Source: an uncultured Bacteroidales bacterium
GTDB taxonomy: Bacteria > Bacteroidota > Bacteroidia > Bacteroidales > Paludibacteraceae
DNA length: 64,000 bases
Assembly: GCA_902798015.1 (NCBI GenBank)
Contig: CADBVL010000013.1
Location: 147 to 64,146 of the forward strand
Reading direction: 5' to 3'
Shown: positions 1-64,000 of the stretch, one piece after another
Layout: each line of letters starts with the position of its first letter
How positions within the stretch are numbered: position 1 is the first letter of the stretch
Position numbers and translations under genes: made by a program
The notes under the pieces: model-generated
What the model was told of the DNA's origin: nothing
Seen by the model: only the letters and a program-made list of their open reading frames with translations
Database searches by the model: none

Positions 1-1
1 A

Positions 2-1300
2 ATGTTAGAATGGAAGCGCGAATCACAAGGCGAAACAGCTCTTTTAATTGAGGGGGCAAGACGTGTTGGCAAAAGTACGATTGTTCGTGAGTTTGCAAAA
101 AACGAATACAAGTCTTATGCAATCTTTGATTTTTCCAAAGCGAACAAAGGAGAGAAAGAATTGTTTGAGGATCTTTCCGATATGGATTTCTTCTTCAGCC
201 GTCTTCGTGTGCTAAAAGACATCGCACTATACGAACGGGAAAGCGTGATTATTTTTGATGAAGTGCAAAAATATCCCATTGCCCGGCAAGCTATCAAAGC
301 CTTAGTGGAGGACGGTAGATATGATTACATAGAAACAGGTTCGCTCATCAGCATTCATAAGAATACAGAGAACATCATCATTCCCAGCGAAGAGGAATCT
401 CTTGAAATGTATCCTATGGATTATGAGGAATTTCTATGGGCAATGGGGAACACCACCACGATGGATTTGCTAAAAGAAGCATGGAACAAGAAGCGTGGTT
501 TTGGCGATGAGATCAACCGAAAGCTCATGCGCGACTTCCGTCTGTATATGTTAGTAGGAGGAATGCCGCAGGCTGTTAATAAGTATATTGCGACTAAGGA
601 TTTCGCTGCGGTTGACAAGGTGAAACGCGCTATTATTCGTCTCTACCAGCAGGACTTTATTAAGATTGATAAAACAGGAAAGGCAGAACGTTTATTTATG
701 GCTATTCCTGCGCAGTTATCCAAGAATACAAATCGCTATCAGCCCACAACTGTTATTGAAAAATCGCGTGCGGAACAAGTAGAGAACCTTATTTTTCTTA
801 TGCAGGACAGCAAGACCGTTAATGTGGCATACCATGCTGACGATCCGAATGTCGGTATGTCGCTTACTACGAATCAATCGGCATACAAGATATTCTTATG
901 CGATACCGGATTGTTCGTTACGCTTGCGTTTTGGGACAAATCCTTTACCGAAAATACAATCTATCAGAAATTGCTCAATGATAAACTGGAAGCTAATTTG
1001 GGCTATGTGTATGAGAATGTCATTGCACAGATGATAGTGGCAAACGGTGATAAATTGTTCTACTACACGCTTCCCGATGGCAATAATCACAACTACGAGG
1101 TGGATTTCTTGCTATCCCGAGGGAATAAGATGTGTCCGATTGAAGTCAAGTCTTCCGGTTACAAAACGCACGCCTCTTTGGATGCTTTCTGCGAGAAGTA
1201 CTCTTCGCGTATCAATAATCGCTATTTGGTTTATACCAAAGATTTGCGCAAAGACGGAGAGACACTCCTTGTGCCGGTTTACATGGCAGGTTTGCTTTGA
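2..1300 (+). CDS. AAA+ ATPase, DUF4143-type (5' end probably cut by window edge)
   Basis: The ORF is open to the window edge. It has a P-loop GARRVGKST and a Walker-B-like IIFDEVQ. The overall layout matches AAA_14/DUF4143 ATPases. Confidence 0.7.
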   Translation: MLEWKRESQGETALLIEGARRVGKSTIVREFAKNEYKSYAIFDFSKANKGEKELFEDLSDMDFFFSRLRVLKDIALYERESVIIFDEVQKYPIARQAIKALVEDGRYDYIETGSLISIHKNTENIIIPSEEESLEMYPMDYEEFLWAMGNTTTMDLLKEAWNKKRGFGDEINRKLMRDFRLYMLVGGMPQAVNKYIATKDFAAVDKVKRAIIRLYQQDFIKIDKTGKAERLFMAIPAQLSKNTNRYQPTTVIEKSRAEQVENLIFLMQDSKTVNVAYHADDPNVGMSLTTNQSAYKIFLCDTGLFVTLAFWDKSFTENTIYQKLLNDKLEANLGYVYENVIAQMIVANGDKLFYYTLPDGNNHNYEVDFLLSRGNKMCPIEVKSSGYKTHASLDAFCEKYSSRINNRYLVYTKDLRKDGETLLVPVYMAGLL

Positions 1301-1405
1301 AATACGTTAAAATTTAAACAGATAATTTATACTTGCTTATAAAAAAGACGAGCCGGAGCCCGTCTCGTTTGAACTATTCGGAATTTTCTAATAGTTGCTC
1401 TTGTT

Positions 1406-1693
1406 CTAATAATAGAAATAATACATCGTAGCTACGGCTATGGCGAGGTGGAGGCAGAGGATGAGAGGGAGGCCGTAGCGGAACTTGGCGTGCTGGGTCT
1501 TGTGATGCCAGACTTTCATGCCGAGAAAGGCTCCAAGGCTGCCGCCCAAGAGAGCAACGGCGAGGAGGCGGGCTTCCGTGACACGCCATTTGTCATGCCG
1601 CGCCTTCCATTTGTCAATGCCATACAGGAAGAACGCGACTATGTTTATCGCCGCGAGGTAAATCAGGAGGCCAAATAAGAGGTACTGTCTCAT
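1406..1693 (-). CDS. DUF1294 family membrane protein
   Basis: 95-aa ORF with hydrophobic helices and a YGIDKWKA..RV.E..L motif typical of DUF1294. Confidence 0.65.
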   Translation of the reverse strand: MRQYLLFGLLIYLAAINIVAFFLYGIDKWKARHDKWRVTEARLLAVALLGGSLGAFLGMKVWHHKTQHAKFRYGLPLILCLHLAIAVATMYYFYY

Positions 1694-1713
1694 TTATTCT
1701 TTTAGCTCTGTAC

Positions 1714-2880
1714 TTAATCGCAGGTATGGATGTATTCGACCGTATTCCCGACGGCGGCAAGGTATTGCCGGAACGCCTCTTGAGAGATAACGACCGTGCC
1801 TCTGCAGTCATTGGGATGGAAGGAAAGCGAAGGGGCTTCCTTGAGACGGCTGTCCAGAAAAAGGATGACGTGATGTTCCGTATCATTAATGAGTCCGAAA
1901 GGACTAACCGAACCGGGTTCGAGCCCCAGATAGCGCATCATCCGTTCGGGTGAAGCAAACGACAGTTTGCCGGGAGCTTTCTTGCCCTGCGAGACCAGAA
2001 TATCCTTGAGCCAGTGCTCGATATCATGAATAGCCAGATCGTCATCGCAGGGGAAACAGATAAGGTAATGCTGGTCGCCCTTATGATTGCGCATGAAGAT
2101 ATTCTTGCAATGGACAGACCCATCGTCATGCCACCATCGTTTGGCTTCTTCAATTGTTTTGCCTTCCGGGTGGTTGTAGACAGTGAAGGGGATATGATGC
2201 TCCTCCAGATAGCGCAGCACTCTCTCCTGCCGCTCGGAGATCGTCCAAAGGATGTCTTGAGGCTGGTCGATGATGCGTGTTACACCGGCTGTTGTTAAGG
2301 TTTCCCGGCTCACGAACCCCCATGAACAAGCGATGAAAGGAACGCCGGCATTGGCAGCCGTGTCGCGATCGACGAGGCTGTCGCCGAGGTATAAGGTTGA
2401 AAGTTGAGTGTTTAGGGTTGAGAGTTTAGAGATGATATCCCTGACGATTTGGGGATCGGGTTTGCGGGGAATACCTTCGCGTTCGCCGAGGATGACATCA
2501 AAGATGTCCGGGAAGAAATGCGATACAATCTTCTCCGTCGCAGCCTGGTATTTGTTGCTGGCTACGGCGAGCAGATGACCTTGCGATTTGAGTGCATGCA
2601 GCACTTCGGTTATTCCTTCGTAAGGCCGTGTGAAATCGCAGTTATGGGCATCATAATACGGCACGAAAGACTCGCGTACACGCATGATCGTTTCTTCCGT
2701 CCGCTCGGATTCGGGAAGCGCACGGCGGATGAGGTTGTTGATGCCGTTGCCTACCATCCGCGGATAATCCTCTATAGGATGCGTAGGAAACCCGCTGCGG
2801 CTCAGGGCGTGATTGCACGCATAGCCTAAGTCGTCGATGGTGTTGAGCAGCGTGCCGTCCAGGTCAAAAATAATCGTCAT
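1714..2880 (-). CDS. HAD-superfamily phosphatase (Gph-like) fused to a YbaK/ProX-type aminoacyl-tRNA deacylase domain
   Basis: An internal ATG at 2880 gives MTIIFDLDGTL (HAD motif I). Later motifs are ASNK and GDS..D. The C-terminal ~160 aa carry HCKN and GSVSPFG motifs typical of YbaK-like editing domains. The first 21 codons of the track ORF overlap the promoter. Confidence 0.7.
   Translation of the reverse strand: MTIIFDLDGTLLNTIDDLGYACNHALSRSGFPTHPIEDYPRMVGNGINNLIRRALPESERTEETIMRVRESFVPYYDAHNCDFTRPYEGITEVLHALKSQGHLLAVASNKYQAATEKIVSHFFPDIFDVILGEREGIPRKPDPQIVRDIISKLSTLNTQLSTLYLGDSLVDRDTAANAGVPFIACSWGFVSRETLTTAGVTRIIDQPQDILWTISERQERVLRYLEEHHIPFTVYNHPEGKTIEEAKRWWHDDGSVHCKNIFMRNHKGDQHYLICFPCDDDLAIHDIEHWLKDILVSQGKKAPGKLSFASPERMMRYLGLEPGSVSPFGLINDTEHHVILFLDSRLKEAPSLSFHPNDCRGTVVISQEAFRQYLAAVGNTVEYIHTCD
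2397..2431 (-). repeat. Period-7 tandem array, 5 units (minus-strand reading CTCTAAA CTCTCAA CCCTAAA CACTCAA CTTTCAA), inside the HAD CDS
   Basis: Read directly from the sequence. It is translated in frame as KLSTLNTQLSTL just before the HAD GDS motif. Confidence 0.8.
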
Positions 2881-2912
2881 ACTACAGGGCTTTTGAAAAT
2901 CGTTTTGAACCG

Positions 2913-2920
2913 CAAAAGTA
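2913..2920 (-). promoter_or_regulatory. Bacteroidetes -7 box TACTTTTG
   Basis: Matches the TAnnTTTG consensus, 33 nt upstream of ATG 2880. Confidence 0.55.
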
Positions 2921-3006
2921 CAATAAAAAAATGACATACGCAAGCCTGCGGGACATTTTTTCGGGGATTTTATGGTCAGGCTATTGCATATATCAATTTT
3001 TTTTTA

Positions 3007-3014
3007 TAATTTTG
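3007..3014 (+). promoter_or_regulatory. Bacteroidetes -7 box TAATTTTG
   Basis: Matches TAnnTTTG, 21 nt upstream of ATG 3035. Confidence 0.55.
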
Positions 3015-3034
3015 CACGCCAAATTGAAAGAAAC

Positions 3035-3757
3035 ATGAAAAGACTTCTTCTTATTTCCCTTTTCGGCTTGTCCGTCTTGTGCATGACGGCCGGTACGCCT
3101 TGTCCGTATTTCACCTCTCCGGAGATGCCGAATGCGTTGCATTATCTGCCCGGTCCTCCCCGGTCCGGCGAGATGCGTTATGCCTATGATACGGCGCAAT
3201 ATAACTGGGGAAAAAAGATGCGTCCCACGCCTCGCGGGGAGAAGGCGCGTCTGGATGCCGAATACAGCATCCATCGTATAGCGGCTATCTTCTCTCCTGT
3301 TCTGGGGATACAGATCTCCGAGGAGAATACCCCGCAGATATGGAAACTGCTGACAGATGCCACCGAGAGCGCGCATTTCGCATGTGACAGCGCCAAGAAT
3401 ACGTACATGCGCAAGCGCCCGTACATGGTGTTCCATGAGCCGACCCTGGTGCCGGCGGATGAGGAGCCGCTTAGTCATAACGGTTCGTACCCGTCCGGCC
3501 ATACTACACTCGGCTGGACTTCCGCGTTGATCCTGTGCGAGATTGACCCGGCGGATCAGGATGCGCTGCTGAAAGAAGGTTTCGAGTACGGCCAGAGTCG
3601 TGTCATTGCCGGTTTTCACTGGCAGAGCGATGTAGATGCCGCCCGCGTAGTGGCAAGCGCTGCTTTTGCGCGCTTGCACACCAGCAAGGCCTACCTCAAG
3701 CAACTCAAGAAGGCACAAAAAGAGTTTGGGAGAAAACAGAAGAAGGTTAGGAAATAA
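3035..3757 (+). CDS. Class A acid phosphatase (PAP2 family), secreted
   Basis: Signal peptide MKRLLLISLFGLSVLC after the ATG at 3035. PAP2 motifs are KRPY, PSGH and SRVIAGFHWQSD. Confidence 0.8.
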   Translation: MKRLLLISLFGLSVLCMTAGTPCPYFTSPEMPNALHYLPGPPRSGEMRYAYDTAQYNWGKKMRPTPRGEKARLDAEYSIHRIAAIFSPVLGIQISEENTPQIWKLLTDATESAHFACDSAKNTYMRKRPYMVFHEPTLVPADEEPLSHNGSYPSGHTTLGWTSALILCEIDPADQDALLKEGFEYGQSRVIAGFHWQSDVDAARVVASAAFARLHTSKAYLKQLKKAQKEFGRKQKKVRK

Positions 3758-3765
3758 TCATAACT

Positions 3766-4719
3766 ATGCGCAAGAAGATCTCTATACTGGCAGTAATAGC
3801 CGCCCTGTTGATGCTGTCGGCGGACGGTTGGGGTGCTCCGGTGGTTACCAAGACACTCTTGGAATGGGCCCTGGCGCCGGTGAACAAACTGTCAAAAGCG
3901 AAGTGCTATGCCGATTCGTGCGAGCATATCATCGGTATCCCGTATCTGGATGACGGCAATGAACGGCATGTGGTGGATGTGTACTATGCCAAAGAGAACC
4001 GCAAGAATGCCGTGGTGATAGAGGTTCACGGCGGTTTTTACGTGGCGGGCCTGCGACAGAATCATCGTCCTTATGCATCGGTGTTCCTTAAGGAAGGGTA
4101 TGACGTAGTGCTGGTAGAATACCGACTGGTGGATGGCGATTCGACAGACGTGTCGGACCAGTTATATGATGTGTCGTCAGCGGTGGATTATGTGACCTTG
4201 CATGCCGGAGAGTTAGGACTGAATGCCGACCGGATGTTTATTGTAGGTACGTCCGCCGGCGGTCATCTGGCGCTGTATATCGCCGAAGGGGCTGCGGATG
4301 AATCGTTGCCTGTCCGTCCGATGTATTTCAAGCCGCGCGGCGTATTGCTTAACTGTCCTGCGTACGATTTCGCGAGTTACAATGCAACGGGCCTGTTCTA
4401 TCCGAAGGCGATGGAATGGTTCCTCGGTCCGCGCTATATGGACGAAGAGTGGATGACGGCGATGTCTCCGCGTACGCGCTTGAGTTCCTATCAGGGTCCG
4501 CTTTTCGTATCCTCCAGCCGGGAGGACTTTCTCCGTTCGCAGGCGCTGCTTATCGCGGAAGACTGCGGTATGCGTGCGCGTCCGTTCTATCTCGTGTTTA
4601 TTGACAGTAAACGCAAGGAAGCGGGGCATGTGCATAACGTGAGCAAACCCGATTTGAAGGAGTCGAAAGAGGTCAACAGAAAGATGATAGCGTTTCTGGA
4701 TAGTCTGGTACGCGAATAA
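3766..4719 (+). CDS. Alpha/beta hydrolase (esterase/lipase-like), secreted
   Basis: Signal peptide, HGGFY oxyanion motif and GTSAGG nucleophile elbow. Confidence 0.7.
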   Translation: MRKKISILAVIAALLMLSADGWGAPVVTKTLLEWALAPVNKLSKAKCYADSCEHIIGIPYLDDGNERHVVDVYYAKENRKNAVVIEVHGGFYVAGLRQNHRPYASVFLKEGYDVVLVEYRLVDGDSTDVSDQLYDVSSAVDYVTLHAGELGLNADRMFIVGTSAGGHLALYIAEGAADESLPVRPMYFKPRGVLLNCPAYDFASYNATGLFYPKAMEWFLGPRYMDEEWMTAMSPRTRLSSYQGPLFVSSSREDFLRSQALLIAEDCGMRARPFYLVFIDSKRKEAGHVHNVSKPDLKESKEVNRKMIAFLDSLVRE

Positions 4720-4847
4720 TATTAGGAAACGCGCCTATGCGCGCGCAAATACCCTGATTTTGCTAAGTTGACTTTACAAAAGTAACAAAATTACACTTTT
4801 TTGCCGATAGAGGTGACAAAAATGTTGTGTAAATAAAAAAAAAGTAG

Positions 4848-4855
4848 TACTTTTG
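4848..4855 (+). promoter_or_regulatory. Bacteroidetes -7 box TACTTTTG upstream of susC-like gene
   Basis: TAnnTTTG preceded by an A-run, 54 nt before ATG 4909. Confidence 0.55.
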
Positions 4856-4908
4856 CCGCAAAATTCCCTTTGGGCGGAATTATTTATGTATAACAAACAA
4901 TTCAAGGT

Positions 4909-7900
4909 ATGAAGAAATTCTTACTCGTATTGTCCGTTTGCTTTATAGCCTTCGGACAGGTATTGGCTCAGAGCCAAACGATTTCAGGTACCGTCCTTAA
5001 TGCAGCTGACGACGAGCCGATCATCGGTGCTTCGGTTCAGGTGAAGGGTACTTCGAAGGGTACGATTACCGACGTTGATGGTAAGTTCACCCTCGATGTA
5101 GATCCCAATTCTGTGCTTGTTGTTTCGTTCATTGGTATGGCGACTCAGGAAGTTGCTGCCAAGGATGGTGTAGTTGTTAATTTGATGGAAGACAGCAAGC
5201 AACTTGACGAAGTCATGGTAGTAGCTTTCGGTACGTCGACGAAGAAATCGTTCACCGGTGCAGCTTCGGTTGTAAAGGCGGATGAGATTACGAAACGTCA
5301 GACCAGTAACGTTACCAATGCTTTGGCAGGTCAGGTTGCCGGTGTTCAGGGTTTGAGCACCAGTGGTCAGCCGGGTACCACCAGTTCGGTTATCATCCGT
5401 GGTATCGGTTCTATGTACGCGAGCAACAGCCCGTTGTATGTAATCGATGGTGTGCCTGCTTCCGGCGATGATGTCAGCACGTTGTCTAACGCTGATATCG
5501 AGTCCGTTACTGTCTTGAAGGATGCCGCTTCCAACGCTTTGTATGGTGCCCGTGGTGCCAACGGTGTGATCCTTATCACGACCAAACGTGGTAACACCCG
5601 TGACGCTCAGGTAAAACTCGAAGCAAAGTGGGGTGTTAACCAGCGTGGTGTTCCTTCTTACGACGTAATGCGCGACGCAGGTATGTACTACGAGAACTAT
5701 TATACCGCGCTGTACAACCAGTATTTTGCACAGTATGGCGACGCGACGAGAGCGCACAACACGGCTAACAGCCTGTTGACTGCTGCAAACGGCGGTTTGG
5801 GTTATCAGGTATTTGCTGTTCCTGAAGACGAGCGTCTGGTAGGTACGAACTTTAAGTTGAACCCGCGTGCTACGGCCGGTTATGTAACCCCGGATGGTTA
5901 CATGCTCAAGGCCGACAACTGGTACAACGAGTTGTTCCAATCCAACAACCTCCGTCAGGAGTACAACCTCAGCATCTCCGGTTCGACCGACAAGTTGACC
6001 TATTTCACTTCTGCCAGCTACCTCGATGACTCGGGTATTATCCAGAACTCCGGCTTCCGCCGTGTTACGACCCGTGCGAACGTAGATTATCAGGCAAAGA
6101 AATGGTTGAAGATCGGAACGAACATGAGCTACAGCCACGCAGATATGCGTTATCCGCAGGAGGATGAGTACGGTGCATATTCGTCGGCAAACATCTTCTA
6201 TGTTGCTGATAACATTGCTCCTATCTATCCGCTCTATATCCGCGACGGAAACGGTCAGATTATGCGCGACCGTAACGGCTTTATCATGTATGACTACGGA
6301 GACGCCAAAACGGTTACGGGTGCATCCCGTGCTTTCATGGGTCAGTCGAACCCGGCCAGCGCAATTGCTTTGGATCGCTCGCAGTATAAGAAAGATATCT
6401 TCACCGGTAAGTGGTTCGTTCAGGTTGAGCCGATCAAGGGCTTGAAGTTCACTGCAAACCTTGGTCTGCACTATGCAGGCGTTCGCTACAACCAGACGAC
6501 CAACCCGTTCTACGGTCAGTATGCAGAGCGTGGCGGTTCGGCTTATGTAGCTACCTCGCGCGTTACCGCATTTGACCAGCAATATCTGGCAAATTACGCA
6601 CGTAAGTTCGGTGAGCACAACGTGGATGTAATGCTCGGTTACGAGAACTACCACTTGACTACTTCCTCGATGTCGGGTTCGAAGAACAAGCTGGTTAGTC
6701 CGTTCATTGCCGAGATCAACAACGCGATTTTGAATCCGAGCGTATCTTCGTCCAGCGACAGCTATTTCACGCAGGGTATCCTCGTTCAGGCTAAGTACGA
6801 CTACGCAAGCCGCTACTATGTAAGTGCAAGTTATCGTCGTGATGCTACTTCCCGTTTTGCTCCGGGTCACCAGTGGGGTAACTTCTGGTCCGTTGGTGCT
6901 GCATGGGATATCAAGGGTGAGCCGTTCATGGATGGCGTTACGAATGTGGACCTGTTGAAAATCAAAGCAAGTTACGGTTCGCAAGGTAACGATGCATTAG
7001 GAAACTACCACGTATGGGCTGACCTCTACTCCTTCGACGAGAACAACGGGGAGTACGCTAAAACTATGGTTCAGAAAGGTAACAGAGATTTGACCTGGGA
7101 GACCTCGTATAACTTCAACGCCGGTATTGACTTCGGTTTCTTCGGAGAGCGCTTGACCGGTACGATTGAGGGTTGGCGTCGTCGCACGGAGAACATGTTG
7201 TACTACAAGCCGGTTGCCGCTTCTAACGGTTACACCGAGATCCCTGTAAATATCGGTTCTGTAAGCAATGCCGGTATGGATGCCGAGCTCCGCGGTCAGT
7301 TGATCAAGACCCGTAACGTAACCTGGTCTGTTTATCTGAACTTGACCTACTTCAAGAACCGCATCCTGAAACTGGATCCGGATCTGGGTGGTCAGTGGAT
7401 TGATGGAACCTCCATCTATCGCGAGGGCGAGTCTATGTACAACCGCTACTTGCCTGCTTACGCAGGTGTTAACCCCGCTACCGGTAAATCGCAGTGGTAC
7501 ATTGATATAGATGATCCGAATAACCCGGGTCAGAAGATTATCAAGGGTGGTGTAACGGAGAACTATAGCGAAGCGAACAGTAACTACCGCTATGAGACCG
7601 GTGACCTGCTGCCGAAAATCTACGGTGGTTTCGGAACGACTCTCGATGTATATGGTGTAGATCTGTCTATCGCCTTCAACTATCAGGCAGGTGGTCGTCT
7701 GTACGATAACGCCTATCGTAACTTTATGCACGGCGGTTACGGCACCAGCGCCGGTCAGAACTGGCACTTGGATATTCTCAATGCTTGGACGCCGGAGAAT
7801 ACCAACACCAATGTGCCTGCTATCAACGCCGGTGACCAGTATGTAAACGGTGTTTCCGATCGTTGGTTGATCAGCAGTAACTACGTAAGTCTCCAGCGAG

Positions 7901-8047
7901 AAGATTCGTCTGTATGCAGTAGCTGACAACGTAGCGCTTTGGTCCGCTCGCAAGGGTCTGGATCCGCGTCAGAACTTTACCAGCTCCAGCAACACGCTCT
8001 ACTCTCCGATGCGTACTATCTCGGGCGGTTTAAGTATCACGTTCTAA
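4909..8047 (+). pseudogene. SusC/RagA-family TonB-dependent receptor, frame disrupted near the C-terminus
   Basis: It has a signal peptide, the carboxypeptidase-regulatory-like ISGTV..ITDVDGKF motif, a plug and a long barrel. Frame 1 stops at 7926. The canonical C-terminus EKIRLYAVADNVALWSARKGLDPRQNFTSSSNTLYSPMRTISGGLSITF continues in frame 2 (7889..8047). About 17 residues expected between SNYVSLQ and IRLY appear to be missing. Confidence 0.8.
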
Positions 8048-8066
8048 TTAAAGAAAGGAGATTAAT

Positions 8067-9668
8067 ATGAAAACGATTAGTAAATATGTATCTGTTCTCC
8101 TCGTAACCGCTTTGTCTTTCGCTTCTTGTAGTGAATGGATGAATGCCGTTCCCGAAGGTGGAACGAAAACACCTGACCAGGTAGAGGAAGCTGCTCAGCA
8201 GAACCCTGCAACAGCAGCAGCAGACTTGTCTGCTATCTACGCGCAGTTTATTCAGGTTTATTCCGGTCTGGGAGACCTTGGCTACGAGCGCCACAACGAC
8301 TACGGCTACGCAGCCATCTGCTTGTTCATGGATGAGCAGGGACAGGATCTTGTAAGCCCGAACACTGGATACAACTGGTTCCAATACGCCGATTTCACCT
8401 CGAACCGCGACAACACGCTGACGACCACCAAAGGTCTGATTGACCACTTGGTATGGGGTGAGTACTACAAGATCATCTTCGCATGTAACAACGTGATTGG
8501 TATGGTTGACCGCAAGCAGCCGGGTGCACAGAAATATGCGTTGAGCCAAGCTCTGGCCGTCCGCGCAATGTGCTATATGAATCTGGCTCAACTCTATCAG
8601 TTTACCTACCGCACGACGGATAAGAGTGCACTGACTGTTCCGTTGGTATTGGAAAACATGCCTGCAGAGCGCATCACCAACAACCCGCGTGCTACTCTGG
8701 AAGAGTTGTTCAAGCTTTGTACAGAGGACTTGACTTATGCATGCGACAGCCTTAATGGCTACAAGCGTCCGGACAAAGGTTTCGTAGATCAAGCCGTTGC
8801 TTTCGGTTTGCGTGCTCGTCTGAACCTTCTTAAGGGTGAGTGGGCAGATGCTGCTAAGGATGCTGATCAGGCATTGAAGTTAAGTGGCGCAGAGCCGCTG
8901 TCGATTGCTGAGGCAGGTGAACCGGGCTTCGCAGATGCAGCGCAGCACAATGTACTTTGGGCGAACATCATCGTAGAGACCAATGATGTCGTAAAGACCG
9001 GTATCGTTAACTGGCCTTCGCACATGTCGATCTTCTTCATGGATGGTTATACATCCGTAGGCGCAACCCGTTCGATTGCCAGTGAGCTCTATGACGAGAT
9101 TTCCGCTACCGACGTACGTAAGGGCTGGTGGCTGGATGAAAACCTTGAGTCTCCGCTGCTGGATGCTCCGGGTTACAACGCTGCCAAAGCAACTATCCAG
9201 GAAAATGCGGATAATGTATATACGAACGTGAAGTTCGGTACGGGCGACCGTTCTACCACCGGTGACGGTGCTGCAGCAGCAGACTGGATTCTTATGCGTG
9301 CTGAGGAGTTACACCTTATCAAAGCAGAGGGTCTCGCTCGCTCGGGCGGTGACGGCGCAAGCGTACTGCTCAACTTCGTACAGAAGTATCGTGATCCGTC
9401 CTACAACGTAGCTCAACATGGTTTGAGTCTCGAGGATGAGATCTGGTGGCAACGTCGTGTAGAGCTCTGGGGTGAAGGTTTTGCATGGGGCGATATCATG
9501 CGTCTCGAGAAACCGATTATTCGTACCAACTCGACCAACTGGCCGGAGGCATGGGCAAATCAAGACGTACCCGCAAGACACGGTGTATTGTTATGGCGTA
9601 TCCCGCAAGCCGAAATGGAGGCTAACAAGGGTATCACCGATCCTAACCCGTTTGTGCCATTCCCCTAA
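8067..9668 (+). CDS. SusD/RagB-family nutrient-binding outer-membrane lipoprotein
   Basis: Starts 20 nt after the susC end. It has a lipoprotein signal LSFASC. Size and W/Y-rich TPR-like composition are typical of SusD. Confidence 0.85.
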   Translation: MKTISKYVSVLLVTALSFASCSEWMNAVPEGGTKTPDQVEEAAQQNPATAAADLSAIYAQFIQVYSGLGDLGYERHNDYGYAAICLFMDEQGQDLVSPNTGYNWFQYADFTSNRDNTLTTTKGLIDHLVWGEYYKIIFACNNVIGMVDRKQPGAQKYALSQALAVRAMCYMNLAQLYQFTYRTTDKSALTVPLVLENMPAERITNNPRATLEELFKLCTEDLTYACDSLNGYKRPDKGFVDQAVAFGLRARLNLLKGEWADAAKDADQALKLSGAEPLSIAEAGEPGFADAAQHNVLWANIIVETNDVVKTGIVNWPSHMSIFFMDGYTSVGATRSIASELYDEISATDVRKGWWLDENLESPLLDAPGYNAAKATIQENADNVYTNVKFGTGDRSTTGDGAAAADWILMRAEELHLIKAEGLARSGGDGASVLLNFVQKYRDPSYNVAQHGLSLEDEIWWQRRVELWGEGFAWGDIMRLEKPIIRTNSTNWPEAWANQDVPARHGVLLWRIPQAEMEANKGITDPNPFVPFP

Positions 9669-9687
9669 TCCTAAAAAATTATAGATT

Positions 9688-11190
9688 ATGAAAAAGATTA
9701 GTAAATATTTGCTCCTTCTCGCAGCAGCCGTGTTCACATTCACGGCTTGCGAGAAGAACGTAGAGCGCGAGCCGTCTCCGCTGGACGTGCCGGGCGCAAT
9801 CTCCTTTGCCAGTACTGGTGAGTCGGTTGAATTAGACATGAACAAGGAGCCGCTGGAGACAAGTTTCACACTGTTCCGTACCTCCAACATAGAGAAGGCT
9901 GATACGATCAAATTGGTCGTAGAGGCTGACCCGGTATTTAAAATTGATCCTGTGATTATTTTTGCTCCAGGCGACAAAGAAGTAACTACCAAAGTTACTT
10001 TCCCGGATGCAGAAGTGTTTGGAAACTATTCCTTCCAACTCACATTGCCGGAAGACCAAGTAAGCCCGTATTTGCAAGGAGGAACCTCTTTTGCATACAA
10101 GGTAAGCGTAGTCGCATGGTCTGATATTAAGAAAGGTGTATGGGTTGATGATGCAGGCCTGTGCTCCACCTTCGGTTTACCGGCAGGTATAGCGTGGATT
10201 GTTGATTATCAATCTTCCGTACTGCCGAAAGATGCAGGGACCCGCGTTCGTGTTATCAATGCGTATAAAACGGCTGCTACTGCAGAAGATCCTGATACGG
10301 GTCTGCCTAATGGATATCCGTATGCCGAAGCGTTTACAATTAATAAAGGTCAATATAACTTTATGCTTGATCTCCTCGCAGATGGTACAGCATTGTTCGC
10401 AGATGACGCACTGCTCGGTTTGTTGTATAAGGATCTCGGTGACATGATCCTTGTGAACATGAAGGCAAATTCTGCCGGTGTATACGATGCCGCTGCAGGT
10501 CGTGCAACCTTCGATGCAGCATCGAAGTTCTATGCATTTGGATTCTTCGCTGGAGGCGAATATGATCTGTATAACTATGCAGGTTTCCGCTTCTATGTAA
10601 GCAAAGAGGCTTGGTTGGCAGATCAAAAGGAACCGGTAGTTGTTGACGCGGACGTTACCACCTACGAAGGCCACTGGACCATCAAGGGTACGGACCCCAT
10701 AGATGAGACAACTCCGGTAAGCGCTAACGTAACGGTAACCAGCTACGAGGATCCGACCGTAGGTCAGTTCTATGCAATCGAGGGTCTCTTTGCGGACATG
10801 CCGGTTGTTTATGGTGTATTCGACGAAACGACACACATGTTCCAGATACAGCCTACTAAGGGTGATCCTGTTGACATCGAAGGCACGACTTATGTTCCTT
10901 ACCTGTACATGTTTGACGCGAACTTTAGCTTCTCCACTGCGATCACATTGGATATAGTTCCGGGCGAAGGCGGTACACTTGTGCCCTCCGCAGAAAGTGC
11001 AGCAGCCGGATTTATCATTGTGTACATCAATCCGAAAGATCAGAAAGATCAACAATTAGGCGATGGTATGTTCGATATCTCGTTCGCGCCTCTTAACGCA
11101 GGTGCTCCGGCACGCAAAGCAGCTGCTCGCACGAGCAGACTGATGCGTCCGATCAACGGAATGAACAGTAACCTCCAGTTTGTTCGTTAA
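9688..11190 (+). CDS. Hypothetical surface lipoprotein (SusE/F-position in PUL)
   Basis: Lipoprotein signal AAAVFTFTAC. The sequence is beta-rich and acidic, and the gene sits immediately downstream of susD. Confidence 0.55.
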   Translation: MKKISKYLLLLAAAVFTFTACEKNVEREPSPLDVPGAISFASTGESVELDMNKEPLETSFTLFRTSNIEKADTIKLVVEADPVFKIDPVIIFAPGDKEVTTKVTFPDAEVFGNYSFQLTLPEDQVSPYLQGGTSFAYKVSVVAWSDIKKGVWVDDAGLCSTFGLPAGIAWIVDYQSSVLPKDAGTRVRVINAYKTAATAEDPDTGLPNGYPYAEAFTINKGQYNFMLDLLADGTALFADDALLGLLYKDLGDMILVNMKANSAGVYDAAAGRATFDAASKFYAFGFFAGGEYDLYNYAGFRFYVSKEAWLADQKEPVVVDADVTTYEGHWTIKGTDPIDETTPVSANVTVTSYEDPTVGQFYAIEGLFADMPVVYGVFDETTHMFQIQPTKGDPVDIEGTTYVPYLYMFDANFSFSTAITLDIVPGEGGTLVPSAESAAAGFIIVYINPKDQKDQQLGDGMFDISFAPLNAGAPARKAAARTSRLMRPINGMNSNLQFVR

Positions 11191-11209
11191 TCGAACTGCT
11201 GATAAAAGA

Positions 11210-11241
11210 AAGAGGATCTCGCAAGAGGTCCTCTTCTTTTT
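11210..11241 (+). terminator. Rho-independent terminator (possibly bidirectional)
   Basis: Stem AAGAGGATCTC / GAGGTCCTCTT with a GCAA tetraloop, followed by CTTTTTG. An A-run lies upstream. Confidence 0.7.
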
Positions 11242-11250
11242 GTCTTAGCT

Positions 11251-13650
11251 CTATAATCCCAAGTGAATACGGAAACGAATCGCCCATTGGACACTCGGCG
11301 TAATAGCCCAAGCGGAATAGAGATCGCAGATACGCAATATATTACCGATACCGACGCCCACCTCCGTATAAAGCATCGAACGTGGTGTGCCGTACTCCGC
11401 CTGGCTGTTATAGCCGTACGCTATCTTCGCTTCTACGAGTTCGCGCAGATGCAACCAGCGCACACCCGGAATGAGATTAAAGAGTACACCCATGCCGTTC
11501 CATTCCGTCTGCAATGTTACATACCGGTTAGCCATCATCTGATATCCGTGCAGGAAAGTGAAGCGGTAGGGATCATACGCATAGCCTTGGTTAGCATTCG
11601 CCTGCCATAAGAGCGTAGCCGGCACCCGTCCCATCAATACACCGGCCTGTAATGCATACGTCAGCGTGCCGCCCATACCGAGGTTTGCATGCTGCGTGAG
11701 CATCGCTCGCAGATGGAAGTATATCTTCGAATAGTTTGCGTCCGCCCAATGCCCGGCCTCTGCACCCAGATACAATACCGGATAACGGGATGAGTAAGCG
11801 TAGCGGCGCATGAAATAACCATCGTATTTCCGTTCACCCCAACTGAGGCGGGCGATCAGAGATAGCGACTGGTAGGAATATGGGCCTACCCCCGCCCCTC
11901 CCTGAAGGGAAGGGAGATTAAAATTCCAACCGGCGCGGATGTAGGCGTGTGTCTCTACATTCTTGGTCCAGTCGGCGAACCAATGGAATTGCAACTGACG
12001 CTGCCGGATTGCGGTATTGACGCATAAACTGTCGCGGAAAAGCGCTTGGAAAGCGTAAGCGGTGAAGTCGAAGTTTCCCCATCCCATGGAGTTCTCCCGC
12101 AGCATCCGATCGAAATCATCCACCTCCGACCAGACATACCGGTCGTTATACTCGAATTGCAGGATATTCTTCCGCTCCGTAGGCAGATTGACCGACACCC
12201 GGCCCATCCCTTTGAATTGACGGTCCCTGAAACCATAGCCCACTGAAGCCTCCAACGAGACCACTTTTGATAACTTCTCGTTGGTGCGGAAAGGCAGTCC
12301 GACATGCACACCTTCGTGCTGGTTCACCTGTAATATCTCCTCTATATGCCCGATATCTACCGGAGTGCCCGTAGGGATATAACCCGTCATGGCGATGGTG
12401 GCGAACCATTTGGCGACACGGATGATGGGCAGGCTGTCCAGTTTCGCGAAAGCGGAATCAGCTGAGAGAGAGCCTAACCCCGGCCCTTCCCTGAAAGGAA
12501 GGGAGATGGGGGATATGCTGTCGTTGATGGCTATGGAGTTGGCTTCCGGGGCGTGATTGGGATTGTGCAGAGCGGTGGTCAGCAGCACCGAAGGAAAGAC
12601 CGTACCGGCTTTCTCTGATTTGACGGAGAAATCGAGCAGGGTGGAGACCGTTTCTTCCGCAATAAGGCCATCCGGGGCGAGCGTCTGCGAGATATGGATG
12701 TCGTTCACGTAGTTGACGGCTACCTCCGGCGGTACATAGGCCTTGAAAGCACGCAACGCATACGTGGTGGTATCAATGATCATCTCGCCGTTAAACGTTG
12801 CGTAGAAGGGGTTTCTCGTGCGAAAGACAATTCGAACGAGCCTATCCCCAGCCCTTCCCTGAAAGGAAGGGAGACTATCCGGCGAATCATCGAGATAATA
12901 TCTATAGTACAGGTTTCCTCCCGATGCGAGGGGAGAGAGAAAGGCATGCCCCATGAGGCTGACCGATGGCGCATAGAGATTGAGGTTGCCTTCGCCGCCA
13001 AGTAATGCCGAATAATCCGTCTCGGACAGGATAAGGGCCTGTGTACGTTGGTCATTCGCAGGAATCATCTCTTGTCCCGCCATGCGGAAAGACTGCGTCT
13101 CACGGTAGAGCGGAAGGATGTAGGTGGAGTCTTCCTGCGCGATCATGCCTTCTTGCAGGCTGCGCCATAATGCACGCCTTAGATGACGACGGTTGATATG
13201 CGAGACATACAACGTCTGTTCGCGCTGCAGCACGGCGCTGTTCTCCGGATGCTTGGTGCGGTCGTTTGCTTCACGGTGCTCCCGTACCCGACGTAAGAGC
13301 TCCAGAGCCGGATTCTCGTTCGGCGCTACCACGATCTCCGTGAGCATCGCTGTCTTCTCCCGCATCGCGACTTGCAGACCCGCCATCGCGCCCGGATCGA
13401 TATCGAAACGCTGGGTGTAATAGCCTACAGCCGAGAAGACCAGTTGGCTCTTCGCCGTCATATCCACGCGCAACGCATAGTTACCATGCTCGTCTGAAGT
13501 AGTACCGATCTTCGTGCCCCGGAAATGGATGTTCACATTCGGTATAGCCTCACCGGTCGTCTCATTAACCACTTCGCCGACAATGATGGTCTCGACCGCC
13601 ATAATAGGCAGGGAGAGAATAGTGTACAATATGAAGAGTATTCGTTTCAT
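11251..13650 (-). CDS. CarboxypepD_reg-like domain + DUF5686 family protein
   Basis: Signal peptide, then IVGEVVNETTGEAIPNVNIHFRGTKIGTTSDEHGNY (carboxypeptidase-regulatory-like fold). The ~800 aa layout matches DUF5686 proteins. Confidence 0.65.
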   Translation of the reverse strand: MKRILFILYTILSLPIMAVETIIVGEVVNETTGEAIPNVNIHFRGTKIGTTSDEHGNYALRVDMTAKSQLVFSAVGYYTQRFDIDPGAMAGLQVAMREKTAMLTEIVVAPNENPALELLRRVREHREANDRTKHPENSAVLQREQTLYVSHINRRHLRRALWRSLQEGMIAQEDSTYILPLYRETQSFRMAGQEMIPANDQRTQALILSETDYSALLGGEGNLNLYAPSVSLMGHAFLSPLASGGNLYYRYYLDDSPDSLPSFQGRAGDRLVRIVFRTRNPFYATFNGEMIIDTTTYALRAFKAYVPPEVAVNYVNDIHISQTLAPDGLIAEETVSTLLDFSVKSEKAGTVFPSVLLTTALHNPNHAPEANSIAINDSISPISLPFREGPGLGSLSADSAFAKLDSLPIIRVAKWFATIAMTGYIPTGTPVDIGHIEEILQVNQHEGVHVGLPFRTNEKLSKVVSLEASVGYGFRDRQFKGMGRVSVNLPTERKNILQFEYNDRYVWSEVDDFDRMLRENSMGWGNFDFTAYAFQALFRDSLCVNTAIRQRQLQFHWFADWTKNVETHAYIRAGWNFNLPSLQGGAGVGPYSYQSLSLIARLSWGERKYDGYFMRRYAYSSRYPVLYLGAEAGHWADANYSKIYFHLRAMLTQHANLGMGGTLTYALQAGVLMGRVPATLLWQANANQGYAYDPYRFTFLHGYQMMANRYVTLQTEWNGMGVLFNLIPGVRWLHLRELVEAKIAYGYNSQAEYGTPRSMLYTEVGVGIGNILRICDLYSAWAITPSVQWAIRFRIHLGL
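11884..11916 (+). repeat. GC-rich hairpin element (GCCTACCCCCGCCCCTCCCTGAAGGGAAGGGAG), in frame in DUF5686 gene
   Basis: Arms CCCTCCCT / AGGGAAGGG. Translated on the minus strand as LPSLQGGAGVG. Confidence 0.85.
12472..12505 (+). repeat. GC-rich hairpin element, in frame in DUF5686 gene
   Basis: Sequence GCCTAACCCCGGCCCTTCCCTGAAAGGAAGGGAG. Translated as LPFREGPGLG. Confidence 0.85.
12840..12873 (+). repeat. GC-rich hairpin element, in frame in DUF5686 gene
   Basis: Sequence GCCTATCCCCAGCCCTTCCCTGAAAGGAAGGGAG. Translated as LPSFQGRAGDR. Confidence 0.85.
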
Positions 13651-13756
13651 TATAGGGCCCCGAAAATTTTAATTTTTGGGGAGAGCGGAGGCATCAGTCG
13701 CCTCACCGTTTAGCAGAGCGGTACGGTTTTTTGCGACCTGATTGCCGATCGCGTTT
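13651..13756 (+). repeat. ~105-nt structured repeat, copy A (candidate small RNA or REP-like element)
   Basis: About 80% identical to 42727..42832. It has three hairpins on the + strand, the last followed by TTTTTT. It overlaps the last ~29 codons of xerD and abuts the DUF5686 start codon. Confidence 0.7.
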
Positions 13757-14655
13757 GCCGGGTGGCATTGCAGAATCGCTTTGCGGAGATCCTGTACATC
13801 GATATGCGTGTATATCTCTGTGGTAGCGAGATCCTCATGCCCGAGCAGTTGTTGTATGACGCGCAGATCCGCGCCGTTCTGCAGCAGATGGGTGGCAAAT
13901 GAATGGCGCAGTGTATGCGGACTGACCGTCTTAGTGATGCCCGCTTCCGCACAGAGACGACGCACGATGGTGAAAACCATAGCGCGGGTCATCGGGCGAC
14001 CGTAGCGGTTCACAAACGCGATATCTTTGGATTCGGGCTTGAGAGGCCAGGTAGCCCGTTCTTGCATCCAGTATCCGAACCACTCTTCGGCTACCGGCGA
14101 GAGCGGCACGAGACGTTGCTTCGACCCTTTTCCCTCGATAAGCATGTAGTGCTCGTGAAGATATATCTTGCTCAACTGCAGATTGACCAGTTCGCTCACG
14201 CGCAGTCCGCTGCCGTAGAGCATCTCCATCATCGCGCGGTTGCGGTGCCCCTCGTTACTGCTCAAGTCGATCGCCGCCATCATTCGGTTCACTTCGTCCA
14301 GCGAGAGCACCGTAGGCAGATGTTTGGATTTCCGCGGACCTTCTAACAGTTCGGAAGGGTCTTGGTCAATATAGTCTTTGTAGAGCAGAAAGCGGAACCA
14401 CGAATGGATTCCCGCCAGAATACGCGCCTGCGTAGCTTCTGAACGGACTTCTTTGAATTGCTCGAAAATGAAGTCCTGCAGTTCGTCAAACGTTATATGC
14501 ACGATGTCAACCTTGTGCTTCTCTCCGTATGCACACAGTTTGTCGAGGTCCATCTCATAGCCCTCGATGGTGTTCGGTGAATAACCGCGCTCCAGACGCA
14601 ACCAGGTATGGTATTCGCGCCGGAGTTCTGCATCAGATGTTATCGTTTTTCCCAC
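13669..14655 (-). CDS. xerD: Tyrosine recombinase XerD (C-terminal ~25 aa read through a repeat element)
   Basis: N-terminal SAM-like domain (LERGYSPNTIEGY). Catalytic motifs are RLVP, HTLRHSFATHLL and LGHEDLATTEIYTH. Confidence 0.85.
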   Translation of the reverse strand: MGKTITSDAELRREYHTWLRLERGYSPNTIEGYEMDLDKLCAYGEKHKVDIVHITFDELQDFIFEQFKEVRSEATQARILAGIHSWFRFLLYKDYIDQDPSELLEGPRKSKHLPTVLSLDEVNRMMAAIDLSSNEGHRNRAMMEMLYGSGLRVSELVNLQLSKIYLHEHYMLIEGKGSKQRLVPLSPVAEEWFGYWMQERATWPLKPESKDIAFVNRYGRPMTRAMVFTIVRRLCAEAGITKTVSPHTLRHSFATHLLQNGADLRVIQQLLGHEDLATTEIYTHIDVQDLRKAILQCHPANAIGNQVAKNRTALLNGEATDASALPKN

Positions 14656-15212
14656 GGATAAAGAACGCCTTGGAAATGCGGTTTGTACGTGATGCGCGAA
14701 CCGTAAGCGCTTCGATAATAGAGCGTGAACTCCAGATCTTTCATGACAGACGTCGTGTCTTTGACTACGATATATCCGGAATCCAGCATTTGGATAGACT
14801 GTAACTTGCCTTCCTCAACGTACAGCACATACATGCCCGTCGGTTGACCATCCCAATTCTTGCCTGGCAGGAAAGTGAAGGGCAGACCCGTACGTTCGCT
14901 ATGATATTTTCCGGCTACCAGCCGCAAAGTGTCTTTGCCGTGACTCTCCGGAACGAAGATATCGGATATATAGAGATTGTACCCCGTGCCCCGCATCCGA
15001 TGGTTCGCATCCAATTCCAGACCTTTGGAGTACAGGTCCAGTGCCACCACCGGACAAGGCACCGAGTCATAGGCATATCCGTAGATTTCCTCCCATGCCA
15101 GGATATATTCTTTCGGCAAGCCGCGATAGACGTACGGCGTGGAGGGCCGGCAGGAGGAGAATCCGAGTATACCGACCAACCCGAGTAATCCGATATAGAG
15201 CAATTTTCTCAT
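14640..15212 (-). CDS. Hypothetical lipoprotein
   Basis: Lipoprotein signal GILGFSSC. No motif recognised. Confidence 0.5.
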   Translation of the reverse strand: MRKLLYIGLLGLVGILGFSSCRPSTPYVYRGLPKEYILAWEEIYGYAYDSVPCPVVALDLYSKGLELDANHRMRGTGYNLYISDIFVPESHGKDTLRLVAGKYHSERTGLPFTFLPGKNWDGQPTGMYVLYVEEGKLQSIQMLDSGYIVVKDTTSVMKDLEFTLYYRSAYGSRITYKPHFQGVLYPWEKR

Positions 15213-16429
15213 GAGATATGTATTTTACGGGATGGATAAAGCGCAGCGATGAAGCCCAAGGCGAGAACTATGACGGCAACCAAAACGATATCGGGCGTCT
15301 GTACCTGCACCGGATAAGCCGAAATCACATACTCGGCGCCGCTGCCTAACTTGAGCCACCCGAAATGTTGCTGGCCCAGACAAAGCAGTATGCCGATAAT
15401 CAGACCAATCAGTGCACCCAACGAAGAGATAAGCCATCCTTCAATCAGGAACACTCGGCGAATCGTTGCTTCGTCCGCACCGAGATGCGAGAGAATCTGA
15501 ATATCTTCGCGCTTGTCGATAATCAGCATAGAGAGCGAGCCGATGATATTGAAACTCGCGATGAGCAGGATGAAAACCAACAGCAGAATCGTCAACAGTT
15601 TCTCTATCCGTAGGATATTGAAGAAACTCGCCTGCTGTTCGTATCTGTCTAACACTTTGTAACCGGGGCCCAAAGTTTTAGAGATTTCTGCTTTCTGCTT
15701 TCTGATATCTGACTTTGGATTACTGACTTCTATCCGCAACGCCGTTGCGGTATATTCATCGTAGTCGAAGAGTCGTTGCGCGAGCGGCAGAGAAACGAGC
15801 AGCAGTTGGTCGTCGTATTCCACCTGGTTGACGGCGAACGTGCCGGCAATGAATGCATGCTCATGACGCAACGAGAGATCCGGCCGCATCATATTCACGC
15901 GTCCTGTGCGCTGCGGCGCATAGAGATGCAGGGCACCGGTGAAGTGCGCATTCATGCCGATTTGCGCTGCCAGCCCTCTACCCATCACCACGCGGTCAAA
16001 AGCCCCGTCCCAAACCGAATAGAATCCATCGGTGATGATGGAGTCGATATGTGCCGTTTGGGTAAACAGGCTGTCCACACCCATCACGCGGGCCGGCGTC
16101 TGATGGTCCTTGTAGCGGATGAGTGCGGTCTGCTTGAGTTGCATGGAAATCGCCTCTATATCCTCGCGCGCGTACAAAGAAGCAATGGGCGCGGTGTCGG
16201 TGCGCAAAGTGTTTCCCTCTGCCGGAACGACCAGAAGAGTCGGATCGAACTCCGAGAACATGTGCTCAACGAGCGTACCGAATCCGTTCATTACAGATAG
16301 CACACAGATCATCGCTGCCGTCACGACAGCAACCGCCGCCGCACTGATGCCGGAGACGATATTGATGGCGTTATGTCCTTTCTTTGAGAAAAGGTACCGC
16401 CAGGCGATATGGGATTCGAGATTAGCCAT
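15209..16429 (-). CDS. FtsX-like ABC transporter permease (LolC/E family)
   Basis: ATG at 16429 gives MANLESHIAWRYLFSKK, the typical LolE N-terminus. A MacB-like periplasmic domain and C-terminal FtsX helices follow. It overlaps the rbfA stop by 8 nt. Confidence 0.8.
   Translation of the reverse strand: MANLESHIAWRYLFSKKGHNAINIVSGISAAAVAVVTAAMICVLSVMNGFGTLVEHMFSEFDPTLLVVPAEGNTLRTDTAPIASLYAREDIEAISMQLKQTALIRYKDHQTPARVMGVDSLFTQTAHIDSIITDGFYSVWDGAFDRVVMGRGLAAQIGMNAHFTGALHLYAPQRTGRVNMMRPDLSLRHEHAFIAGTFAVNQVEYDDQLLLVSLPLAQRLFDYDEYTATALRIEVSNPKSDIRKQKAEISKTLGPGYKVLDRYEQQASFFNILRIEKLLTILLLVFILLIASFNIIGSLSMLIIDKREDIQILSHLGADEATIRRVFLIEGWLISSLGALIGLIIGILLCLGQQHFGWLKLGSGAEYVISAYPVQVQTPDIVLVAVIVLALGFIAALYPSRKIHIS
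15685..15726 (+). repeat. Period-7 tandem array (TTTCTGC TTTCTGC TTTCTGA TATCTGA CTTTGGA TTACTGA) inside lolE-like CDS
   Basis: Read directly from the sequence. Translated on the minus strand as SNPKSDIRKQKAEISK. Confidence 0.7.
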
Positions 16430-16757
16430 GGAGCAACTCATCAATGCGCTCCATTCGGTCAATCGTCTCGTCCAAATGGAAGACTATTTCCGGAATAATA
16501 CGCAATTGATGGCGCTCGAGCGTGCCGAGTTCACCGCGAAAGCGGTGCGTGTTCTCTTCAATAAGCGTCATGGTCTGTGCTACCTTGTCCTGCGGGAAGA
16601 TAGACAGATAGATATGCGCAATAGAGAGATCAGGCGACACGCGCACCTCGCTCACGGAAATCAATGTTCCATGCAAAGTGCGCGCGTACCGTAAAAGAAT
16701 GTCGCTCATGTCCTTCTGAATCAGACGAGCGATCTTGTGTTGTCTGGTTGACTCCAT
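16422..16757 (-). CDS. rbfA: Ribosome-binding factor A
   Basis: 111 aa. Motifs R..K.A.LIQKD.S..L and VSEVRVSPDLS.A.IY are typical of RbfA. Confidence 0.9.
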   Translation of the reverse strand: MESTRQHKIARLIQKDMSDILLRYARTLHGTLISVSEVRVSPDLSIAHIYLSIFPQDKVAQTMTLIEENTHRFRGELGTLERHQLRIIPEIVFHLDETIDRMERIDELLHG

Positions 16758-16775
16758 TAAATCCCGGAGGATTTA

Positions 16776-16934
16776 TTAAAATTTGTGGCGTCCTTCGTCA
16801 GCTACGGTCAGTTTCTTACGACCTTTAGCGCGGCGTGCAGCCAATACGCGACGACCATTAGCGGTAGTCATTCTCTCCAGGAAGCCGTGTTTGTTACGAC
16901 GCTTACGTTGGGAAGGTTGGAATGTACGTTTCAT
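16776..16934 (-). CDS. rpmH: 50S ribosomal protein L34 (not in supplied ORF track, 52 aa)
   Basis: Hand translation gives [52 protein letters not shown]. Confidence 0.9.
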
Positions 16935-16992
16935 TGTCTTAATAGTATTTAGGTCTTCTCACGAAGACGGGTTTATACATCAAAAAAGCGTG

Positions 16993-17000
16993 CAAAATTA
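16993..17000 (-). promoter_or_regulatory. Bacteroidetes -7 box TAATTTTG for rpmH
   Basis: TAnnTTTG flanked by A-run and T-run, 59 nt upstream of the rpmH ATG. Confidence 0.55.
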
Positions 17001-17058
17001 CTGCTTTTTTTTGACATGACCAAAAAAAAACGCATTTTTTTTACTTTTGATGGCAATT

Positions 17059-17694
17059 TTAGTCAAAAACCTCCATTAATATCTCCAAAGAGCGGGGTGC
17101 CTCCCATGTCTCTACATGTTCTTCGAAATACGAACAGAGTTGACGCAAAGCCTCTTGGCGCGCTTTGCGGGTGGAGGGTAGCCTACCTCCAACTCTGCTC
17201 GATTCGACTGTCCACTGGACACTCTCCGTCTGAAGGGAAGATAGGGGATTGTTTTCATCAATAGCAAACCCTAATTTTGCGGCCAAACCGACCAGAAACT
17301 GCAGATGGAAGTTCTGCGGCTCTTCGCATCGGTCCAGTTCCTGCACTGCCTGAGCGATGAAGTCGAACATCGGCTCGTCCGTCATCGGGTGACGCAGTAC
17401 ATGGTAGAGCACTTCGCTCAAAAAGAGTGCGATGGCGTTTTTATAGGGGTCGGAGATGACGGGATTAGCGGTCAGGGGAACAGCTTCTTTCAGTGTTGGC
17501 GGTCTGGATGGAGTCTGGTCCGCAGTGATCTGAAGAAGGGTAAAAGGGGTGTACATCCCGATAGCGTGTTTGCGCCCCAGGCCATACACCATATAATTAA
17601 CGCGCCCGCCCGTACGCGTATAGGCGTGCAGCACGTGCGCTTTGTCCGAATGCGGCTGAAGTGACAGTACTATCGCGTCAGTCGTGTTTAACAT
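17059..17694 (-). CDS. recO: DNA repair protein RecO
   Basis: N-terminal OB-fold pattern (DAIVLS...SDK..VL..YT...G) and a helical C-terminal domain. The start was chosen at ATG 17694 (MLNTTD). Confidence 0.75.
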   Translation of the reverse strand: MLNTTDAIVLSLQPHSDKAHVLHAYTRTGGRVNYMVYGLGRKHAIGMYTPFTLLQITADQTPSRPPTLKEAVPLTANPVISDPYKNAIALFLSEVLYHVLRHPMTDEPMFDFIAQAVQELDRCEEPQNFHLQFLVGLAAKLGFAIDENNPLSSLQTESVQWTVESSRVGGRLPSTRKARQEALRQLCSYFEEHVETWEAPRSLEILMEVFD

Positions 17695-18589
17695 AGATGG
17701 AATCAATGGCGACACCATCGCTCATGCGACGAATCGTCAGTTGGCTGTTGGTCAGAACACCGTACACAGGGACGCTGTCGCATACTTCGCTGTGCAGTCT
17801 TTTTTTCTGTTTTTTTATTCTGCCGGCGGTATTAAGCATCACGAACGGCGTGCGGCGGGCATAGAGATGATCATGCCCGGCAATCACCAAATCGGCTTGG
17901 CTCAGGGCGTGGTGGAAAGTGCCGTAGATAGCGGGGTTGACGCGTCCCTTGGCAGCCGAGAGTACGGGATGATGCATTATCACCACCACCGCGCGGTCGC
18001 CCGCGCTGTACATTGCCTCGCGCAACCAGGTAAGCGTACGTGTCAGATAGACAACATGCGACAAAGGATTGGTGTCGATGGCGATGATGCGCATCTGCGG
18101 GATGTCGAGCCAATAACTTGCGCCCGGAACACCGACAGGCCCGTTAGCGGGGTGGAGGAAAGTCTCGTTCCATGCGGCCGATAGGGACTTATGGGCACCT
18201 TTGGTGTATTCGTGATTACCCGGACAAGCGATGACGGGCAGGCCGTTCAAGGCACTGTTGGTCCATTCGCGCAAAAGAAGTTGGCGGTAATATTCCTGTC
18301 CCCGCTCCATCCAGTCGCCGGCTTGCATCACAAGATCAGCATCCGGTACGCGTGCAGCCAGCGTGTCATAATCGGTCCGCGTAAGACGGCTATGGATGTC
18401 GCCGAGCACCAGAATCGTGGCGATGCTGTCGTTGTCTGCGTCCGGCGTATGGAACACTTCTTGCAGCGTGTCGCCCGTCCAATGCGGTTCAGCAGGAATG
18501 ACGAACCAAGCCTGCCAGCGGACGGCGCAGATGACTGCGCCGACCGCTAACAAAACGGCAAGGAGTGCTATGTAAACCCATTTACGCAT
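17678..18589 (-). CDS. Calcineurin-like metallophosphoesterase, membrane-anchored
   Basis: N-terminal TM helix. Motifs are LGDIHS, GDWMERG, GNHEY, MHHP and GHDHLY. Confidence 0.75.
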   Translation of the reverse strand: MRKWVYIALLAVLLAVGAVICAVRWQAWFVIPAEPHWTGDTLQEVFHTPDADNDSIATILVLGDIHSRLTRTDYDTLAARVPDADLVMQAGDWMERGQEYYRQLLLREWTNSALNGLPVIACPGNHEYTKGAHKSLSAAWNETFLHPANGPVGVPGASYWLDIPQMRIIAIDTNPLSHVVYLTRTLTWLREAMYSAGDRAVVVIMHHPVLSAAKGRVNPAIYGTFHHALSQADLVIAGHDHLYARRTPFVMLNTAGRIKKQKKRLHSEVCDSVPVYGVLTNSQLTIRRMSDGVAIDSIYVKHD

Positions 18590-19005
18590 CAGAAGGGCAG
18601 GTCGCTGGTACCTTCGCCTGCAGTAGCGTCAAACGGATCCATATTCACCGGAGCAGCCTCTGTCGGAGATGCGGCGGGTTGCGGTGCGGCTACAGGGGCT
18701 GCAGCAGGTGCTGCGCCCGGAACAGCCTGCGTGGTATCACCCTGCTGGATGCGCCATGCGCGGATAGAGGTGTACCAACGACCGTTGAACTCACGGCTCT
18801 CGATATCGAAACTGACGGTTACTAACTGATCTACATCACACGGATTCTGCTTGATACGGTCCTCGCCGAATACCTCGAAATGCACTTTGCGGGGATACTG
18901 GTCAAGCGTCTCCAATACATACGGCTGAACCTTCCACGGGTTGCCGTTGCGGCCTACACCTTCCTGCGCAGGCAGTACTTGAATAATTTTACCTACTACT
19001 TCCAT
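18589..19005 (-). CDS. DUF3127-like OB-fold protein with SSB-type acidic C-terminal tip (..SDLPF)
   Basis: MEVVGKIIQVLP...G..W.KQ..V.ET...YP core, then a Pro/Ala-rich linker and a terminal DLPF. ATG 19005 is preferred over the TTG at 19014 that lies inside the heptamer array. Confidence 0.6.
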   Translation of the reverse strand: MEVVGKIIQVLPAQEGVGRNGNPWKVQPYVLETLDQYPRKVHFEVFGEDRIKQNPCDVDQLVTVSFDIESREFNGRWYTSIRAWRIQQGDTTQAVPGAAPAAAPVAAPQPAASPTEAAPVNMDPFDATAGEGTSDLPF

Positions 19006-19007
19006 AT

Positions 19008-19042
19008 CTTTCAACTTTCAACTTTCAACTTTCAACATTAAA
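19008..19042 (+). repeat. Period-7 tandem array CTTTCAA x4 + CATTAAA
   Basis: Read directly from the sequence. It fills the gap between the pgk stop (19044) and the DUF3127 start (19005). Confidence 0.9.
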
Positions 19043-19043
19043 C

Positions 19044-20294
19044 TTACTCTCCTTTAATAGCTGCTACACCCGGGAGGATCTTGCCTTCGATAGCCTCGAG
19101 GAGTGCACCTCCACCGGTAGAGATATACGATACCTGGTCTGCCAGACCGAATTTATTCACGCATGCTACAGAGTCGCCGCCGCCGATGAGCGAGAAAGCG
19201 CCGTTCTTCGTAGCTTCTGCAATCGCTTCGCCGATAGCACGGCTACCGCCGCAGAAGTTATCGAACTCGAATACGCCGGCAGGTCCGTTCCAGAGGATGG
19301 TCTTGGCGCCCTTGATGGCGTTGCGGAAGTTTTCTTGTGCCTTAGGACCTGCATCCATACCTTCCCAACCCTCGGGGATAGCATTCGACGGGAAGATCTT
19401 CTGGTTGGCGTCATTGCTGAAACTGTCGCCGCAGATAGCATCCGGAGCGAGAACGAGTTCTACGCCGTTCTTCTTCGCCAGTTCCTCTACGCCCAGCGCT
19501 ACATCGAGTTTGTCGAGTTCGACAATCGAGCCGCCGATTTCGCCGCCGTGTGCTTTGGCAAACGTATAGGTCATACCGCCGCAGAGGATCAGTTTGTCCA
19601 CTTTGCCGAGCAGGTTCTCGATGATGCCGATCTTCGAACTTACTTTCGATCCACCCATGATGGCTACGAACGGGCGCTTGATGTCGCCGAGCACAGCGTC
19701 AACAGCAGCTACCTCTTTCTCCATCAGGAAACCTAACATCTTATGGTCTGCATCGAAATAGTCTGCGATGACAGCGGTCGAAGCATGTTTGCGGTGAGCC
19801 GTTCCGAAAGCATCCATCACATAGCAGTCTGCGTATGAAGCGAGAATCTTGGCGAACTCTTTCTGACGCGCCTTCATCTCTTTCTTGGCAGTCTCGTAAG
19901 CCGGATCTTCTTTCTCGATACCTACCGGTTTGCCTTCCTCTTCCGGATAGAAACGAAGGTTCTCCAGCATCAGTACCTCGCCCGGTTTGAGTGCAGCCGC
20001 CTTGTCTTGCGCTTTCGCGCAGTCCTCTGCGAACTGAACGGGACGACCCAGTGCTGCAGCTACTGCGTCCACGATTTGGCTCAGGCTGAACTTAGCCTGT
20101 ACTTTGCCTTTGGGTTTGCCCATGTGGCTCATGATGATCAGTGCGCCGCCCTCATCGAGAATATGCTTGAGGGTGGGTAACGCACCGCGGATACGCGTGT
20201 CGTCCGTGATCTTGCCGTTCTCATCGAGAGGCACATTGAAATCGACACGTACAATCGCCTTCTTACCGGCGAATTGGAAATCTTTGATAGTCAT
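19044..20294 (-). CDS. pgk: Phosphoglycerate kinase
   Basis: Full-length 416 aa with [16 protein letters not shown] and GGGDS motifs. Confidence 0.95.
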
Positions 20295-20339
20295 AATGTG
20301 TTATATTTAGTTTGTTAATAAATTTGCTTGCCCGTTAAA

Positions 20340-20367
20340 CTTTCAACTTTCAACCTTCAATTTCACT
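20340..20367 (+). repeat. Period-7 tandem array CTTTCAA CTTTCAA CCTTCAA TTTCACT
   Basis: Read directly from the sequence. It lies upstream of pgk and overlaps the stop codon of the 20363 gene. Confidence 0.85.
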
Positions 20368-21694
20368 TCCATCCTATGGAGTTGAGACGTCCGCGATAGA
20401 CATCGCTATAGGACATATTCGCATCCTGTCCTCCGAAGAGATAGATATTGTCGTCGCGCACGATAGCGGTCTGTTTCTGCCTTGCGCGATAGACTTCCGG
20501 CAACTGGTTTTTCGTCGAGTCGGCTTTTACCCAGTTGAGTCCTTCGTCGGTGGAGATGAGTATCTCGCGTCCGAAATAATTCATCTTGTCGTCCACGCCG
20601 CCGAACATCATCAGTCGGTCGTCATACCATATGACGGAGATGCCGGTGAGGCGGGTGAAACTCGGCCGGTCGATAGAGAACTCCTCGATGCGGTACTGGC
20701 CCTTCGGTTGCGGATGGGTGGAGTACTCGAGGTTCCATCGTGTGTTAAGGGGTGCGCCGTTGTCGGCATAACCACCGATGATCATTGCGCGTTCGCGCAG
20801 CGAAGCACTATGGAAGACTACGGAACCGAAATCGCTGACGGGGAACTGTCCTTCAGGTCTCATTCCGCTCAGCACCAGTTCGTCGTTCTCCACGTACGCC
20901 AGTTCATAGCCGTTGTTATCCACCAGCACCCAGATCAAGTCGTTCCAGAAGAGCAGCGTGGTTACGATGGGGTATGCTACCGGCTGTGCCGTCCATGTGA
21001 CGGCGTCCTGGCTGGAGTAAAGGATGTTTCCTTGACCGTAGAAAAGGGTAGTGCTGTCACTAATGATCTGCCTTACGTTCGTGCCGGCCGGCAAGCCGGA
21101 GGGTTCTCCTAAATCCATCCATTCTTTGCCTTCCTCGGATGCGTACACATGCAGCGAGAAACCGTTGGACTTGATGAGTATGAAAGAGTCGCCGGATTCC
21201 ACTACTTTCTGTTCGCTGTCGTCTATGGGGTAGATTTGCGGCGTGAGGATAGTCCAAGTATAGAGGTCCGGGTCCGCCTGATGGACCGTAGCGCGTATCT
21301 CATAGGTCTTGAGCGTCGAGCGGTCCGCCGAACGGATATTCAGATAGATAGGCCGTTTGGTGAAGTCGAGGGTGTCGTAACCGCTCAGCACGCACAATGT
21401 ATCCGGCAACTTCAGCCATGCGGCGCTCGGTGTAGCGGCAAAGACGAAACGCGGCACGACGCTGTCCAGACGTGTCCCGAAGAGCATGGAGTCTTTGTTC
21501 CATATCAGACCCGTGTCGAGGCGCTCCTCAATCGTGAAGACCGCCTTCCCTAAACCCGGGAAAGAGTCGTTCGCAGCGAAATAGAAGTTACTCAGTTTGG
21601 CTACGGATGAAGGCGTACTTGCTTCTCCTCCCCCCTCGCAACCGGTGAGAATTACGAGAGAAAATGCCAAGAATATATAGAAATATTTGCGCAT
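20363..21694 (-). CDS. Hypothetical lipoprotein with Kelch-like beta-propeller repeats
   Basis: Lipoprotein signal LVILTGC. Recurrent (I/M)FGG.D and IIGGY motifs with W-containing blades. Confidence 0.5.
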   Translation of the reverse strand: MRKYFYIFLAFSLVILTGCEGGGEASTPSSVAKLSNFYFAANDSFPGLGKAVFTIEERLDTGLIWNKDSMLFGTRLDSVVPRFVFAATPSAAWLKLPDTLCVLSGYDTLDFTKRPIYLNIRSADRSTLKTYEIRATVHQADPDLYTWTILTPQIYPIDDSEQKVVESGDSFILIKSNGFSLHVYASEEGKEWMDLGEPSGLPAGTNVRQIISDSTTLFYGQGNILYSSQDAVTWTAQPVAYPIVTTLLFWNDLIWVLVDNNGYELAYVENDELVLSGMRPEGQFPVSDFGSVVFHSASLRERAMIIGGYADNGAPLNTRWNLEYSTHPQPKGQYRIEEFSIDRPSFTRLTGISVIWYDDRLMMFGGVDDKMNYFGREILISTDEGLNWVKADSTKNQLPEVYRARQKQTAIVRDDNIYLFGGQDANMSYSDVYRGRLNSIGWK

Positions 21695-21709
21695 ATCAAT
21701 TTTATTTTG

Positions 21710-21731
21710 TACCTTTGCAGCCGCAAAGGTA
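21710..21731. promoter_or_regulatory. Palindromic double -7 box TACCTTTGCAGCCGCAAAGGTA (divergent promoters)
   Basis: TACCTTTG reads on both strands. The site lies between the divergent genes starting at 21694 (-) and 21771 (+). Confidence 0.55.
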
Positions 21732-21740
21732 AATCGCTAA

Positions 21741-21775
21741 ACATTACACATTAAACATTACACATTACACATGTT
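21741..21775 (+). repeat. Period-7 tandem array ACATTAC ACATTAA ACATTAC ACATTAC ACATGTT
   Basis: Read directly from the sequence. The last unit contains the ATG at 21771. Confidence 0.85.
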
Positions 21776-22373
21776 GTTCGATTCTCAAATACATGACATC
21801 AAGTCCTGGCTACCATGGGTTCGTATTCGTCGTGAGCAGGCAGCTCTTCGCGCGATAGTGGAGCAGCGTCGTCGTATGTTGTCGCCCGAGGAAGTGGCTG
21901 CGGACTCAGCGCGTATCTGCGAGCAGATAGAGCAGATGTCTTCGTTTCGCGATGCCCAATCGGTGCTCATCTATTATCCTGTGCATAACGAGGTGGATCT
22001 TCGTCCGCTGCTTGCCAAGTATCAGGATCAAAAAACGTTTCTTTTCCCTGTGACCCATCGCTATTCCATGGAGGTTCGTCCGTATGACGGCGAGGACATG
22101 ATGCGCAAGGGTCGTTTGGGTGTTCCCGAGCCTCAGACGCAGACCTGGAAGGGGGCTATCGACTTAATGCTCGTTCCCGGCGTGGTGTTTGATCATCACT
22201 GTCATCGTATAGGTCGCGGCGGAGGGTATTACGATAAGTTCCTTCGCAAGCACCCCGGAGTGAAGAAGATTGGCGTATGCTATGCTTTTCAGTTGAAGAA
22301 GCACGATATCCCGCATCTCTTCCGCGATCATAACATGAATCGCGTGGTTACTCCTCAACAGACCATTGGATAG
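21771..22373 (+). CDS. 5-formyltetrahydrofolate cyclo-ligase
   Basis: Motifs are IYYPV.NEVD, LVPGVVFD and RIGRGGGYYDKFL. Confidence 0.8.
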   Translation: MLFDSQIHDIKSWLPWVRIRREQAALRAIVEQRRRMLSPEEVAADSARICEQIEQMSSFRDAQSVLIYYPVHNEVDLRPLLAKYQDQKTFLFPVTHRYSMEVRPYDGEDMMRKGRLGVPEPQTQTWKGAIDLMLVPGVVFDHHCHRIGRGGGYYDKFLRKHPGVKKIGVCYAFQLKKHDIPHLFRDHNMNRVVTPQQTIG

Positions 22374-23115
22374 TTGGTTGGCTGTCCCTTATACGTTGTA
22401 TCTCACGGTCGCTCTCGGCCGTGAGTTTTCTTTCACCTTTGCGGTAGTAATAGATGACGCCGTACAGTTGGCATTTCATCAACTTCGCATAAGGCAGTTG
22501 GTCTTTATAGAAATCCTCTACGAGGTTCCATATATTCAGAATGATAGCGTCCGCCTGTGCGCGCAGCGGTTCCAGGTCGCCGTGCACACGCTCGGTGTTC
22601 TGCACATGGAAGGTATGCTGGCGCTGGTGCTCGCAGAAGATGTCGTAATGCACCTTCACTTTGTTGATGGCGGGGTTGTAGATCGGGAAACCGCCGTTAG
22701 CCATACGTTTCTGCTCGCCCTCGATGATCTTCTTTCCCCATTCGAGCAGATATTCCTCGGTGGACAAGTCCGGAACGACATGTTGGTGCGGGTCCAGACC
22801 ATACAGCAACTTCTGCTCTTTCTTGATCTCTCCACGGATGACGGAGAGGTTGAGCACCTGAATGAAATGCGAGATATACATACGCGCGTTCTGCACGATA
22901 TGACGGTATTGCTTGTTCGCATTGACAGTCGAGGTGTAGTTGTCTTTCGATTGCATCACGACATTCTCAAAGGACACAAGGAACCGCTGTGCTTCACTCA
23001 GCACTTTGTAGGGAATCACCTGCTCGGTGAAGTCCGCTGTCTGTGCGCGCTGGATAGCGTTCTGCAGCGCATGGAGTCGTGCTTGGTCCGTGTTGGGTAA
23101 TCGACGGTAAGGCAT
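22348..23115 (-). CDS. Hypothetical protein
   Basis: 255-aa ORF with normal composition and coding-like codon use. No motif recognised. Confidence 0.5.
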   Translation of the reverse strand: MPYRRLPNTDQARLHALQNAIQRAQTADFTEQVIPYKVLSEAQRFLVSFENVVMQSKDNYTSTVNANKQYRHIVQNARMYISHFIQVLNLSVIRGEIKKEQKLLYGLDPHQHVVPDLSTEEYLLEWGKKIIEGEQKRMANGGFPIYNPAINKVKVHYDIFCEHQRQHTFHVQNTERVHGDLEPLRAQADAIILNIWNLVEDFYKDQLPYAKLMKCQLYGVIYYYRKGERKLTAESDREIQRIRDSQPTIQWSVEE

Positions 23116-23146
23116 AATACTATTTACGATTTAATCATTTACAATT

Positions 23147-24115
23147 TTACGATTTGCGAACGGCAAGCCGTTCAGCGAGTTCGCGTAGTTTGTCGCAGGC
23201 TTTGTTTTGCGGCAGTCTGTCGAGTTGCGCGAGCGCCAGCGCGGTATGTTGCTCCATGATGGTCTCTACGGCCTCGCGCACACCCAGACGGTTGTATATA
23301 GCCGTCACGGCTTCAATCTTCTCCGCATCGCGGCCGGTGGTCATAAGCCATTCCAGCAGTTCCGCTTTCGACTCCGCGTCCGCTTGCTCAAAGGCGGTCA
23401 GCAGCAGAATGGTCTTTTTGTTGCAGCATATATCTCCTCCGATAGCTTTGCCGAAGGTCTTCGGGTCACCATACACATCGAGGATGTCATCCTGGATCTG
23501 GAAAGCCAAGCCGATATGCAGGCCGTATTGATAGAGTGCTTCCTGTTGCGCGGGGTTGGCGCCGGCGATATATCCGCCTGTGCGCAGCGCGTTGGCGATA
23601 AGCACCGAGGTCTTCTTCTCAATCATCATCATATAATCCTCGATGCGCACTTGGTTCTGGTGCTCGAAGTCCACGTCGTACTGCTGCCCCTCGCAGATGG
23701 CCGTCGCCATCTCGTTGAACCATTTCAGTACTTGCGGTAACTTGTCTGCCGGCACTTGGGCTAACTGCTTGTAGGCTTCGATGAGCATCTGGTCGCCGGA
23801 GAGGATGGCGGTGTTGTCGTTCCATTTGACATGAACCGTCTCGCGTCCGCGACGTACAGCCGCGCGATCCATCACATCGTCGTGCAGCAGCGTGAAGTTA
23901 TGGAAGATCTCCAAGGCCAATGCTGCCGGCACGGCATGCTCAATCGCATCGCCGTTGAGCAATCCGCCGTTCACGATCAACTCTGCCGCAATAATGGCGA
24001 GGGTGGGGCGCAGACGCTTACCGCCGGAAGCCAAGGTATAGGCGATGGGCTCGTATAGACCCTTCGGCTCCTTGTTCCAGTCCAACTGCTCTATCTCTTT
24101 GATGATATCAACCAT
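23147..24115 (-). CDS. Polyprenyl diphosphate synthase (trans-IPPS family)
   Basis: First DDxxD motif LLHDDVMD and second motif FQIQDDILD. ATG 24115 (MVDIIKE) is preferred over the TTG at 24139 inside the heptamer array. Confidence 0.85.
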   Translation of the reverse strand: MVDIIKEIEQLDWNKEPKGLYEPIAYTLASGGKRLRPTLAIIAAELIVNGGLLNGDAIEHAVPAALALEIFHNFTLLHDDVMDRAAVRRGRETVHVKWNDNTAILSGDQMLIEAYKQLAQVPADKLPQVLKWFNEMATAICEGQQYDVDFEHQNQVRIEDYMMMIEKKTSVLIANALRTGGYIAGANPAQQEALYQYGLHIGLAFQIQDDILDVYGDPKTFGKAIGGDICCNKKTILLLTAFEQADAESKAELLEWLMTTGRDAEKIEAVTAIYNRLGVREAVETIMEQHTALALAQLDRLPQNKACDKLRELAERLAVRKS

Positions 24116-24125
24116 TTCTTTCACT

Positions 24126-24146
24126 CTTTCAACTTTCAACTTTAAA
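24126..24146 (+). repeat. Period-7 tandem array CTTTCAA CTTTCAA CTTTAAA
   Basis: Read directly from the sequence. It spans the ddl stop codon and the leader of the polyprenyl synthase gene. Confidence 0.8.
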
Positions 24147-24288
24147 AGAACTTGTTCTCGATAATATCCGTCAGCACATCCTTGATGTCCAGTCCGGCTG
24201 CGCGAACCTGCTGGGGAATGAAACTGGTCGGCGTCATTCCGGGAGTGGTATTTACCTCTAAAAGGTTAATTTGTACATTCAAATTGTC

Positions 24289-24319
24289 CTCCTTTCCTTC
24301 AGGGAGGGTCGGGGTAGGC
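24289..24319 (-). repeat. GC-rich hairpin element, in frame in ddl
   Basis: Plus-strand sequence CTCCTTTCCTTCAGGGAGGGTCGGGGTAGGC. Translated in ddl as KPTPTLPEGKED. Confidence 0.85.
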
Positions 24320-24954
24320 TTCTCTGTTATAATCCAGTCCACGCGGATGATACCTTGTGCGCCGATGATGTCGTACAGACGCAGCGTCTCGGCCTGAATC
24401 TTGTCGCGTACGGCATCGGGAATACGGGCGGGCGTGATCTCATCCACTTCGCCTTTGTACTTGGCGTTGTAGTCGAAGAACTCATTATGCGTCACTACCT
24501 CCGTGATGGGGAAAGCAACGGCTTTGTCTTTGGTCTTATAGACGCCGCAGGTCACCTCAGTGCCTTTCATGAACGACTCGCAGATCACCTCGTCGCCCTC
24601 TTGGAACGCACGCTCGATGGCGGGATAAACCTCTTCTACCGTCTTCACTTTTGTGCAACCGAACGAAGAACCGCCGATATTCGATTTGATGAAGCAGGGC
24701 AGTCCCAGCGTCTCGGCGATCTTCGGCGCATTCGGCCATTTCTGTCCGGCGCGGAGCATCAGGCTGTTCGCGATATGGAAACCGAAATAGGAGAGGTAAT
24801 GATTGCAGGCGTATTTGTTGAACGTCAGCGCTGCGGCTAACACTCCGCAGCAGGAGTAAGGCATACCGATCATATCGAGGTATCCCTGCAGAATGCCGTT
24901 CTCGCCCGGCGTACCGTGTATCGTGATATACGCGAAATCGAAGGTGTGCTTCAC

Positions 24955-24976
24955 GCCCCCGCGCGTGGGGGTAGGC
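24955..24976 (-). repeat. Degenerate hairpin element (GCCCCCGCGCGTGGGGGTAGGC) at the ddl frame break
   Basis: It shares the GGGGGTAGGC end with the hairpin family. Its core is a CCCCCGCG/CGTGGGGG palindrome. Confidence 0.6.
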
Positions 24977-25147
24977 TACCCAGTTCTTGCCGTCAAAAAC
25001 CACGATGGTGCAATCGTAGCGCTCCTTGTCCATAAAGGAGTAGATACCAGCTGCCGAACGGAGCGACACATCGTGTTCGCTACTGTCTCCGCCGGCAATA
25101 ATAGCTATGTTTCGTTTCATTTTTCGCCTTAAAATGCAATTTGGCTG

Positions 25148-25155
25148 CAAATTTA
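25148..25155 (-). promoter_or_regulatory. Bacteroidetes -7 box TAAATTTG for ddl
   Basis: TAnnTTTG, 28 nt upstream of ATG 25120. Confidence 0.5.
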
Positions 25156-25239
25156 CTACAAATTATTTAAATATACAAGATTTTGACAAGAAAAATTAAA
25201 TAAGTTTACTTTATTTAATTATTTTTTTTGCTATAGCAT

Positions 25240-25266
25240 AAAAAAAAAGAGCCCCTAGGGCTCTCT
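25240..25266 (-). terminator. Rho-independent terminator
   Basis: Minus-strand stem AGAGCCC / GGGCTCT followed by a T-run of 9, just after the stop at 25273. Confidence 0.7.
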
Positions 25267-25272
25267 TGCGGT

Positions 25273-25566
25273 TTAGCGCAATTCAATTCTGCGGGAAACA
25301 GTCTCTCCGTTGACCTTCGCATAGAGGCGGTAAGTACCGCGGTCCAATTCGAATTCTGCGAAGTGTCCACGCTCTTTCTGAAGCAGTTTGCCTTGCATCG
25401 AGTAGATGCGGGCTTCCTCCATTTGAGTGGATGTCACTACCAGCGTGTTCTCGCGGAAGCGAACAGTGAAATTATCATTGTTTTTTGCGGCGTCCGCGAA
25501 GGTGAAACCTGCCATCAGGCAGCAGAATGTCAACAGATAACTAACTTTGCACAAATACTTCTTCAT
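25273..25566 (-). CDS. Small secreted protein consisting of a signal peptide plus a T9SS-type C-terminal-domain-like module
   Basis: ATG 25566 gives MKKYLCKVSYLLTFCCLMAGFTFA. The rest (..ARIYSMQGKLL....FELDRGTYRLYAKVNGETVSRRIELR) resembles type A Por-secretion tails. Confidence 0.5.
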   Translation of the reverse strand: MKKYLCKVSYLLTFCCLMAGFTFADAAKNNDNFTVRFRENTLVVTSTQMEEARIYSMQGKLLQKERGHFAEFELDRGTYRLYAKVNGETVSRRIELR

Positions 25567-25779
25567 AGTTAGTTCCTTTCTTTTAAGACTAATACCAGTT
25601 TTTCGTTCGCACCAATGCGTAGGTCTGCATCCCTGTACACAGTACACGTTTGCGCCTTGAGAGCAGATGTCATCGAAAAACGTCGCAAAATTACTGCCTT
25701 TCGTGGAGATGTGCAAATATATTCGCCAAAAACTGACAAATTTCTACAAAATGCCCAATCGAGTTGACAAATTGTATTT

Positions 25780-26853
25780 TTACCGGCTTGCGCGGATATA
25801 GAGCGGAATGGAAATGGCTAAGAAGACGAGGTTCGGCAGCCATGCCGCCATCAGCGGCGACATCACGTTATTGACAGAGAACGTGGTGCTGACGGTGGAG
25901 AAAAGGATATAGCCGGCGGTCAGCATGATGCCTAAGCCGAGGTTCTTGCCCATGCCCCCGCGTTGGCGTCTGCTGGACATTGTCACGCCGAGCAGCGTCA
26001 TGATAAACGCCCCGAGAGGCATCGCCCAGCGCTTGTGGTACTCCACCTCGAACGGCTTGACGTTGCCGCTGCCGCGTTGCAACTGGCGTTTGATATAGCG
26101 GCGCAGTTCAGGCGTGGTCATCTGTTGCGCCTGTTGGGCGGTGATGAACAGTTCGTCGGGATCGATAGGAAGGACGATATCTTTGCGTCCTCCCCGTTCC
26201 AGACTCTCACGCAAGCCGACAAACGTGCGCTGCGTGTAATGGTCCAGATGCCAGTATTCCAGCGAGTCGTAATAGATGCGGTCGGCTGTCAGACGCGAGA
26301 CGAGCGTCTTGCCTTCGAAATACTCAATCGAACAGCGGTAGCCTATCTCCGAGCGGCGCTGGAAGGACTCGATATACAGGATCGTGCCGGGTTCTACTTC
26401 CAACTGGATATTACGGGCATTTTCTGTCGTGAAATGCTCCACGTATTTGTCGGTGAAATTGAGCATGCGCGCAGCGCTGCGCGGGATAATCCATCCGCCG
26501 AGAAACACGCCCAAAGCGAAGAGAATCGTTGCGGAGACGGCATAGGGAACCATCATACGGTGATAACTCACGCCGGCAGCCAGGATAGCGATGATCTCCG
26601 AATTGCCGGCCATCTTGCTCGTAAAGAAGATGACGGAGATGAAGATGAACAGCGAACTGAACATATTCATGTAATACGGGATAAACGGCAGGTAATAATC
26701 GAAGATGATCTCCTTGAGCGGCACTTGGTGCTCAAAGAAATCGTCCATCTTCTCCGTCATGTCGAAGACGATGGCGATGGAGAGAATCAGCACGATGGAG
26801 AAAAAGAACGTGCCCAAAAACTTCCTGATTATGTACCAGTCCAACCGTTTCAT
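25780..26853 (-). CDS. LptF/LptG-family LPS export permease
   Basis: MKRLDWYIIRKFLGTFFFS N-terminus and 6 TM segments around a periplasmic domain. Confidence 0.8.
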   Translation of the reverse strand: MKRLDWYIIRKFLGTFFFSIVLILSIAIVFDMTEKMDDFFEHQVPLKEIIFDYYLPFIPYYMNMFSSLFIFISVIFFTSKMAGNSEIIAILAAGVSYHRMMVPYAVSATILFALGVFLGGWIIPRSAARMLNFTDKYVEHFTTENARNIQLEVEPGTILYIESFQRRSEIGYRCSIEYFEGKTLVSRLTADRIYYDSLEYWHLDHYTQRTFVGLRESLERGGRKDIVLPIDPDELFITAQQAQQMTTPELRRYIKRQLQRGSGNVKPFEVEYHKRWAMPLGAFIMTLLGVTMSSRRQRGGMGKNLGLGIMLTAGYILFSTVSTTFSVNNVMSPLMAAWLPNLVFLAISIPLYIRASR

Positions 26854-26864
26854 CGGCTCCCTTA

Positions 26865-27998
26865 TTACATCCGCTGCATGATATTCGGCATTACGCCCGC
26901 TTTCCAGGAGGAGTAATCTCCGGCGAGGATATGTTGGCGCGCCTGCGTGACGAGGTCGAGATAGAAAGCGAGGTTATGAATAGAGAGCACTTCCAGGCCG
27001 AGCATCTCTTGCGCGTGTATCAAATGACGAACGTATGCGCGGGTGTAGGCATGATCGACGTAACTGGTACCGAGCGGGTCAAGTTCCGTGAAGTCATCTT
27101 CCCATTTCTTGTTGCGCAGGTTCATCACGCCGTTCCAGGTGAAGATCATGCCGTTGCGGCCATTACGGGTAGGCATCACGCAGTCGAACATGTCAATGCC
27201 GCGCTCGATGGCCTCCAGGATGTTCCACGGCGTACCGACGCCCATCAGGTAGCGGGGTTTGTCGGTCGGCAGGATGTCGTTGCATACTTCGATCATGTCG
27301 TACATCACTTCCGTCGGTTCGCCTACGGCGAGTCCGCCGATGGCATAACCGTCTCGGTCGAGGTCGCGCAGCCGCTTGGAGGCGTCTTGACGCAAGTCGG
27401 TATAGGTGCAACCCTGTACGATAGGGAAGAGATGTTGCTTGTAGCCGTACAGATCATCGGTGCTGTCGAAGCGCGCGATGCAGCGGTCGAGCCAGCGGTG
27501 CGTGCGCTCCATCGAGTCTTTGGCGTATCTCTTGTCCGCCGTTCCGGGACAACACTCGTCGAAAGCCATCATGATGTCGGCGCCTATCTCGCGCTCGATG
27601 TCCATCACCGATTCAGGGGTGAACATCAGTTTGCGGCCGTCGATATGACTGGAGAAACGTACGCCTTCTTCGCTCATCTTACGGATGTCCGTCAGAGAGA
27701 AGACCTGAAAACCGCCGCTGTCCGTTAATATCGGGCGTGTCCATCCTTCGAAGCGATGCAGTCCGCCGGCCTGACGAAGAATCTCCGTGCCGGGACGCAG
27801 GTAGAGGTGATAGGTGTTGCCTAAGATGATCTGGGCTTTGATATCTTCCTCCAGCTCTTTGCGTTGTACGCCTTTGACGGTGCCGGCTGTGCCGACGGGC
27901 ATGAAGATAGGCGTGAGGATGTCGCCGTGGTCGGTGTGGATCACGCCCGCCCTCGGTCCTACGCCCTTCGCCTCGCTATGTAATTCAAAAAAACTCAT
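26865..27998 (-). CDS. tgt: tRNA-guanine transglycosylase (queuine tRNA-ribosyltransferase)
   Basis: Motifs are [24 protein letters not shown] and the C-terminal zinc-site region. Confidence 0.95.
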
Positions 27999-28336
27999 AT
28001 GCGGTTATTCGCGGGAAAGACGATTGCGGGTTTGAAACTCTTCGCCTCTTCGGGCGTCATGAGCGCATAGGCCATGATGATGACTGTGTCGCCTACGTTC
28101 ACTAAATGTGCGGCAGCGCCGTTGATGCAGATGCATCCGGATCCGCGTTTGCCGGCGATGACGTACGTCTCAAGCCGCGCGCCGTTGGTGTTGTCCACTA
28201 CCTGCACCCGCTCGCCGGCAACGATGTTTGCCGCCTCCATGAGTGCCTCATCGATAGTGATGGAACCGATATACTCGAGGTTTGCTTCAGTCACCGTCAC
28301 GCGGTGAATCTTCGATTTCAGTATATTCAAAAGCAT
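27995..28336 (-). CDS. panD: Aspartate 1-decarboxylase
   Basis: ATG 28336 gives [29 protein letters not shown] (the G-S self-cleavage site). There is a 4-nt ATGA overlap with the tgt start. Confidence 0.9.
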
Positions 28337-28381
28337 AGCGCTGATTATTATTTTGAGTGGTCTTGTTAACTTTTGCGAGCG

Positions 28382-28389
28382 CAAAAGTA
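28382..28389 (-). promoter_or_regulatory. Bacteroidetes -7 box TACTTTTG for panD-tgt, part of palindrome CTTTTGCGAGCGCAAAAG
   Basis: TAnnTTTG, 46 nt upstream of ATG 28336. Confidence 0.55.
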
Positions 28390-28422
28390 CTGCTTTTTTC
28401 TGACATACACAAATATTTGAAC

Positions 28423-28450
28423 AAAAAAGAGCCCCGAGAGGCTCTTTTTT
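28423..28450 (-). terminator. Rho-independent (bidirectional-looking) terminator after the giant gene
   Basis: Stem AGAGCC / GGCTCT flanked by A6 and T5. It lies 54 nt past the stop at 28504. Confidence 0.65.
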
Positions 28451-28503
28451 GGTTCTAAGTGCTAAATGTTGCAGCGGAGCTGCGGCTGCGCCTGCGGCGG
28501 GAA

Positions 28504-31500
28504 TTACTCTACGCGGTTTCCTCGGGCGTCGAAAATCTGGTCGCCGCGAACGATGTAGAGGATACCGTTGATCATCACTTTGCGGACATCCGATTTGGAC
28601 GGCTCGCCAATCTCCTCCGTACCCGTAGCGATATCTTTGATTTTCGCAATCTCGAGATAGAAACGATCGTCGTATTGTCCGGCTTCGGATTCGAAGGTGT
28701 AGGTGAATCCTGCGCCTAATTCGGTGCGTGCGCCGGTGTTGTTATCCACGAGGGTGATACTTACGCCGTAGGTGCCGTCCGGCATGGAGAGGGTGAACTC
28801 GCCGGCTTTGTACACCTTGATACCTACAGGCACGATGGTCGTTGTCTCGGTGTTGACCGGCATGCTGTTGGCCGCCAGGCGCTCTTGTCCGATCTTCGTG
28901 TAGAGGTCGCTGCGGTATGCATTGAACTCTTTGGACAGGTCTTGTCCGAAGTCGAAGGTATCGGTTATCTGCTCGAGTTCGCTCATACGGACGTAGGTCT
29001 GGTCGATCAGGATCGTATCGCTCATCAGCGCCAGGCGCCAGTTGTACTCGCGGTAGTCCTCTTTCTTCGCGCGGCGTGCTACGATAGGAGAAGGAGCCGG
29101 GCCGCTGACGTTCTTCCAGTGGATCTCACCTCCGTTCTGAACCAGATACGAGTGCATCGGCTGGAAGGAGAACGTGCTGGTAGCCTGCGGAGTGATGGTG
29201 TTGTCCGACATGTTCCATCTATAGATGAACGGGAATTCTTTTTCATCCTCACGCCAGGTGTAGTCGGTCTTCCATGCAATCACATTGCCGCTTGCGTCTT
29301 CGACGGCGGTGTTGTACAGATTGAAGCTCGGCACGCCGATACAACGCCAGTAACTATCCTTCACGCGGCGGTCTCCGTCTATACCGGTACGATTAATCGT
29401 ACACTTGTATTCCGTTCCTAAAGCCGGGATTACCACTTCATCAATATCCGTGATGGAACCCGTGGCAGTCGTGGTGGACGGGAAGAAGAGTTCGACGGTC
29501 GATATACCGTTGGACCAGAAAGCATCGTTCTCGGCTTGCATGTAATCCAGGTCGATACCTAAGATATATCCTACGTTGGCTTTGAGGACGAAGCTCGATG
29601 CCATCTCCGGCGTAACATATTTCCAGTTAGGCGGCGAGTCGATCCAATAGCCGTTCTTCGCACGAGTCAGACCGTCGTAGTACTCAAGGTACCATTCGTC
29701 CCAGTAATGTCCGAAACCGAAGATCTCGCTTACATTGACATCAAACGGGAAGGAGATGAAGTACAAAGAGCGTTCGTAGATGGATTTCTGTTGTCCTACA
29801 GGCAATGGTGGGTGATAGGTTGATATCTGTTCAGCCGTCTTGGCATGCAGCGGATCGATGTCGTACGGATTAGAGCGGTTGTTCAAGATCCAGCGGTTGA
29901 ATTTCATTGCGCCGTAGATAATCTTGACGCCCGTCAATGCACCATCATCCGAGAAGGTGATGTATTCCGCCGGTTTCTGGTGCTCGCGCTCGATGAGCAC
30001 ATCCGCATTGATTCCTATCGGGTTATCGATGCCCGTTCCGTCCGGAATCCATGCGGCAATCAGACGGTTGGTCTTGAAGTCATAGATGACGCGTGCTTTC
30101 TGCATGCCTCCGGAACCGCCGATAAGGATTACCGAGTTGGATGCGTTGAAGGTACAAGTTGTTTTATTATCTCCGGTAGCGAATGCTCCGCGGAAATACT
30201 GCACACTGTCCATGCGATACGGATCCTTCAGCGCATAACTTGCGAACAGCTTAAACCGCGTACCCGGGGTGATATACAGTATTTCTTCGTATATCCAGTT
30301 CTCTTTATCCATCAAGATTGCGGCATTTGGTATGTCTTGCGCTTCGTAAGCTTCTCCGCTTTCATCATCTATTTCCGCGTTCGCTCTCAGTACCAGGAAC
30401 AGACGTGCTGGGTTGGTAGCGGATGCAACGTATGCGCGGCTAATCTTATTGGTAGAGTAGTTGTACATAAAGCGTACGTTGGAACTGTACCGGTCGTTGA
30501 TAGCAGCTTTTGCACCGTCCGTGAGCAATGTTCCGTATTCATCCGTGTTCTTGTAGGGGTTGCCTACGTCTTGCATCAAGGTATCGGAGATACATGCGCT
30601 GTAGTCGTTCGCCACGCAGAACTGGATATTCGTACCGCGTTCGCACCAACTTGCGAAATAGTGGCTATACTTCTTTGCCGGATCAGTTGTGTTTGCATCG
30701 CTGAAGGAGAATTCAGAGTACGTCATCTGGTGGTCGAACGCACGGTAGTTGTCCCATTTGGTACTACCGGCATTATCCGTACGGATATAGAAGTTACCGG
30801 TATATTTCTCTTTCTTGGTGAGCAAGATAGAGGCACCTCCGGCAGGCTGCGATACAATGAAGTTATATACGCCCTTCTCCGTGATACCTGTAAGGCTAAC
30901 CGTTCCGCCATCAACATCTTCCCATGTTACAGCGCCTGTTTCATTATTAATTGCCGTTACTTTTTGGAACTTCGCCGAAGGCGATGAACCATAAGCGACG
31001 TAAAGCGAGACGGTATCGGACTTCGCTTCAGATCCGGTATTCTTTCGGATAATATCCGATGCGTGCCACCAAGAAGCGGTATGAGTAGCTCCTGACCATG
31101 CAGCGAGGTCGTTGTATTTAATGCGATAGTCTCCGATACTTACAGGATATTCTACATTAATATTGTATTTGTAATTAGGTACATCAACGGTTCCGACGTT
31201 GAGGAAACTCAATGTGAATTTATATACACCCGGAGCAGAAGTTTTGATTTCAATCTTCTGGTCTGAGCCGGAGTCTAAATCTGTTTCATGCCATTCCTGC
31301 TTCATGGTGTAGGTCTTCCCTAACAATTGACCGTCATTTCGATAAATCATGAACCAAATCTGCCCGGTGAAGTTAAACTCTACATCCACTTTCCAAGGCA
31401 TTTTCATGTCTCCGCTATATGGGAAGAGATATTCGCGCACCGCACCGGTTACATTATTGGCTAGCGGATCACCATAAATTTTCAGCGTATAACCGGTGTT

Positions 31501-34500
31501 CTCCGGATAATTCATCCAGTAGCCGTTATTATAATATTTGGCATTTGTGTTATGAGTTTCTACTTTCTGATCAGCGAGAGGCACAAACATCGGCAGCGCC
31601 GTATTGTAGTCTCCACGGCGTACAACGTTCGTATTGCTGAAATAGCCATAACCATGCTGGTTGGCTTCTGTGAATACGACATCCTTATAAGCTGCAGGAA
31701 CAGTGGCAGCCTCGCAGTCGAAATACCAGATATTGGTGCCTTCAATCTGCGTCATGGTTCCATGTTTTTGTTCGCTATATGGGTGATCGGTATATTCATA
31801 ATCTTTATCGGCTCCAGAACCCCAGTTGTTACCGGAATTATCCCAGTAACTACTATTCTTATAGAAGTACACATTGACGGTACTCCAACCAAGCGTATTA
31901 TAGAAGTAGATCATACGCTTGCGGGTATAGACGGCGGTAAGAGAACCGTCGAAGATAGCGGTATAACTAATAGTAGCATCTCCCGGAGTATCGGCATCGC
32001 CGACTGTTCCGCTGGTGCAGGTTACACCGTCTCCCAATACCCAGTGGTGGAAGGTGTATCCCGTGATGTCCGGCGCGGTAATAGACTTTGCTGTGATGGG
32101 TAATGCATCCACTTCGTCAGAGGACTTAATCGTCACATCGCCGCACTTATAGAAGACGGTCACGGTGAAGTTATTCGTTACGGTTACGGTCTTGTCGAAG
32201 GTGTTGAGCAATGTGCCGCCGCACGAAGAGCCGAGATAGAGTTTCGCACGGATACGATAGTTACCTGCAGCCAGTCCGCCAAGGTTGAACTTCACTTGGC
32301 GCGGTTTCGCGCCGCCTTCGGTATCTTCTATCGCGTCATGTCCGGTAACAGGATCCTCATTGTCATACAGCAGTTCCCAGCAAACCTTGACGGTGCTACC
32401 GGGAGTCGGATCAATAATCGGATTAGCCTTTACGAAGTTATCGCCGCTCTCTTTCCATTCTACAGCAGCAGGGTTGAGCTCGATATCCGTGATTTCTGCT
32501 TGCTTGTAGTAAGCATAGAGGGTTACATCGCTTAAGCCATCCCATTTGCCATCTGCTGTCGTATAGCCGGAGGCACCGTGAACCCACGTGCCGTCTGCAT
32601 TGATCACTTTGGTTCCTTCACCTCCTGTCTCTGTATAGAAGCCCATGAAGCCATATACTCCAGTACCGCTTGGCATCGTACCGCTGATAGCCGGCAGAGC
32701 CGTGTGATAAGTCACCATCGGATTTTCGCATGTACCTCCGTCACCATAACCCGGATCACTCGTTTGTTTATCAAGCGTAACAGTGTAGTTGTTCGGGTAA
32801 TACTTTGCGTACAAGTTCGTGGGCGTAGCCGAAGTGACAGTCGGGCTATATTCTTGGGTGGATACTAAACGATTAGTGTATGTGCCTTTAGGCGCATCGT
32901 CAACTGAGTACCAGCCATAATAGGTGTAACCATCAGCAGCATTAGCAGCGTAGAAATGCGCGGTTGCGCCATCTGCAATCTTTGTCACGCCGCTTGTGAT
33001 TTGTTTCTCTGCTATCACACCGGTAAAGTTGCCCCACGGATTCGTTTTTCCTCCTTCAGTCGGGACGCGGCTAAACGAAATCTGATACGAAGTCGGGTAG
33101 GTGACGGCTAATTTATGAGTAGATTTATTATAAGTGAAGGTATAGTTACCACTCGGATAAACATCCGCTTTAATAGTCATGTTTGCTCCACCTCCAACCG
33201 TTATATCCAGGTTAGACGTAGTACCTGTGATAGAGTGATCTCCACCACTCCATGCGCCATTATCCAGCACTTTGAATTCATATACAGCATCACGCGCAGT
33301 AAGATTTATTACCGCTGTTCCGACATTTCCGTCAAACACCATGTTACTGGTCTCTGTCCAGTCGTTAAAATCTCCGGTAATAGCATATACTTCGGGGTAA
33401 TAAACGGAGACAGAAGGATTGGAGCCGGAGAAATTAATCTTGAATGTATATGTACCGGCCAATGTGGTCGTCATGTAACAATCGCCTTGGGACGTTTCGA
33501 ATGTCCAGTTCTCCGTAGTACCCTTGATATAATACGTCCCTCCTCCTTCGCTGTTGTCGTTTCCGTACCAAGTTCCACCATTGTTAACCACCTTAAACCG
33601 ATAGGTGGTGTTGGCGCTTAAAGTTACAGTAGCATAAGCCACACTACCCGTAGATTCTCCGGTTTTCTTCGTGAAAGGATAAGCTGTCGCAAAATCATCG
33701 ACGAAAGAACCTCGCAATGTCCACGTGGTCGACAAATTCTCGTTGTAATTGGCAGTAAGAGAATACGTTCCGCTGGATTTGGTTTTAATGCTAACCGGTG
33801 AAGAAGATGTAGATGTTGTTGCCGTAACACCAGTTCCAACTGTCCAATTACTAAACGTATAGCCGCTGATAGCAGGAGCAGAAACATTCTTCGTATTTAC
33901 TTCACCAACGTTGCTTGTGGTAGTTTCTGTCTTAATGGTAGTACTTCCGCACTTATAATATACCGTTACGTTGTGTGTGTTCTCTGCGAAATTGGCAGTT
34001 ACAGTGGCAAAACCACGTGCGGTCAAACTATAAACACCATTGGCAGCATTTGTCTTTATAGATCCATCACCTTCTTTTGTCCAATTCACAAAGTGATAAC
34101 CTGTATTAGCCTGAGCATATATATTTAAGTCTTGTGCGGTATTAATTCCAGTATATGATGCCGATGTACCCCAAGAACCGCTTTCCTTCTTTACTTGACC
34201 ATTTGAGCCAGCAACAATATCCAATTCACCATCAGGAAGAGCCTCGAAATTAGCCTGAATAGTGGCGGATGCATCGCCCGTAACAGTAACAGTTGTTGAA
34301 GCGCTTGTCGAACTGGCAAATGAGGCAGTGCCACTCGTTACTGTCCAATTTACAAAACGATAACCAGAAGAAGGCGTTGCAGTAATAGCGTATGCTGTGC
34401 TCATTTTAATACCCTTTGATTGTGAACCAGTTACAGTGCCATTACCGCCGCTATTTACGGTTAATGTATATGCTGGAGCAACAGAAAGGGAGTTTGATTT

Positions 34501-35184
34501 TGCGTTGTAGGTCCATACGGCAGGCACACCATTATTTACGCCGGACGTACCAGATGGAGACAAATAATTGTTATCCGATTTGCTTGTGTACACATTTGCG
34601 CCATTGGCTGTATAACAATTGCCGGTATAGGTATAGACTCCTGTTCCCGTCCTCGTCATAGTTCCCCAGCTCCATGTGCTGCCATTTGCAAATGGATGTT
34701 TGATATAAAAAGTCGGAGCATATAAAGAAGTACGGAAGGTAATCTTCGGATTGCTTGTTGTGTTAATTACTGTATTAGGATAGTAAACGATGATATATCC
34801 GTTAGATCCATCCCAAATATAGCAGTTGTCGCTTCCATAGTCGCCAATGTTATTGCTGCCCCCATTAAACCCTTTTGCTACATAAGAATAGTTGTAATCC
34901 CAACCGCCAGTAGTTTTGGAGATTTTGAACTTATCGCCATTGAAACTCTGTGCGGAAGTGGAGTAGTATTCATATAATCCACTGTTATGCACCGTCATTG
35001 CAGTCGCTCCCCAAGAGTTTTTATCTCCGCGGTAATAGTAATCACCCCACGCTTGTCCCACGCCGAGGGTGAGGAAGGCGGAAATTAAAAAAGTGTACAG
35101 GACAAAACCTCGATAAAACTCTGATTTAATATGCTTTAAACCAGGTAAATGTTTTACTAAATTGTGTATCATTGTATTTTTCAT
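28504..35184 (-). CDS. Giant (2226 aa) secreted multi-repeat surface protein: Listeria-Bacteroides (Flg_new)-type repeats + CBM/E-set-like beta-sandwich modules + large unassigned C-terminal region with CTD-like tail
   Basis: Start chosen at ATG 35184 ([10 protein letters not shown]...[16 protein letters not shown] signal). Repeats carry GY.F.NW motifs ([41 protein letters not shown]). Modules start G(S/D)F(V/N)D(D/W). The tail ends ...[27 protein letters not shown]. Confidence 0.8.
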
Positions 35185-35216
35185 ATCTTCGGATGTTTTT
35201 AGTGTCGTGAAATGTT

Positions 35217-35660
35217 CTATTTTGGGTCTTTCTCGGAACATGGTCCCGTGATGGTCTCGTGAAATGTTCGATTTTTCCAAGCGATGACACCGCCGAAAAG
35301 CAGCGCAAAGATACCCAGTATCCACGGTTCGCCGATGGGGTACTGCTGCGCCGGATCGGTATCCGGACCGAGGATCTTACCCCTGCGAGGACCTGAAGAA
35401 CTACTCGGCGCTTTGCCATCTACGTATTCTGACGGAACGGCGCCATTGAAGGGTTCGAAAACCGTTGCAGAATAACGCACGGCGGCAGGCATCGCATTGA
35501 CGCTGCGCATGCCATGCGAGGGCATATATCCTATGCTCTGGGCCGTAGTGTTACAGCTGTACACATGTTGTACAGCGTGCCCACTGGTCGCGTACACCGG
35601 AGCGCAGTGTACGTGCGCGAAAAGAAACAACAGTAAGATTGGTATTAATATGCGTTTCAT
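35217..35660 (-). CDS. Small secreted, C-terminally anchored protein, probably co-transcribed with the giant gene
   Basis: Signal peptide MKRILIPILLLFLFAHVHC, a Ser/Pro-rich stretch, then PIGEPW-ILGIFALLFGGVIAW-KNR. It sits 32 nt upstream of the giant gene. Confidence 0.55.
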   Translation of the reverse strand: MKRILIPILLLFLFAHVHCAPVYATSGHAVQHVYSCNTTAQSIGYMPSHGMRSVNAMPAAVRYSATVFEPFNGAVPSEYVDGKAPSSSSGPRRGKILGPDTDPAQQYPIGEPWILGIFALLFGGVIAWKNRTFHETITGPCSEKDPK

Positions 35661-35682
35661 GGCCTAATCTAAAATTAGCATG

Positions 35683-35690
35683 CAAAAATA
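35683..35690 (-). promoter_or_regulatory. Bacteroidetes -7 box TATTTTTG for the 35660/giant-gene operon
   Basis: TAnnTTTG, 23 nt upstream of ATG 35660, next to the palindrome AAATACTAAAAGTATTT. Confidence 0.5.
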
Positions 35691-36019
35691 CTAAAAGTAT
35701 TTCATACGTGCAAATTTTTCAGCAGAAAAAACGAAATTTTCTACATTTTGCAGCCAATTATACCCATTTTCGACAAAGATATATAGAAAAAAACATAAAA
35801 AACACAAAGTAGTGAAGCAGCCTGTTTATAAATCAAAAACGCGGCAGTACGGCAACCATGTCGCCTAATGTCTAATGTATAGTTGCCCATAGTGAGCAAG
35901 CTCCCTTGGCTAACTCTACATCAACCATTCCGTACGACTTTTTTGAATCGTACGACTGCCTTACAAAAACACGCTGCGCTCACAAAAAAGCGCTTTGCTC
36001 CCAAAAACATACGGATTTG

Positions 36020-36463
36020 TTAAAAAACTTCTATAACTCCGTCATTGTTATAAAAACGCTCAATCTGGGCGCGAGGACTAGCTCCGAAATTTACGAGCAG
36101 GGCTACCGGCCAGCCTGTACCTCGCAGATAACCGAAAGTTTGATAGTGTTCCCGTTCGGTTAATTGGCTGAGGGCTTTACATTCGATAATAATATTACCG
36201 ACAGGCGATTCAACAACTAAGTCCATTTTTAAATAAGACTTCATCTCGTTCCCCTTGTAACGAGGGTGGTATTCTAATTCTTTATGAACATTAAAACCAT
36301 TAACAGCTAATTCTGTCGTTAGTGCTTCTTGATAGATATATTCCGGCATGCCGGCTCCTAATTGTTTGTACACTTCTATCATGGCACCAATAATTCCATA
36401 ACAAGCTTGGACTAATTCAGCCTTTTTAGGTTCTTGTACGATTCGAATAGTGTTCTCTTCCAT
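36020..36463 (-). CDS. GxxExxY protein (PD-(D/E)XK-like)
   Basis: Motifs are LGAGMPEYIYQEAL, D.VVE...IIECK and Q...YL...G....LLVNFG. The start is ATG 36463 or 36472. Confidence 0.75.
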   Translation of the reverse strand: MEENTIRIVQEPKKAELVQACYGIIGAMIEVYKQLGAGMPEYIYQEALTTELAVNGFNVHKELEYHPRYKGNEMKSYLKMDLVVESPVGNIIIECKALSQLTEREHYQTFGYLRGTGWPVALLVNFGASPRAQIERFYNNDGVIEVF

Positions 36464-36676
36464 GTGCTGCATAGGTTTTTGGCTTTTTTTGTGTTGTTTT
36501 TGTGAGTAGCCGGACGGTTTACCGTCAATTGGAGTTGACTGATTGTTCAGCGGGAACGTGTTCACGGATGGACAAGTAGGCAACTGCAATGGAGAGCTGT
36601 AAGCTCGGGGCTACGAGTTTTTGATTTATTGCATAAAAAATACAAATATAGCCTGCATTGCTGCAGGCCATATTGA

Positions 36677-39235
36677 TTAAATCCAGCGGACGTAACAGAA
36701 GTCCATTCGGTGCGGGAGGAGTTCGTTCTGCGGATACATTCGCAGGCCGAATTTCATTCCTCCGGCGTAGTCGAGCTGGTAGATATTCTCGAAGAAGAGG
36801 TGACTACCTTCGCTCTTGACTAACTTCAACGGTTCTACTTCGTAGAGTTTGTCGTTGTTGTGGGTCGAAGTGCGGATCGCTACGAGTTCTACGCCGAGAC
36901 CCTTGTCGTTCAGACCCTTGGTGTCCAACTCAACCGCTACTTTGAACTTATCACCTACGTTCAGGTTCGTCATGTCCGTATCGGACTTGCTCACTACCTC
37001 GATCTCGTCCCAGTGTTCCACCATGTTCTCCTTCCATGCGGCGATCTCTTTCGCTACTTTGTAGTTGTCCGCCAGCAAGAGGTTGTGACGCTTCGCGAGT
37101 TTGTTGTAGAACTTGCTGAAGTAGTCGTCAATCATTCGCTTCATGGTGAAGCGCGGAGTGATCTTCGTCACGGATTTCTTGATATACTGGATCCACTCGG
37201 GGCTGTAACCCTTGCTGTTCTTCGCGTAGTACAGCGGGATGATCTCATTCTCCAGCATCTGATAGATAGTAGCTGCGTCGAGCTGATCCTGGTGCGCCTG
37301 GTTCTCATAGGTGCGCTTCTCGGTCAATGCCCATCCTGCGCCTTCTACGTATCCTTCGTACCACCATCCGTCTTTGACACTGAAGTTGAGCACGCCGTTC
37401 ATCTGCGCTTTCTCGCCGGACGTACCCGATGCCTCCAACGGACGGGTAGGCGTGTTCAGCCATATATCCACACCGGAGATGAGACGCTTAGCCAGACGCA
37501 TATCGTAGTTCTCGAGGAAGATGATCTTACCGAGGAACTGCGGCATACGGCTGATCTCGATGATGCGCTTGATCAGACCCTGACCACCGCCGTCAGCGGG
37601 GTGAGCCTTACCGGTGAAGAGGAACTGAACCGGATAGTTCGGGTTGTTCACCAGCTTGTCCAGACGCTCGAGGTCGGTGAACAACAGGTGAGCACGTTTG
37701 TAGGTCGCGAAACGACGACCGAAACCGATGATCAGGTTGTCCGGCTTCATCTCGTTCAGCGCACGTACGATGCGGGCAGGATCACCCTGGCTCTTCATCC
37801 AGTCCTCACGGAACTGCTGCTTGATGAAATCCATCATCTTGCGTTTCAGACCGATACGCGTTGCCCAGATCTCCTCATCGGGGATGTCCGCATAGGCCTT
37901 CCACATATCCAGATTGGACTGGTCTTTCATCCATTCTTTCGGCAGATATTTCTTATATACCTTCTTCCAATCCGATGCGGCCCAAGTCGGCATATGTACG
38001 CCGTTGGTGACGTAGTCCACGTGCAACTCCTCGGGGAAATAACCCGGCCATACGGGGCTGAACATCTTCTTCGATACTTCGCCGTGCAACCAGCTTACGC
38101 CGTTGGCCTCCTGGCAGGTGTTGAGCGCGAAGACGGACATCGAGAACTTCTCGTTGTTGTCGTCCGGATTCGTGCGGCCCATGCCGATCAGGTCATGCCA
38201 TTCGATACCGAGTTTCTCAGCGTACTCGCTCATATACTTGTAGAACAAGCCCTCCTCGAAGTAGTCGTGGCCTGCAGGAACCGGCGTATGGCAGGTGTAC
38301 AGTCCGCTTGCGCGAACAACCTCTTTCGCCTGGTTGAAGGTCAACCCGTCTTCCTGAACGAGATCCACAAGGCGCTGCAGACCCATCAGGGCTGCGTGAC
38401 CCTCGTTGCAATGATATACATCCTTCTTGATGCCTAATTTCTTCAGCGCTAACATACCGCCGATACCTAACAGGATCTCCTGCTTGATACGGTTCTCCCA
38501 GTCGCCGCCGTAGAGCTGGTGCGTGATCTGGCGATCCCACTCGCTGTTCAACTCATTGTCCGTGTCCAGCAGGTACAGGTCCATGCGACCTACCGCTACT
38601 TTCCATAGATAAGCCTTTACCGTGCGACCCGGATACGGCACCTCGATAATCATGTTGCTGCCGTCAGCCTCTTTCACCTGCGTGATAGGCAGGTTGGCGA
38701 AGTTCTGCGCCTCGTAGTTGGCGATCTGCTGGCCTTCCGGACTCAGCGTCTGGGTGAAATAACCGTAGCGGTAGAGGAAACCGATAGCCGTCATGTCCAC
38801 GTTGCAATCCGATGCCTCTTTGATGTAGTCACCGGCCAGAATACCCAGACCACCCGAATAAATCTTCAGCACGTGCGTCAAGCCGTACTCCATCGAGAAA
38901 TAAGCGATAGTCGGTTTCTTCTTGTCTTTCGGCGTGTCCATGTATGCGCGGAAATCGGCGTAAACGGCATTCAGACGATTCATGAATTCTACGTCCTTCG
39001 ACAACTCAACCATCCTGTCGTAACTCAAGATATTCAACAGAACGACCGGGTTCGAGTTGGCGCGATGCCACGCATCCGTATCAATGTAGCGGAACAGGTC
39101 TTTGGCTTCACCGTTCCAACTCCACCAGAGGTTGTATGCAATCTCTTGCAGTTTGCTCAGGTCGGCAGGAAGCGTAGCATGTACGTTACACTCTTTCCAA
39201 ACGGCCTGATTTACATTACTTACTTTGACTTTCAT
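36677..39235 (-). CDS. glgP: Alpha-glucan phosphorylase (GT35)
   Basis: 852 aa. Motifs include YFSMEYG, GGLG.LAGD and TGKAHPAD, with the [10 protein letters not shown] pyridoxal-phosphate lysine region. Confidence 0.9.
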
Positions 39236-39282
39236 TGTAGTATATTGTTTGTTATTTTACGTTATTATTTCAAAAAAGCGTG

Positions 39283-39290
39283 CAAAGGTA
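39283..39290 (-). promoter_or_regulatory. Bacteroidetes -7 box TACCTTTG for glgP
   Basis: TAnnTTTG, 48 nt upstream of ATG 39235. Confidence 0.55.
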
Positions 39291-39322
39291 CGTATTTTTT
39301 TGCAGATATGCAAGAATTTTTG

Positions 39323-39330
39323 TAATTTTG
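39323..39330 (+). promoter_or_regulatory. Bacteroidetes -7 box TAATTTTG for the RNase R-like gene
   Basis: TAnnTTTG, 41 nt upstream of ATG 39371. Confidence 0.55.
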
Positions 39331-39370
39331 CACCCGATTTTATGATTTTGTGTACTCAAATTAGCAATCT

Positions 39371-40765
39371 ATGATTGACGAACGCGAGATACTTCGCAGG
39401 CGCGATATGCGCGATGTTTTCACCTTTACCATCGATCCCGCCGATGCCAAGGACTTCGATGACGCAATATCGTTTGAGAAGGAGCCTACCCCCGACCCCT
39501 CCCTAAATGGAGGGGAGGTATATCGCATAGGCGTTCACATCGCGGATGTCTCCCATTATGTCAAACCCGGTACGAAAACCGATGACGACGCCTATAAACG
39601 CGGCACGTCCACCTATCTCGTGGACCGCGTCATCCCCATGCTGCCCGAAGAACTGTGCAACGACCTGTGCTCGCTGCGGCCCGGAGAAGACAAACTATGT
39701 ATGTCCGTCGTCTTCCTTATGGACGCGGACGCACGCGTTCTTAAATATAAAATATGCCGCACCGTCATCCGCTCCGACGCCCGCCTCAATTACGACGAAG
39801 TACAGGACGTCATAAGCGCAAATCAGACTAACGAGACACTATCGAGAGAGAATCGAGACGGGGTAAACACAGAGGCAACAGCTATGCAAACCGAGGCTAT
39901 TCTTACCTTAAATGCTCTTGCATCCAAACTCCGTGCCGAACGACTTGCCAACGGGGCGCTTGCCATCGAGCAGGACGAGATGCGGTTCCGTCTGGACGAG
40001 CATTACCATCCGATAGACATCTATTTCGAGTCGCCCAACGAAGCCCATCATCTGATAGAAGAGTTCATGCTGCTTGCTAACCGTACCGTCGCCAAAGCCG
40101 TCGGCTCCGGACGTCCGTTCGTCTATCGCGTGCATGACCTGCCCGACAACGAGAAACTGGACGACCTCAAGAAATTCAAGAAACGGATGGGAACGCGCAT
40201 ACCGCAGCAGACAATCGATCTGCTCACCATCCGCGCACAAGCCAAAGCCGTCTATTCAACCTATAACATCGGCCACTACGGACTCGCCTTCTCCCATTAT
40301 ACCCATTTCACTTCGCCTATCCGTCGCTACCCCGACCTGATGGTGCACCGCCTCGTGGAGAAATATATCCTTACCGGCAAACCCTGTCCGCTTACCCGCG
40401 CCGAACTCGAAGAGAAATGTGAGCATTGCTCGGCGTGTGAACAGGCAGCCGCGCAAGCCGAACGCGACTCCATCAAACTGTTTCAGACCATGTGGATGGC
40501 GGATCATATCGGAGAGATACTGCCCGGACATATCACCGGCGTCACCGATTTCGGACTCTTCGTCCAACTCGATGACTCGCGGTGCGAAGGACTCGTCCAT
40601 ATCTCCAAAGTCGGCTTCCCCGGAGAGACGTGGAAATACGACGAAAAAAACTACCGCCTCATCTGCGCCGAGAACGGTATAACCCACACTTTGGGTGACG
40701 CCGTGCGCGTCAAAGTTGTCAAAACAGACGTAAATAGAAGCCAAATTGACTTTGAGTTGGTATAA
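39371..40765 (+). CDS. rnr: RNase R / RNase II-family exoribonuclease, RNB + S1 domains only (no N-terminal cold-shock domains)
   Basis: The RNB motifs FTIDPADAKDFDDAIS and GVHIADVSHYV start within the first 60 aa. The C-terminal S1-like region reads GHITGVTDFGLFVQL. Confidence 0.8.
   Translation: MIDEREILRRRDMRDVFTFTIDPADAKDFDDAISFEKEPTPDPSLNGGEVYRIGVHIADVSHYVKPGTKTDDDAYKRGTSTYLVDRVIPMLPEELCNDLCSLRPGEDKLCMSVVFLMDADARVLKYKICRTVIRSDARLNYDEVQDVISANQTNETLSRENRDGVNTEATAMQTEAILTLNALASKLRAERLANGALAIEQDEMRFRLDEHYHPIDIYFESPNEAHHLIEEFMLLANRTVAKAVGSGRPFVYRVHDLPDNEKLDDLKKFKKRMGTRIPQQTIDLLTIRAQAKAVYSTYNIGHYGLAFSHYTHFTSPIRRYPDLMVHRLVEKYILTGKPCPLTRAELEEKCEHCSACEQAAAQAERDSIKLFQTMWMADHIGEILPGHITGVTDFGLFVQLDDSRCEGLVHISKVGFPGETWKYDEKNYRLICAENGITHTLGDAVRVKVVKTDVNRSQIDFELV
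39484..39517 (+). repeat. GC-rich hairpin element, in frame in rnr
   Basis: Sequence GCCTACCCCCGACCCCTCCCTAAATGGAGGGGAG. Translated as EPTPDPSLNGGE between DDAISFEK and VYRIGVHIADV. Confidence 0.85.
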
Positions 40766-40801
40766 ATTTCGCGAAAATTTGCGTATATCAAAAAAAAGCA
40801 G

Positions 40802-40809
40802 TACTTTTG
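40802..40809 (+). promoter_or_regulatory. Bacteroidetes -7 box TACTTTTG, part of palindrome ACTTTTGCACACGCAAAAGT
   Basis: TAnnTTTG, with a TTTG about 20 nt upstream. It lies 22 nt before ATG 40831. Confidence 0.55.
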
Positions 40810-40830
40810 CACACGCAAAAGTTTAGATAC

Positions 40831-41568
40831 ATGACCAAACGACTCTACATCATCGCTCTCGTCCTATTATGCGCTTTGTGCGCGCACGCGGAAACATTAT
40901 TATTGCGTACAGGCGCACGCGTGAAAGGCGACATCCTCTTCCAGAATGAGGAGGTGATCATCATCCGGAATGCCGAAGGGGCGCGTTTTCAATATCCGCG
41001 CGCCGAAGTGCAGGAGATTCTTACGGCTGATCCCGCAGAGGAAAAGGCGGAACAAGAGGAGCAGAAAGATGAGATAGGTACGTCCAAGAAAGCGTCCATC
41101 GCGCTGGAATTAGGCGGCGGAGCAGCATGTATCCCCAATGCCGCTGTCGGAGGTGGGTTCAGCGTGGACTTCCTCGTCGGTAGTCATCATATCGGGCAAC
41201 GCCATATCTTCATAGGCGGAGGTCTCGGATACCACGGGATGTTTATTGGCGCAGCGAAATTTAATTTCCTGCCTATCCAGGTCGCTCTCCGGCTTCCTCT
41301 CATCGAGCAGCAGCATGCACCCGTCTTCGGCATGGCGCTCGGCTACGGAGTGGCGCTGAGCAAAGACTATTTAGGCGGTCTCTATGCGAGTATCGACTTC
41401 GGTTACCGCTACCAGATAAACGAAAAAACCGCTCTCGCGGTAGTGGCATCCGCCCAGTTCCAACAGGCGAAGATTGCCGCTACGGAGATCATCAACGGAA
41501 ATACATTCACCAACTATACCGGGCGCTACCTCGTCTCTCCGGAATTAAAACTCGTACTCATGTTCTAA
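40831..41568 (+). CDS. Hypothetical secreted protein, probable small outer-membrane beta-barrel
   Basis: Signal peptide MTKRLYIIALVLLCALCAHA. The C-terminal half has alternating Gly/aromatic residues and ends in ..LKLVLMF. Confidence 0.5.
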   Translation: MTKRLYIIALVLLCALCAHAETLLLRTGARVKGDILFQNEEVIIIRNAEGARFQYPRAEVQEILTADPAEEKAEQEEQKDEIGTSKKASIALELGGGAACIPNAAVGGGFSVDFLVGSHHIGQRHIFIGGGLGYHGMFIGAAKFNFLPIQVALRLPLIEQQHAPVFGMALGYGVALSKDYLGGLYASIDFGYRYQINEKTALAVVASAQFQQAKIAATEIINGNTFTNYTGRYLVSPELKLVLMF

Positions 41569-41580
41569 TCGGTCGCCCGC

Positions 41581-41760
41581 ATGAAAAAGCAACCCCGCGA
41601 ACATCGTATCTCTATCCTGCTCAACGAAAGTGAGCAGCAGACCTTGGAGCGTTTCTGCGACAAATACGGTGTGTCCAATCGCAGCCGCCTCATCCGCGAG
41701 ACACTCATGCGCGCCATCCTCAAACGCCTCGACAGCGACCAACCCACACTCTTCGACTAA
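41581..41760 (+). CDS. Ribbon-helix-helix (CopG/MetJ-like) small protein, 59 aa (not in supplied track)
   Basis: Hand translation gives MKKQPREHRISILLNESEQQTLERFCDKYGVSNRSRLIRETLMRAILKRLDSDQPTLFD. The pattern is a beta-strand followed by two helices. Confidence 0.5.
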   Translation: MKKQPREHRISILLNESEQQTLERFCDKYGVSNRSRLIRETLMRAILKRLDSDQPTLFD

Positions 41761-41763
41761 CCT

Positions 41764-41784
41764 CTGACATCTGACATCTAATAA
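41764..41784 (+). repeat. Period-7 tandem array CTGACAT CTGACAT CTAATAA
   Basis: Read directly from the sequence, between the RHH gene stop and the terminator. Confidence 0.7.
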
Positions 41785-41786
41785 CT

Positions 41787-41814
41787 AAAAAAAGCCTCCG
41801 AAGAGGCTTTTTTT
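41787..41814. terminator. Bidirectional Rho-independent terminator (RHH gene / rpoD)
   Basis: A7 - AAGCCTC CGAA GAGGCTT - T6. Confidence 0.75.
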
Positions 41815-42674
41815 CATCCCAGATACGTTTGCAGTATGTGACTGCGTTGACCCGTGTTCAGTTTGCGGATCGCTTTCTCTTTGATCTGGCGTACGCGCTC
41901 GCGCGTCAAATGCAGTTCGTCTCCGATCTCTTCCAAGGTCTTCTCGGGAGTTCCGATACCGAAGAACTTGCGCAGGATATCCGCTTCACGCGGAGTCAAC
42001 GTGGCTAACGCACGGCTGATCTCCGTAGAGAGCGACTCGTTGATAAGACCGCGGTCGGCGTTCGGCGAATCTTCATTCACCATCACGTCGATAAGACTGT
42101 TGTCTTCGCCCTCTACAAACGGCGCATCGACACTCACGTGACGACCCGACATCTTCAGGGTGTCAGCGATCTTATCCACAGGGATATCCAGCATGTCGGC
42201 TAACTCTTCTGCACTCGGCTTGCGCTCGTGCTCTTGCTCAAAACGCTGGTACGCTTTGTTAATCTTGTTCATCGAACCAACCTGGTTGAGAGGAAGACGA
42301 ACGATACGGCTCTGCTCGGCCAACGCCTGGAGGATCGATTGACGAATCCACCAAACGGCGTACGAGATGAACTTGAAACCACGCGTCTCATCGAATTTCT
42401 CCGCTGCCTTGATCAGACCCAGGTTGCCTTCATTGATCAAGTCCGGCAAACTAAGACCCTGGTTCTGGTACTGCTTGGCTACGGAAACCACGAAGCGCAG
42501 GTTGCTCTTCGTCAATTTCTCCAAGGCCGCGCGGTCGCCGTTACGGATACGACCCGCCAGTTCTACTTCTTCTTCCACCGAAATCAACTCCTCTCGACCG
42601 ATCTCTTGAAGATACTTGTCCAGACTCGCTGACTCACGGTTGGTGATCGATTTTGTAATTTTTAATTGACGCAT
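41814..42674 (-). CDS. rpoD: RNA polymerase primary sigma factor (Bacteroidetes sigma-A, 286 aa)
   Basis: Regions 1.2 to 4.2 are recognisable ([40 protein letters not shown]....TRERVRQI). Confidence 0.95.
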
Positions 42675-42726
42675 ATACGATTAATATATATACTCTTGTT
42701 TCAATGTTATCCCTCCCTTCCCTTTT

Positions 42727-42832
42727 TATGGGGCCCCCGCAAATTTTAATTTGTGGGGAGAGCGGAGGCACAAGTCGTCCCATCGATTTAGCGGAGCGGT
42801 ATCGATTTTACGATCTTGTTGCCGAACGCGAA
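42727..42832 (+). repeat. ~105-nt structured repeat, copy B (candidate small RNA or REP-like element)
   Basis: About 80% identical to 13651..13756. The hairpin stems differ by compensatory changes while the 13-nt loop TTAGC(A/G)GAGCGGT is conserved. Confidence 0.7.
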
Positions 42833-42849
42833 GTGATCCGGTCGGGATT
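42833..42849 (-). repeat. 17-nt duplicate of the tRNA-Arg 3' end (att-like direct repeat)
   Basis: GTGATCCGGTCGGGATT is identical to 42948..42964. Confidence 0.8.
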
Positions 42850-42948
42850 TCTACGTAATCCCTGCTGCGCGCAGGGCGCTCAGCCCAGCCGTTTCCGCTA
42901 AACTACTCGCTCAAACAAGCTTGGCTCGTTTTTTAGCGAAAACGTCTG

Positions 42949-43022
42949 TGATCCGGTCGGGATTCGAACCCGAGACCCACAGCTTAGAAGGCTGTTGCTC
43001 TATCCAGCTGAGCTACCGGACC
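42949..43022 (-). tRNA. tRNA-Arg (anticodon TCT)
   Basis: Hand-folded cloverleaf: GGTCCGG TA GCTC AGCTGGATA GAGC A ACAGC CTTCTAA GCTGT GGGTC TCGGG TTCGAAT CCCGA CCGGATC A. No CCA is encoded. Confidence 0.9.
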
Positions 43023-43038
43023 GCGCGCAAAAAGCGCG

Positions 43039-43046
43039 CAAAGGTA
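43039..43046 (-). promoter_or_regulatory. Bacteroidetes -7 box TACCTTTG for tRNA-Arg
   Basis: TAnnTTTG, 17 nt upstream of the tRNA 5' end, with a TTG about 20 nt further upstream. Confidence 0.6.
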
Positions 43047-43197
43047 CTACAAATATTTGGAATATACAAGAATTTATGCAAAAAAAATGAATAAAGGTGC
43101 ATTTTTTTTTGCACAAAGACTTGCAGTTCGCACAAGTGAGCGAACGTAGCTTCGGGGAAATGCCCGCAGGGCAGCTGAGTCCGAAGGTACTTCCAAA

Positions 43198-43512
43198 TTA
43201 CAGCAAACTGTCAAAAAGTTGGGCTAAATCCTGCTTGCGGCATGCTCCAACGTGACGGTTTACCAACTCGCCGTTCTGGAAGAAAAGCATCGTCGGGATA
43301 TTCATGATGCCGTACTCTTCGCACGTGTCGGGGTTGTCATCGACATTCAGTTTGCCTACTACAATGCGGCCCTCGTACTCATTCGAGAGCTCCTCTAAAA
43401 TAGGGAGCATCATCTTGCACGGACCACACCAACCCGCCCAGAAATCTACTACTACGGGTTTGCCTGACGCAATCACATCCTTGATGTTAGCGTCTGTAAT
43501 TTCTACTGTCAT
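43198..43512 (-). CDS. trxA: Thioredoxin
   Basis: 104 aa with the active site WAGWCGPCK. Confidence 0.9.
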   Translation of the reverse strand: MTVEITDANIKDVIASGKPVVVDFWAGWCGPCKMMLPILEELSNEYEGRIVVGKLNVDDNPDTCEEYGIMNIPTMLFFQNGELVNRHVGACRKQDLAQLFDSLL

Positions 43513-45794
43513 ACGCTTTGTTGTATTTGTTTGATGGTTATTCGTTTTTGATTGGGTCTGCGAAGCAGAATCTCCGTCAGCGGATCTTCCAGGTACGTCT
43601 GTACCGCCCGCTTAACAGGGCGGGCACCGTTCTTGGTGTCATAACTCTTATCGACCAGTTGACCAATCACCTCCGGCTTCACGCTCAGTTGGTGACCCGT
43701 CGTCTTGAGACGTTGTTGCAGCAGACTGATCTCGATACGTACGATCTGACCGATCGTCTCACGGCTCAACGGCTCAAACGTCACGACGTTGTCGATACGG
43801 TTCACGAACTCCGGCGGGAACTGTTTCTGCAGCGCCTTGAGTAGCATCTTCTGACTCTCTTTCGTGTTTACCTCGCCGGCATTGAATCCGACACCTCCGC
43901 CGAACTCCTGTAACTGACGCGTGCCGATATTGCTCGTCAGCACGATGATCGTATTGCGGAAATCGACGATATGTCCCTGACGGTCGGTCAAACGACCTTC
44001 GTCCAGTACCTGCAAAAGGATATTGAAGATATCCGGGTGCGCTTTCTCTATCTCGTCGAAGAGCACGATCGAGTAGGGTTTTCTTCTCACCGCCTCGGTT
44101 AACTTACCGCCGTCTTCGTGCGCTACATATCCCGGAGGCGCACCTACCAGCAGACTCACCGAGTGCTTCTCCATATATTCGGACATGTCGAAGCGGATCA
44201 TCGCCTCTTTGCTGCCGAACATCTCCTCCGCCAGACATTGGGCCAGATACGTCTTGCCGACACCCGTCTGACCAAGGAAGAAGAAGGTACCTATCGGACG
44301 TTTCGGATCGCGCAGACCCAGACGGCTGCGCTGGATAGCCTTCACGACGGTCTCCACCGCTTTGTCCTGACCGATGATCTTGTGCTTCAAGGTCTCCGCC
44401 ATCGTCAGCAGCCGTTCGTTCTCGGCGCGCGCTACGCGCTGGACGGGTACACCGGAGATCATGCTGATTACGCCCGCAACATCTTCTATTGTCACGGTAT
44501 AGGCCGGCTGCGCCGTCTCGCCTGCCGCCTGTTGGCGCGCATGACTGCGGGCTCCCACCTCGTCCATCACATCGATGGCTTTGTCCGGGAACGCGCGGTC
44601 GGTGATATACCGCTCACTCAGACTCACGCAGGCTTTGAGCACCTCTGTCGTATAAATCACGTTGTGGTAATGCGCATAATGATCACTCAGACGGCGAAGG
44701 ATGTCCAGAGTCTCAGTGCCCGTCGTAGGACGAACTTGTACCTTCTGGAAGCGGCGCTCCAATGCACCGTCTTTCTCTATCGACTTGGCGTACTCCGCCG
44801 TCGTTGTAGCTCCGATACACTGTATCTCGCCGCGCGCGAGAGCCGGCTTGAGGATATTCGCTGCGTCGAGCGAACCCGAAGCATTACCCGCACCGATGAT
44901 CGTATGGATCTCATCGATAAAAAGGATGATCTCGGGATGCGCCAGCAACTCGTTGATGATCTGCTTCATGCGCTCTTCGAACTGACCGCGGTACGTTGTA
45001 CCGGCTACCATCGAGGCGATGTCGAGCGTCACGATGCGGCGACCGGCGAGTGCGCCGGTCTCATCGTGAATGATACGCAGCGCCAACCCCTCCACGATAG
45101 CCGACTTGCCGACACCCGGTTCGCCGATAAGTATCGGGTTGTTCTTCTTGCGCCGGCTCAGGATCTGCACCACGCGCTCTATCTCCACCTCGCGGCCTAC
45201 GACAGGGTCTAACTTCCCCTCTTCAGCCTGTCTGGTCAGGTCGCGGCCGTACTTGTCCAATGCCGTTGTCGCGCTCTTTTTGTTCTTCGCCTGTTTCGGC
45301 TGGTCCGGTTCCCACGGCCCCTCATTGAGGTCACCCATCTGGTTGCCTCCTGCCGTAGGCGTCTCTGAACTGTAATGCGGCTGACCGTACAGGTCCACCA
45401 GTCGCATATAGCTGATGCCCCAGGTCTCCTCCAGGTACGCTGCGACGCGGTTGATCTGCTCGCGCAGAATGGCTAACAGCAGGTGGACCGAACCGATCTG
45501 CTCGGACCGGTATTCGCGGCTGATAGACTCCGCAATGCGAAGGATACGGTTGGTACGTGAACTCCGTTCAATCATTTCGACCGAACCCTGCTTGCCGCGG
45601 ATAAACGCCTCGATATGCTCCTTCGCCTCCTCCGGACGGAAAGAAGCGCGAAGCAGTAACTCGTATGCCGAACCCTCACCTAGACGCATGATGGCCAGTA
45701 ACAGATGTTCCGGCTCCACATGGGCACTCCAGAGACGCTCCGCCTCATCATGCGCATAAACGAGAATTTGATTTAAATGCTGTGTAACTTGCAT
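43509..45794 (-). CDS. clpC: ATP-dependent Clp protease ATP-binding subunit (ClpC/ClpA-like, two AAA+ modules)
   Basis: Clp_N repeats. Walker A motifs are [10 protein letters not shown] and [10 protein letters not shown]. The ClpB_D2-small C-terminus is present. Confidence 0.85.
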
Positions 45795-45800
45795 TCTCTA

Positions 45801-45842
45801 AATTATCAATTATCAATTATCAATTATCAATCATCAATTATA
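45801..45842 (+). repeat. Period-7 tandem array AATTATC x4, AATCATC, AATTATA
   Basis: Read directly from the sequence. It lies 6 nt upstream of the clpC ATG and covers the last codons and stop of the 45834 gene. Confidence 0.9.
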
Positions 45843-47783
45843 AAAATGCCATGCCAGGCCGGCGCGGAACGTGTCGCGGTTGGTCGGGTATCCGGGCATA
45901 GCCAGGTAGTCAATGTTATTCCTCATAAACAGATGGTTCAAATGCTGGTAATGGAAGAAGAACCGCAAGCGGATCGACCTCACATAGAAACTCGCATAAG
46001 CACTCATCCATGGATAGTTGCCGACGTTAATGTCGCTTTGTGTACCGAACATACCTGTCTCGGGACACAGTACCGGCGCATGGTAGCGCGTAAAATAACG
46101 TACGTCCACGCCCATCTGCGCGTCCAGCGCTCTCCACCATGTGCCGTGGTAGTATAGCCGGTGTTGTAAAATGAGCAGCGGAACCGGCATCACGCTGTCA
46201 TTCGTCGAATGTTGAACCACCATGCGGTTCTCCAGATTCACCCACGGTGTGGTGATATCAAGCCCTACATCACCCGTGATGATCTGTACGTTGCCGCGGA
46301 ACTGACGGGGCTTCCAGTCCAAAGCCGAGACATAGACGGGATTCGTCTGGTTCTCAAAACTGAAATCGATTCGCGGTTTCACCCATTTATAGGGATACGC
46401 CACCGTTGCGCCGCCGAGAAAACGATAGGTGAACCCGAAGGCGTTGTCCCATACCAGGTGGTTCGAGCGGAAACGCTGCAGGTACGGACTCGGCGTGACG
46501 CTTTTCGCATAAGCGCGTGCACTCACCAGTAAGGTCGTGTCCCCTACGCGGAACGCCGTCTCTAACTTGCCGTGGACGTCAAACTCACCGATCTTGTATC
46601 CCACCACGCATACTTGACCCTCAACGGTATAATGTACATTCGCGCCGCGATGCTTGTGTATCGCTCCGCCGACGAATGTGTTATTGGTCCAACGGTAGTC
46701 GAAAATACTGTCGTACGGCACGCTGTCAAAGAGATGCCGCTGGCATTCGTTCATCGCAAAAACCGTTGCGCCGAACTTCAACTTCCTGTTGTACGCCTCG
46801 CAGAACGTCACCGCCAGGGTGTTGCGGATCGTCAGCACGTCCGTATGGTCGTCCGTAGCCAGCGAGTCGTAGTAGATATGATCATAGAACCCCTGGTCCG
46901 AGACCTGCTCTATATAGCGCCTGTTCGAGTTGTTCGTCTCGAAGATATGGCTGAAAGTGATCAGCGGGATATACTCCACTTTCACCGTGTCGCGTTTCAC
47001 GCGCTGACCGTCTTCCACCACTTCGATCGAGTCGTGGTACTCGCGCTCTTTGGTGATCGCATACTGGTTGTGCAGAAAACCGCTCAAATACCGGTAGCCG
47101 GTCATGGCGTTCAACTGAACAGGGATATCCTCAGGACGCAGACTGCTTCGCAGGTCTTCTACATTCACCAACCCGCCGTTGTCAAACGAACTGAGTGAAC
47201 TCCAACCAAACGCGCCGTGCATGCTGTAGTGCGCGCCCGTATAACTGCCCCATACGCTGCCGCGGAACAACTTGCCTGCCGTGTTGGCATAGTGACCTAC
47301 CGAGTTCAGGTACTCCATCTCCACGCCCAGGTTCGTCTCGCGACCTAAGTTGCCGGTGAAAAGAAAACTGAGGTCGTTCTCCTCGTGTCCGGTAACAAAA
47401 CCTTTCTTGTAGGCGATGGACGAGTAAGGAGTCGTCGTGTTGAAGAAGCGTTGCTGCTGCGGCGTCACCACGTACGGCGTCAGACTGACGGCAAGCGGAT
47501 CGTCTATCGTTGTCAGACGGTCTTGAACCACGCGCGACTCAATAGGCGACACCAGAATATTGCCATTGAACGCACTGCTCAACGAATACCGCTGCTGGAT
47601 ATCGATGTCGTGGTAGTTGAGCATCGTCGTGTCGCGGAACGGGATAGTATCGGCTACCGCGCTGTAAGACGGCATCTGCCAGGTACGCACTACCGTCTTG
47701 ATACGCGGCGGCTTGGCAGCGGCCACAAGGGTCGCTGCCAACAGCACTAATACTATAAATAACCGTCTATTCAATGGTGTCAC
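45834..47783 (-). CDS. Hypothetical outer-membrane beta-barrel (putative porin family), GTG start
   Basis: Signal peptide LFIVLVLLAATLVAAA. The sequence is long and rich in Y/G/aromatic beta-strands and ends in ..AGLAWHFYN. The only in-frame start after the upstream stop is GTG 47783. Confidence 0.5.
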   Translation of the reverse strand: MTPLNRRLFIVLVLLAATLVAAAKPPRIKTVVRTWQMPSYSAVADTIPFRDTTMLNYHDIDIQQRYSLSSAFNGNILVSPIESRVVQDRLTTIDDPLAVSLTPYVVTPQQQRFFNTTTPYSSIAYKKGFVTGHEENDLSFLFTGNLGRETNLGVEMEYLNSVGHYANTAGKLFRGSVWGSYTGAHYSMHGAFGWSSLSSFDNGGLVNVEDLRSSLRPEDIPVQLNAMTGYRYLSGFLHNQYAITKEREYHDSIEVVEDGQRVKRDTVKVEYIPLITFSHIFETNNSNRRYIEQVSDQGFYDHIYYDSLATDDHTDVLTIRNTLAVTFCEAYNRKLKFGATVFAMNECQRHLFDSVPYDSIFDYRWTNNTFVGGAIHKHRGANVHYTVEGQVCVVGYKIGEFDVHGKLETAFRVGDTTLLVSARAYAKSVTPSPYLQRFRSNHLVWDNAFGFTYRFLGGATVAYPYKWVKPRIDFSFENQTNPVYVSALDWKPRQFRGNVQIITGDVGLDITTPWVNLENRMVVQHSTNDSVMPVPLLILQHRLYYHGTWWRALDAQMGVDVRYFTRYHAPVLCPETGMFGTQSDINVGNYPWMSAYASFYVRSIRLRFFFHYQHLNHLFMRNNIDYLAMPGYPTNRDTFRAGLAWHFYN

Positions 47784-47790
47784 TCACCCG

Positions 47791-47824
47791 TTCCCCTCCT
47801 TTTAGGGAGGGGGTAGGGGTAGGC
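47791..47824 (-). repeat. GC-rich hairpin element, intergenic (between GH57 stop and porin-like start)
   Basis: Sequence TTCCCCTCCTTTTAGGGAGGGGGTAGGGGTAGGC. Confidence 0.85.
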
Positions 47825-47834
47825 TTATTATTTC

Positions 47835-49100
47835 TCAACTCTTCTTCTTGAGCTTCGCCTGGAGCTGTTGAATCTCTTCCTCCTGGTTACGGATGGTCTT
47901 CAACAACTCATTCAGTTCCTCGTTTTCAATCGTCGTCGGGTATTGCTCCTCCACGCTCTGCAGGAAGTCGGACAGGATATTCATATAGTTGATGAACGCA
48001 TCGTAAGCCGACTCGTACTGCGTCTCGCCCTGGTCAATATGGTTCATGTTATGCAGGTAGTTCACATCCTGCAGACGCAGCCAGTTCGTCTTCAGATTCT
48101 TGTCTTGGCACAGGTGAACGCGCTCTGCTACGGCGTATAACTTATGAATAGCCTCTTGCTGCAAGTCGTTGCCGACGTATATGCTCAGGTCTTTCGCCTC
48201 GCCGCTCCATGTCAGCGGGTACGGACTCGACAGCACGTCGTTTGCAGTTAATTTCTTGGCTGCCTCGGACGGCGTAACAAAACCCATCTCGCGCTCCAAC
48301 GCAAAATACGGCAACGCTTTCAGGAAATCGAAGATACCCGAACCGGCGTTCTGACGGATACCGAAGGTCTCGGCGCCTACCCAGATATTAATCAGGTCGT
48401 CGCCTTCCGGCAGCGCCTTCAACTGGTCCGCATATTTCTCTGCGTCAATCGGGAAATTACCCCATCCCGGATCGGAGAAGTGGAAACTCAACTCATCGCT
48501 CAGCGCGGTGTTACGCAGTAAGACCTTCATCTTCGGTGCGCCCGCCGACTGATAGATATGGTTCGGACTCTTCCAACTGATCACGTGCTTGGCGCCCTCC
48601 GTCAGAATGGTCTTGTATCCCATCTTGTTCAACAGGTAAGCCGCCTCGTCCGTGTACAGCAACTCGGTGTTCCATACCGTCTGGGCCTTCACGCCGAGGA
48701 TGTTCTCCAGCAGGTCGCCTTGGAACTTCAGCTGTTTCTTGAACTCCGCCTCGTTGTACTCCGAAGCCAGCGAATAAGCGTACGGCGTAGCGAGGAACTC
48801 CACGCACTTGGTGGCAGCCAACTCCTTAAGGATGTCGATCATCTCCGGATTGAACTGCTCGAACATCTCGATCATCGTGCCGCTCACGCTCAGCGCGCAA
48901 TGGAACTTACCCTTACTCAGGTTGATCATGTCCTTAATCGTCGTGCACAATGGCAGATAGGACGTTTGAACCAACCAGTTAACATGCTCTTCAGTAGCCA
49001 TGTCATCGTAGTAGTAGTGATCATGACCAATCTCAAAGAAACGGTAACGCTTCAGACGGTAGGGAACATGCATCTGGAAGCAAAAACATATATTTTTCAT
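47835..49100 (-). CDS. Glycoside hydrolase family 57 (alpha-amylase-like)
   Basis: The N-terminus ICFCFQMHVPYRLKRY is typical of Bacteroidales GH57. Context is the glycogen block. Confidence 0.8.
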   Translation of the reverse strand: MKNICFCFQMHVPYRLKRYRFFEIGHDHYYYDDMATEEHVNWLVQTSYLPLCTTIKDMINLSKGKFHCALSVSGTMIEMFEQFNPEMIDILKELAATKCVEFLATPYAYSLASEYNEAEFKKQLKFQGDLLENILGVKAQTVWNTELLYTDEAAYLLNKMGYKTILTEGAKHVISWKSPNHIYQSAGAPKMKVLLRNTALSDELSFHFSDPGWGNFPIDAEKYADQLKALPEGDDLINIWVGAETFGIRQNAGSGIFDFLKALPYFALEREMGFVTPSEAAKKLTANDVLSSPYPLTWSGEAKDLSIYVGNDLQQEAIHKLYAVAERVHLCQDKNLKTNWLRLQDVNYLHNMNHIDQGETQYESAYDAFINYMNILSDFLQSVEEQYPTTIENEELNELLKTIRNQEEEIQQLQAKLKKKS

Positions 49101-49110
49101 AATATTGTTA

Positions 49111-49145
49111 AATTATCAATTATAAATTATCAATTATCAATTCTT
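49111..49145 (+). repeat. Period-7 tandem array AATTATC AATTATA AATTATC AATTATC AATTCTT
   Basis: Read directly from the sequence. It lies 10 nt upstream of the GH57 ATG and overlaps the GT4 stop. Confidence 0.9.
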
Positions 49146-50364
49146 AAAGTGTGTGATTTATGACACCATCATAAATCCGACGCACTTTAAGACCAGCGTC
49201 CGACCACTTGATGTTGTTGACTTCCGCCATGCCGAGTTCGTGCAGACTCTTGTACATCGCCGGATACTTGACGATCGCGTAGATAGCGTCTGCCATCGCA
49301 TCGATATCCCAGTAGTCGGTCTTGATGGCGTGCTGCAGGATCTCTGCGCAACCCGACTGATGACTGATGATTGACGGACAACCAACCTGCATCGCCTCCA
49401 GCGGACTGATACCGAACGGCTCACTCACAGACGGCATGATATAGACGTCGCTCATCGCGAGCATCTCCTGAACCTGCTTGCCGCGCATGAAACCGGGGAA
49501 GTGGAACTTCATCTTGTCTCCGCTGCCGGCCATCACAAAACGAACGCCGTCCGTCTTGCTCAGCACGCGTGCTGCGGCCTCTACGAAGTACTCCGGACCT
49601 TTCTGCATCGTGATACGGCCGAGGAAAGTGACCAGTTTGTCTTTGCGTTCGGGTTTCTTGAACTCCTCCGGATGAGCCAACGGCTCCACTGCGTTGTGGA
49701 CGGTGCTCACTTTGCGCGGGTCCTGACCGTATTTCTCGATCACCGTGTTGCGCGTCAGGTTACTTACGCATATGATATGATCGGCCTCGTCCATACCGCG
49801 TTTCTCGATGGCATAGACCGTCGGGTTCACGTTGCCGCGACTGCGGTCGAAATCCGTCGCATGAACGTGGATAACCAACGGCTTGCCGCTGATATGTTTC
49901 GCGAACACACCCGCCGGGTAGGTCAGCCAGTCGTGACTGTGAATGATGTCAAAATCCAGACTGTGCGCCAGCACACTCGCTACCGCTTCGTAGTTGCCGA
50001 TCTCTTCGATCAGGTTGTCCGGATAGCGGCCCGAGAAACCAACGCATCCAAGGTCGTCCGTGCCGATGCGGCGGTAGTCGTAATGAATGCCGTCACGCAG
50101 GTGATAATACTCCTCCGGACTCATCTTGCCTTCCATACGCGACTTGACGTAATCGTAGTTCACGTCCTTCCATACGATAGGCACGCTGTTCGCGCCGATG
50201 ATGCGGAGGAACGATTGATCCTCGTCACCCCATGGCTTCGGGATGACAAACGTGATATCCATGTCAGGCTGCTCTGCCATACCGCGGGTCAATCCGTAAC
50301 TCGCAGTACCCAAACCGCCTAAGATATGAGGGGGAAACTCCCAACCGAACATTAACGCTTTCAT
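49144..50364 (-). CDS. Glycosyltransferase family 4 (glycogen synthase-like)
   Basis: GGLGTA N-terminus, H.HDW motif and the C-terminal PS.SEPFGISPLEAM (E-x7-E region). Confidence 0.8.
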   Translation of the reverse strand: MKALMFGWEFPPHILGGLGTASYGLTRGMAEQPDMDITFVIPKPWGDEDQSFLRIIGANSVPIVWKDVNYDYVKSRMEGKMSPEEYYHLRDGIHYDYRRIGTDDLGCVGFSGRYPDNLIEEIGNYEAVASVLAHSLDFDIIHSHDWLTYPAGVFAKHISGKPLVIHVHATDFDRSRGNVNPTVYAIEKRGMDEADHIICVSNLTRNTVIEKYGQDPRKVSTVHNAVEPLAHPEEFKKPERKDKLVTFLGRITMQKGPEYFVEAAARVLSKTDGVRFVMAGSGDKMKFHFPGFMRGKQVQEMLAMSDVYIMPSVSEPFGISPLEAMQVGCPSIISHQSGCAEILQHAIKTDYWDIDAMADAIYAIVKYPAMYKSLHELGMAEVNNIKWSDAGLKVRRIYDGVINHTL

Positions 50365-52352
50365 AATTCTGCCTCCTCGCTTTCAACTTTCGACTTTAAA
50401 CTCTCAACTTCTGCCTTTTGATATCTTTTTAAGGTATCCAGCAGACTGATGACTGCCGCTACACTCGGCGCACTACTCATGCCGCCATGTCCCTTGTAGG
50501 GTGGGTTGCCGTCATAGCACTCGTTCAGCGTACCGATGGTCAGTTCGTCCATCTCAGCCTCAAAACCGATCAGCAGCCGTTCCATAAAGCTGGCGCCGCT
50601 GTACTTGTAGATGTTCATGTATGCGCGCGAATAAGCCGTGATGGTCGAGGGCCATACAACGCCGTTATGCAGACTCCTGTCGCGCTCTATCGCACCGCCG
50701 TAGCAGGTCGGACGGTAACTACCGCTCTTCGGACTCAGACTGCGCAGACCCTTCGGCGTCAGCAATTCCTTCGTGCATATATCCACTACCGCCTTCTGCT
50801 GCTTGCGGTCCAGCGGACTGTAAGGCAGACCTACCGCCCAGATCATGTTCGGGCGTACCTCGCGGTTCTGGTAGTTGTCAATCACGTAGTCATTTAGATA
50901 CAGCCCGTTCCAGAATGTCTTCACAAACGCATCCTTGCTGATCTCCGCCTGGTACTCCATCAGGTCGGCACTCGTCTCTTTGCCCATCTCGCGCAGCATC
51001 TCAGCCGTGAAGCGCATTGCGTTGTACCATAGCGCGTTGATCTCTACGACATAACCTGTACGCGGGGTGATAGGCCATCCGTTCTCCGTGGCGTTCATCC
51101 ATGTGGCGGGACGCTGTGTGCCATCCACCCATAACAAACCGTTCTGGTGCAACTTCGCACGCGGATGGTTCTGCTTGCGGTACCAGTTGATGATATCCAG
51201 ACAGAGCTGACCGTACAGGTCGGCTGCCTCGCGGACCGTATATTTATGCGCGTATTTTTGGCATGCGCGAATGAACCACAATAGCACATCCGGCTCGTCC
51301 ATTCCCGTCATCTTCAGGTCATGGATGCGGCCGTTCATGAAGTTCAGTATCTCTTCGATGGCCGTCTTGTTGATGATAGCATCCCAATATTCCGGACGGT
51401 CGATGTCCAACGTACAACTGGCGACACTGAAGAATGTGGAGCGTGCGTCGGGACCGAACCATGGGAAACCGGCTAAGAGATAACACTTGTCTCCTTCGCG
51501 TTTGTAGAACTGACTCGCGCTGTTCTTCAGCGTGGAGAACATGTCCTCGCGACGGATGCGGCGCTCCAACTCTTTCTTCCATACGGTCTTCAACTGCGCA
51601 GTCTTGCATTCCGTCACGCCGCCGGCGAAAATAACACTCTCGCCTTTCTTCATCGGCAACTCAAAATAACCCGGAACCAACAGATCCTCTTTGTAGGCAT
51701 ATCCGCGTTCGCGCTCCTTGCGGTACTCGATGTCCTTGTACCACTGCGGGTCGTGATGATACTCAACCGCCTTGCTGAACTGCATGTACAGGTTCGGGAA
51801 ACCCGGATACATGCGGTTGAAACGACCGTTCTCGCAGTCGTTCATGTCTGCGTTGGCCAGCGGGTTCTCATGCGTCAACTCATTCACGCTGCGGAACGCA
51901 AGGAACGGACGGAAACGAAGCGTCGTCGGACTACCGCTCTCCAGCAGCGTGTAGCGAATCAGCACACGCGGCTCAAAACTGACGAGCATGCGCTCCTTCT
52001 GAAGCACCATCGCACCTACACGGTAGGTCGTGCGAGAGATGACGTCGCAGTCAAACTCGCGGATGTACTTGTGCCCGTTCGGGCTGAAATGATTCTCTCC
52101 GTACTCGTGCAGACCCAGGTTGAACTCTGCTCCGTGCTGGATCACCGTCTCGTCCAGCGAACTGAGCAACACGAAGTTGTCATCGCTGATATGCGGCAAC
52201 GGCATCACCAACTGACCGTGGTACTTGCGCGTGTTGCAATCGACCAAAGTGGTCGAGTTGTACACACCGGCACGGTTGGTTCGAATCATCTCCTTCTGAA
52301 GCGAACGCTCCAGATTAACAAGTACTGTCTTGTCAAAATTAAGATAACTCAT
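50361..52352 (-). CDS. Glycogen debranching enzyme (GDE N-terminal + amylo-alpha-1,6-glucosidase domains)
   Basis: Motifs are NTRKYHGLL-like (NTRKYHGQLV), GFPWFG.D.R and NGWP. There is an ATGA overlap with the GT4 start. Confidence 0.85.
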   Translation of the reverse strand: MSYLNFDKTVLVNLERSLQKEMIRTNRAGVYNSTTLVDCNTRKYHGQLVMPLPHISDDNFVLLSSLDETVIQHGAEFNLGLHEYGENHFSPNGHKYIREFDCDVISRTTYRVGAMVLQKERMLVSFEPRVLIRYTLLESGSPTTLRFRPFLAFRSVNELTHENPLANADMNDCENGRFNRMYPGFPNLYMQFSKAVEYHHDPQWYKDIEYRKERERGYAYKEDLLVPGYFELPMKKGESVIFAGGVTECKTAQLKTVWKKELERRIRREDMFSTLKNSASQFYKREGDKCYLLAGFPWFGPDARSTFFSVASCTLDIDRPEYWDAIINKTAIEEILNFMNGRIHDLKMTGMDEPDVLLWFIRACQKYAHKYTVREAADLYGQLCLDIINWYRKQNHPRAKLHQNGLLWVDGTQRPATWMNATENGWPITPRTGYVVEINALWYNAMRFTAEMLREMGKETSADLMEYQAEISKDAFVKTFWNGLYLNDYVIDNYQNREVRPNMIWAVGLPYSPLDRKQQKAVVDICTKELLTPKGLRSLSPKSGSYRPTCYGGAIERDRSLHNGVVWPSTITAYSRAYMNIYKYSGASFMERLLIGFEAEMDELTIGTLNECYDGNPPYKGHGGMSSAPSVAAVISLLDTLKRYQKAEVESLKSKVESEEAEL
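50380..50414 (+). repeat. Period-7 tandem array CTTTCAA CTTTCGA CTTTAAA CTCTCAA CTTCTGC inside the debranching-enzyme 3' end
   Basis: Read directly from the sequence. Translated as ..KAEVESLKSKVESEEAEL at the protein C-terminus. Confidence 0.85.
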
Positions 52353-52375
52353 GATGTAAGATTTAATGTATATGA

Positions 52376-53539
52376 TTAGTTGTATTTGCCTTCAAACTTT
52401 GTTTGCGCGTCGGCCACGAACTGCTTGATACGCTGCTCTTCGCCTTTCTTGCAAACCAACAAAACTCCCTTCTGTTCGGCGATGATCATGTCGTTCACGC
52501 CTTGCACTACGGCTAACTTGCCCGGCTCCAGCGTCACGACATTGCCTTCCGCCTCGTAGAACAGCGCGTCTGAATGCAGACTCACGTTGTGCGCCTCGTC
52601 TTTCTCGCTCAACTCGTACAGACTGCCCCAGGTGCCTAAGTCGCTCCAGCCGAAACTCGACGGCAGTACGAATACATTGTCCGCCTTCTCCATAATGCCG
52701 TAGTCGATGGAGATGTTCGGGCATTTGGGGAAGATATGCTCGATGAACTCCTCCTCTTTGTCGGTACCCATCAGCAACTCGCCTTCACGGAAACGGTCCG
52801 CCACTTCCGGCAACAGATATCGGAATGCTTCACTGATGGTTTGCAGGTTCCAAATGAAGATACCGCTGTTCCAAAGGAAATCACCGCTCTGCAAGAACAC
52901 TTTCGCCATCTCCAGGTTCGGCTTCTCCGTAAACGTCTTCACTGGATAAATGTCTCTAAACTCTAAACTCTCAACTCTCAACTTGTCCAATGCGTTTTCA
53001 ACGAATTGGATATACCCATACCCCGTCTCCGGCCGCGTGGGTTGCATGCCGAGCGTCGCTATCGCCTTGTTCTTGCTTACAAAATCAAACGCCTTCAATA
53101 TCGTCTGACGGAATTTGTCTTCTTCCAATATCAGATGGTCGCTCGCCGCTACGACAATATTCGCCTGCATCTCCGGCCGGCTCCAGTCCTGGTTCGCGGC
53201 CGTGAGGCCCGCGCGACGCAAGCAGAGCGCGCGTATATGTGCGGTCGCGTATGCGATACAGGGCGCCGTATTTCGGCGAGCCGGCTCGCATAATATCTGC
53301 TTCTCCGACAAATCCGGAACCTGCTCCAAAATCAACTCCTTATACGCCACATTCGTGACGATAAACACATTCTCAATCGGCACAATCGGACGAAAACGAT
53401 CTACCGTCATCTGCAGCAAACTGCGACCCGTGCCGAAGAAATCCAAAAACTGTTTCGGCTTCTCTGCACGACTGTACGGCCAGAAACGGCTGCCTACACC
53501 GCCCGCCATAATGACGCAATAATTGTTGTTCTTCTTCAT
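52376..53539 (-). CDS. Mannose-1-phosphate guanylyltransferase-like nucleotidyltransferase
   Basis: ATG 53539 gives MKKNNNYCVIMAGGVGSRFWPYSR..KPKQF. Later motifs are RNTAPCIAYA and SDH.I. Confidence 0.8.
   Translation of the reverse strand: MKKNNNYCVIMAGGVGSRFWPYSRAEKPKQFLDFFGTGRSLLQMTVDRFRPIVPIENVFIVTNVAYKELILEQVPDLSEKQILCEPARRNTAPCIAYATAHIRALCLRRAGLTAANQDWSRPEMQANIVVAASDHLILEEDKFRQTILKAFDFVSKNKAIATLGMQPTRPETGYGYIQFVENALDKLRVESLEFRDIYPVKTFTEKPNLEMAKVFLQSGDFLWNSGIFIWNLQTISEAFRYLLPEVADRFREGELLMGTDKEEEFIEHIFPKCPNISIDYGIMEKADNVFVLPSSFGWSDLGTWGSLYELSEKDEAHNVSLHSDALFYEAEGNVVTLEPGKLAVVQGVNDMIIAEQKGVLLVCKKGEEQRIKQFVADAQTKFEGKYN
52954..52988 (+). repeat. Period-7 tandem array CTCTAAA CTCTAAA CTCTCAA CTCTCAA CTTGTCC inside the nucleotidyltransferase CDS
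   Basis: Read directly from the sequence. Translated as DKLRVESLEFRD. Confidence 0.85.
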
Positions 53540-53580
53540 AAATATAACGTGTGTTTTTAATGGTAATCCCAAAAATCGTG

Positions 53581-53588
53581 CAAATATA
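53581..53588 (-). promoter_or_regulatory. Bacteroidetes -7 box TATATTTG
   Basis: TAnnTTTG, 42 nt upstream of ATG 53539. Confidence 0.5.
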
Positions 53589-53665
53589 CAACAATAATTT
53601 TATATATGCAAGCGCGCGCGTGCTTTTTCTATGAAAAAGTGCTTTTTTGACGAAAAAATAAACTT

Positions 53666-53700
53666 CTTTCAACTTTCAACTTTCAACTTTCAACTTTATT
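53666..53700 (+). repeat. Period-7 tandem array CTTTCAA x4 + CTTTATT
   Basis: Read directly from the sequence, in the divergent intergenic region immediately 5' of the gldD -7 box. Confidence 0.9.
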
Positions 53701-53703
53701 TAC

Positions 53704-53711
53704 TACCTTTG
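53704..53711 (+). promoter_or_regulatory. Bacteroidetes -7 box TACCTTTG for gldD
   Basis: TAnnTTTG, 20 nt upstream of ATG 53731. Confidence 0.55.
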
Positions 53712-53730
53712 TGCCGTAATTTGGAGTATA

Positions 53731-54339
53731 ATGGACTTTAGGCAAAAAATATTACCTCTTTTGTGGCTGGTCATGGCGATGGTTTCCTGCGGACGGGCGA
53801 CTGCGCCGAAACCGTATGGTTATTACCGTATCACGGTGCCCGACACCGCATATATGCCGTTTGAGGACTATCCTCTTTCAACTTTCAACCTTCAACTTTC
53901 AACTTACCCATATACTTTCGCTCTCTCGCAAAATGCGGTGGTGCAGCCCCGCACGGACGTGGAAGAACCCTATTGGATCAACCTCTATTATCCGGCGCTG
54001 GACGCTACCATCCATTGCTCCTATAAACCCGTTCGGAACAACCTGCGCGAACTGACCAACGATGCGCTCGAGTTCGTGTACCGCAACGCCTCTTTCGCGA
54101 ACGCTATCCCCGAACGCGAATATTCTCATCCCGAGGCGCAGGTGTACGGCGTGCTCTTCGACCTGGAGGGAAACACCGCTTCGTCCTGCCAGTTCTTTGT
54201 GACCGACTCCGTGAACCATTTCTTCCGCGCATCGGTCTATTGCAACTGCCCGCCGAATGCCGACTCCCTTGCACCCGTATATGAGTACCTCCGCAAAGAT
54301 GTCATCAAAATGGTAGAGACGTTTAACTGGGAAGAATAA
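53731..54339 (+). CDS. gldD: Gliding-motility/T9SS-associated lipoprotein GldD
   Basis: Lipoprotein signal MAMVSC. Motifs are PKPYGYYRI, CSYKPV..NL..L..D and QFFVTDS..HFFRASVY...PNADSL.PV. Confidence 0.65.
   Translation: MDFRQKILPLLWLVMAMVSCGRATAPKPYGYYRITVPDTAYMPFEDYPLSTFNLQLSTYPYTFALSQNAVVQPRTDVEEPYWINLYYPALDATIHCSYKPVRNNLRELTNDALEFVYRNASFANAIPEREYSHPEAQVYGVLFDLEGNTASSCQFFVTDSVNHFFRASVYCNCPPNADSLAPVYEYLRKDVIKMVETFNWEE
53875..53909 (+). repeat. Period-7 tandem array CTTTCAA CTTTCAA CCTTCAA CTTTCAA CTTACCC inside gldD
   Basis: Read directly from the sequence. Translated as PLSTFNLQLSTYP. Confidence 0.9.
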
Positions 54340-54344
54340 ATTGC

Positions 54345-55532
54345 ATGTTTTTTTCTTTTAAAAATAGAAGTTTGGCCATTTTGTTGGACCCGGAGAAAGC
54401 GGACCTGTCGCGCCTTTCTTTTACCGAAGAGTGCCATCCCGACTATATCTTCGTCGGCGGTTCTACCGGTGGTGACACGACGCCTTTCGTCCGAGCCCTC
54501 AAAGAGAAGATAAAACTCTCCTGCCCTTCAGGGGAGGATGGGAGAGAGCTGCCCATCATTCTTTTTCCCGGAAATTCGTCCCAGTTTACCCCCGAAGCAG
54601 ATGGTATTTTGTTCCTCTCTCTGCTCTCCGGTCGTAACCCGGAATTTCTTGTGGATCAGCAAGTTAAGGCGGCGCGTGCTATCCGCGAGTCGCAGATAAA
54701 TTTCGTCCCAACGGCATATGTCCTCATTGACGGCGGAGTGGTCACTTCTACGATGCGTGTTTCTCATACCCAACCGCTCGATCCGGCGGACATAGACACT
54801 ATCGTGGACACCTGTATCGCGGCCGAACTGATGGGTAAGAAAGCCATCTACCTGGAGGCGGGCAGCGGAGCGAAGACTCCTGTCTCGGCAGACATCATTC
54901 GGGCGGTTCGCGCGAAGACTTCCGTTACTCTCATCGTCGGCGGAGGAATACGGACGCAGGAAGCAATGCAGGCCGCATACAATGCCGGAGCTGATGTGGT
55001 GGTCATCGGCAACTATTTCGAGACTCATCCCGAGGCACTGAAAGACTTTTGCCGTAATACAGGGGTGACGTCATTATGTAATAACGACAGTGCCTCGTTG
55101 CATGAAGACGAGCGTTTCATGCGCATCGCTCTCTGCGAAGCAGAGAAAGCTCTGGCAGCAGACGAGATTCCAATCGGTTGCGTCATCGTCAGCCGGAACC
55201 AGATCATCGGACGCGGACATAACCTCACGGAGACCCTTGCTGACGTCACCGCGCACGCAGAGATACAGGCCATCACCGCCGCCTCGCAGACGCTCGGTGG
55301 CAAGTACCTTCCGGACACCACACTTTATGTCACTGTGGAACCCTGTCCCATGTGCGCAGGCGCTATCGGATGGGCGCAGGTAAACCGTATCGTGTACGGC
55401 GCACCCGATCCCAAACGGGGATACTCCGTCTATGCGCCACGCACCTTCCACCCCAAAGCAACCGTCACGGCAGGGGTGCTCGAAGCGGAATGCCGTGAAC
55501 TCATACAAGCATTTTTTAAGAACAAACGATAA
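54345..55532 (+). CDS. Fusion ORF: geranylgeranylglyceryl-phosphate-synthase-like (PcrB/GGGPS) domain + tRNA adenosine(34) deaminase TadA domain
   Basis: The N-terminal ~245 aa carry a TIM-barrel GGGPS pattern (FVGGS, ILFPG, YLEAGSGA, VGGGIR). The C-terminal ~150 aa carry HAEIQAI and PCPMCAGA deaminase zinc motifs. Confidence 0.7.
   Translation: MFFSFKNRSLAILLDPEKADLSRLSFTEECHPDYIFVGGSTGGDTTPFVRALKEKIKLSCPSGEDGRELPIILFPGNSSQFTPEADGILFLSLLSGRNPEFLVDQQVKAARAIRESQINFVPTAYVLIDGGVVTSTMRVSHTQPLDPADIDTIVDTCIAAELMGKKAIYLEAGSGAKTPVSADIIRAVRAKTSVTLIVGGGIRTQEAMQAAYNAGADVVVIGNYFETHPEALKDFCRNTGVTSLCNNDSASLHEDERFMRIALCEAEKALAADEIPIGCVIVSRNQIIGRGHNLTETLADVTAHAEIQAITAASQTLGGKYLPDTTLYVTVEPCPMCAGAIGWAQVNRIVYGAPDPKRGYSVYAPRTFHPKATVTAGVLEAECRELIQAFFKNKR
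54528..54546 (-). repeat. Degenerate hairpin-element remnant in frame in the GGGPS domain
   Basis: CTCCTGCCCTTCAGGGGAGGATGGGAGAG resembles the hairpin core. Translated as LSCPSGEDGRE just before the conserved ILFPG. Confidence 0.45.
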
Positions 55533-57433
55533 TGAATTTCTCCAATCTCCAATCTAAAATCACAAATTTCAAATATGCGCAGACGATCTTTCGGCTGAGC
55601 ATATTTGTGGTATTGGCGGCGGTCATCGTATTGATGTTTCCGCGGTACAACAACTCTTTCCGGTATCATTACGAGATAGGCAAACCATGGGGGTACTCAA
55701 CGCTCACCGCGGATTTTGACTTCCCTATCTATAAGACGGACGAGCAACTGGAGAAAGACCAGAAGCAACTGCTGTCCACCTTCGCGCCTTTCTTTAAATA
55801 TATCCCGCGCGTGCAGCGCGATGTGAAAGTGGTGTCGCTCGAGACGATGGAATGGCTGCAGGCGGAGGGCTATACGCGCATCGATATCCAGCAGCATAAA
55901 TATCCGCTGTCCGAAGTGTACACGCCGATGACTGCGCATAAGAAATTCGGTTATGACTGTGCTACCAACCTCGTGCTGGACACCGCGAAAACGGAGGAGT
56001 TCCGGACCAAACTCCTGGCGACCGTTTCGCCTACCCAGGGAATGGTGCAGAAAGGGGAGAAAATTATCGACAACGGCGATCTCGTCACCGAGCGTAACTA
56101 TCAGATATTGCAGTCGTTGCGTCGCGCCTACGACGATGAGTCACTGGGAAACAAACAGCGTACGCTCTCTATCCTCGGCGAGTCGATGTTGGTGTGCCTG
56201 TTTCTGCTGTTGTTTGTCATCTATCTCTATGTCTTCCGCATCACCTACCTGCGTGCGATACCAACGGTACTCTTCTTCTGTCTGCAGATGTTTATCGTCA
56301 TCGGCCTGGCCTGCCTCGCCTTGCGGTTCAACCTCACAGTGTATCTCATCCCGTTCGCATGGGTGCCTATCCTGACGCGTGTCTTCTTTGATTCCCGCAC
56401 CGCGCTCTTCCTGCACTTCACGACCATCCTCATCACGTCGATTGTCGTGCCTGCACCGGTGGAGTTCTTCTTCATCCAGATTGTTGTGGGCATGGTAGCG
56501 GTGTCCTCCTTGAGTGATATGACGCGCCGCGCACAACTCGTGCAAACGGCAGCATGGATTTTCCTCGCCCAGGTGATGGCTTACACGGCGATATCGTTTG
56601 CCCAGACAGGTGCGTTCTCGGCGATCGATCTATGGATGTATATCTATTTCTTCATCTGCGCACTCCTTACCGTCGGCTGTTACGGACTGATATATATGTT
56701 CGAGAAGATGTTCCACTTTATCTCGTCCATCACCCTCGTCGAACTGACGGATATCAATTCCGAACTGCTGCATACCCTTGCGGAGCGTGCACCGGGAACC
56801 TTCCAGCACTCGATGCAAGTGTCCAATCTCGCTGCGGAAGCCGCCAAGACTATCGGCGCGAATGCGCTGCTCGTGCGAACAGGCGCTCTCTATCATGACA
56901 TCGGAAAGATGACCGACCCGCTCTACTATGTAGAGAACCAGAACGGAGTCGATAACCCGCTGTTGCAGATGGACCCGCGTGACGCGGCGCAAGTAGTCAT
57001 CGCGCATGTAGCCGAAGGAGAGAAGATTGCCCGCAAAAACCACCTGCCCGAAGTGGTGGTCAATTTTATCACCACCCACCACGGAACATCCCTCGTGCGC
57101 TATTTCTATAACACCTATTGCAACGCCCATCCCAAAGAGAAAGTGGATGAGTCGCTCTTCCGCTATCCGGGAGCTAAACCCAGTACGAAAGAAGGGGCTA
57201 TCCTGATGATGGCGGACGCTATAGAAGCGCGCTCGCGCAGCCTCGATGACTTCTCCGAGGCATCCGTGACCAAAGCGGTCAATCAGATGATTGACAGTCA
57301 GATAGCGGACGGTCAGTTTGCGGAGACACCGCTCAGCTTCAAGGATGTAGAAGACATCCGCCGGGTCTTCGTCGCACGCATCACCGCCATGAACCATCAT
57401 CGCATCTCGTATCCGACCTTGAACCAAAAATAG
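55532..57433 (+). CDS. 7TM-receptor HD-domain phosphohydrolase (PgpH/YqfF-like)
   Basis: Extracellular 7TMR-HDED region, 7 TM helices and an HD domain (H....LYHDIGK..). There is a 1-nt overlap with the preceding stop. Confidence 0.8.
   Translation: MNFSNLQSKITNFKYAQTIFRLSIFVVLAAVIVLMFPRYNNSFRYHYEIGKPWGYSTLTADFDFPIYKTDEQLEKDQKQLLSTFAPFFKYIPRVQRDVKVVSLETMEWLQAEGYTRIDIQQHKYPLSEVYTPMTAHKKFGYDCATNLVLDTAKTEEFRTKLLATVSPTQGMVQKGEKIIDNGDLVTERNYQILQSLRRAYDDESLGNKQRTLSILGESMLVCLFLLLFVIYLYVFRITYLRAIPTVLFFCLQMFIVIGLACLALRFNLTVYLIPFAWVPILTRVFFDSRTALFLHFTTILITSIVVPAPVEFFFIQIVVGMVAVSSLSDMTRRAQLVQTAAWIFLAQVMAYTAISFAQTGAFSAIDLWMYIYFFICALLTVGCYGLIYMFEKMFHFISSITLVELTDINSELLHTLAERAPGTFQHSMQVSNLAAEAAKTIGANALLVRTGALYHDIGKMTDPLYYVENQNGVDNPLLQMDPRDAAQVVIAHVAEGEKIARKNHLPEVVVNFITTHHGTSLVRYFYNTYCNAHPKEKVDESLFRYPGAKPSTKEGAILMMADAIEARSRSLDDFSEASVTKAVNQMIDSQIADGQFAETPLSFKDVEDIRRVFVARITAMNHHRISYPTLNQK
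55540..55574 (+). repeat. Period-7 tandem array CTCCAAT CTCCAAT CTAAAAT CACAAAT TTCAAAT in codons 3-15 of the HD-domain gene
   Basis: Read directly from the sequence. Translated as FSNLQSKITNFKY. Confidence 0.8.
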
Positions 57434-57469
57434 TTCGTCATTACATAATCCCGTAATCCCGAAAAAAAA

Positions 57470-57504
57470 TAATTTTTAATTTTTAATTCTTAATTTTTAA
57501 TTGA
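57470..57504 (+). repeat. Period-7 tandem array TAATTTT TAATTTT TAATTCT TAATTTT TAATTGA
   Basis: Read directly from the sequence. The first 28 nt are identical to 58563..58590. The last unit supplies the TAA stop and TTG start context of dusB. Confidence 0.9.
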
Positions 57505-58565
57505 ACAACTTTCCTCTATATCTTGCCCCGATGGAGGACGTCACCGATCCGGCCTTCCGTGCGTTGTGCAAACGCTACGGAGCCGATCGTGTCTATACCG
57601 AATTCGTCAATGCCGACGCACTCGTACGCGACATCGCTTCCACGACGCGCAAACTCACCATCCATGATGCCGAGCGGCCGGTGGCAATCCAGATCTACGG
57701 GCGTGACCCCGAGTCGATGGCAGGCGCCGCGCGTATCGTCGAGCAGGCACATCCTGACTTCATCGACATCAATTTCGGCTGTCCCGTGAAGAAAGTGGCA
57801 GGCAAAGGTGCCGGAGCGGGACTGCTGCGTGATGTGCCGAAGATGCTGGATATCACCCGCGCTGTCGTCAATGCCGTCCATACACCCGTTACTGTCAAGA
57901 CCCGCCTCGGATGGGATGATAAGGACCTCATTCCCAGAGTAAATCCGCTGGGCCTCAATACTCCCTTCCCTTTAGGGGAGGGGCGGGGTGAGGCTTCTTT
58001 CTTCATCGTTGATCTCGCGGAAGCCTTGCAGGACTGCGGCATCGCCGAACTCGCCATTCACGGCCGTACACGTTCGCAGATGTACCGCGGCGAAGCGGAT
58101 TGGACACTCATCGGTGAGGTGAAGAACAACCCGCGCATGCGCATACCTGTCATAGGGAACGGGGACGTATGCACACCCGAGCGCGTAAAAGAGTGCTTCG
58201 ACCGCTACGGTGTGGATGCCGTCATGGTTGGTCGCGCTACCTTCGGCGCACCCTGGCTCTTCGCAGAGATGAAGAATTATCTGAATCCTATCACCCCTCC
58301 TTTCAGGGAGGGGACGGGGGTAGGCTTCCCTCGCACTATGTCCGACAAAGTCGCCGTGCTCAAAGAACACGTCCTTGCTTCCATACAGTGGTGCGGCAAT
58401 GACGAGCGCAAAGGAATCGTACATTCGCGGCGCCATTTTGCGGCTTCGCCTGTCTTCAAAGGACTCGATAACTTCAAGCAGACACGCATCGCCCTTCTCC
58501 GCGCGGAAACAGTAGATGAGGTCTTCACTATCATGGACGAGATAGTAGAAAAATGGGGCGATTAA
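57501..58565 (+). CDS. dusB: tRNA-dihydrouridine synthase (DusB-like), TTG start
   Basis: Motifs are LAPMEDVTDPAFR, INFGCPV.KV, VKTRLGW, HGRT and GNGD. An in-frame TAA lies immediately upstream, so TTG 57501 is the only start that keeps the conserved N-terminus. Confidence 0.85.
   Translation: MNNFPLYLAPMEDVTDPAFRALCKRYGADRVYTEFVNADALVRDIASTTRKLTIHDAERPVAIQIYGRDPESMAGAARIVEQAHPDFIDINFGCPVKKVAGKGAGAGLLRDVPKMLDITRAVVNAVHTPVTVKTRLGWDDKDLIPRVNPLGLNTPFPLGEGRGEASFFIVDLAEALQDCGIAELAIHGRTRSQMYRGEADWTLIGEVKNNPRMRIPVIGNGDVCTPERVKECFDRYGVDAVMVGRATFGAPWLFAEMKNYLNPITPPFREGTGVGFPRTMSDKVAVLKEHVLASIQWCGNDERKGIVHSRRHFAASPVFKGLDNFKQTRIALLRAETVDEVFTIMDEIVEKWGD
57961..57994 (-). repeat. GC-rich hairpin element, in frame in dusB
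   Basis: Sequence CTCCCTTCCCTTTAGGGGAGGGGCGGGGTGAGGC. Translated as TPFPLGEGRGEA. Confidence 0.85.
58292..58325 (-). repeat. GC-rich hairpin element, in frame in dusB
   Basis: Sequence CACCCCTCCTTTCAGGGAGGGGACGGGGGTAGGC. Translated as TPPFREGTGVG. Confidence 0.85.
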
Positions 58566-58597
58566 TTTTTAATTTTTAATTCTTAATTTTGAATTTT
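58563..58597 (+). repeat. Period-7 tandem array TAATTTT TAATTTT TAATTCT TAATTTT GAATTTT
   Basis: Read directly from the sequence. The first unit is the dusB stop codon and the last unit contains the TTG start of the next ORF. Confidence 0.9.
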
Positions 58598-59579
58598 GAA
58601 ACGCTTCTTCGACAGTAACGCCCTCTGGCTCTCGATGCTCATCGGTGCGCTCGGCTATAAACTCTTCCTTCCCCTCGCACCCATACTCCCGTGGCTGATT
58701 TTCTTCATGCTCTTTTTTACCTTCTGTAAAATCAATCCGCTGGATCTTCGTCTACATAAATGGCATTGGGTCGTTTTGGCAGTGCAGCTCCTTTTCTCCT
58801 TCGCCTCCTATGCGGGATTGATGTATTTTACGGGTGACAAGGTGCTCGCGCAGGGGATACTCATGTGTTTTATCATGCCTACCGCTACGGCGGCACCCAT
58901 CATAGCGGGAAAAATGGGAGGTTCCATACAGAATCTGACCACCTTTACTTTGCTTTCCAATTTCGCTACGGCCATCATTGTTCCGGCTACTTTCCCGCTC
59001 ATCAACCCCGCAGCGAACATGACTTTCTTTCCCGCTTTCCTGCTAATCCTTTCCCGCGTTGCCCCGCTCTTGTTAGGTCCCTTCTTCTCAGCCTGGCTCC
59101 TCCGGATAGCGTATCAGAGATGGACAAAAAAGGAGTTTGTATTATCTCGGGCGGCGGCGCAGATTCCTTTCTATCTCTGGGTGGCATCGATCGTTGTCCT
59201 CTCAGCCGTCGTAACGAATACAACCATACTCAATTTCCAATCTCAAATCGCCAATATACTAATTTTATTAGTATTATCTTTCTTCGCTTGCCTGCTGCAG
59301 TTCGGACTTGGCAAACTCATCGGCTATTATCTGCCGGCGCCGAGCAAGGGACGTGATTACCAGGATGTACTCATCAATCCTGCTGCGGCTCCTAAAACGA
59401 TGGAGGGCGTCTCTTCCATCACTGCCGGACAAGCGTTTGGACAGAAAAACACCTCACTTGGTGTGTGGATGGCGAATACCTATTTGGACCCGATGGCTTC
59501 ACTCGGAGCGGCGGCATATATTATTTGGCAGAATGTCTTTAATTCTGTTCAACTTTTCGTGGCGGCGCATAAAAAATAA
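58596..59579 (+). CDS. Bile acid:Na+ symporter (SBF/BASS)-like transporter
   Basis: About 9-10 TM helices and an FGQKNTSLGVWMA motif. The start is uncertain (TTG 58596 or ATG 58635). Confidence 0.6.
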   Translation: MKRFFDSNALWLSMLIGALGYKLFLPLAPILPWLIFFMLFFTFCKINPLDLRLHKWHWVVLAVQLLFSFASYAGLMYFTGDKVLAQGILMCFIMPTATAAPIIAGKMGGSIQNLTTFTLLSNFATAIIVPATFPLINPAANMTFFPAFLLILSRVAPLLLGPFFSAWLLRIAYQRWTKKEFVLSRAAAQIPFYLWVASIVVLSAVVTNTTILNFQSQIANILILLVLSFFACLLQFGLGKLIGYYLPAPSKGRDYQDVLINPAAAPKTMEGVSSITAGQAFGQKNTSLGVWMANTYLDPMASLGAAAYIIWQNVFNSVQLFVAAHKK

Positions 59580-59630
59580 TATTTTTTTATGTTTTGCAGC
59601 AAAATATTTGGTCGGGTCAAAAAAAAGCAG

Positions 59631-59638
59631 TACCTTTG
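59631..59638 (+). promoter_or_regulatory. Bacteroidetes -7 box TACCTTTG
   Basis: A8-GCAG-TACCTTTG, the same architecture as at 40802, 77 nt upstream of ATG 59715. Confidence 0.5.
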
Positions 59639-59714
59639 CTCGGTTTTTTAGAAAACTAAAGTTTATAACTTTATATACAACCAACTTTTTATTTAACTCA
59701 AATCAATCATTCTT

Positions 59715-60995
59715 ATGAGAAAAATTTTATCTCTTTTTGCTGCTGTCCTCTTCGCAGGCAGTATGATGGCAGGAACTATCGAATTTAGTGGTGCTGACTT
59801 CACCGGTGGTACGGCTAATACTGGTAGTGCTTTCTCTGTTACCAAGAATGGAGTCACAGTGTCTGCTAACAAAGCTTATGGCACTGGCTCGGAGCTCCGT
59901 GTTTATGCTACTGGTGGAGACGAAACGGCATCCGAACTTACAGTGTCTGCTGGTTCAGTAACTATTACAAAAATCACTCCGGAATTCGCTGCCAATAATA
60001 AGCTCACTTTTGAGGAGGCTACACCGAATGCAACTTCTTGGAGTATTGAGGCAACTAAGCAAATTCGTTTGTCTAAGTTAACTGTTACTATCGATGGTGA
60101 AAGTGGCACCAGCGAAGGTGGCGAAGAAGGCGGCGAAGGTGGTGAAGAAAGCGATTTGAATTACGACTACGAGCCGACGGAGGTAACCACAATCAACTTA
60201 GCGTTGGATTACATTTCTTACGCAGACTACACGGCTTCTGAAGGTGCTGTAGTAGTTACCATCGGTAACGCGGCTGACTTGCAGAGTGCTGATTCTTGGG
60301 CAGAACTCCTGTTCGTTGCTACTTCGTTCGATGGCGCAATTCCTGCCGGCACGTATGAGATCACGAATACGCAGGCTGAGGGTACGTTCTATGCTTCTCC
60401 GGGTGGTGATGATGAATATGATTATCCGTCCTACTTAGGCGTTCCTTCTTCAGAGGAAGGTTACTATGACCCGTATTATCTCATTTCCGGTACAGTTACT
60501 ATCGCTGCAAATGGTGCTCTTACGGTAAATGCTACTTCTTACAATGGTTCTACTATCACGCTGACATGCGCTGGTGAGCCTGCTGAAGAAGGCACGGATC
60601 CTGAGCTGAAAGACATCTACAACGTAGCTGAGGCTATCGCTGCGGTGGATGCAGAATTGATCAAGGATGACGATGAGATTACCGTACGTGGTGAGATTAC
60701 GAAGATTGCCATCAAGGGAAAGAACTTCGAGAAATACCATACCGCAACCTTCTATGTAAAGGACGTTACCGGCGCAGAGGGTGAATTCCAGTTCTTTAAC
60801 TGTGTATCTATCGGCGGTGCAACGTTCGCAAGCAGTAATCCTGCACACGATCCTGAAGGCTCTGCATGGGAAAACCCGACATCGGTTACCGATGCTAACG
60901 GCATCGAGGTAAAAGTGGGCGACATCATTGAGGTCAAGCCGGGCGAGCGTGTGCCTGTAGATACAAAGTTTACAATGCGATGGGTCAAATTGTGA
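59715..60995 (+). CDS. Hypothetical secreted protein with acidic Gly/Glu linker
   Basis: Signal peptide MRKILSLFAAVLFAGSMMA and linker GESGTSEGGEEGGEGGEES. The rest is beta-rich. No motif recognised. Confidence 0.55.
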   Translation: MRKILSLFAAVLFAGSMMAGTIEFSGADFTGGTANTGSAFSVTKNGVTVSANKAYGTGSELRVYATGGDETASELTVSAGSVTITKITPEFAANNKLTFEEATPNATSWSIEATKQIRLSKLTVTIDGESGTSEGGEEGGEGGEESDLNYDYEPTEVTTINLALDYISYADYTASEGAVVVTIGNAADLQSADSWAELLFVATSFDGAIPAGTYEITNTQAEGTFYASPGGDDEYDYPSYLGVPSSEEGYYDPYYLISGTVTIAANGALTVNATSYNGSTITLTCAGEPAEEGTDPELKDIYNVAEAIAAVDAELIKDDDEITVRGEITKIAIKGKNFEKYHTATFYVKDVTGAEGEFQFFNCVSIGGATFASSNPAHDPEGSAWENPTSVTDANGIEVKVGDIIEVKPGERVPVDTKFTMRWVKL

Positions 60996-61024
60996 AATAA
61001 GTAGATTTTTTAAATAAAAAATCA

Positions 61025-61063
61025 GAAAAAATGACATGCGCTCTTGCGTATGTCATTTTTTTG
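61025..61063 (+). terminator. Rho-independent terminator
   Basis: 12-bp stem AATGACATGCGC / GCGTATGTCATT (one G-U pair), loop TCTT, then T7. Confidence 0.8.
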
Positions 61064-61066
61064 TTG

Positions 61067-61074
61067 TACCTTTG
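61067..61074 (+). promoter_or_regulatory. Bacteroidetes -7 box TACCTTTG, part of palindrome ACCTTTGCGGCGCAAAGGT
   Basis: TAnnTTTG, 52 nt upstream of ATG 61126. Confidence 0.55.
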
Positions 61075-61125
61075 CGGCGCAAAGGTTTTCGAACCTCTTT
61101 TTGTTTAACTTAAAAATCTGTTATT

Positions 61126-64000
61126 ATGAAGAAAATCTTTTCTTTCTTTGCTGCCTTAATGGCAACGACAGTAATGGCTTTCGCTATGGAGATTGCAGTG
61201 CCGACAACGACACTTGATCTGCAAGATCCGACGATGGTCACAACAGCCGGCTGGACGGGCGAAGTCGCCTACTCTCTGGACGACGATGTGCTGGTTGTAT
61301 CCGGCTATGAGTCCTACAAGTCGGTAACCAAACAAACCTGGATCACATTCTCGAGCACAGGCAGTAGCAGCAACACATGGGATGCGCTTGCTCCGTTCAA
61401 GGGCTCCACGTACTACACTACCGCAAGTTATGCTACGCTGCAAGCCGGTCGCTACACCGCGTATCTGGTTACCGGTTGCGACTCCGTTTGGTTGTATGGC
61501 AAAAACAACGCTGCATCCAAGTATCTGAGAATGAACATCTATGATGTGACTGGATCGAGCGCAACTACCCTTGATGACGCAACTGTTGATCCTACGTATG
61601 CGGTATCGAATACCGCTACCACTGACCCGATGGTTTTGAAGCAGGAGTTGGATGCTGCCAAGACCTATCTGATTGTTACCACAGGTGTGGGAGGCAGCAA
61701 CAGTCGCGTCTTTGAGATTGCTTTCTTCCGCAACCCGGGTGCAACGCCCAAGACCTATTGGACTGTTGCCGGTAGTTCTGCAACACTTTTCGGTACTACT
61801 TGGGATCCGGCTAACAAAGCCAACGACATGATCAAGCAGGAGGACGGCTCCTACAAATGGGAGAAGACCGAGCTCGAGCTCGCTGCAGGTGAGATCGCTT
61901 TCAAAGTCTGCAAAGACCATGCATGGACGGAAGCATATCCTACTTCGGATTACAAACTCCCGATTGATGAGGCTGGTATCTATACCATCACCATCACGTT
62001 CGAGCCTGAGAACGAGAACAAAGTAAGTGCAGTCGCAACCAAGACCGGTGAGGCTGTTGTTCTCCCGACGGTTGTTCTCCACGGTAATTTCTCTGGTGAC
62101 TGGAAAGACACCGATCCGTTTGCGCCTGCAGAGAATAAAGAAACAGCAGAGTTGACACTCTCTTTGAAGAAAGGCACCTACGAGTTTGGCTTCAAATTCG
62201 ACGGCGCATGGAAAGCTAACGGCGCGAACATCACCCGCGCAGAGAATACCGCTAACCTCGCTACCGGAAGCGGTAACATGCATATCACGGCTGACGAAGA
62301 AGGCGACTATGTATTCACTTACACGTTCGAAACCCAAGGATTGGTAGTGGCTTATCCGGCTAAGACGATTCCGGAGGATTACGAAGCAATCTTTGCTTAC
62401 AACGGAAAAGGTACTACCAAAGCGGAAGAAGTGATCTACGAAGGCGGTACGCTGACTGCATACGGTTATGGTCAACCCGGACCGGAGGGAATGAATTCCA
62501 ATATGACGTACAATTCTTCCCAGAAGGGTAATATGACCATCAAGATCGGTAAGGGTTATCATAAGAATGCAGAAGGTGAAGGTTACTACTTCATGGCTAT
62601 CACCCTGGATAAGGCATTGGAAGAGGGCGACCTGCTCCAGGTAGCTGCTTTCCGTACAGGTGGTACGGACTGTGTCTTTGGCATGGACTTCAATGTAGAA
62701 GCTGACTCTGCTGCTGCAACCGACGAGTGCCAATACCTGTTTGAGAACAACCTCCAGATCCTCAGCTCGAATGGCGTGCCGACGGATGAGGTAATCGACA
62801 TCCCTGCTTGCGCAGTAGGTGCGAAATATATCCGTCTCTATCGCAAGAGCGGTAGCACAGGTCTCTATATCGCGAACTTCTCTGTATTCCGCAAGAAAGG
62901 CGGCGAGCCTGAGAAGGAATACGAACTCAAGAACTGCTGGGACGACGGCGAGTGGAAGTGGAAAGCAACCGTGAAAGACGGCGACGACTATAAACTCGAG
63001 AACGTTGTCTTCGGTGGTCAAGGTGTAAACTGGAGAGAGGTCGGCAGTGCAACGGATGGTACCTGGGTACCTGTAGCTGACTTCCTTGGTGACAACACCA
63101 TCGCTAAATTCGATACCGTAACACTCGCTCTGAATCCTACCGAGGGTAAGATTACCGCTACGCTCATTGGCAAGTACATCGATCCGGCTCCTGCTGATCC
63201 GACAGCTGCTATTATAGGTTCCTTCAATGAGTGGACAGAAGAAATTCCGTTTAAGCTCTCCGAGGATAAGAAGAAAGCTTCGCTGAGCGTTAATGATCTT
63301 GGCGCAGGTTTCTATGACTTCAAGATGGTCATCAACGGCGCATGGCGTTCGAATGGCTACGAGTTCCATCGTGGCTTCCCTGGTTGCGCAGGTATCTCCG
63401 AGAATAAGGCTGAGGACATGCGCTTCGAGGCAGACATAGCAGGCGCTTATACCTTCGAGTGGTACTTCGAGAACGACTCGCTCAACATCATCTTCCCGGA
63501 GAAACCCGTACCGACTGAGCCGACAGCGGCTGTTGCCGGAACGATGAGCGAATGGGAAGAGATTCCGTTCCAACTCTCTGAGGACAAGAAGAAAGCTACG
63601 CTGTTCAATGACAACATCAAGCCTGGCACGTATGCCTTCAAGATGATCATCAACGGCGAATGGCGTTCGAATGGCTACGAGTTCCATCGTGGCTTCCCTG
63701 GTTGCGCAGGTATTTCCGGTAATGAGCTGCAAAGCATGACCGTTGTAATAGATGTAGAGGGTGCTTACACCTTCGAGTGGTACTTCGAGAATGACTCGCT
63801 GGCTATCATCTTCCCGGAGGCACCGACTCCTGTCTTCGCAGACGGTTACTACCTCATGGGTTCCTTCAACGAGTGGGCTATCGCTGCTGAGAACCTCCTC
63901 CAGAGCAATCTCGAGGCTGAGGGTGAGGAGTATGTACTTAGCATCAACCTCAATGCTGGTGATGAGATCAAGGTGGCATTCGTAGAGGCTGATGAAGCTA
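61126..64000 (+). CDS. Large secreted multi-module protein, 3' end beyond window (ORF missing from supplied track)
   Basis: I checked frame 1 codon by codon from ATG 61126 (preceded by an in-frame TAA at 61111) to 64000 and found no stop. The signal peptide is MKKIFSFFAALMATTVMAFA. Repeated ~107-aa beta-sandwich modules (GSFNEW...AYTFEWYFENDSL.IIFPE) resemble those of the giant protein at 28504. Confidence 0.8.
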   Translation, partial: MKKIFSFFAALMATTVMAFAMEIAVPTTTLDLQDPTMVTTAGWTGEVAYSLDDDVLVVSGYESYKSVTKQTWITFSSTGSSSNTWDALAPFKGSTYYTTASYATLQAGRYTAYLVTGCDSVWLYGKNNAASKYLRMNIYDVTGSSATTLDDATVDPTYAVSNTATTDPMVLKQELDAAKTYLIVTTGVGGSNSRVFEIAFFRNPGATPKTYWTVAGSSATLFGTTWDPANKANDMIKQEDGSYKWEKTELELAAGEIAFKVCKDHAWTEAYPTSDYKLPIDEAGIYTITITFEPENENKVSAVATKTGEAVVLPTVVLHGNFSGDWKDTDPFAPAENKETAELTLSLKKGTYEFGFKFDGAWKANGANITRAENTANLATGSGNMHITADEEGDYVFTYTFETQGLVVAYPAKTIPEDYEAIFAYNGKGTTKAEEVIYEGGTLTAYGYGQPGPEGMNSNMTYNSSQKGNMTIKIGKGYHKNAEGEGYYFMAITLDKALEEGDLLQVAAFRTGGTDCVFGMDFNVEADSAAATDECQYLFENNLQILSSNGVPTDEVIDIPACAVGAKYIRLYRKSGSTGLYIANFSVFRKKGGEPEKEYELKNCWDDGEWKWKATVKDGDDYKLENVVFGGQGVNWREVGSATDGTWVPVADFLGDNTIAKFDTVTLALNPTEGKITATLIGKYIDPAPADPTAAIIGSFNEWTEEIPFKLSEDKKKASLSVNDLGAGFYDFKMVINGAWRSNGYEFHRGFPGCAGISENKAEDMRFEADIAGAYTFEWYFENDSLNIIFPEKPVPTEPTAAVAGTMSEWEEIPFQLSEDKKKATLFNDNIKPGTYAFKMIINGEWRSNGYEFHRGFPGCAGISGNELQSMTVVIDVEGAYTFEWYFENDSLAIIFPEAPTPVFADGYYLMGSFNEWAIAAENLLQSNLEAEGEEYVLSINLNAGDEIKVAFVEADEA
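63217..64000 (+). repeat. 321-nt (107-codon) tandem module repeat, at least 2.4 copies
   Basis: Module starts (GG(T/A)(T/A)C.(T/A)T... encoding GSFNEW / GTMSEW / GSFNEW) are at 63217, 63538 and 63859. A block of about 60 nt, TGGCGTTCGAATGGCTACGAGTTCCATCGTGGCTTCCCTGGTTGCGCAGGTAT, is identical in copies 1 and 2. Confidence 0.85.

Follow-up and report, generated by a model that had tools for sequence, protein, structure and literature searches.

The 64-kb window, i.e. the whole stretch of DNA that was analysed, contains at two sites a sequence whose hairpins appear to be maintained by compensatory base changes. This raises the question of whether the sequence constitutes the gene of a small RNA or a structured mobile element, both of which had been put forward in an initial annotation.

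A repeat pair within the window

The two copies, designated A and B, indeed form a pair, for which an end-to-end alignment at about 80% identity had been claimed; the mean column identity amounts to 84% over about 140 nt. Copy B had been delimited to 42727–42832. Its right end is found at 42831 while its start has to be moved to 42720, which adds an extra 5' hairpin (CCCT..GGGG) to the element. A covariance model, R1, built from 78 distinct family members matches copy B at 42755–42831 (96.7 bits) and copy A at 13678–13754 (91.7 bits). No third copy is present in the 64-kb window, as the next match of the model, with filters off, scores 12.2 bits (E=0.49) and the 17-mer TGGGGAGAGCGGAGGCA has no further site when 3 mismatches are allowed. 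The parts of the two copies are located as follows.

42720..42831, + strand: copy B, complete element with P0, P1, junction, long hairpin and tail
42720..42733, + strand: hairpin P0 of the copy B fold, CCCT-TTTTAT-GGGG
42735..42758, + strand: hairpin P1, CCCCG CAAATTTTAATTTG TGGGG, with G·T as its fifth pair
42759..42766, + strand: invariant junction AGAGCGGA (invariant columns 3–14 of the alignment)
42767..42823, + strand: long imperfect hairpin P2/P3/P4, from pair counts in 78 distinct copies
42767–42774 with 42815–42818 and 42820–42823, + strand: helix P2
42775–42778 with 42810–42813, + strand: helix P3
42782–42787 with 42801–42806, + strand: helix P4
42788..42800, + strand: invariant 13-nt loop of P4, TTAGCGGAGCGGT
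42824..42831, + strand: 3' tail GAACGCGA with the precise right end
13655..13754, + strand: copy A, covariance model match without P0, overlapping the 3' end of the xerD ORF (P1 13658–13681, junction 13682–13689, hairpin 13690–13746, loop 13710–13722, tail 13747–13754)

Fold of the element

The element is a dispersed structured intergenic repeat of about 100–145 bp. The minimum free energy fold of copy B is composed of P0, P1 and the P2–P4 hairpin (-47.1 kcal/mol, z = -3.4) and is more stable than that of the - strand (-40.6 kcal/mol), the two strands folding as mirror images. P0 is optional across the family, where it takes the form CCCY-loop-GGGG. It is confined to those subfamilies which are normally transcribed in the + sense and is separated from P1 by a single linker base, mostly T or C. 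P1 adopts the general form CCCC-G...T-GGGG with a tip that is interchangeable across the family, its distal part existing in at least five unrelated versions of 15–40 nt. At the fifth pair of P1, the 65 distinct versions show G·T in 42 cases, A-T in 14 and G-C in 2. The junction AGAGCGGA harbours one of two GAGCGG motifs, which are direct repeats about 3 helical turns apart. Throughout the family, the long hairpin is formed by the helices P2 (GGCAnnnG/CnnnT-TGCC), P3 (TYGY/RCRA) and P4 (5–6 bp), and the consensus of its 13-nt loop, TTAGCRGAGCGGT, contains R (A or G) as the sole variable position. The tail reads invariantly GAACGCG(A). The right end is formed by GAACGCGA and the left end by the palindrome GGGGNCCCC; the element is asymmetric.

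The details described initially all reappear in this fold. They comprise the + strand G·T pair of hairpin 1, CCCCG(A/C)AAATT..AATTT(T/G)TGGGG, together with the exchange of A-T for C-G at one of its positions, the 13-nt loop TTAGC(A/G)GAGCGGT of hairpin 3 in both copies, the three compensated pairs by which the stem of the latter changes from ACCGT/ACGGT to ATCGAT/ATCGAT, and the T-runs 3' of it (T6 in copy A, T3 in copy B). Two long-range covarying helices enclosing hairpin 3, namely P2 and P3, had been missed. Because the T-run is bracketed by covarying P3 pairs it represents an internal loop and not the tail of a terminator.

Covariation and wobble pairs

Pairing was counted at 18 pairs in 78 distinct cores and compared with 500 shuffles as well as with controls in which the pairing partner was slid. 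Standard pairs occupy 95.4% of the cells, compared to 77.3% in the shuffles, and double-sided changes are observed in 13 of the 18 pairs (8.7 in the shuffles), with 283 cells changed on both sides (94.8 in the shuffles). Not one of the 500 shuffles matches the observed pairing and covariation, and with slid partners at most 47% of the cells are paired. The pairings seen in copies A and B are thus kept in further copies, and the family is a structured non-coding element whose base pairs are held by compensatory change.

The core pairs are almost purely Watson-Crick, 1326 of them standing against 13 G·T and 3–4 A·C. The direction of the wobble pairs does not correlate with the sense of host transcription, the bias towards the + strand being the same whichever strand is transcribed. 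From the covariation a function at the RNA level, probably read from the + strand, had been deduced. The structure and its covariation hold, and the wobble pairs favour the + strand fold, while the sRNA gene itself does not withstand the evidence given below. Compensatory changes have also been reported in the hairpins of REPINs, i.e. of mobile DNA (PMC3116915). As covariation accompanied by conserved motifs is documented there too, it does not prove an RNA gene, and we would caution the field that even strong covariation with conserved loops is, on its own, no such proof.

Distribution of the family

A scan of one genome per GTDB species for the pattern GGAGAGCGGAGGN{15,30}AGCNGAGCGG, with both motifs exact, matched at least 118 loci. 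Among the matches listed, about 95 loci are true copies and the rest are GC-rich chance matches. The true copies stem from MAGs labelled Paludibacteraceae or “Bacteroidales” which were obtained from cattle, sheep, goat, deer, yak, buffalo and horse; MAGs that carry a Muribaculaceae label or originate from the human gut contribute a few more. When copies are counted above 58 bits, R1 finds at least 109 of them in about 95–100 loci, which are 8-kb tiles from MAGs with crude ORF and ARAGORN calls as gene annotation. Some copies lie 230–700 nt from each other, and individual MAGs contain at least 4–7 copies, which is a lower bound.

That no match to tmRNA, SRP, 6S or RNase P RNA had been recognised by eye agrees with Rfam 15, for which, at the gathering threshold, the tRNA-Arg is the sole match in the whole window. 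Between 42650 and 42960 a scan at E<=10 adds nothing but a chance match to a CRISPR-DR model (13.9 bits) outside the element. A likeness to tRNA or tmRNA was discarded, since ARAGORN and RF00005 call only the true tRNA-Arg. A viral origin was rejected as well, the four pattern matches in IMG/VR being due to chance (19–23.5 bits for three of them, no model score for L120). Distant-mode blastn against INPHARED and PLSDB yielded no match to the element, and a literature search found no described repeat of such kind from Paludibacteraceae or Bacteroidetes. The family is a previously uncatalogued one of folded intergenic repeats specific to Paludibacteraceae-like Bacteroidales.

Placement and orientation of the copies

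Across the family, the right (GCGA) end is positioned 0–3 nt from one of five types of landmark. The tRNA counts given below are exact ARAGORN counts; those for start codons, stop codons and transcription starts were obtained by reading the flanks.

tRNA 5' end, same strand: 21 loci
tRNA 3' end, opposite strand: 5 loci
start codon (rpmF, queD, tdh and others), same strand: about 15 loci
stop codon (groEL, frr and others), opposite strand: about 12 loci
about 3 nt after a TAnnTTTG box, opposite strand: about 11 loci

At the loci of the last type, the host transcript begins with the - strand of the element. The left side of the element faces an AT-rich spacer or the end of the upstream gene. The right-hand neighbour is encoded on the same strand in 64 cases and on the opposite strand in 33, and host promoters fire into either strand of the element. 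Subfamilies, which are defined by a 3-bp box within P2, track this context:

CAA, GAA and TAA boxes: tRNA leaders downstream of tRNA promoters
TCG box, with P0: abutting start codons
ATG, GGA and ATA boxes: antisense to both neighbours (operon spacers in the case of ATG and GGA)

A guide-like pairing of the variable P2 box with flanking sequence was considered and dismissed as no consistent target emerged.

The loci of copies A and B

The genes flanking copies A and B are all encoded on the - strand, so both copies are antisense to them. Copy A takes up the spacer between xerD and the DUF5686 gene, copy B a position between tRNA-Arg and rpoD. The relevant features are listed below.

11251..13650, - strand: DUF5686/CarboxypepD_reg gene, ATG at 13650, 4 nt from the left end of copy A
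13669..14655, - strand: xerD ORF, codons 302–328 (13669–13752) read from the element
41814..42674, - strand: rpoD-type sigma factor gene, ATG 45 nt beyond the left end of copy B
42833..42849, + strand: exact 17-nt duplicate of the tRNA-Arg 3' end (= 42948–42964), marking a 115-nt insertion
42948..43022, - strand: tRNA-Arg(TCT), ancestral flush neighbour of copy B (orthologous loci L002 and L071)
43039..43046, - strand: TACCTTTG, the sole canonical Bacteroidetes -7 box near either copy, with TTG 20 nt upstream

In xerD, the match to the XerD family model stops at residue 300 of the 328 encoded, a point which maps exactly to the right end of copy A, and the 120 closest homologues of XerD have a length of 301–308 aa. 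Hence, the last 27 codons of xerD are element sequence, copy A having replaced the stop codon of the gene. This tail is incidental. Coding potential of the element was rejected on account of 1-nt indels between copies. The site is occupied in the window, in L064, whose flanks are 94–95% identical and whose element core is identical to that of copy A, and in P0134 (98.5% amino acid identity in XerD). It is empty in L127, L123 and L125 (97%, 95% and 89% identity in XerD, respectively). Compared to L127, the element and 55 nt encoding a new 17-residue signal peptide take the place of 96 nt which comprised the xerD tail KVKGER* and a signal peptide of 27 codons. The first 17 codons of the DUF5686 gene are accordingly unlike those of the empty-site allele, and homology between the window and L127 resumes at the mature N-terminus of DUF5686. 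A target-site duplication is not visible at the three empty xerD sites, where the flanking DNA has been replaced too and the junctions are not clean.

In L002 and L071, the gene order is rpoD, element, tRNA-Arg, with the element flush with the 3' end of the tRNA. The insertion of 115 nt which parts copy B from tRNA-Arg is unique to the window and absent from both. The copies at these three orthologous sites belong to different subfamilies. The box at 43039..43046 belongs to the promoter of tRNA-Arg, from which transcription proceeds in the direction of copy B and rpoD. A simple scan for sigma70 promoters and terminators gave nothing consistent between copies A and B, and a terminator-like call at 13705–13722 was rejected as a mis-paired alternative with no counterpart in copy B.

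Identical cores, reshuffling and conservation

Identical 77-nt cores are found at unrelated loci; one core is shared by nine loci, two of which belong to the same MAG, UBA3808. This speaks for a recent spread or for conversion. P1 types and core types are shuffled between copies, and the occurrence of different subfamilies or P1 modules at orthologous sites implies replacement or gene conversion. Damage is observed as well. Internal deletions or remnants of the element are present at L052, L054 and L027, a deletion extends from the right end of the element into queD at L075, and at L017 a stretch of 66 nt of a Nudix gene has been replaced.

Orthologous copies of the same subfamily differ by 5.2% only, as opposed to 22.3% in the 250-nt flanks, which corresponds to an about 4-fold lower divergence. 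In several orthologous pairs, the element diverges by at most 1% and its flanks by 12–21%, as exemplified by two of them:

L066 and L077: element divergence 0.8%, flanks 17–19%
L030 and L062: element divergence 0.8%, flanks 15–21%

Nature of the element

The reading we favour, with middling confidence, is that of a REPIN/ERIC-like structured element. It would be non-autonomous, capable of movement or recombination, and in part domesticated into a module at transcript boundaries. The “structured mobile element” which had been offered initially as an alternative finds its support in the many copies per genome, the identical cores at different loci and the presence/absence polymorphism. Taken together, the scarcity of wobble pairs, their transcription-independent + strand bias, the shuffling of P1 and core, the polymorphism and the gene damage point to a DNA element for whose propagation the + strand fold matters. 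We infer that this element spreads and recombines as DNA in a non-autonomous manner. Its + strand fold, in which P1 and the three-part long hairpin leave the invariant motifs GAGCGG (twice) and GAACGCGA unpaired, would be required by the propagation machinery, be it in single-stranded DNA or in an RNA copy. The GCGA end would come to rest flush with a tRNA end, a start or stop codon or a transcription start, arrival sometimes deleting or replacing neighbouring DNA, and the element would then be co-transcribed in whatever orientation it landed. Resident copies are most likely under purifying selection, and their hairpins may act as transcript-boundary modules in processing or stability. The flush right end could originate from repeated right-end deletions which are stopped by selection at the next essential boundary, an idea that would fit L075, L017 and copy A.

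Several observations run counter to mobility. Terminal inverted repeats, as expected of a MITE, are absent, the ends GGGGNCCCC.. and ..TTGCCGAACGCGA not being reverse complements. Phage and plasmid collections contain no copies, and near the copies in the 8-kb loci no transposase or RAYT-like gene recurs. A selfish element would be expected to decay where it is fixed, yet orthologous copies are better conserved than the adjacent coding DNA, and the tie of subfamilies to context (CAA to tRNA leaders, TCG to start codons, ATG and GGA to antisense operon spacers) is not predicted by random insertion. As neither this conservation nor the context-tied subfamilies nor the placement at exact boundaries is predicted for a purely selfish repeat, partial domestication is favoured. 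The orientation of the copies is not biased with respect to GC skew (+ strand positive in 43% of 109 loci, mean -0.006, a noisy measure in 8-kb blocks), which argues against a lagging-strand mechanism of the IS200/IS605 type.

If the favoured reading is true, Paludibacteraceae of rumen and gut hold a conserved structured element which is contained in no RNA or repeat catalogue. By its systematic position exactly where tRNA genes and ORFs begin or end it would affect gene calling in thousands of MAGs. The ends of coding sequences can be lengthened or altered by it, for which the xerD tail and the new signal peptide are examples. The combination of a flush right end, context-matched subfamilies and conservation above that of its neighbours is unusual and would offer a testable case of the domestication of a transposon into signals of transcript processing, within a phylum about whose RNA biology little is known.

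Possible, although clearly less probable, is a host-encoded cis-acting RNA module which would serve as leader or spacer “punctuation” without present mobility. Its role would consist in endonucleolytic processing or in the protection of transcript ends or, within tRNA leaders, in providing a stable RNA released by RNase P. The strong conservation of orthologous copies relative to their flanks accords with such a role, as does the location of nearly all copies within transcription units, only 6 of 109 being placed between convergent genes. The right end furthermore coincides with the mature RNA end at 26 tRNA genes (21 at the 5' end on the same strand, 5 at the 3' end on the opposite strand), subfamilies match context and orientation with P0 confined to the sense-transcribed ones, and highly expressed genes such as rpmF, groEL, frr and rpoD are adjoined. 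However, the invariant motifs are kept in oppositely transcribed copies, so that there is no one RNA sequence which all of them share, and the near absence of G·U pairs is unusual for RNA families. In addition, close relatives differ in the presence of copy A, which moreover is fused to an ORF, and some copies disrupt genes.

A further, unlikely reading is that the element represents a new kind of transcript “punctuation” module which is used bidirectionally. Leaders of tRNAs and mRNAs contain sense copies; antisense ones are found in the spacers of operons and in 5' UTRs. Since one and the same genome has both, one cell would make mutually complementary RNAs. Between the two senses, perfect complementarity exists for the invariant segments GGGGAGAGCGGAGGCA and GCCGAACGCGA and for the 13-nt loop together with its closing bases, all of which are predicted to be unpaired. 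If both senses have to fold, the scarcity of wobble pairs would be accounted for. Sense and antisense RNA might form kissing-loop pairs, or one nuclease might cut both flush at the GCGA end. The ends of tRNAs and mRNAs would be defined in this way, and the expression of spacer-bearing operons would perhaps be coupled to tRNA transcription.

Quite improbable appears a protein-binding site at the DNA level, i.e. a cruciform or hairpin module used independently of transcription, for which the binding of gyrase or IHF to REP/BIME sequences or a recombinase site would be analogues. The orientation-independent conservation of the motifs, the spacing of the two direct GAGCGG motifs by about 3 helical turns and the palindromic nature of GGGGNCCCC are in line with such a site, and stems restricted to Watson-Crick pairs are expected if both DNA strands must fold. 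The conserved G·T pair of P1 and the 13:4 bias of the wobble pairs, by contrast, indicate one folded strand instead of a symmetric cruciform. Neither flush placement nor context-specific subfamilies are predicted, and no candidate binding protein was found.

Finally, an independent + strand sRNA gene of about 80–110 nt, antisense or divergent to its neighbours (about 80 nt in the initial annotation), is highly improbable: the more stable + strand fold, the wobble pairs favouring that strand and a sigma70-like TTGACG-17-TATACT 26 nt upstream of copy B would speak for it, but promoter, terminator and orientation all contradict it, since a TAnnTTTG promoter of the Bacteroidetes type is lacking upstream of copies A and B on the + strand, the region upstream of copy A lies inside coding sequence, the host promoter at the right end fires into the - strand at about 11 loci, no terminator is conserved (the T-run being an unconserved internal loop), tRNA genes or ATG codons follow the element after 0–3 nt and leave no space for termination, and family members are oriented either with or against the transcription of the host.

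Comparison with known systems

With REP and REPIN sequences the element shares its nature as a short non-coding, dispersed extragenic repeat predicted to form hairpins in single-stranded DNA or mRNA, the occurrence in either orientation and the division into subfamilies within a genome, as well as conserved motifs combined with compensatory changes in the stems (PMC3116915). It differs from them in that its GAGCGG repeats are direct and mostly unpaired instead of forming an inverted doublet of REP palindromes of 20–40 nt, and in the possession of an additional P1/P0 hairpin and a precise flush right end. The GTAG or CGTC tag of REP/REPIN sequences (PMC3733652) is not conserved in the element.

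The resemblance to integron attC sites concerns the prevalence of structure over sequence, single strands folded into hairpins which contain bulged bases and vary at the tip, and the position flush with ORF ends. Sites of the attC type carry RYYYAAC/GTTRRRY at both ends and occur in arrays and/or together with an integron integrase. The element has only one near-match, GCCGAAC, at one end, and its copies are not arranged in arrays. An integron integrase is not encoded nearby, the neighbours being core genes such as rpoD, groEL, rpmF and tRNA genes.

ERIC, Correia/NEMIS and BOX elements are intergenic repeats of 100–150 bp which are co-transcribed either way and whose hairpins can affect the processing or stability of mRNA. 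Their sequence is an imperfect palindrome bounded by terminal inverted repeats; Correia elements additionally show TA duplications, and BOX elements are modular. The element resembles them in size, intergenic location, either orientation, stable hairpins and BOX-like modularity. It is, however, asymmetric, devoid of terminal inverted repeats, equipped with an invariant 13-nt loop and subject to far stronger covariation of its stems, and it is found in Bacteroidales instead of Proteobacteria or Firmicutes.

The ends of IS200/IS605-type elements and of their miniature derivatives lack terminal inverted repeats and target duplications, bear subterminal hairpins in which mismatches are conserved on one of the strands, and are located precisely a few nt past a hairpin. 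The element likewise has no such repeats, and its hairpins and its precise end are of this kind; at the three empty xerD sites no target duplication is visible. In contrast to IS200/IS605, its left and right hairpins are mutually unrelated, its orientation is not biased with GC skew, neither a TnpA nor a TnpB gene is located nearby and no specific target motif was found.

As a purely functional analogy, the placement of structured modules exactly at the boundaries of mature RNAs or coding regions recalls “t-elements” and the tRNA punctuation of organelles, although the element itself is not tRNA-like according to ARAGORN and the Rfam tRNA model.

REP elements and REPINs are mobilised by RAYT transposases, the single-copy RAYT gene being flanked by the repeats. 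Clustering of 609 ORFs from the 8-kb loci revealed no recurrent transposase and no RAYT-like gene near the copies. The sole recurrent neighbour among these ORFs, a family of about 125 aa, is uncharacterised and matches neither Pfam nor PHROG. Furthermore, a phage endolysin-like ORF is observed which is bracketed by inverted copies of the element with their right ends pointing inward.

Genes in contact with element copies

The DUF5686 gene adjoining copy A carries the N-terminal signal peptide MKRILFILYTILSLPIM in the window, whereas that of L127, the empty-site allele, reads MKGKRIHSIVWKLIFLSIFISHFSILH (window 13601-13654 versus L127 2400-2500). A different signal peptide has been gained along with the element, and homology between both alleles restarts exactly at AVETIIVGE. 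Comparison of locus L017 (about 300-480) with locus L116 reveals an element copy in place of 66 nt (22 codons, EKEGQMYVLLIQRGNEPYKGYW) within a Nudix hydrolase gene. In L087, a locus of a Paludibacteraceae MAG recovered from the faeces of a horse, an ORF resembling a phage endolysin (1504-2111; phrog_873, E = 3e-38) is flanked by two inverted element copies whose right ends, i.e. the 3' GCGA ends, point inward. One of these copies is flush with the ATG, while the other is fused to the 3' end of the ORF, resembling the xerD fusion at copy A.

In several loci a small-protein family (about 125 aa; MAKVxYSAGIDHVSGALxKPSKxGQHSC...CNRIYLR...) directly abuts the right end. Its members are flush with the element in L013, L015, L022, L031 and L073 and near it in L091, L102, L105 and L113. 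The family gave no Pfam or PHROG match, and a homologue is absent from the window.

Surroundings of copy B

Two features frame copy B:
42666-42694, + strand, sigma70-like TTGACG-17-TATACT (10/12 matches)
42833-42849, exact 17-nt duplicate of the tRNA-Arg 3' end (42948-42964)

The promoter-like sequence, which differs from the Bacteroidetes promoter type, lies 26 nt upstream of copy B and overlaps the rpoD start codon; no counterpart to it is present upstream of copy A. Within 42833-42947, the remaining 98 nt after the tRNA-Arg duplicate are unique and fold strongly. The whole 115-nt piece, missing from the orthologous loci L002 and L071, looks like a scar left by integration at the 3' end of the tRNA, or like a very small insertion that carries an att-like duplication.

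Other repeats in the window

A second repeat family consists of a GC-rich 37-nt hairpin, GAGCCTAnCCCCnnCCCTTCCCTGAAAGGAAGGGAGA:
11881-11917, 12470-12506, 12838-12874 and 39482-39518, + strand
47790-47826, 57960-57996 and 58291-58327, - strand
about 24288, further copy

Three copies reside within the 799-aa DUF5686 ORF on its antisense strand, and the ORF translates through them (..LPSLQGGAGVG.., ..SLPFREGPGLGSL.., ..SLPSFQGRAGD...).

Tandem heptamer arrays (units CTTTCAA, AATTATC and AATTTTT) are likewise recurrent:
19006-19060, 20333-20378, 24126-24156, 45794-45862
49097-49151, 50380-50425, 52954-52984, 53666-53715
53866-53920, 57471-57518, 58564-58604

In related loci, GTTTAAA or AATTAAA arrays are found directly 5' of start codons. 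Such arrays may represent a lineage-specific leader or spacer feature. Close to the window's end, a 318-nt tandem duplication (63238-63824, 83-93% identity) looks like a repeated domain within a coding region.

What the first reader, a model, noticed from the sequence alone, without database searches (positions are those of the whole stretch)
57470..58597. Single genes bracketed by matching heptamer arrays (dusB by identical 28-mers; pgk; porin-like + GH57)
dusB (57501..58565) is flanked by TAATTTTTAATTTTTAATTCTTAATTTT at 57470-57497 and at 58563-58590. The two 28-nt sequences are identical, including the same variant third unit. This argues for copying rather than independent slippage. Similarly, pgk (19044..20294) lies between CTTTCAA arrays at 19008 and 20340. 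The porin-like + GH57 pair (45834..49100) lies between AATTATC arrays at 45801 and 49111. Direct repeats bracketing a gene are substrates for excision or duplication and look cassette-like.
Basis: seen in the sequence. Interest (0 to 1): 0.6.

Follow-up and report, generated by a model that had tools for sequence, protein, structure and literature searches.

The report
Heptamer spacer arrays flanking dusB
The identical 28-base repeats on both sides of dusB are two of about 290 short 7-base tandem arrays that fill the gaps between neighbouring genes in this rumen Paludibacteraceae genome; one was probably copied from the other, but the genes between such repeats are fixed housekeeping genes, not mobile cassettes.

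Summary
The same 28-mer lies at 57470-57497 and 58563-58590, and these are its only two copies in the 1.95 Mb genome. The pgk and GH57+porin brackets are also real.

The cassette reading is not supported.
- The genome holds 288 period-7 arrays of about 100 unit types.
- Two thirds lie at gene boundaries. They typically run from the stop codon of one gene to the start codon of the next co-directional gene.
- On the mRNA strand they are A/U-rich, C-poor, unstructured and rich in stop codons.
- dusB, pgk and GH57+porin are single-copy. They keep their neighbours in 11, 25 or more, and 72 related genomes.

Same-unit bracketing is only weakly enriched in this genome (3 observed, 0.77 expected). It is not enriched once this contig is excluded, nor in an independent array-rich relative (5 observed, 5.8 expected).

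The closest relative keeps a different, ancestral array downstream of dusB, so the TAATTTT array there is a recent replacement identical to its upstream neighbour.

Heptamer arrays welded to stop and start codons are a known repeat class, and this scan has noted them in many other genomes. This case is ordinary in kind, with a modestly interesting local-copy event.

The parts
57470..57502 (+). Heptamer array 1 (TAATTTT family, 4.7 units). It lies in the 7TM-HD gene|dusB spacer, and its last unit supplies the TTG start of dusB.
   Evidence: G081 has the same array with one unit fewer and no C variant.
57446..57461 (+). Octamer TAATCCCG x2 followed by an A8 run, directly before array 1.
   Evidence: It is x3 in G081 and a related TNATTACG x4 in G082.
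57501..58565 (+). dusB (tRNA-dihydrouridine synthase). Single copy, TTG start, TAA stop inside array 2.
   Evidence: Pfam Dus, E=2e-75. Single copy. Synteny. The conserved N-terminal LYLAPMEDVTD forces the TTG start.
57961..57994 (+). In-frame copy 1 of a 34-nt G-rich hairpin element inside dusB.
   Evidence: It lies at a hypervariable insertion site in alignment A1.
58292..58325 (+). In-frame copy 2 of the same 34-nt element inside dusB.
58563..58597 (+). Heptamer array 2 (TAATTTT family, about 5 units). It fills the whole dusB|next-gene spacer, and its first 28 nt are identical to array 1. It is a lineage-specific replacement of an AAATGAC-type array.
58596..59579 (+). Downstream membrane-protein gene (no Pfam hit). 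TTG start in the last unit of array 2; relatives start at an ATG inside their own array.
19008..19045 (-). TTGAAAG array (sense strand) filling the pgk stop to DUF3127-gene start spacer.
   Evidence: It has 2-4 units in G081, G082 and G085 and is absent in G083.
20338..20365 (-). TTGAAAG-type array starting at the stop codon of the gene upstream of pgk, 44 nt before the pgk ATG.
45801..45841 (-). TTGATAA array (sense strand) between the porin stop and the ClpA/C-like ATPase start.
   Evidence: It is 14 nt (2 units) shorter in L292, the 99%-identical relative.
49111..49142 (-). TTGATAA array between the upstream gene's stop and the GH57 start.
   Evidence: The whole 49-nt gap is identical in L292, L301 and L317.

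Best explanation
The two 28-mers are ordinary members of a genome-wide population of about 290 short heptanucleotide tandem arrays. In this rumen Paludibacteraceae genome and its relatives, these arrays form the stop-to-start spacers between co-directional genes. Each array is better read as the untranslated leader of the gene behind it than as the boundary of the gene between them. Array 1 leads dusB and array 2 leads the next membrane-protein gene. The arrays provide dusB's TAA stop and the TTG starts of both genes. On the mRNA strand such arrays are A/U-rich, C-poor, essentially unstructured, and carry stop codons in two or three frames. Shown: arrays evolve by whole-unit slippage (+/-7n), by point variants, and by occasional wholesale replacement. 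Shown: the downstream dusB array is such a replacement. Inferred: it was copied non-reciprocally from the array 1.1 kb upstream, by template switching or microhomology-primed repair. Inferred: the arrays persist because they give Shine-Dalgarno-independent Bacteroidota ribosomes an unstructured A/U-rich initiation region, and they terminate any reading frame that enters the spacer. dusB, pgk and GH57+porin are fixed single-copy housekeeping genes, not cassettes.
For: Scale and placement: there are 288 period-7 arrays of about 104 unit types. 66% lie at gene boundaries against 16% expected. In co-directional gaps the median distance from stop to array is -2 nt and from array to start +3 nt. In 104 of 164 arrays both ends lie within 12 nt of the stop and the start. 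Strand specificity: the five commonest unit families are oriented 50:6 with the gene (p=1e-9). G exceeds C in 102 units against 37. Composition and structure: sense strand A .40, U .34, G .18, C .075, against C .19 in other gaps. MFE is -0.034 against -0.097 kcal/mol/nt. 86% of units contain a stop, against 70% after letter shuffling and 55% on the antisense strand. Fixed genes: synteny is conserved and the genes are single-copy. Slippage: the GH57 gap 2 has 5 units here and 3 in L292. The pgk gaps vary by whole units among G081, G082 and G085. The octamer is x2 here and x3 in G081. Replacement and copying: G081, G082, L082, L084, L085, L087 and L088 all carry AAATGAC/AAATGGT-type arrays downstream of dusB. 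Only this genome has TAATTTT there, identical to its own upstream array, including a unit count and a C variant that G081's upstream array lacks. Translation context: Bacteroidia initiate without SD pairing, tuned by low structure and upstream adenines (PMC6847099). Heptamer repeats directly upstream of start codons are described in Beggiatoaceae, cyanobacteria and Bacteroidetes, including Paludibacter (PMC4679880).
Against: The low predicted structure follows from composition alone, since shuffled arrays are equally unstructured. That the stop codon lies inside the array is partly tautological, because arrays with stops in all frames end any ORF that enters them. About a third of arrays lie inside coding regions, so much of the pattern could be a neutral mutational process filtered by selection. 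The T,T,C,T unit pattern with the TAATTGAA end also occurs, 35 nt exact, at an unrelated locus in two related genomes (L380, L381). TAATTCT variants are common in this family. This weakens the argument for a direct local copy.
Confidence: 0.6

Rival explanations
1. Coincidence within a family: both arrays arose or drifted independently towards the family's usual mix of TAATTTT and TAATTCT units. The 28-nt identity and the other same-unit brackets are then chance, picked out by looking at one window.
For: TAATTCT variants occur in most TAATTTT arrays here and in relatives. A 35-nt exact match to array 1 sits at an unrelated locus in G082 and G085. Same-unit bracketing outside contig C13 is 1 against 0.64 expected. 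G045 shows 5 against 5.8. Gaps at distant loci of the same genome also resemble each other (3 of 17 against 1.0 expected), which points to genome-specific unit repertoires.
Against: The ancestral downstream array had no TAATTTT seed, so slippage in place cannot create the new array. Among 91 pairs of the 14 TAATTTT-family arrays listed in this genome, the dusB pair is the only one identical over 28 nt, and it is the adjacent pair. Neighbouring arrays within 3 kb are slightly more alike than random pairs (mean longest shared stretch 6.47 against 5.62, p=0.001; excluding C13, p=0.03).
Confidence: 0.25
2. Cassette or recombination module: the matching direct repeats define units that are excised, duplicated or moved.
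For: A 28-bp perfect direct repeat 1.1 kb apart is physically long enough for rare recombinational deletion or duplication (general knowledge of minimal homology lengths). In L088 both dusB flanks also carry one composite hairpin-plus-array element (about 80% identity over 56 nt).
Against: dusB, pgk, GH57 and the porin gene are single-copy. Gene order is conserved in every close relative examined. The genes are housekeeping genes, and pgk is glycolytic. There is no integrase, transposase or attC-like structure at the arrays, which are unstructured. Relatives carry different units on the two sides, or none.
Confidence: 0.03
3. Unit-specific regulatory sites: each heptamer unit is the binding site of a particular RNA- or DNA-binding factor. 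Neighbouring genes would share a unit because they are co-regulated.
For: Units are strand-specific and fall into a few dominant families. The same units recur across genera while their positions do not. CspB-type OB-fold proteins bind heptamer repeats, and S1/Csp/Csr were proposed for TAACTGA repeats (PMC4679880).
Against: Genes behind same-unit arrays have no functional coherence. TTGATAA precedes a ClpA-like ATPase, GH57, an aminotransferase and an ABC ATPase. TAATTTT-type arrays (one of the AATTCTT sister unit) precede dusB, a membrane protein, Pth, ExbD, GpsA and an LpxA-like acyltransferase. Orthologous gaps carry unrelated units in sister species. More than 100 unit types would need many factors.
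Confidence: 0.1
4. Recombinational import: the segment from the 3' end of dusB to the 5' end of the next gene was replaced by homologous recombination with DNA from another strain that already carried a TAATTTT array there.
For: The first codons of the downstream gene (KRFFDSN) resemble L082 more than G081 (KKLFDSH).
Against: No relative found carries TAATTTT at that gap. It would still leave the identity with the upstream array unexplained.
Confidence: 0.05

Closest known systems
Intergenic TAACTGA heptamer direct repeats of marine Beggiatoaceae, cyanobacteria and some Bacteroidetes (MacGregor 2015, PMC4679880)
   Same: Exact 7-nt period, 2-6 units, forward orientation, placed within a few nucleotides upstream of start codons. 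The phylogenetic distribution is patchy, and Paludibacter is listed among the carriers.
   Different: There, one unit dominates. Here there are about 100 unit types per genome, arrays usually start on the preceding stop codon, and a third lie inside genes.
Long simple-sequence repeats of 5-11 nt in prokaryotes, with heptanucleotides commonest (Mrazek et al. 2007, as summarised in PMC4679880), and cyanobacterial STRR heptamers (from my own knowledge)
   Same: Short tandem heptamer arrays, mainly intergenic and lineage-specific in abundance. Slippage is the assumed mechanism, and whole-unit length differences between relatives are seen here.
   Different: Those descriptions do not report stop-to-start filling, mRNA-strand bias, or replacement of one array by a copy of its neighbour.
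Xanthomonas GGGAATC and Nostoc GGGGAYT heptamer repeats (Rehm et al. 2015, PMC4692102; seen, paper not read)
   Same: Abundant intergenic heptamer arrays in particular lineages.
   Different: Those are G-rich and quadruplex-prone. The arrays here are A/U-rich, C-poor and unstructured.
Four-helix-bundle (PF05635, 23S rRNA IVS protein) gene enclosed by inverted heptamer-array arms
   Same: A single gene bracketed by matching heptamer arrays. This genome has one at G000:C28:14936-15247, with arms that pair at -20.1 kcal/mol against -7.0 for shuffles.
   Different: Those arms are inverted and form a hairpin around a dedicated small gene. The dusB, pgk and GH57 brackets are direct repeats around ordinary housekeeping genes.
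Integron gene cassettes (attC-bounded promoterless ORFs)
   Same: Only the picture of one ORF between look-alike short sites.
   Different: attC sites are imperfect inverted repeats that fold, and they need an integrase. The arrays here are direct, unstructured and genome-wide, and the genes do not move.

Membership tests
Intergenic heptanucleotide tandem arrays (LSSR / STRR / TAACTGA-type) | Tandem direct repeats with an exact 7-nt period, 3 units or more | tested here: met
   TRF: period 7, 4.7 and 5.1 copies at dusB; 288 such arrays genome-wide.
Intergenic heptanucleotide tandem arrays (LSSR / STRR / TAACTGA-type) | Many loci per genome, enriched between genes | tested here: met
   147 per Mb; 66% at gene boundaries against 16% expected.
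Intergenic heptanucleotide tandem arrays (LSSR / STRR / TAACTGA-type) | Forward orientation directly upstream of start codons (TAACTGA type) | tested here: met
   Median array-to-start distance is 3 nt. Orientation is 50:6 with the gene for the five main families.
Intergenic heptanucleotide tandem arrays (LSSR / STRR / TAACTGA-type) | One or a few unit sequences dominate the genome | tested here: not met
   About 104 unit classes; the commonest accounts for 9%.
Intergenic heptanucleotide tandem arrays (LSSR / STRR / TAACTGA-type) | Length change by whole units between relatives (slippage) | tested here: met
   5 against 3 units (WIN against L292); 4, 2 and 3 units at the pgk D gap; 3 units against 1 at the U gap.
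Mobile gene cassette (integron-like or repeat-bounded excision unit) | Presence/absence or positional polymorphism of the bounded gene among relatives | tested here: not met
   Gene order is conserved in 11 (dusB), at least 25 (pgk) and 72 (GH57+porin) related genomes.
Mobile gene cassette (integron-like or repeat-bounded excision unit) | Folded recombination site (attC-like) or terminal inverted repeats | tested here: not met
   The repeats are direct, with near-zero predicted structure.
Mobile gene cassette (integron-like or repeat-bounded excision unit) | Associated integrase or transposase | not tested
   None was seen among the ORFs next to dusB. No genome-wide search was made.
Mobile gene cassette (integron-like or repeat-bounded excision unit) | Excision or duplication junctions in reads | not testable with these tools
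Only source-sample contigs carry the exact proteins.
Phase-variable contingency locus (SSR switch) | Unit-number polymorphism within a population that switches a surface or restriction gene on and off | not testable with these tools
   No reads were available. The genes are housekeeping and the arrays lie outside the reading frames at dusB.
PF05635 four-helix-bundle gene with heptamer hairpin arms | Inverted arms enclosing a PF05635 gene | tested here: not met
   The dusB, pgk and GH57 arrays are direct repeats around unrelated genes. The true example in this genome is on C28.

The most novel reading that the evidence does not exclude
Heptamer arrays in this clade are not only slippage products. 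They are propagated by a templated copy-and-replace process that targets the stop-codon-proximal spacer and prefers nearby donors. Under this reading, adjacent spacers evolve in concert: dusB here, both dusB flanks in L088, and both GH57/porin gaps switching together to AAAGTTK in G082. This would be a new kind of non-autonomous intergenic element dynamics, possibly linked to the heptamer-armed PF05635 gene.
Probability: 0.15. Interest if true: 0.7.

Novelty: new member of a known kind. Interest (0 to 1): 0.33.

Why it matters
The result removes a false lead: housekeeping genes between matching repeats are not cassettes. It also documents, with sister-genome comparisons, how intergenic heptamer arrays turn over. 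They slip by whole units, overwrite stop and start codons (forcing TTG starts), and are sometimes replaced by a copy of a neighbouring array. If the arrays serve as unstructured initiation leaders in Shine-Dalgarno-blind Bacteroidota, they would be a simple and testable solution to translating internal cistrons. They would also help explain why heptanucleotide repeats are so common between bacterial genes.

Tried and rejected
- Exact-protein look-ups for strain variants: only the source sample's own contigs came back, 100% identical.
- Regulon idea, that the same unit marks related functions: rejected, because the downstream genes are unrelated.
- A shared 'head' (TAATCCCG x2) as the mark of a composite mobile element: only one such site lies next to an array in this genome. 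It is a local octamer array that also slips.
These were recovered through the GH57 loci and handle searches.
- Bacteroides-type promoter reading (a TAnnTTTG box inside array 2): considered from the sequence only. Other unit families lack it, so it was not pursued.
- Assembly artefact: rejected. An independent k=31 contig spans dusB, array 2 and the next gene, and synteny agrees in relatives.
- The link between the dominant units and the PF05635 arms (RCTAAYN) is weak. The main families differ from those arms.

Full report
**Observation**

The 28-mer (TAATTTT)2-TAATTCT-TAATTTT lies at 57470-57497 and again at 58563-58590. These are its only two exact copies in the 1.95 Mb, 122-contig assembly. 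TRF calls arrays at 57470-57502 and 58562-58597.

dusB (Pfam Dus, E=2e-75) runs 57501-58565. Its TTG start lies in the last unit of array 1, directly after an in-frame TAA. Its TAA stop is the first unit of array 2. The next gene starts at a TTG (58596) in the last unit of array 2.

The pgk and GH57+porin brackets are also as described. Read on the gene strand, the units are TTGAAAG and TTGATAA. Each array runs from the stop codon of one gene towards the start of the next.

**Organism**

Homologues place the genome among rumen and gut Paludibacteraceae (Bacteroidales) MAGs.

**The arrays are a genome-wide feature**

- TRF finds 288 period-7 arrays of 3 or more units, median 4.3 units, in about 104 unit classes.
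- 66% lie between genes or at gene edges, against 16% for random positions. 99 lie inside coding regions.
- In co-directional gene pairs the arrays fill the spacer. The median distance from stop codon to array is -2 nt and from array to called start +3 nt. In 104 of 164 arrays both ends are within 12 nt of the stop and the start.
- Unit orientation follows the gene strand: 50:6 for the five commonest families (p=1e-9).
- On the sense strand the arrays are A .40, T .34, G .18, C .075, against C .19 in other spacers.
- They are essentially unstructured, at -0.034 against -0.097 kcal/mol/nt.
- 86% of units contain a stop triplet, against 70% after letter shuffling and 55% on the antisense strand.
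- Same-genus genomes have 40-120 such arrays per Mb with other unit repertoires. G045, from another genus of the same family, has 474 per Mb.
- TTGAAAG x3 is abundant in only four of 81 family genomes and absent from the three same-genus genomes sampled.

**Are the bracketed genes cassettes? No.**

- dusB, pgk, GH57 and the porin gene are single-copy.
- The order PcrB/TadA gene, 7TM-HD gene, dusB, membrane-protein gene is kept in L001-L005 and L082-L090.
- The order Y, pgk, DUF3127 gene is kept in 25 relatives, plus G081, G082, G083 and G085.
- The order X, GH57, porin, Clp is kept in 72 genomes.
- In those relatives the same gaps hold other arrays or none.

**Is same-unit bracketing more than chance?**

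Within this genome:
- 34 genes have arrays in both flanking co-directional gaps, against 15.4 expected, so arrays cluster.
- Three of these share the unit, against 0.77 expected (p=0.04). Without contig C13 the count is 1 against 0.64 (p=0.48).
- Arrays less than 3 kb apart are slightly more alike than random pairs (mean longest shared stretch 6.47 against 5.62, p=0.001; without C13, p=0.03).

In an independent array-rich genome (G045, 430 kb, 204 arrays):
- Neighbours share units 5 times against 5.8 expected (p=0.69).

Across 72 genomes:
- The two gaps around GH57+porin match each other in 6 genomes against 1.2 expected (p=0.0005). These represent about four independent events.
- Gaps at the distant pgk locus of the same genome also match (3 of 17 against 1.0 expected, p=0.03). 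Much of the effect is therefore a genome-specific unit repertoire.

Any true neighbour effect is small.

**The dusB pair does look like a copy**

The closest relative found (G081, 90% identity over 57300-58800) has the same upstream spacer, with TAATCCCG x3 instead of x2. Its TAATTTT array has three plain units and no C variant.

Downstream of dusB, G081 has an AAATGAC/AAATGGT-type array. So do G082 and L082, L084, L085, L087 and L088, and the next gene there starts at an ATG inside that array. In this genome that array has been replaced by TAATTTT units identical over 28 nt to the upstream array, and the next gene now starts at TTG. The ancestral sequence offered no TAATTTT seed, so slippage in place cannot explain the change. 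A templated copy from the neighbouring spacer is the simplest account.

Caveats:
- TAATTCT variants are common in this family.
- A 35-nt exact match to array 1 exists at an unrelated locus in G082 and G085.

Two other cases hint at concerted change of adjacent spacers:
- In L088 both dusB flanks carry one hairpin-plus-array element, about 80% identical over 56 nt.
- G082 has AAAGTTK arrays in both GH57/porin gaps, where G081, G083 and G084 keep TTGATAA in gap 1.

**Array dynamics**

- Whole-unit differences separate close relatives. The GH57 gap 2 has 5 units here and 3 in L292. The pgk downstream gap has 4, 2 and 3 units, and the upstream gap loses 14 nt in G082.
- Arrays can also be stable. 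The 49-nt GH57 gap 1 is identical in four genomes.

**Likely function (inferred)**

Bacteroidia ribosomes do not use Shine-Dalgarno pairing. Initiation there is tuned by low secondary structure and upstream adenines (PMC6847099). A/U-rich, C-poor, unstructured, strand-specific spacers that end at start codons fit a role as initiation leaders for internal cistrons. They would also terminate any frame that enters the spacer. MacGregor (PMC4679880) proposed post-transcriptional roles for the analogous TAACTGA repeats.

I found no unit-specific functional grouping of downstream genes. No expression data could be examined.

**Comparison with what is known**

This is the known class of intergenic heptanucleotide arrays. 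Here it has an unusually large unit repertoire and clear stop-to-start placement. This scan has already noted similar arrays in many other genomes.

The one true 'gene between matching heptamer arrays' in this genome is a PF05635 four-helix-bundle gene with inverted arms on contig C28. It differs in kind from the direct-repeat brackets of the finding.

Noticed in passing
window 57961-57994 and 58292-58325 (inside dusB); 26 sites genome-wide: A 34-nt G-rich hairpin element (core GGGAGGGG-NN-GGGGGTAGGC preceded by its C-rich complement) occurs at least 26 times, 20 of them inside coding regions on either strand. Two in-frame copies sit in dusB, at two sites where relatives carry other inserted peptide segments (alignment A1).
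   Followed up: partly
G000:C28:14936-15247 (L168 about 1454-1481 and 1826-1868): A PF05635 (23S rRNA IVS / four-helix-bundle) gene is flanked by inverted RCTAAYN heptamer arrays. Their predicted duplex is -20.1 kcal/mol, against -7.0 +/- 2.3 for shuffles. A second, partial copy lies at the end of contig C43.
   Followed up: partly
genome-wide (G000): 99 of 288 heptamer arrays lie inside ORFs, mostly in the orientation without stop codons (for example CTTTCAA). This is often the reverse complement of the units used between genes.
   Followed up: no
genome-wide (G000): Arrays cluster. 34 genes have arrays in both flanking co-directional gaps, against 15.4 expected from random occupancy.
   Followed up: partly
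G000 C9:14522, C3:18014, C3:19493, C40:1936, C52:14123 (listing): GGTGAAA/ATGAAAA-type arrays are followed by a conserved flank resembling GGAACATATATAGAAGATTGTTGGG. These arrays appear to be the head of a larger dispersed element, possibly the about 105-nt structured repeat noted elsewhere in this window.
   Followed up: no
loci L304, L318, L319, L321, L329, L343, L345, L346 (porin|Clp gap): In several relatives the heptamer array before the ClpA/C-like gene is followed by a conserved element of about 70 nt (ATTGCCATTTTGGCAG ... GATTAGCACGATTTTTG ...) that is absent from this window. It may be a leader RNA or a regulatory element of the clp gene.
   Followed up: no
window 54345-55532: A single ORF joins a PcrB-family (GGGP-synthase-like) domain to a TadA/CDA-type deaminase domain. 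In relatives L083 and L088 an AAATGAC/AAATGGT array lies in this region.
   Followed up: no
family-level search: TTGAAAG x3 arrays are abundant in only four of 81 family genomes (G000, G045, G066, G071). They are absent from the three same-genus genomes sampled, so the distribution of this unit is patchy.
   Followed up: partly
L082 about 2400-2500 and inside its dusB; L084, L085, L087: A GGTCTTACAGCG-type repeat occurs both upstream of dusB and, in frame (as SYS..GLT peptide repeats), inside dusB of several relatives. dusB is a hot spot for small-repeat insertion in this clade.
   Followed up: no
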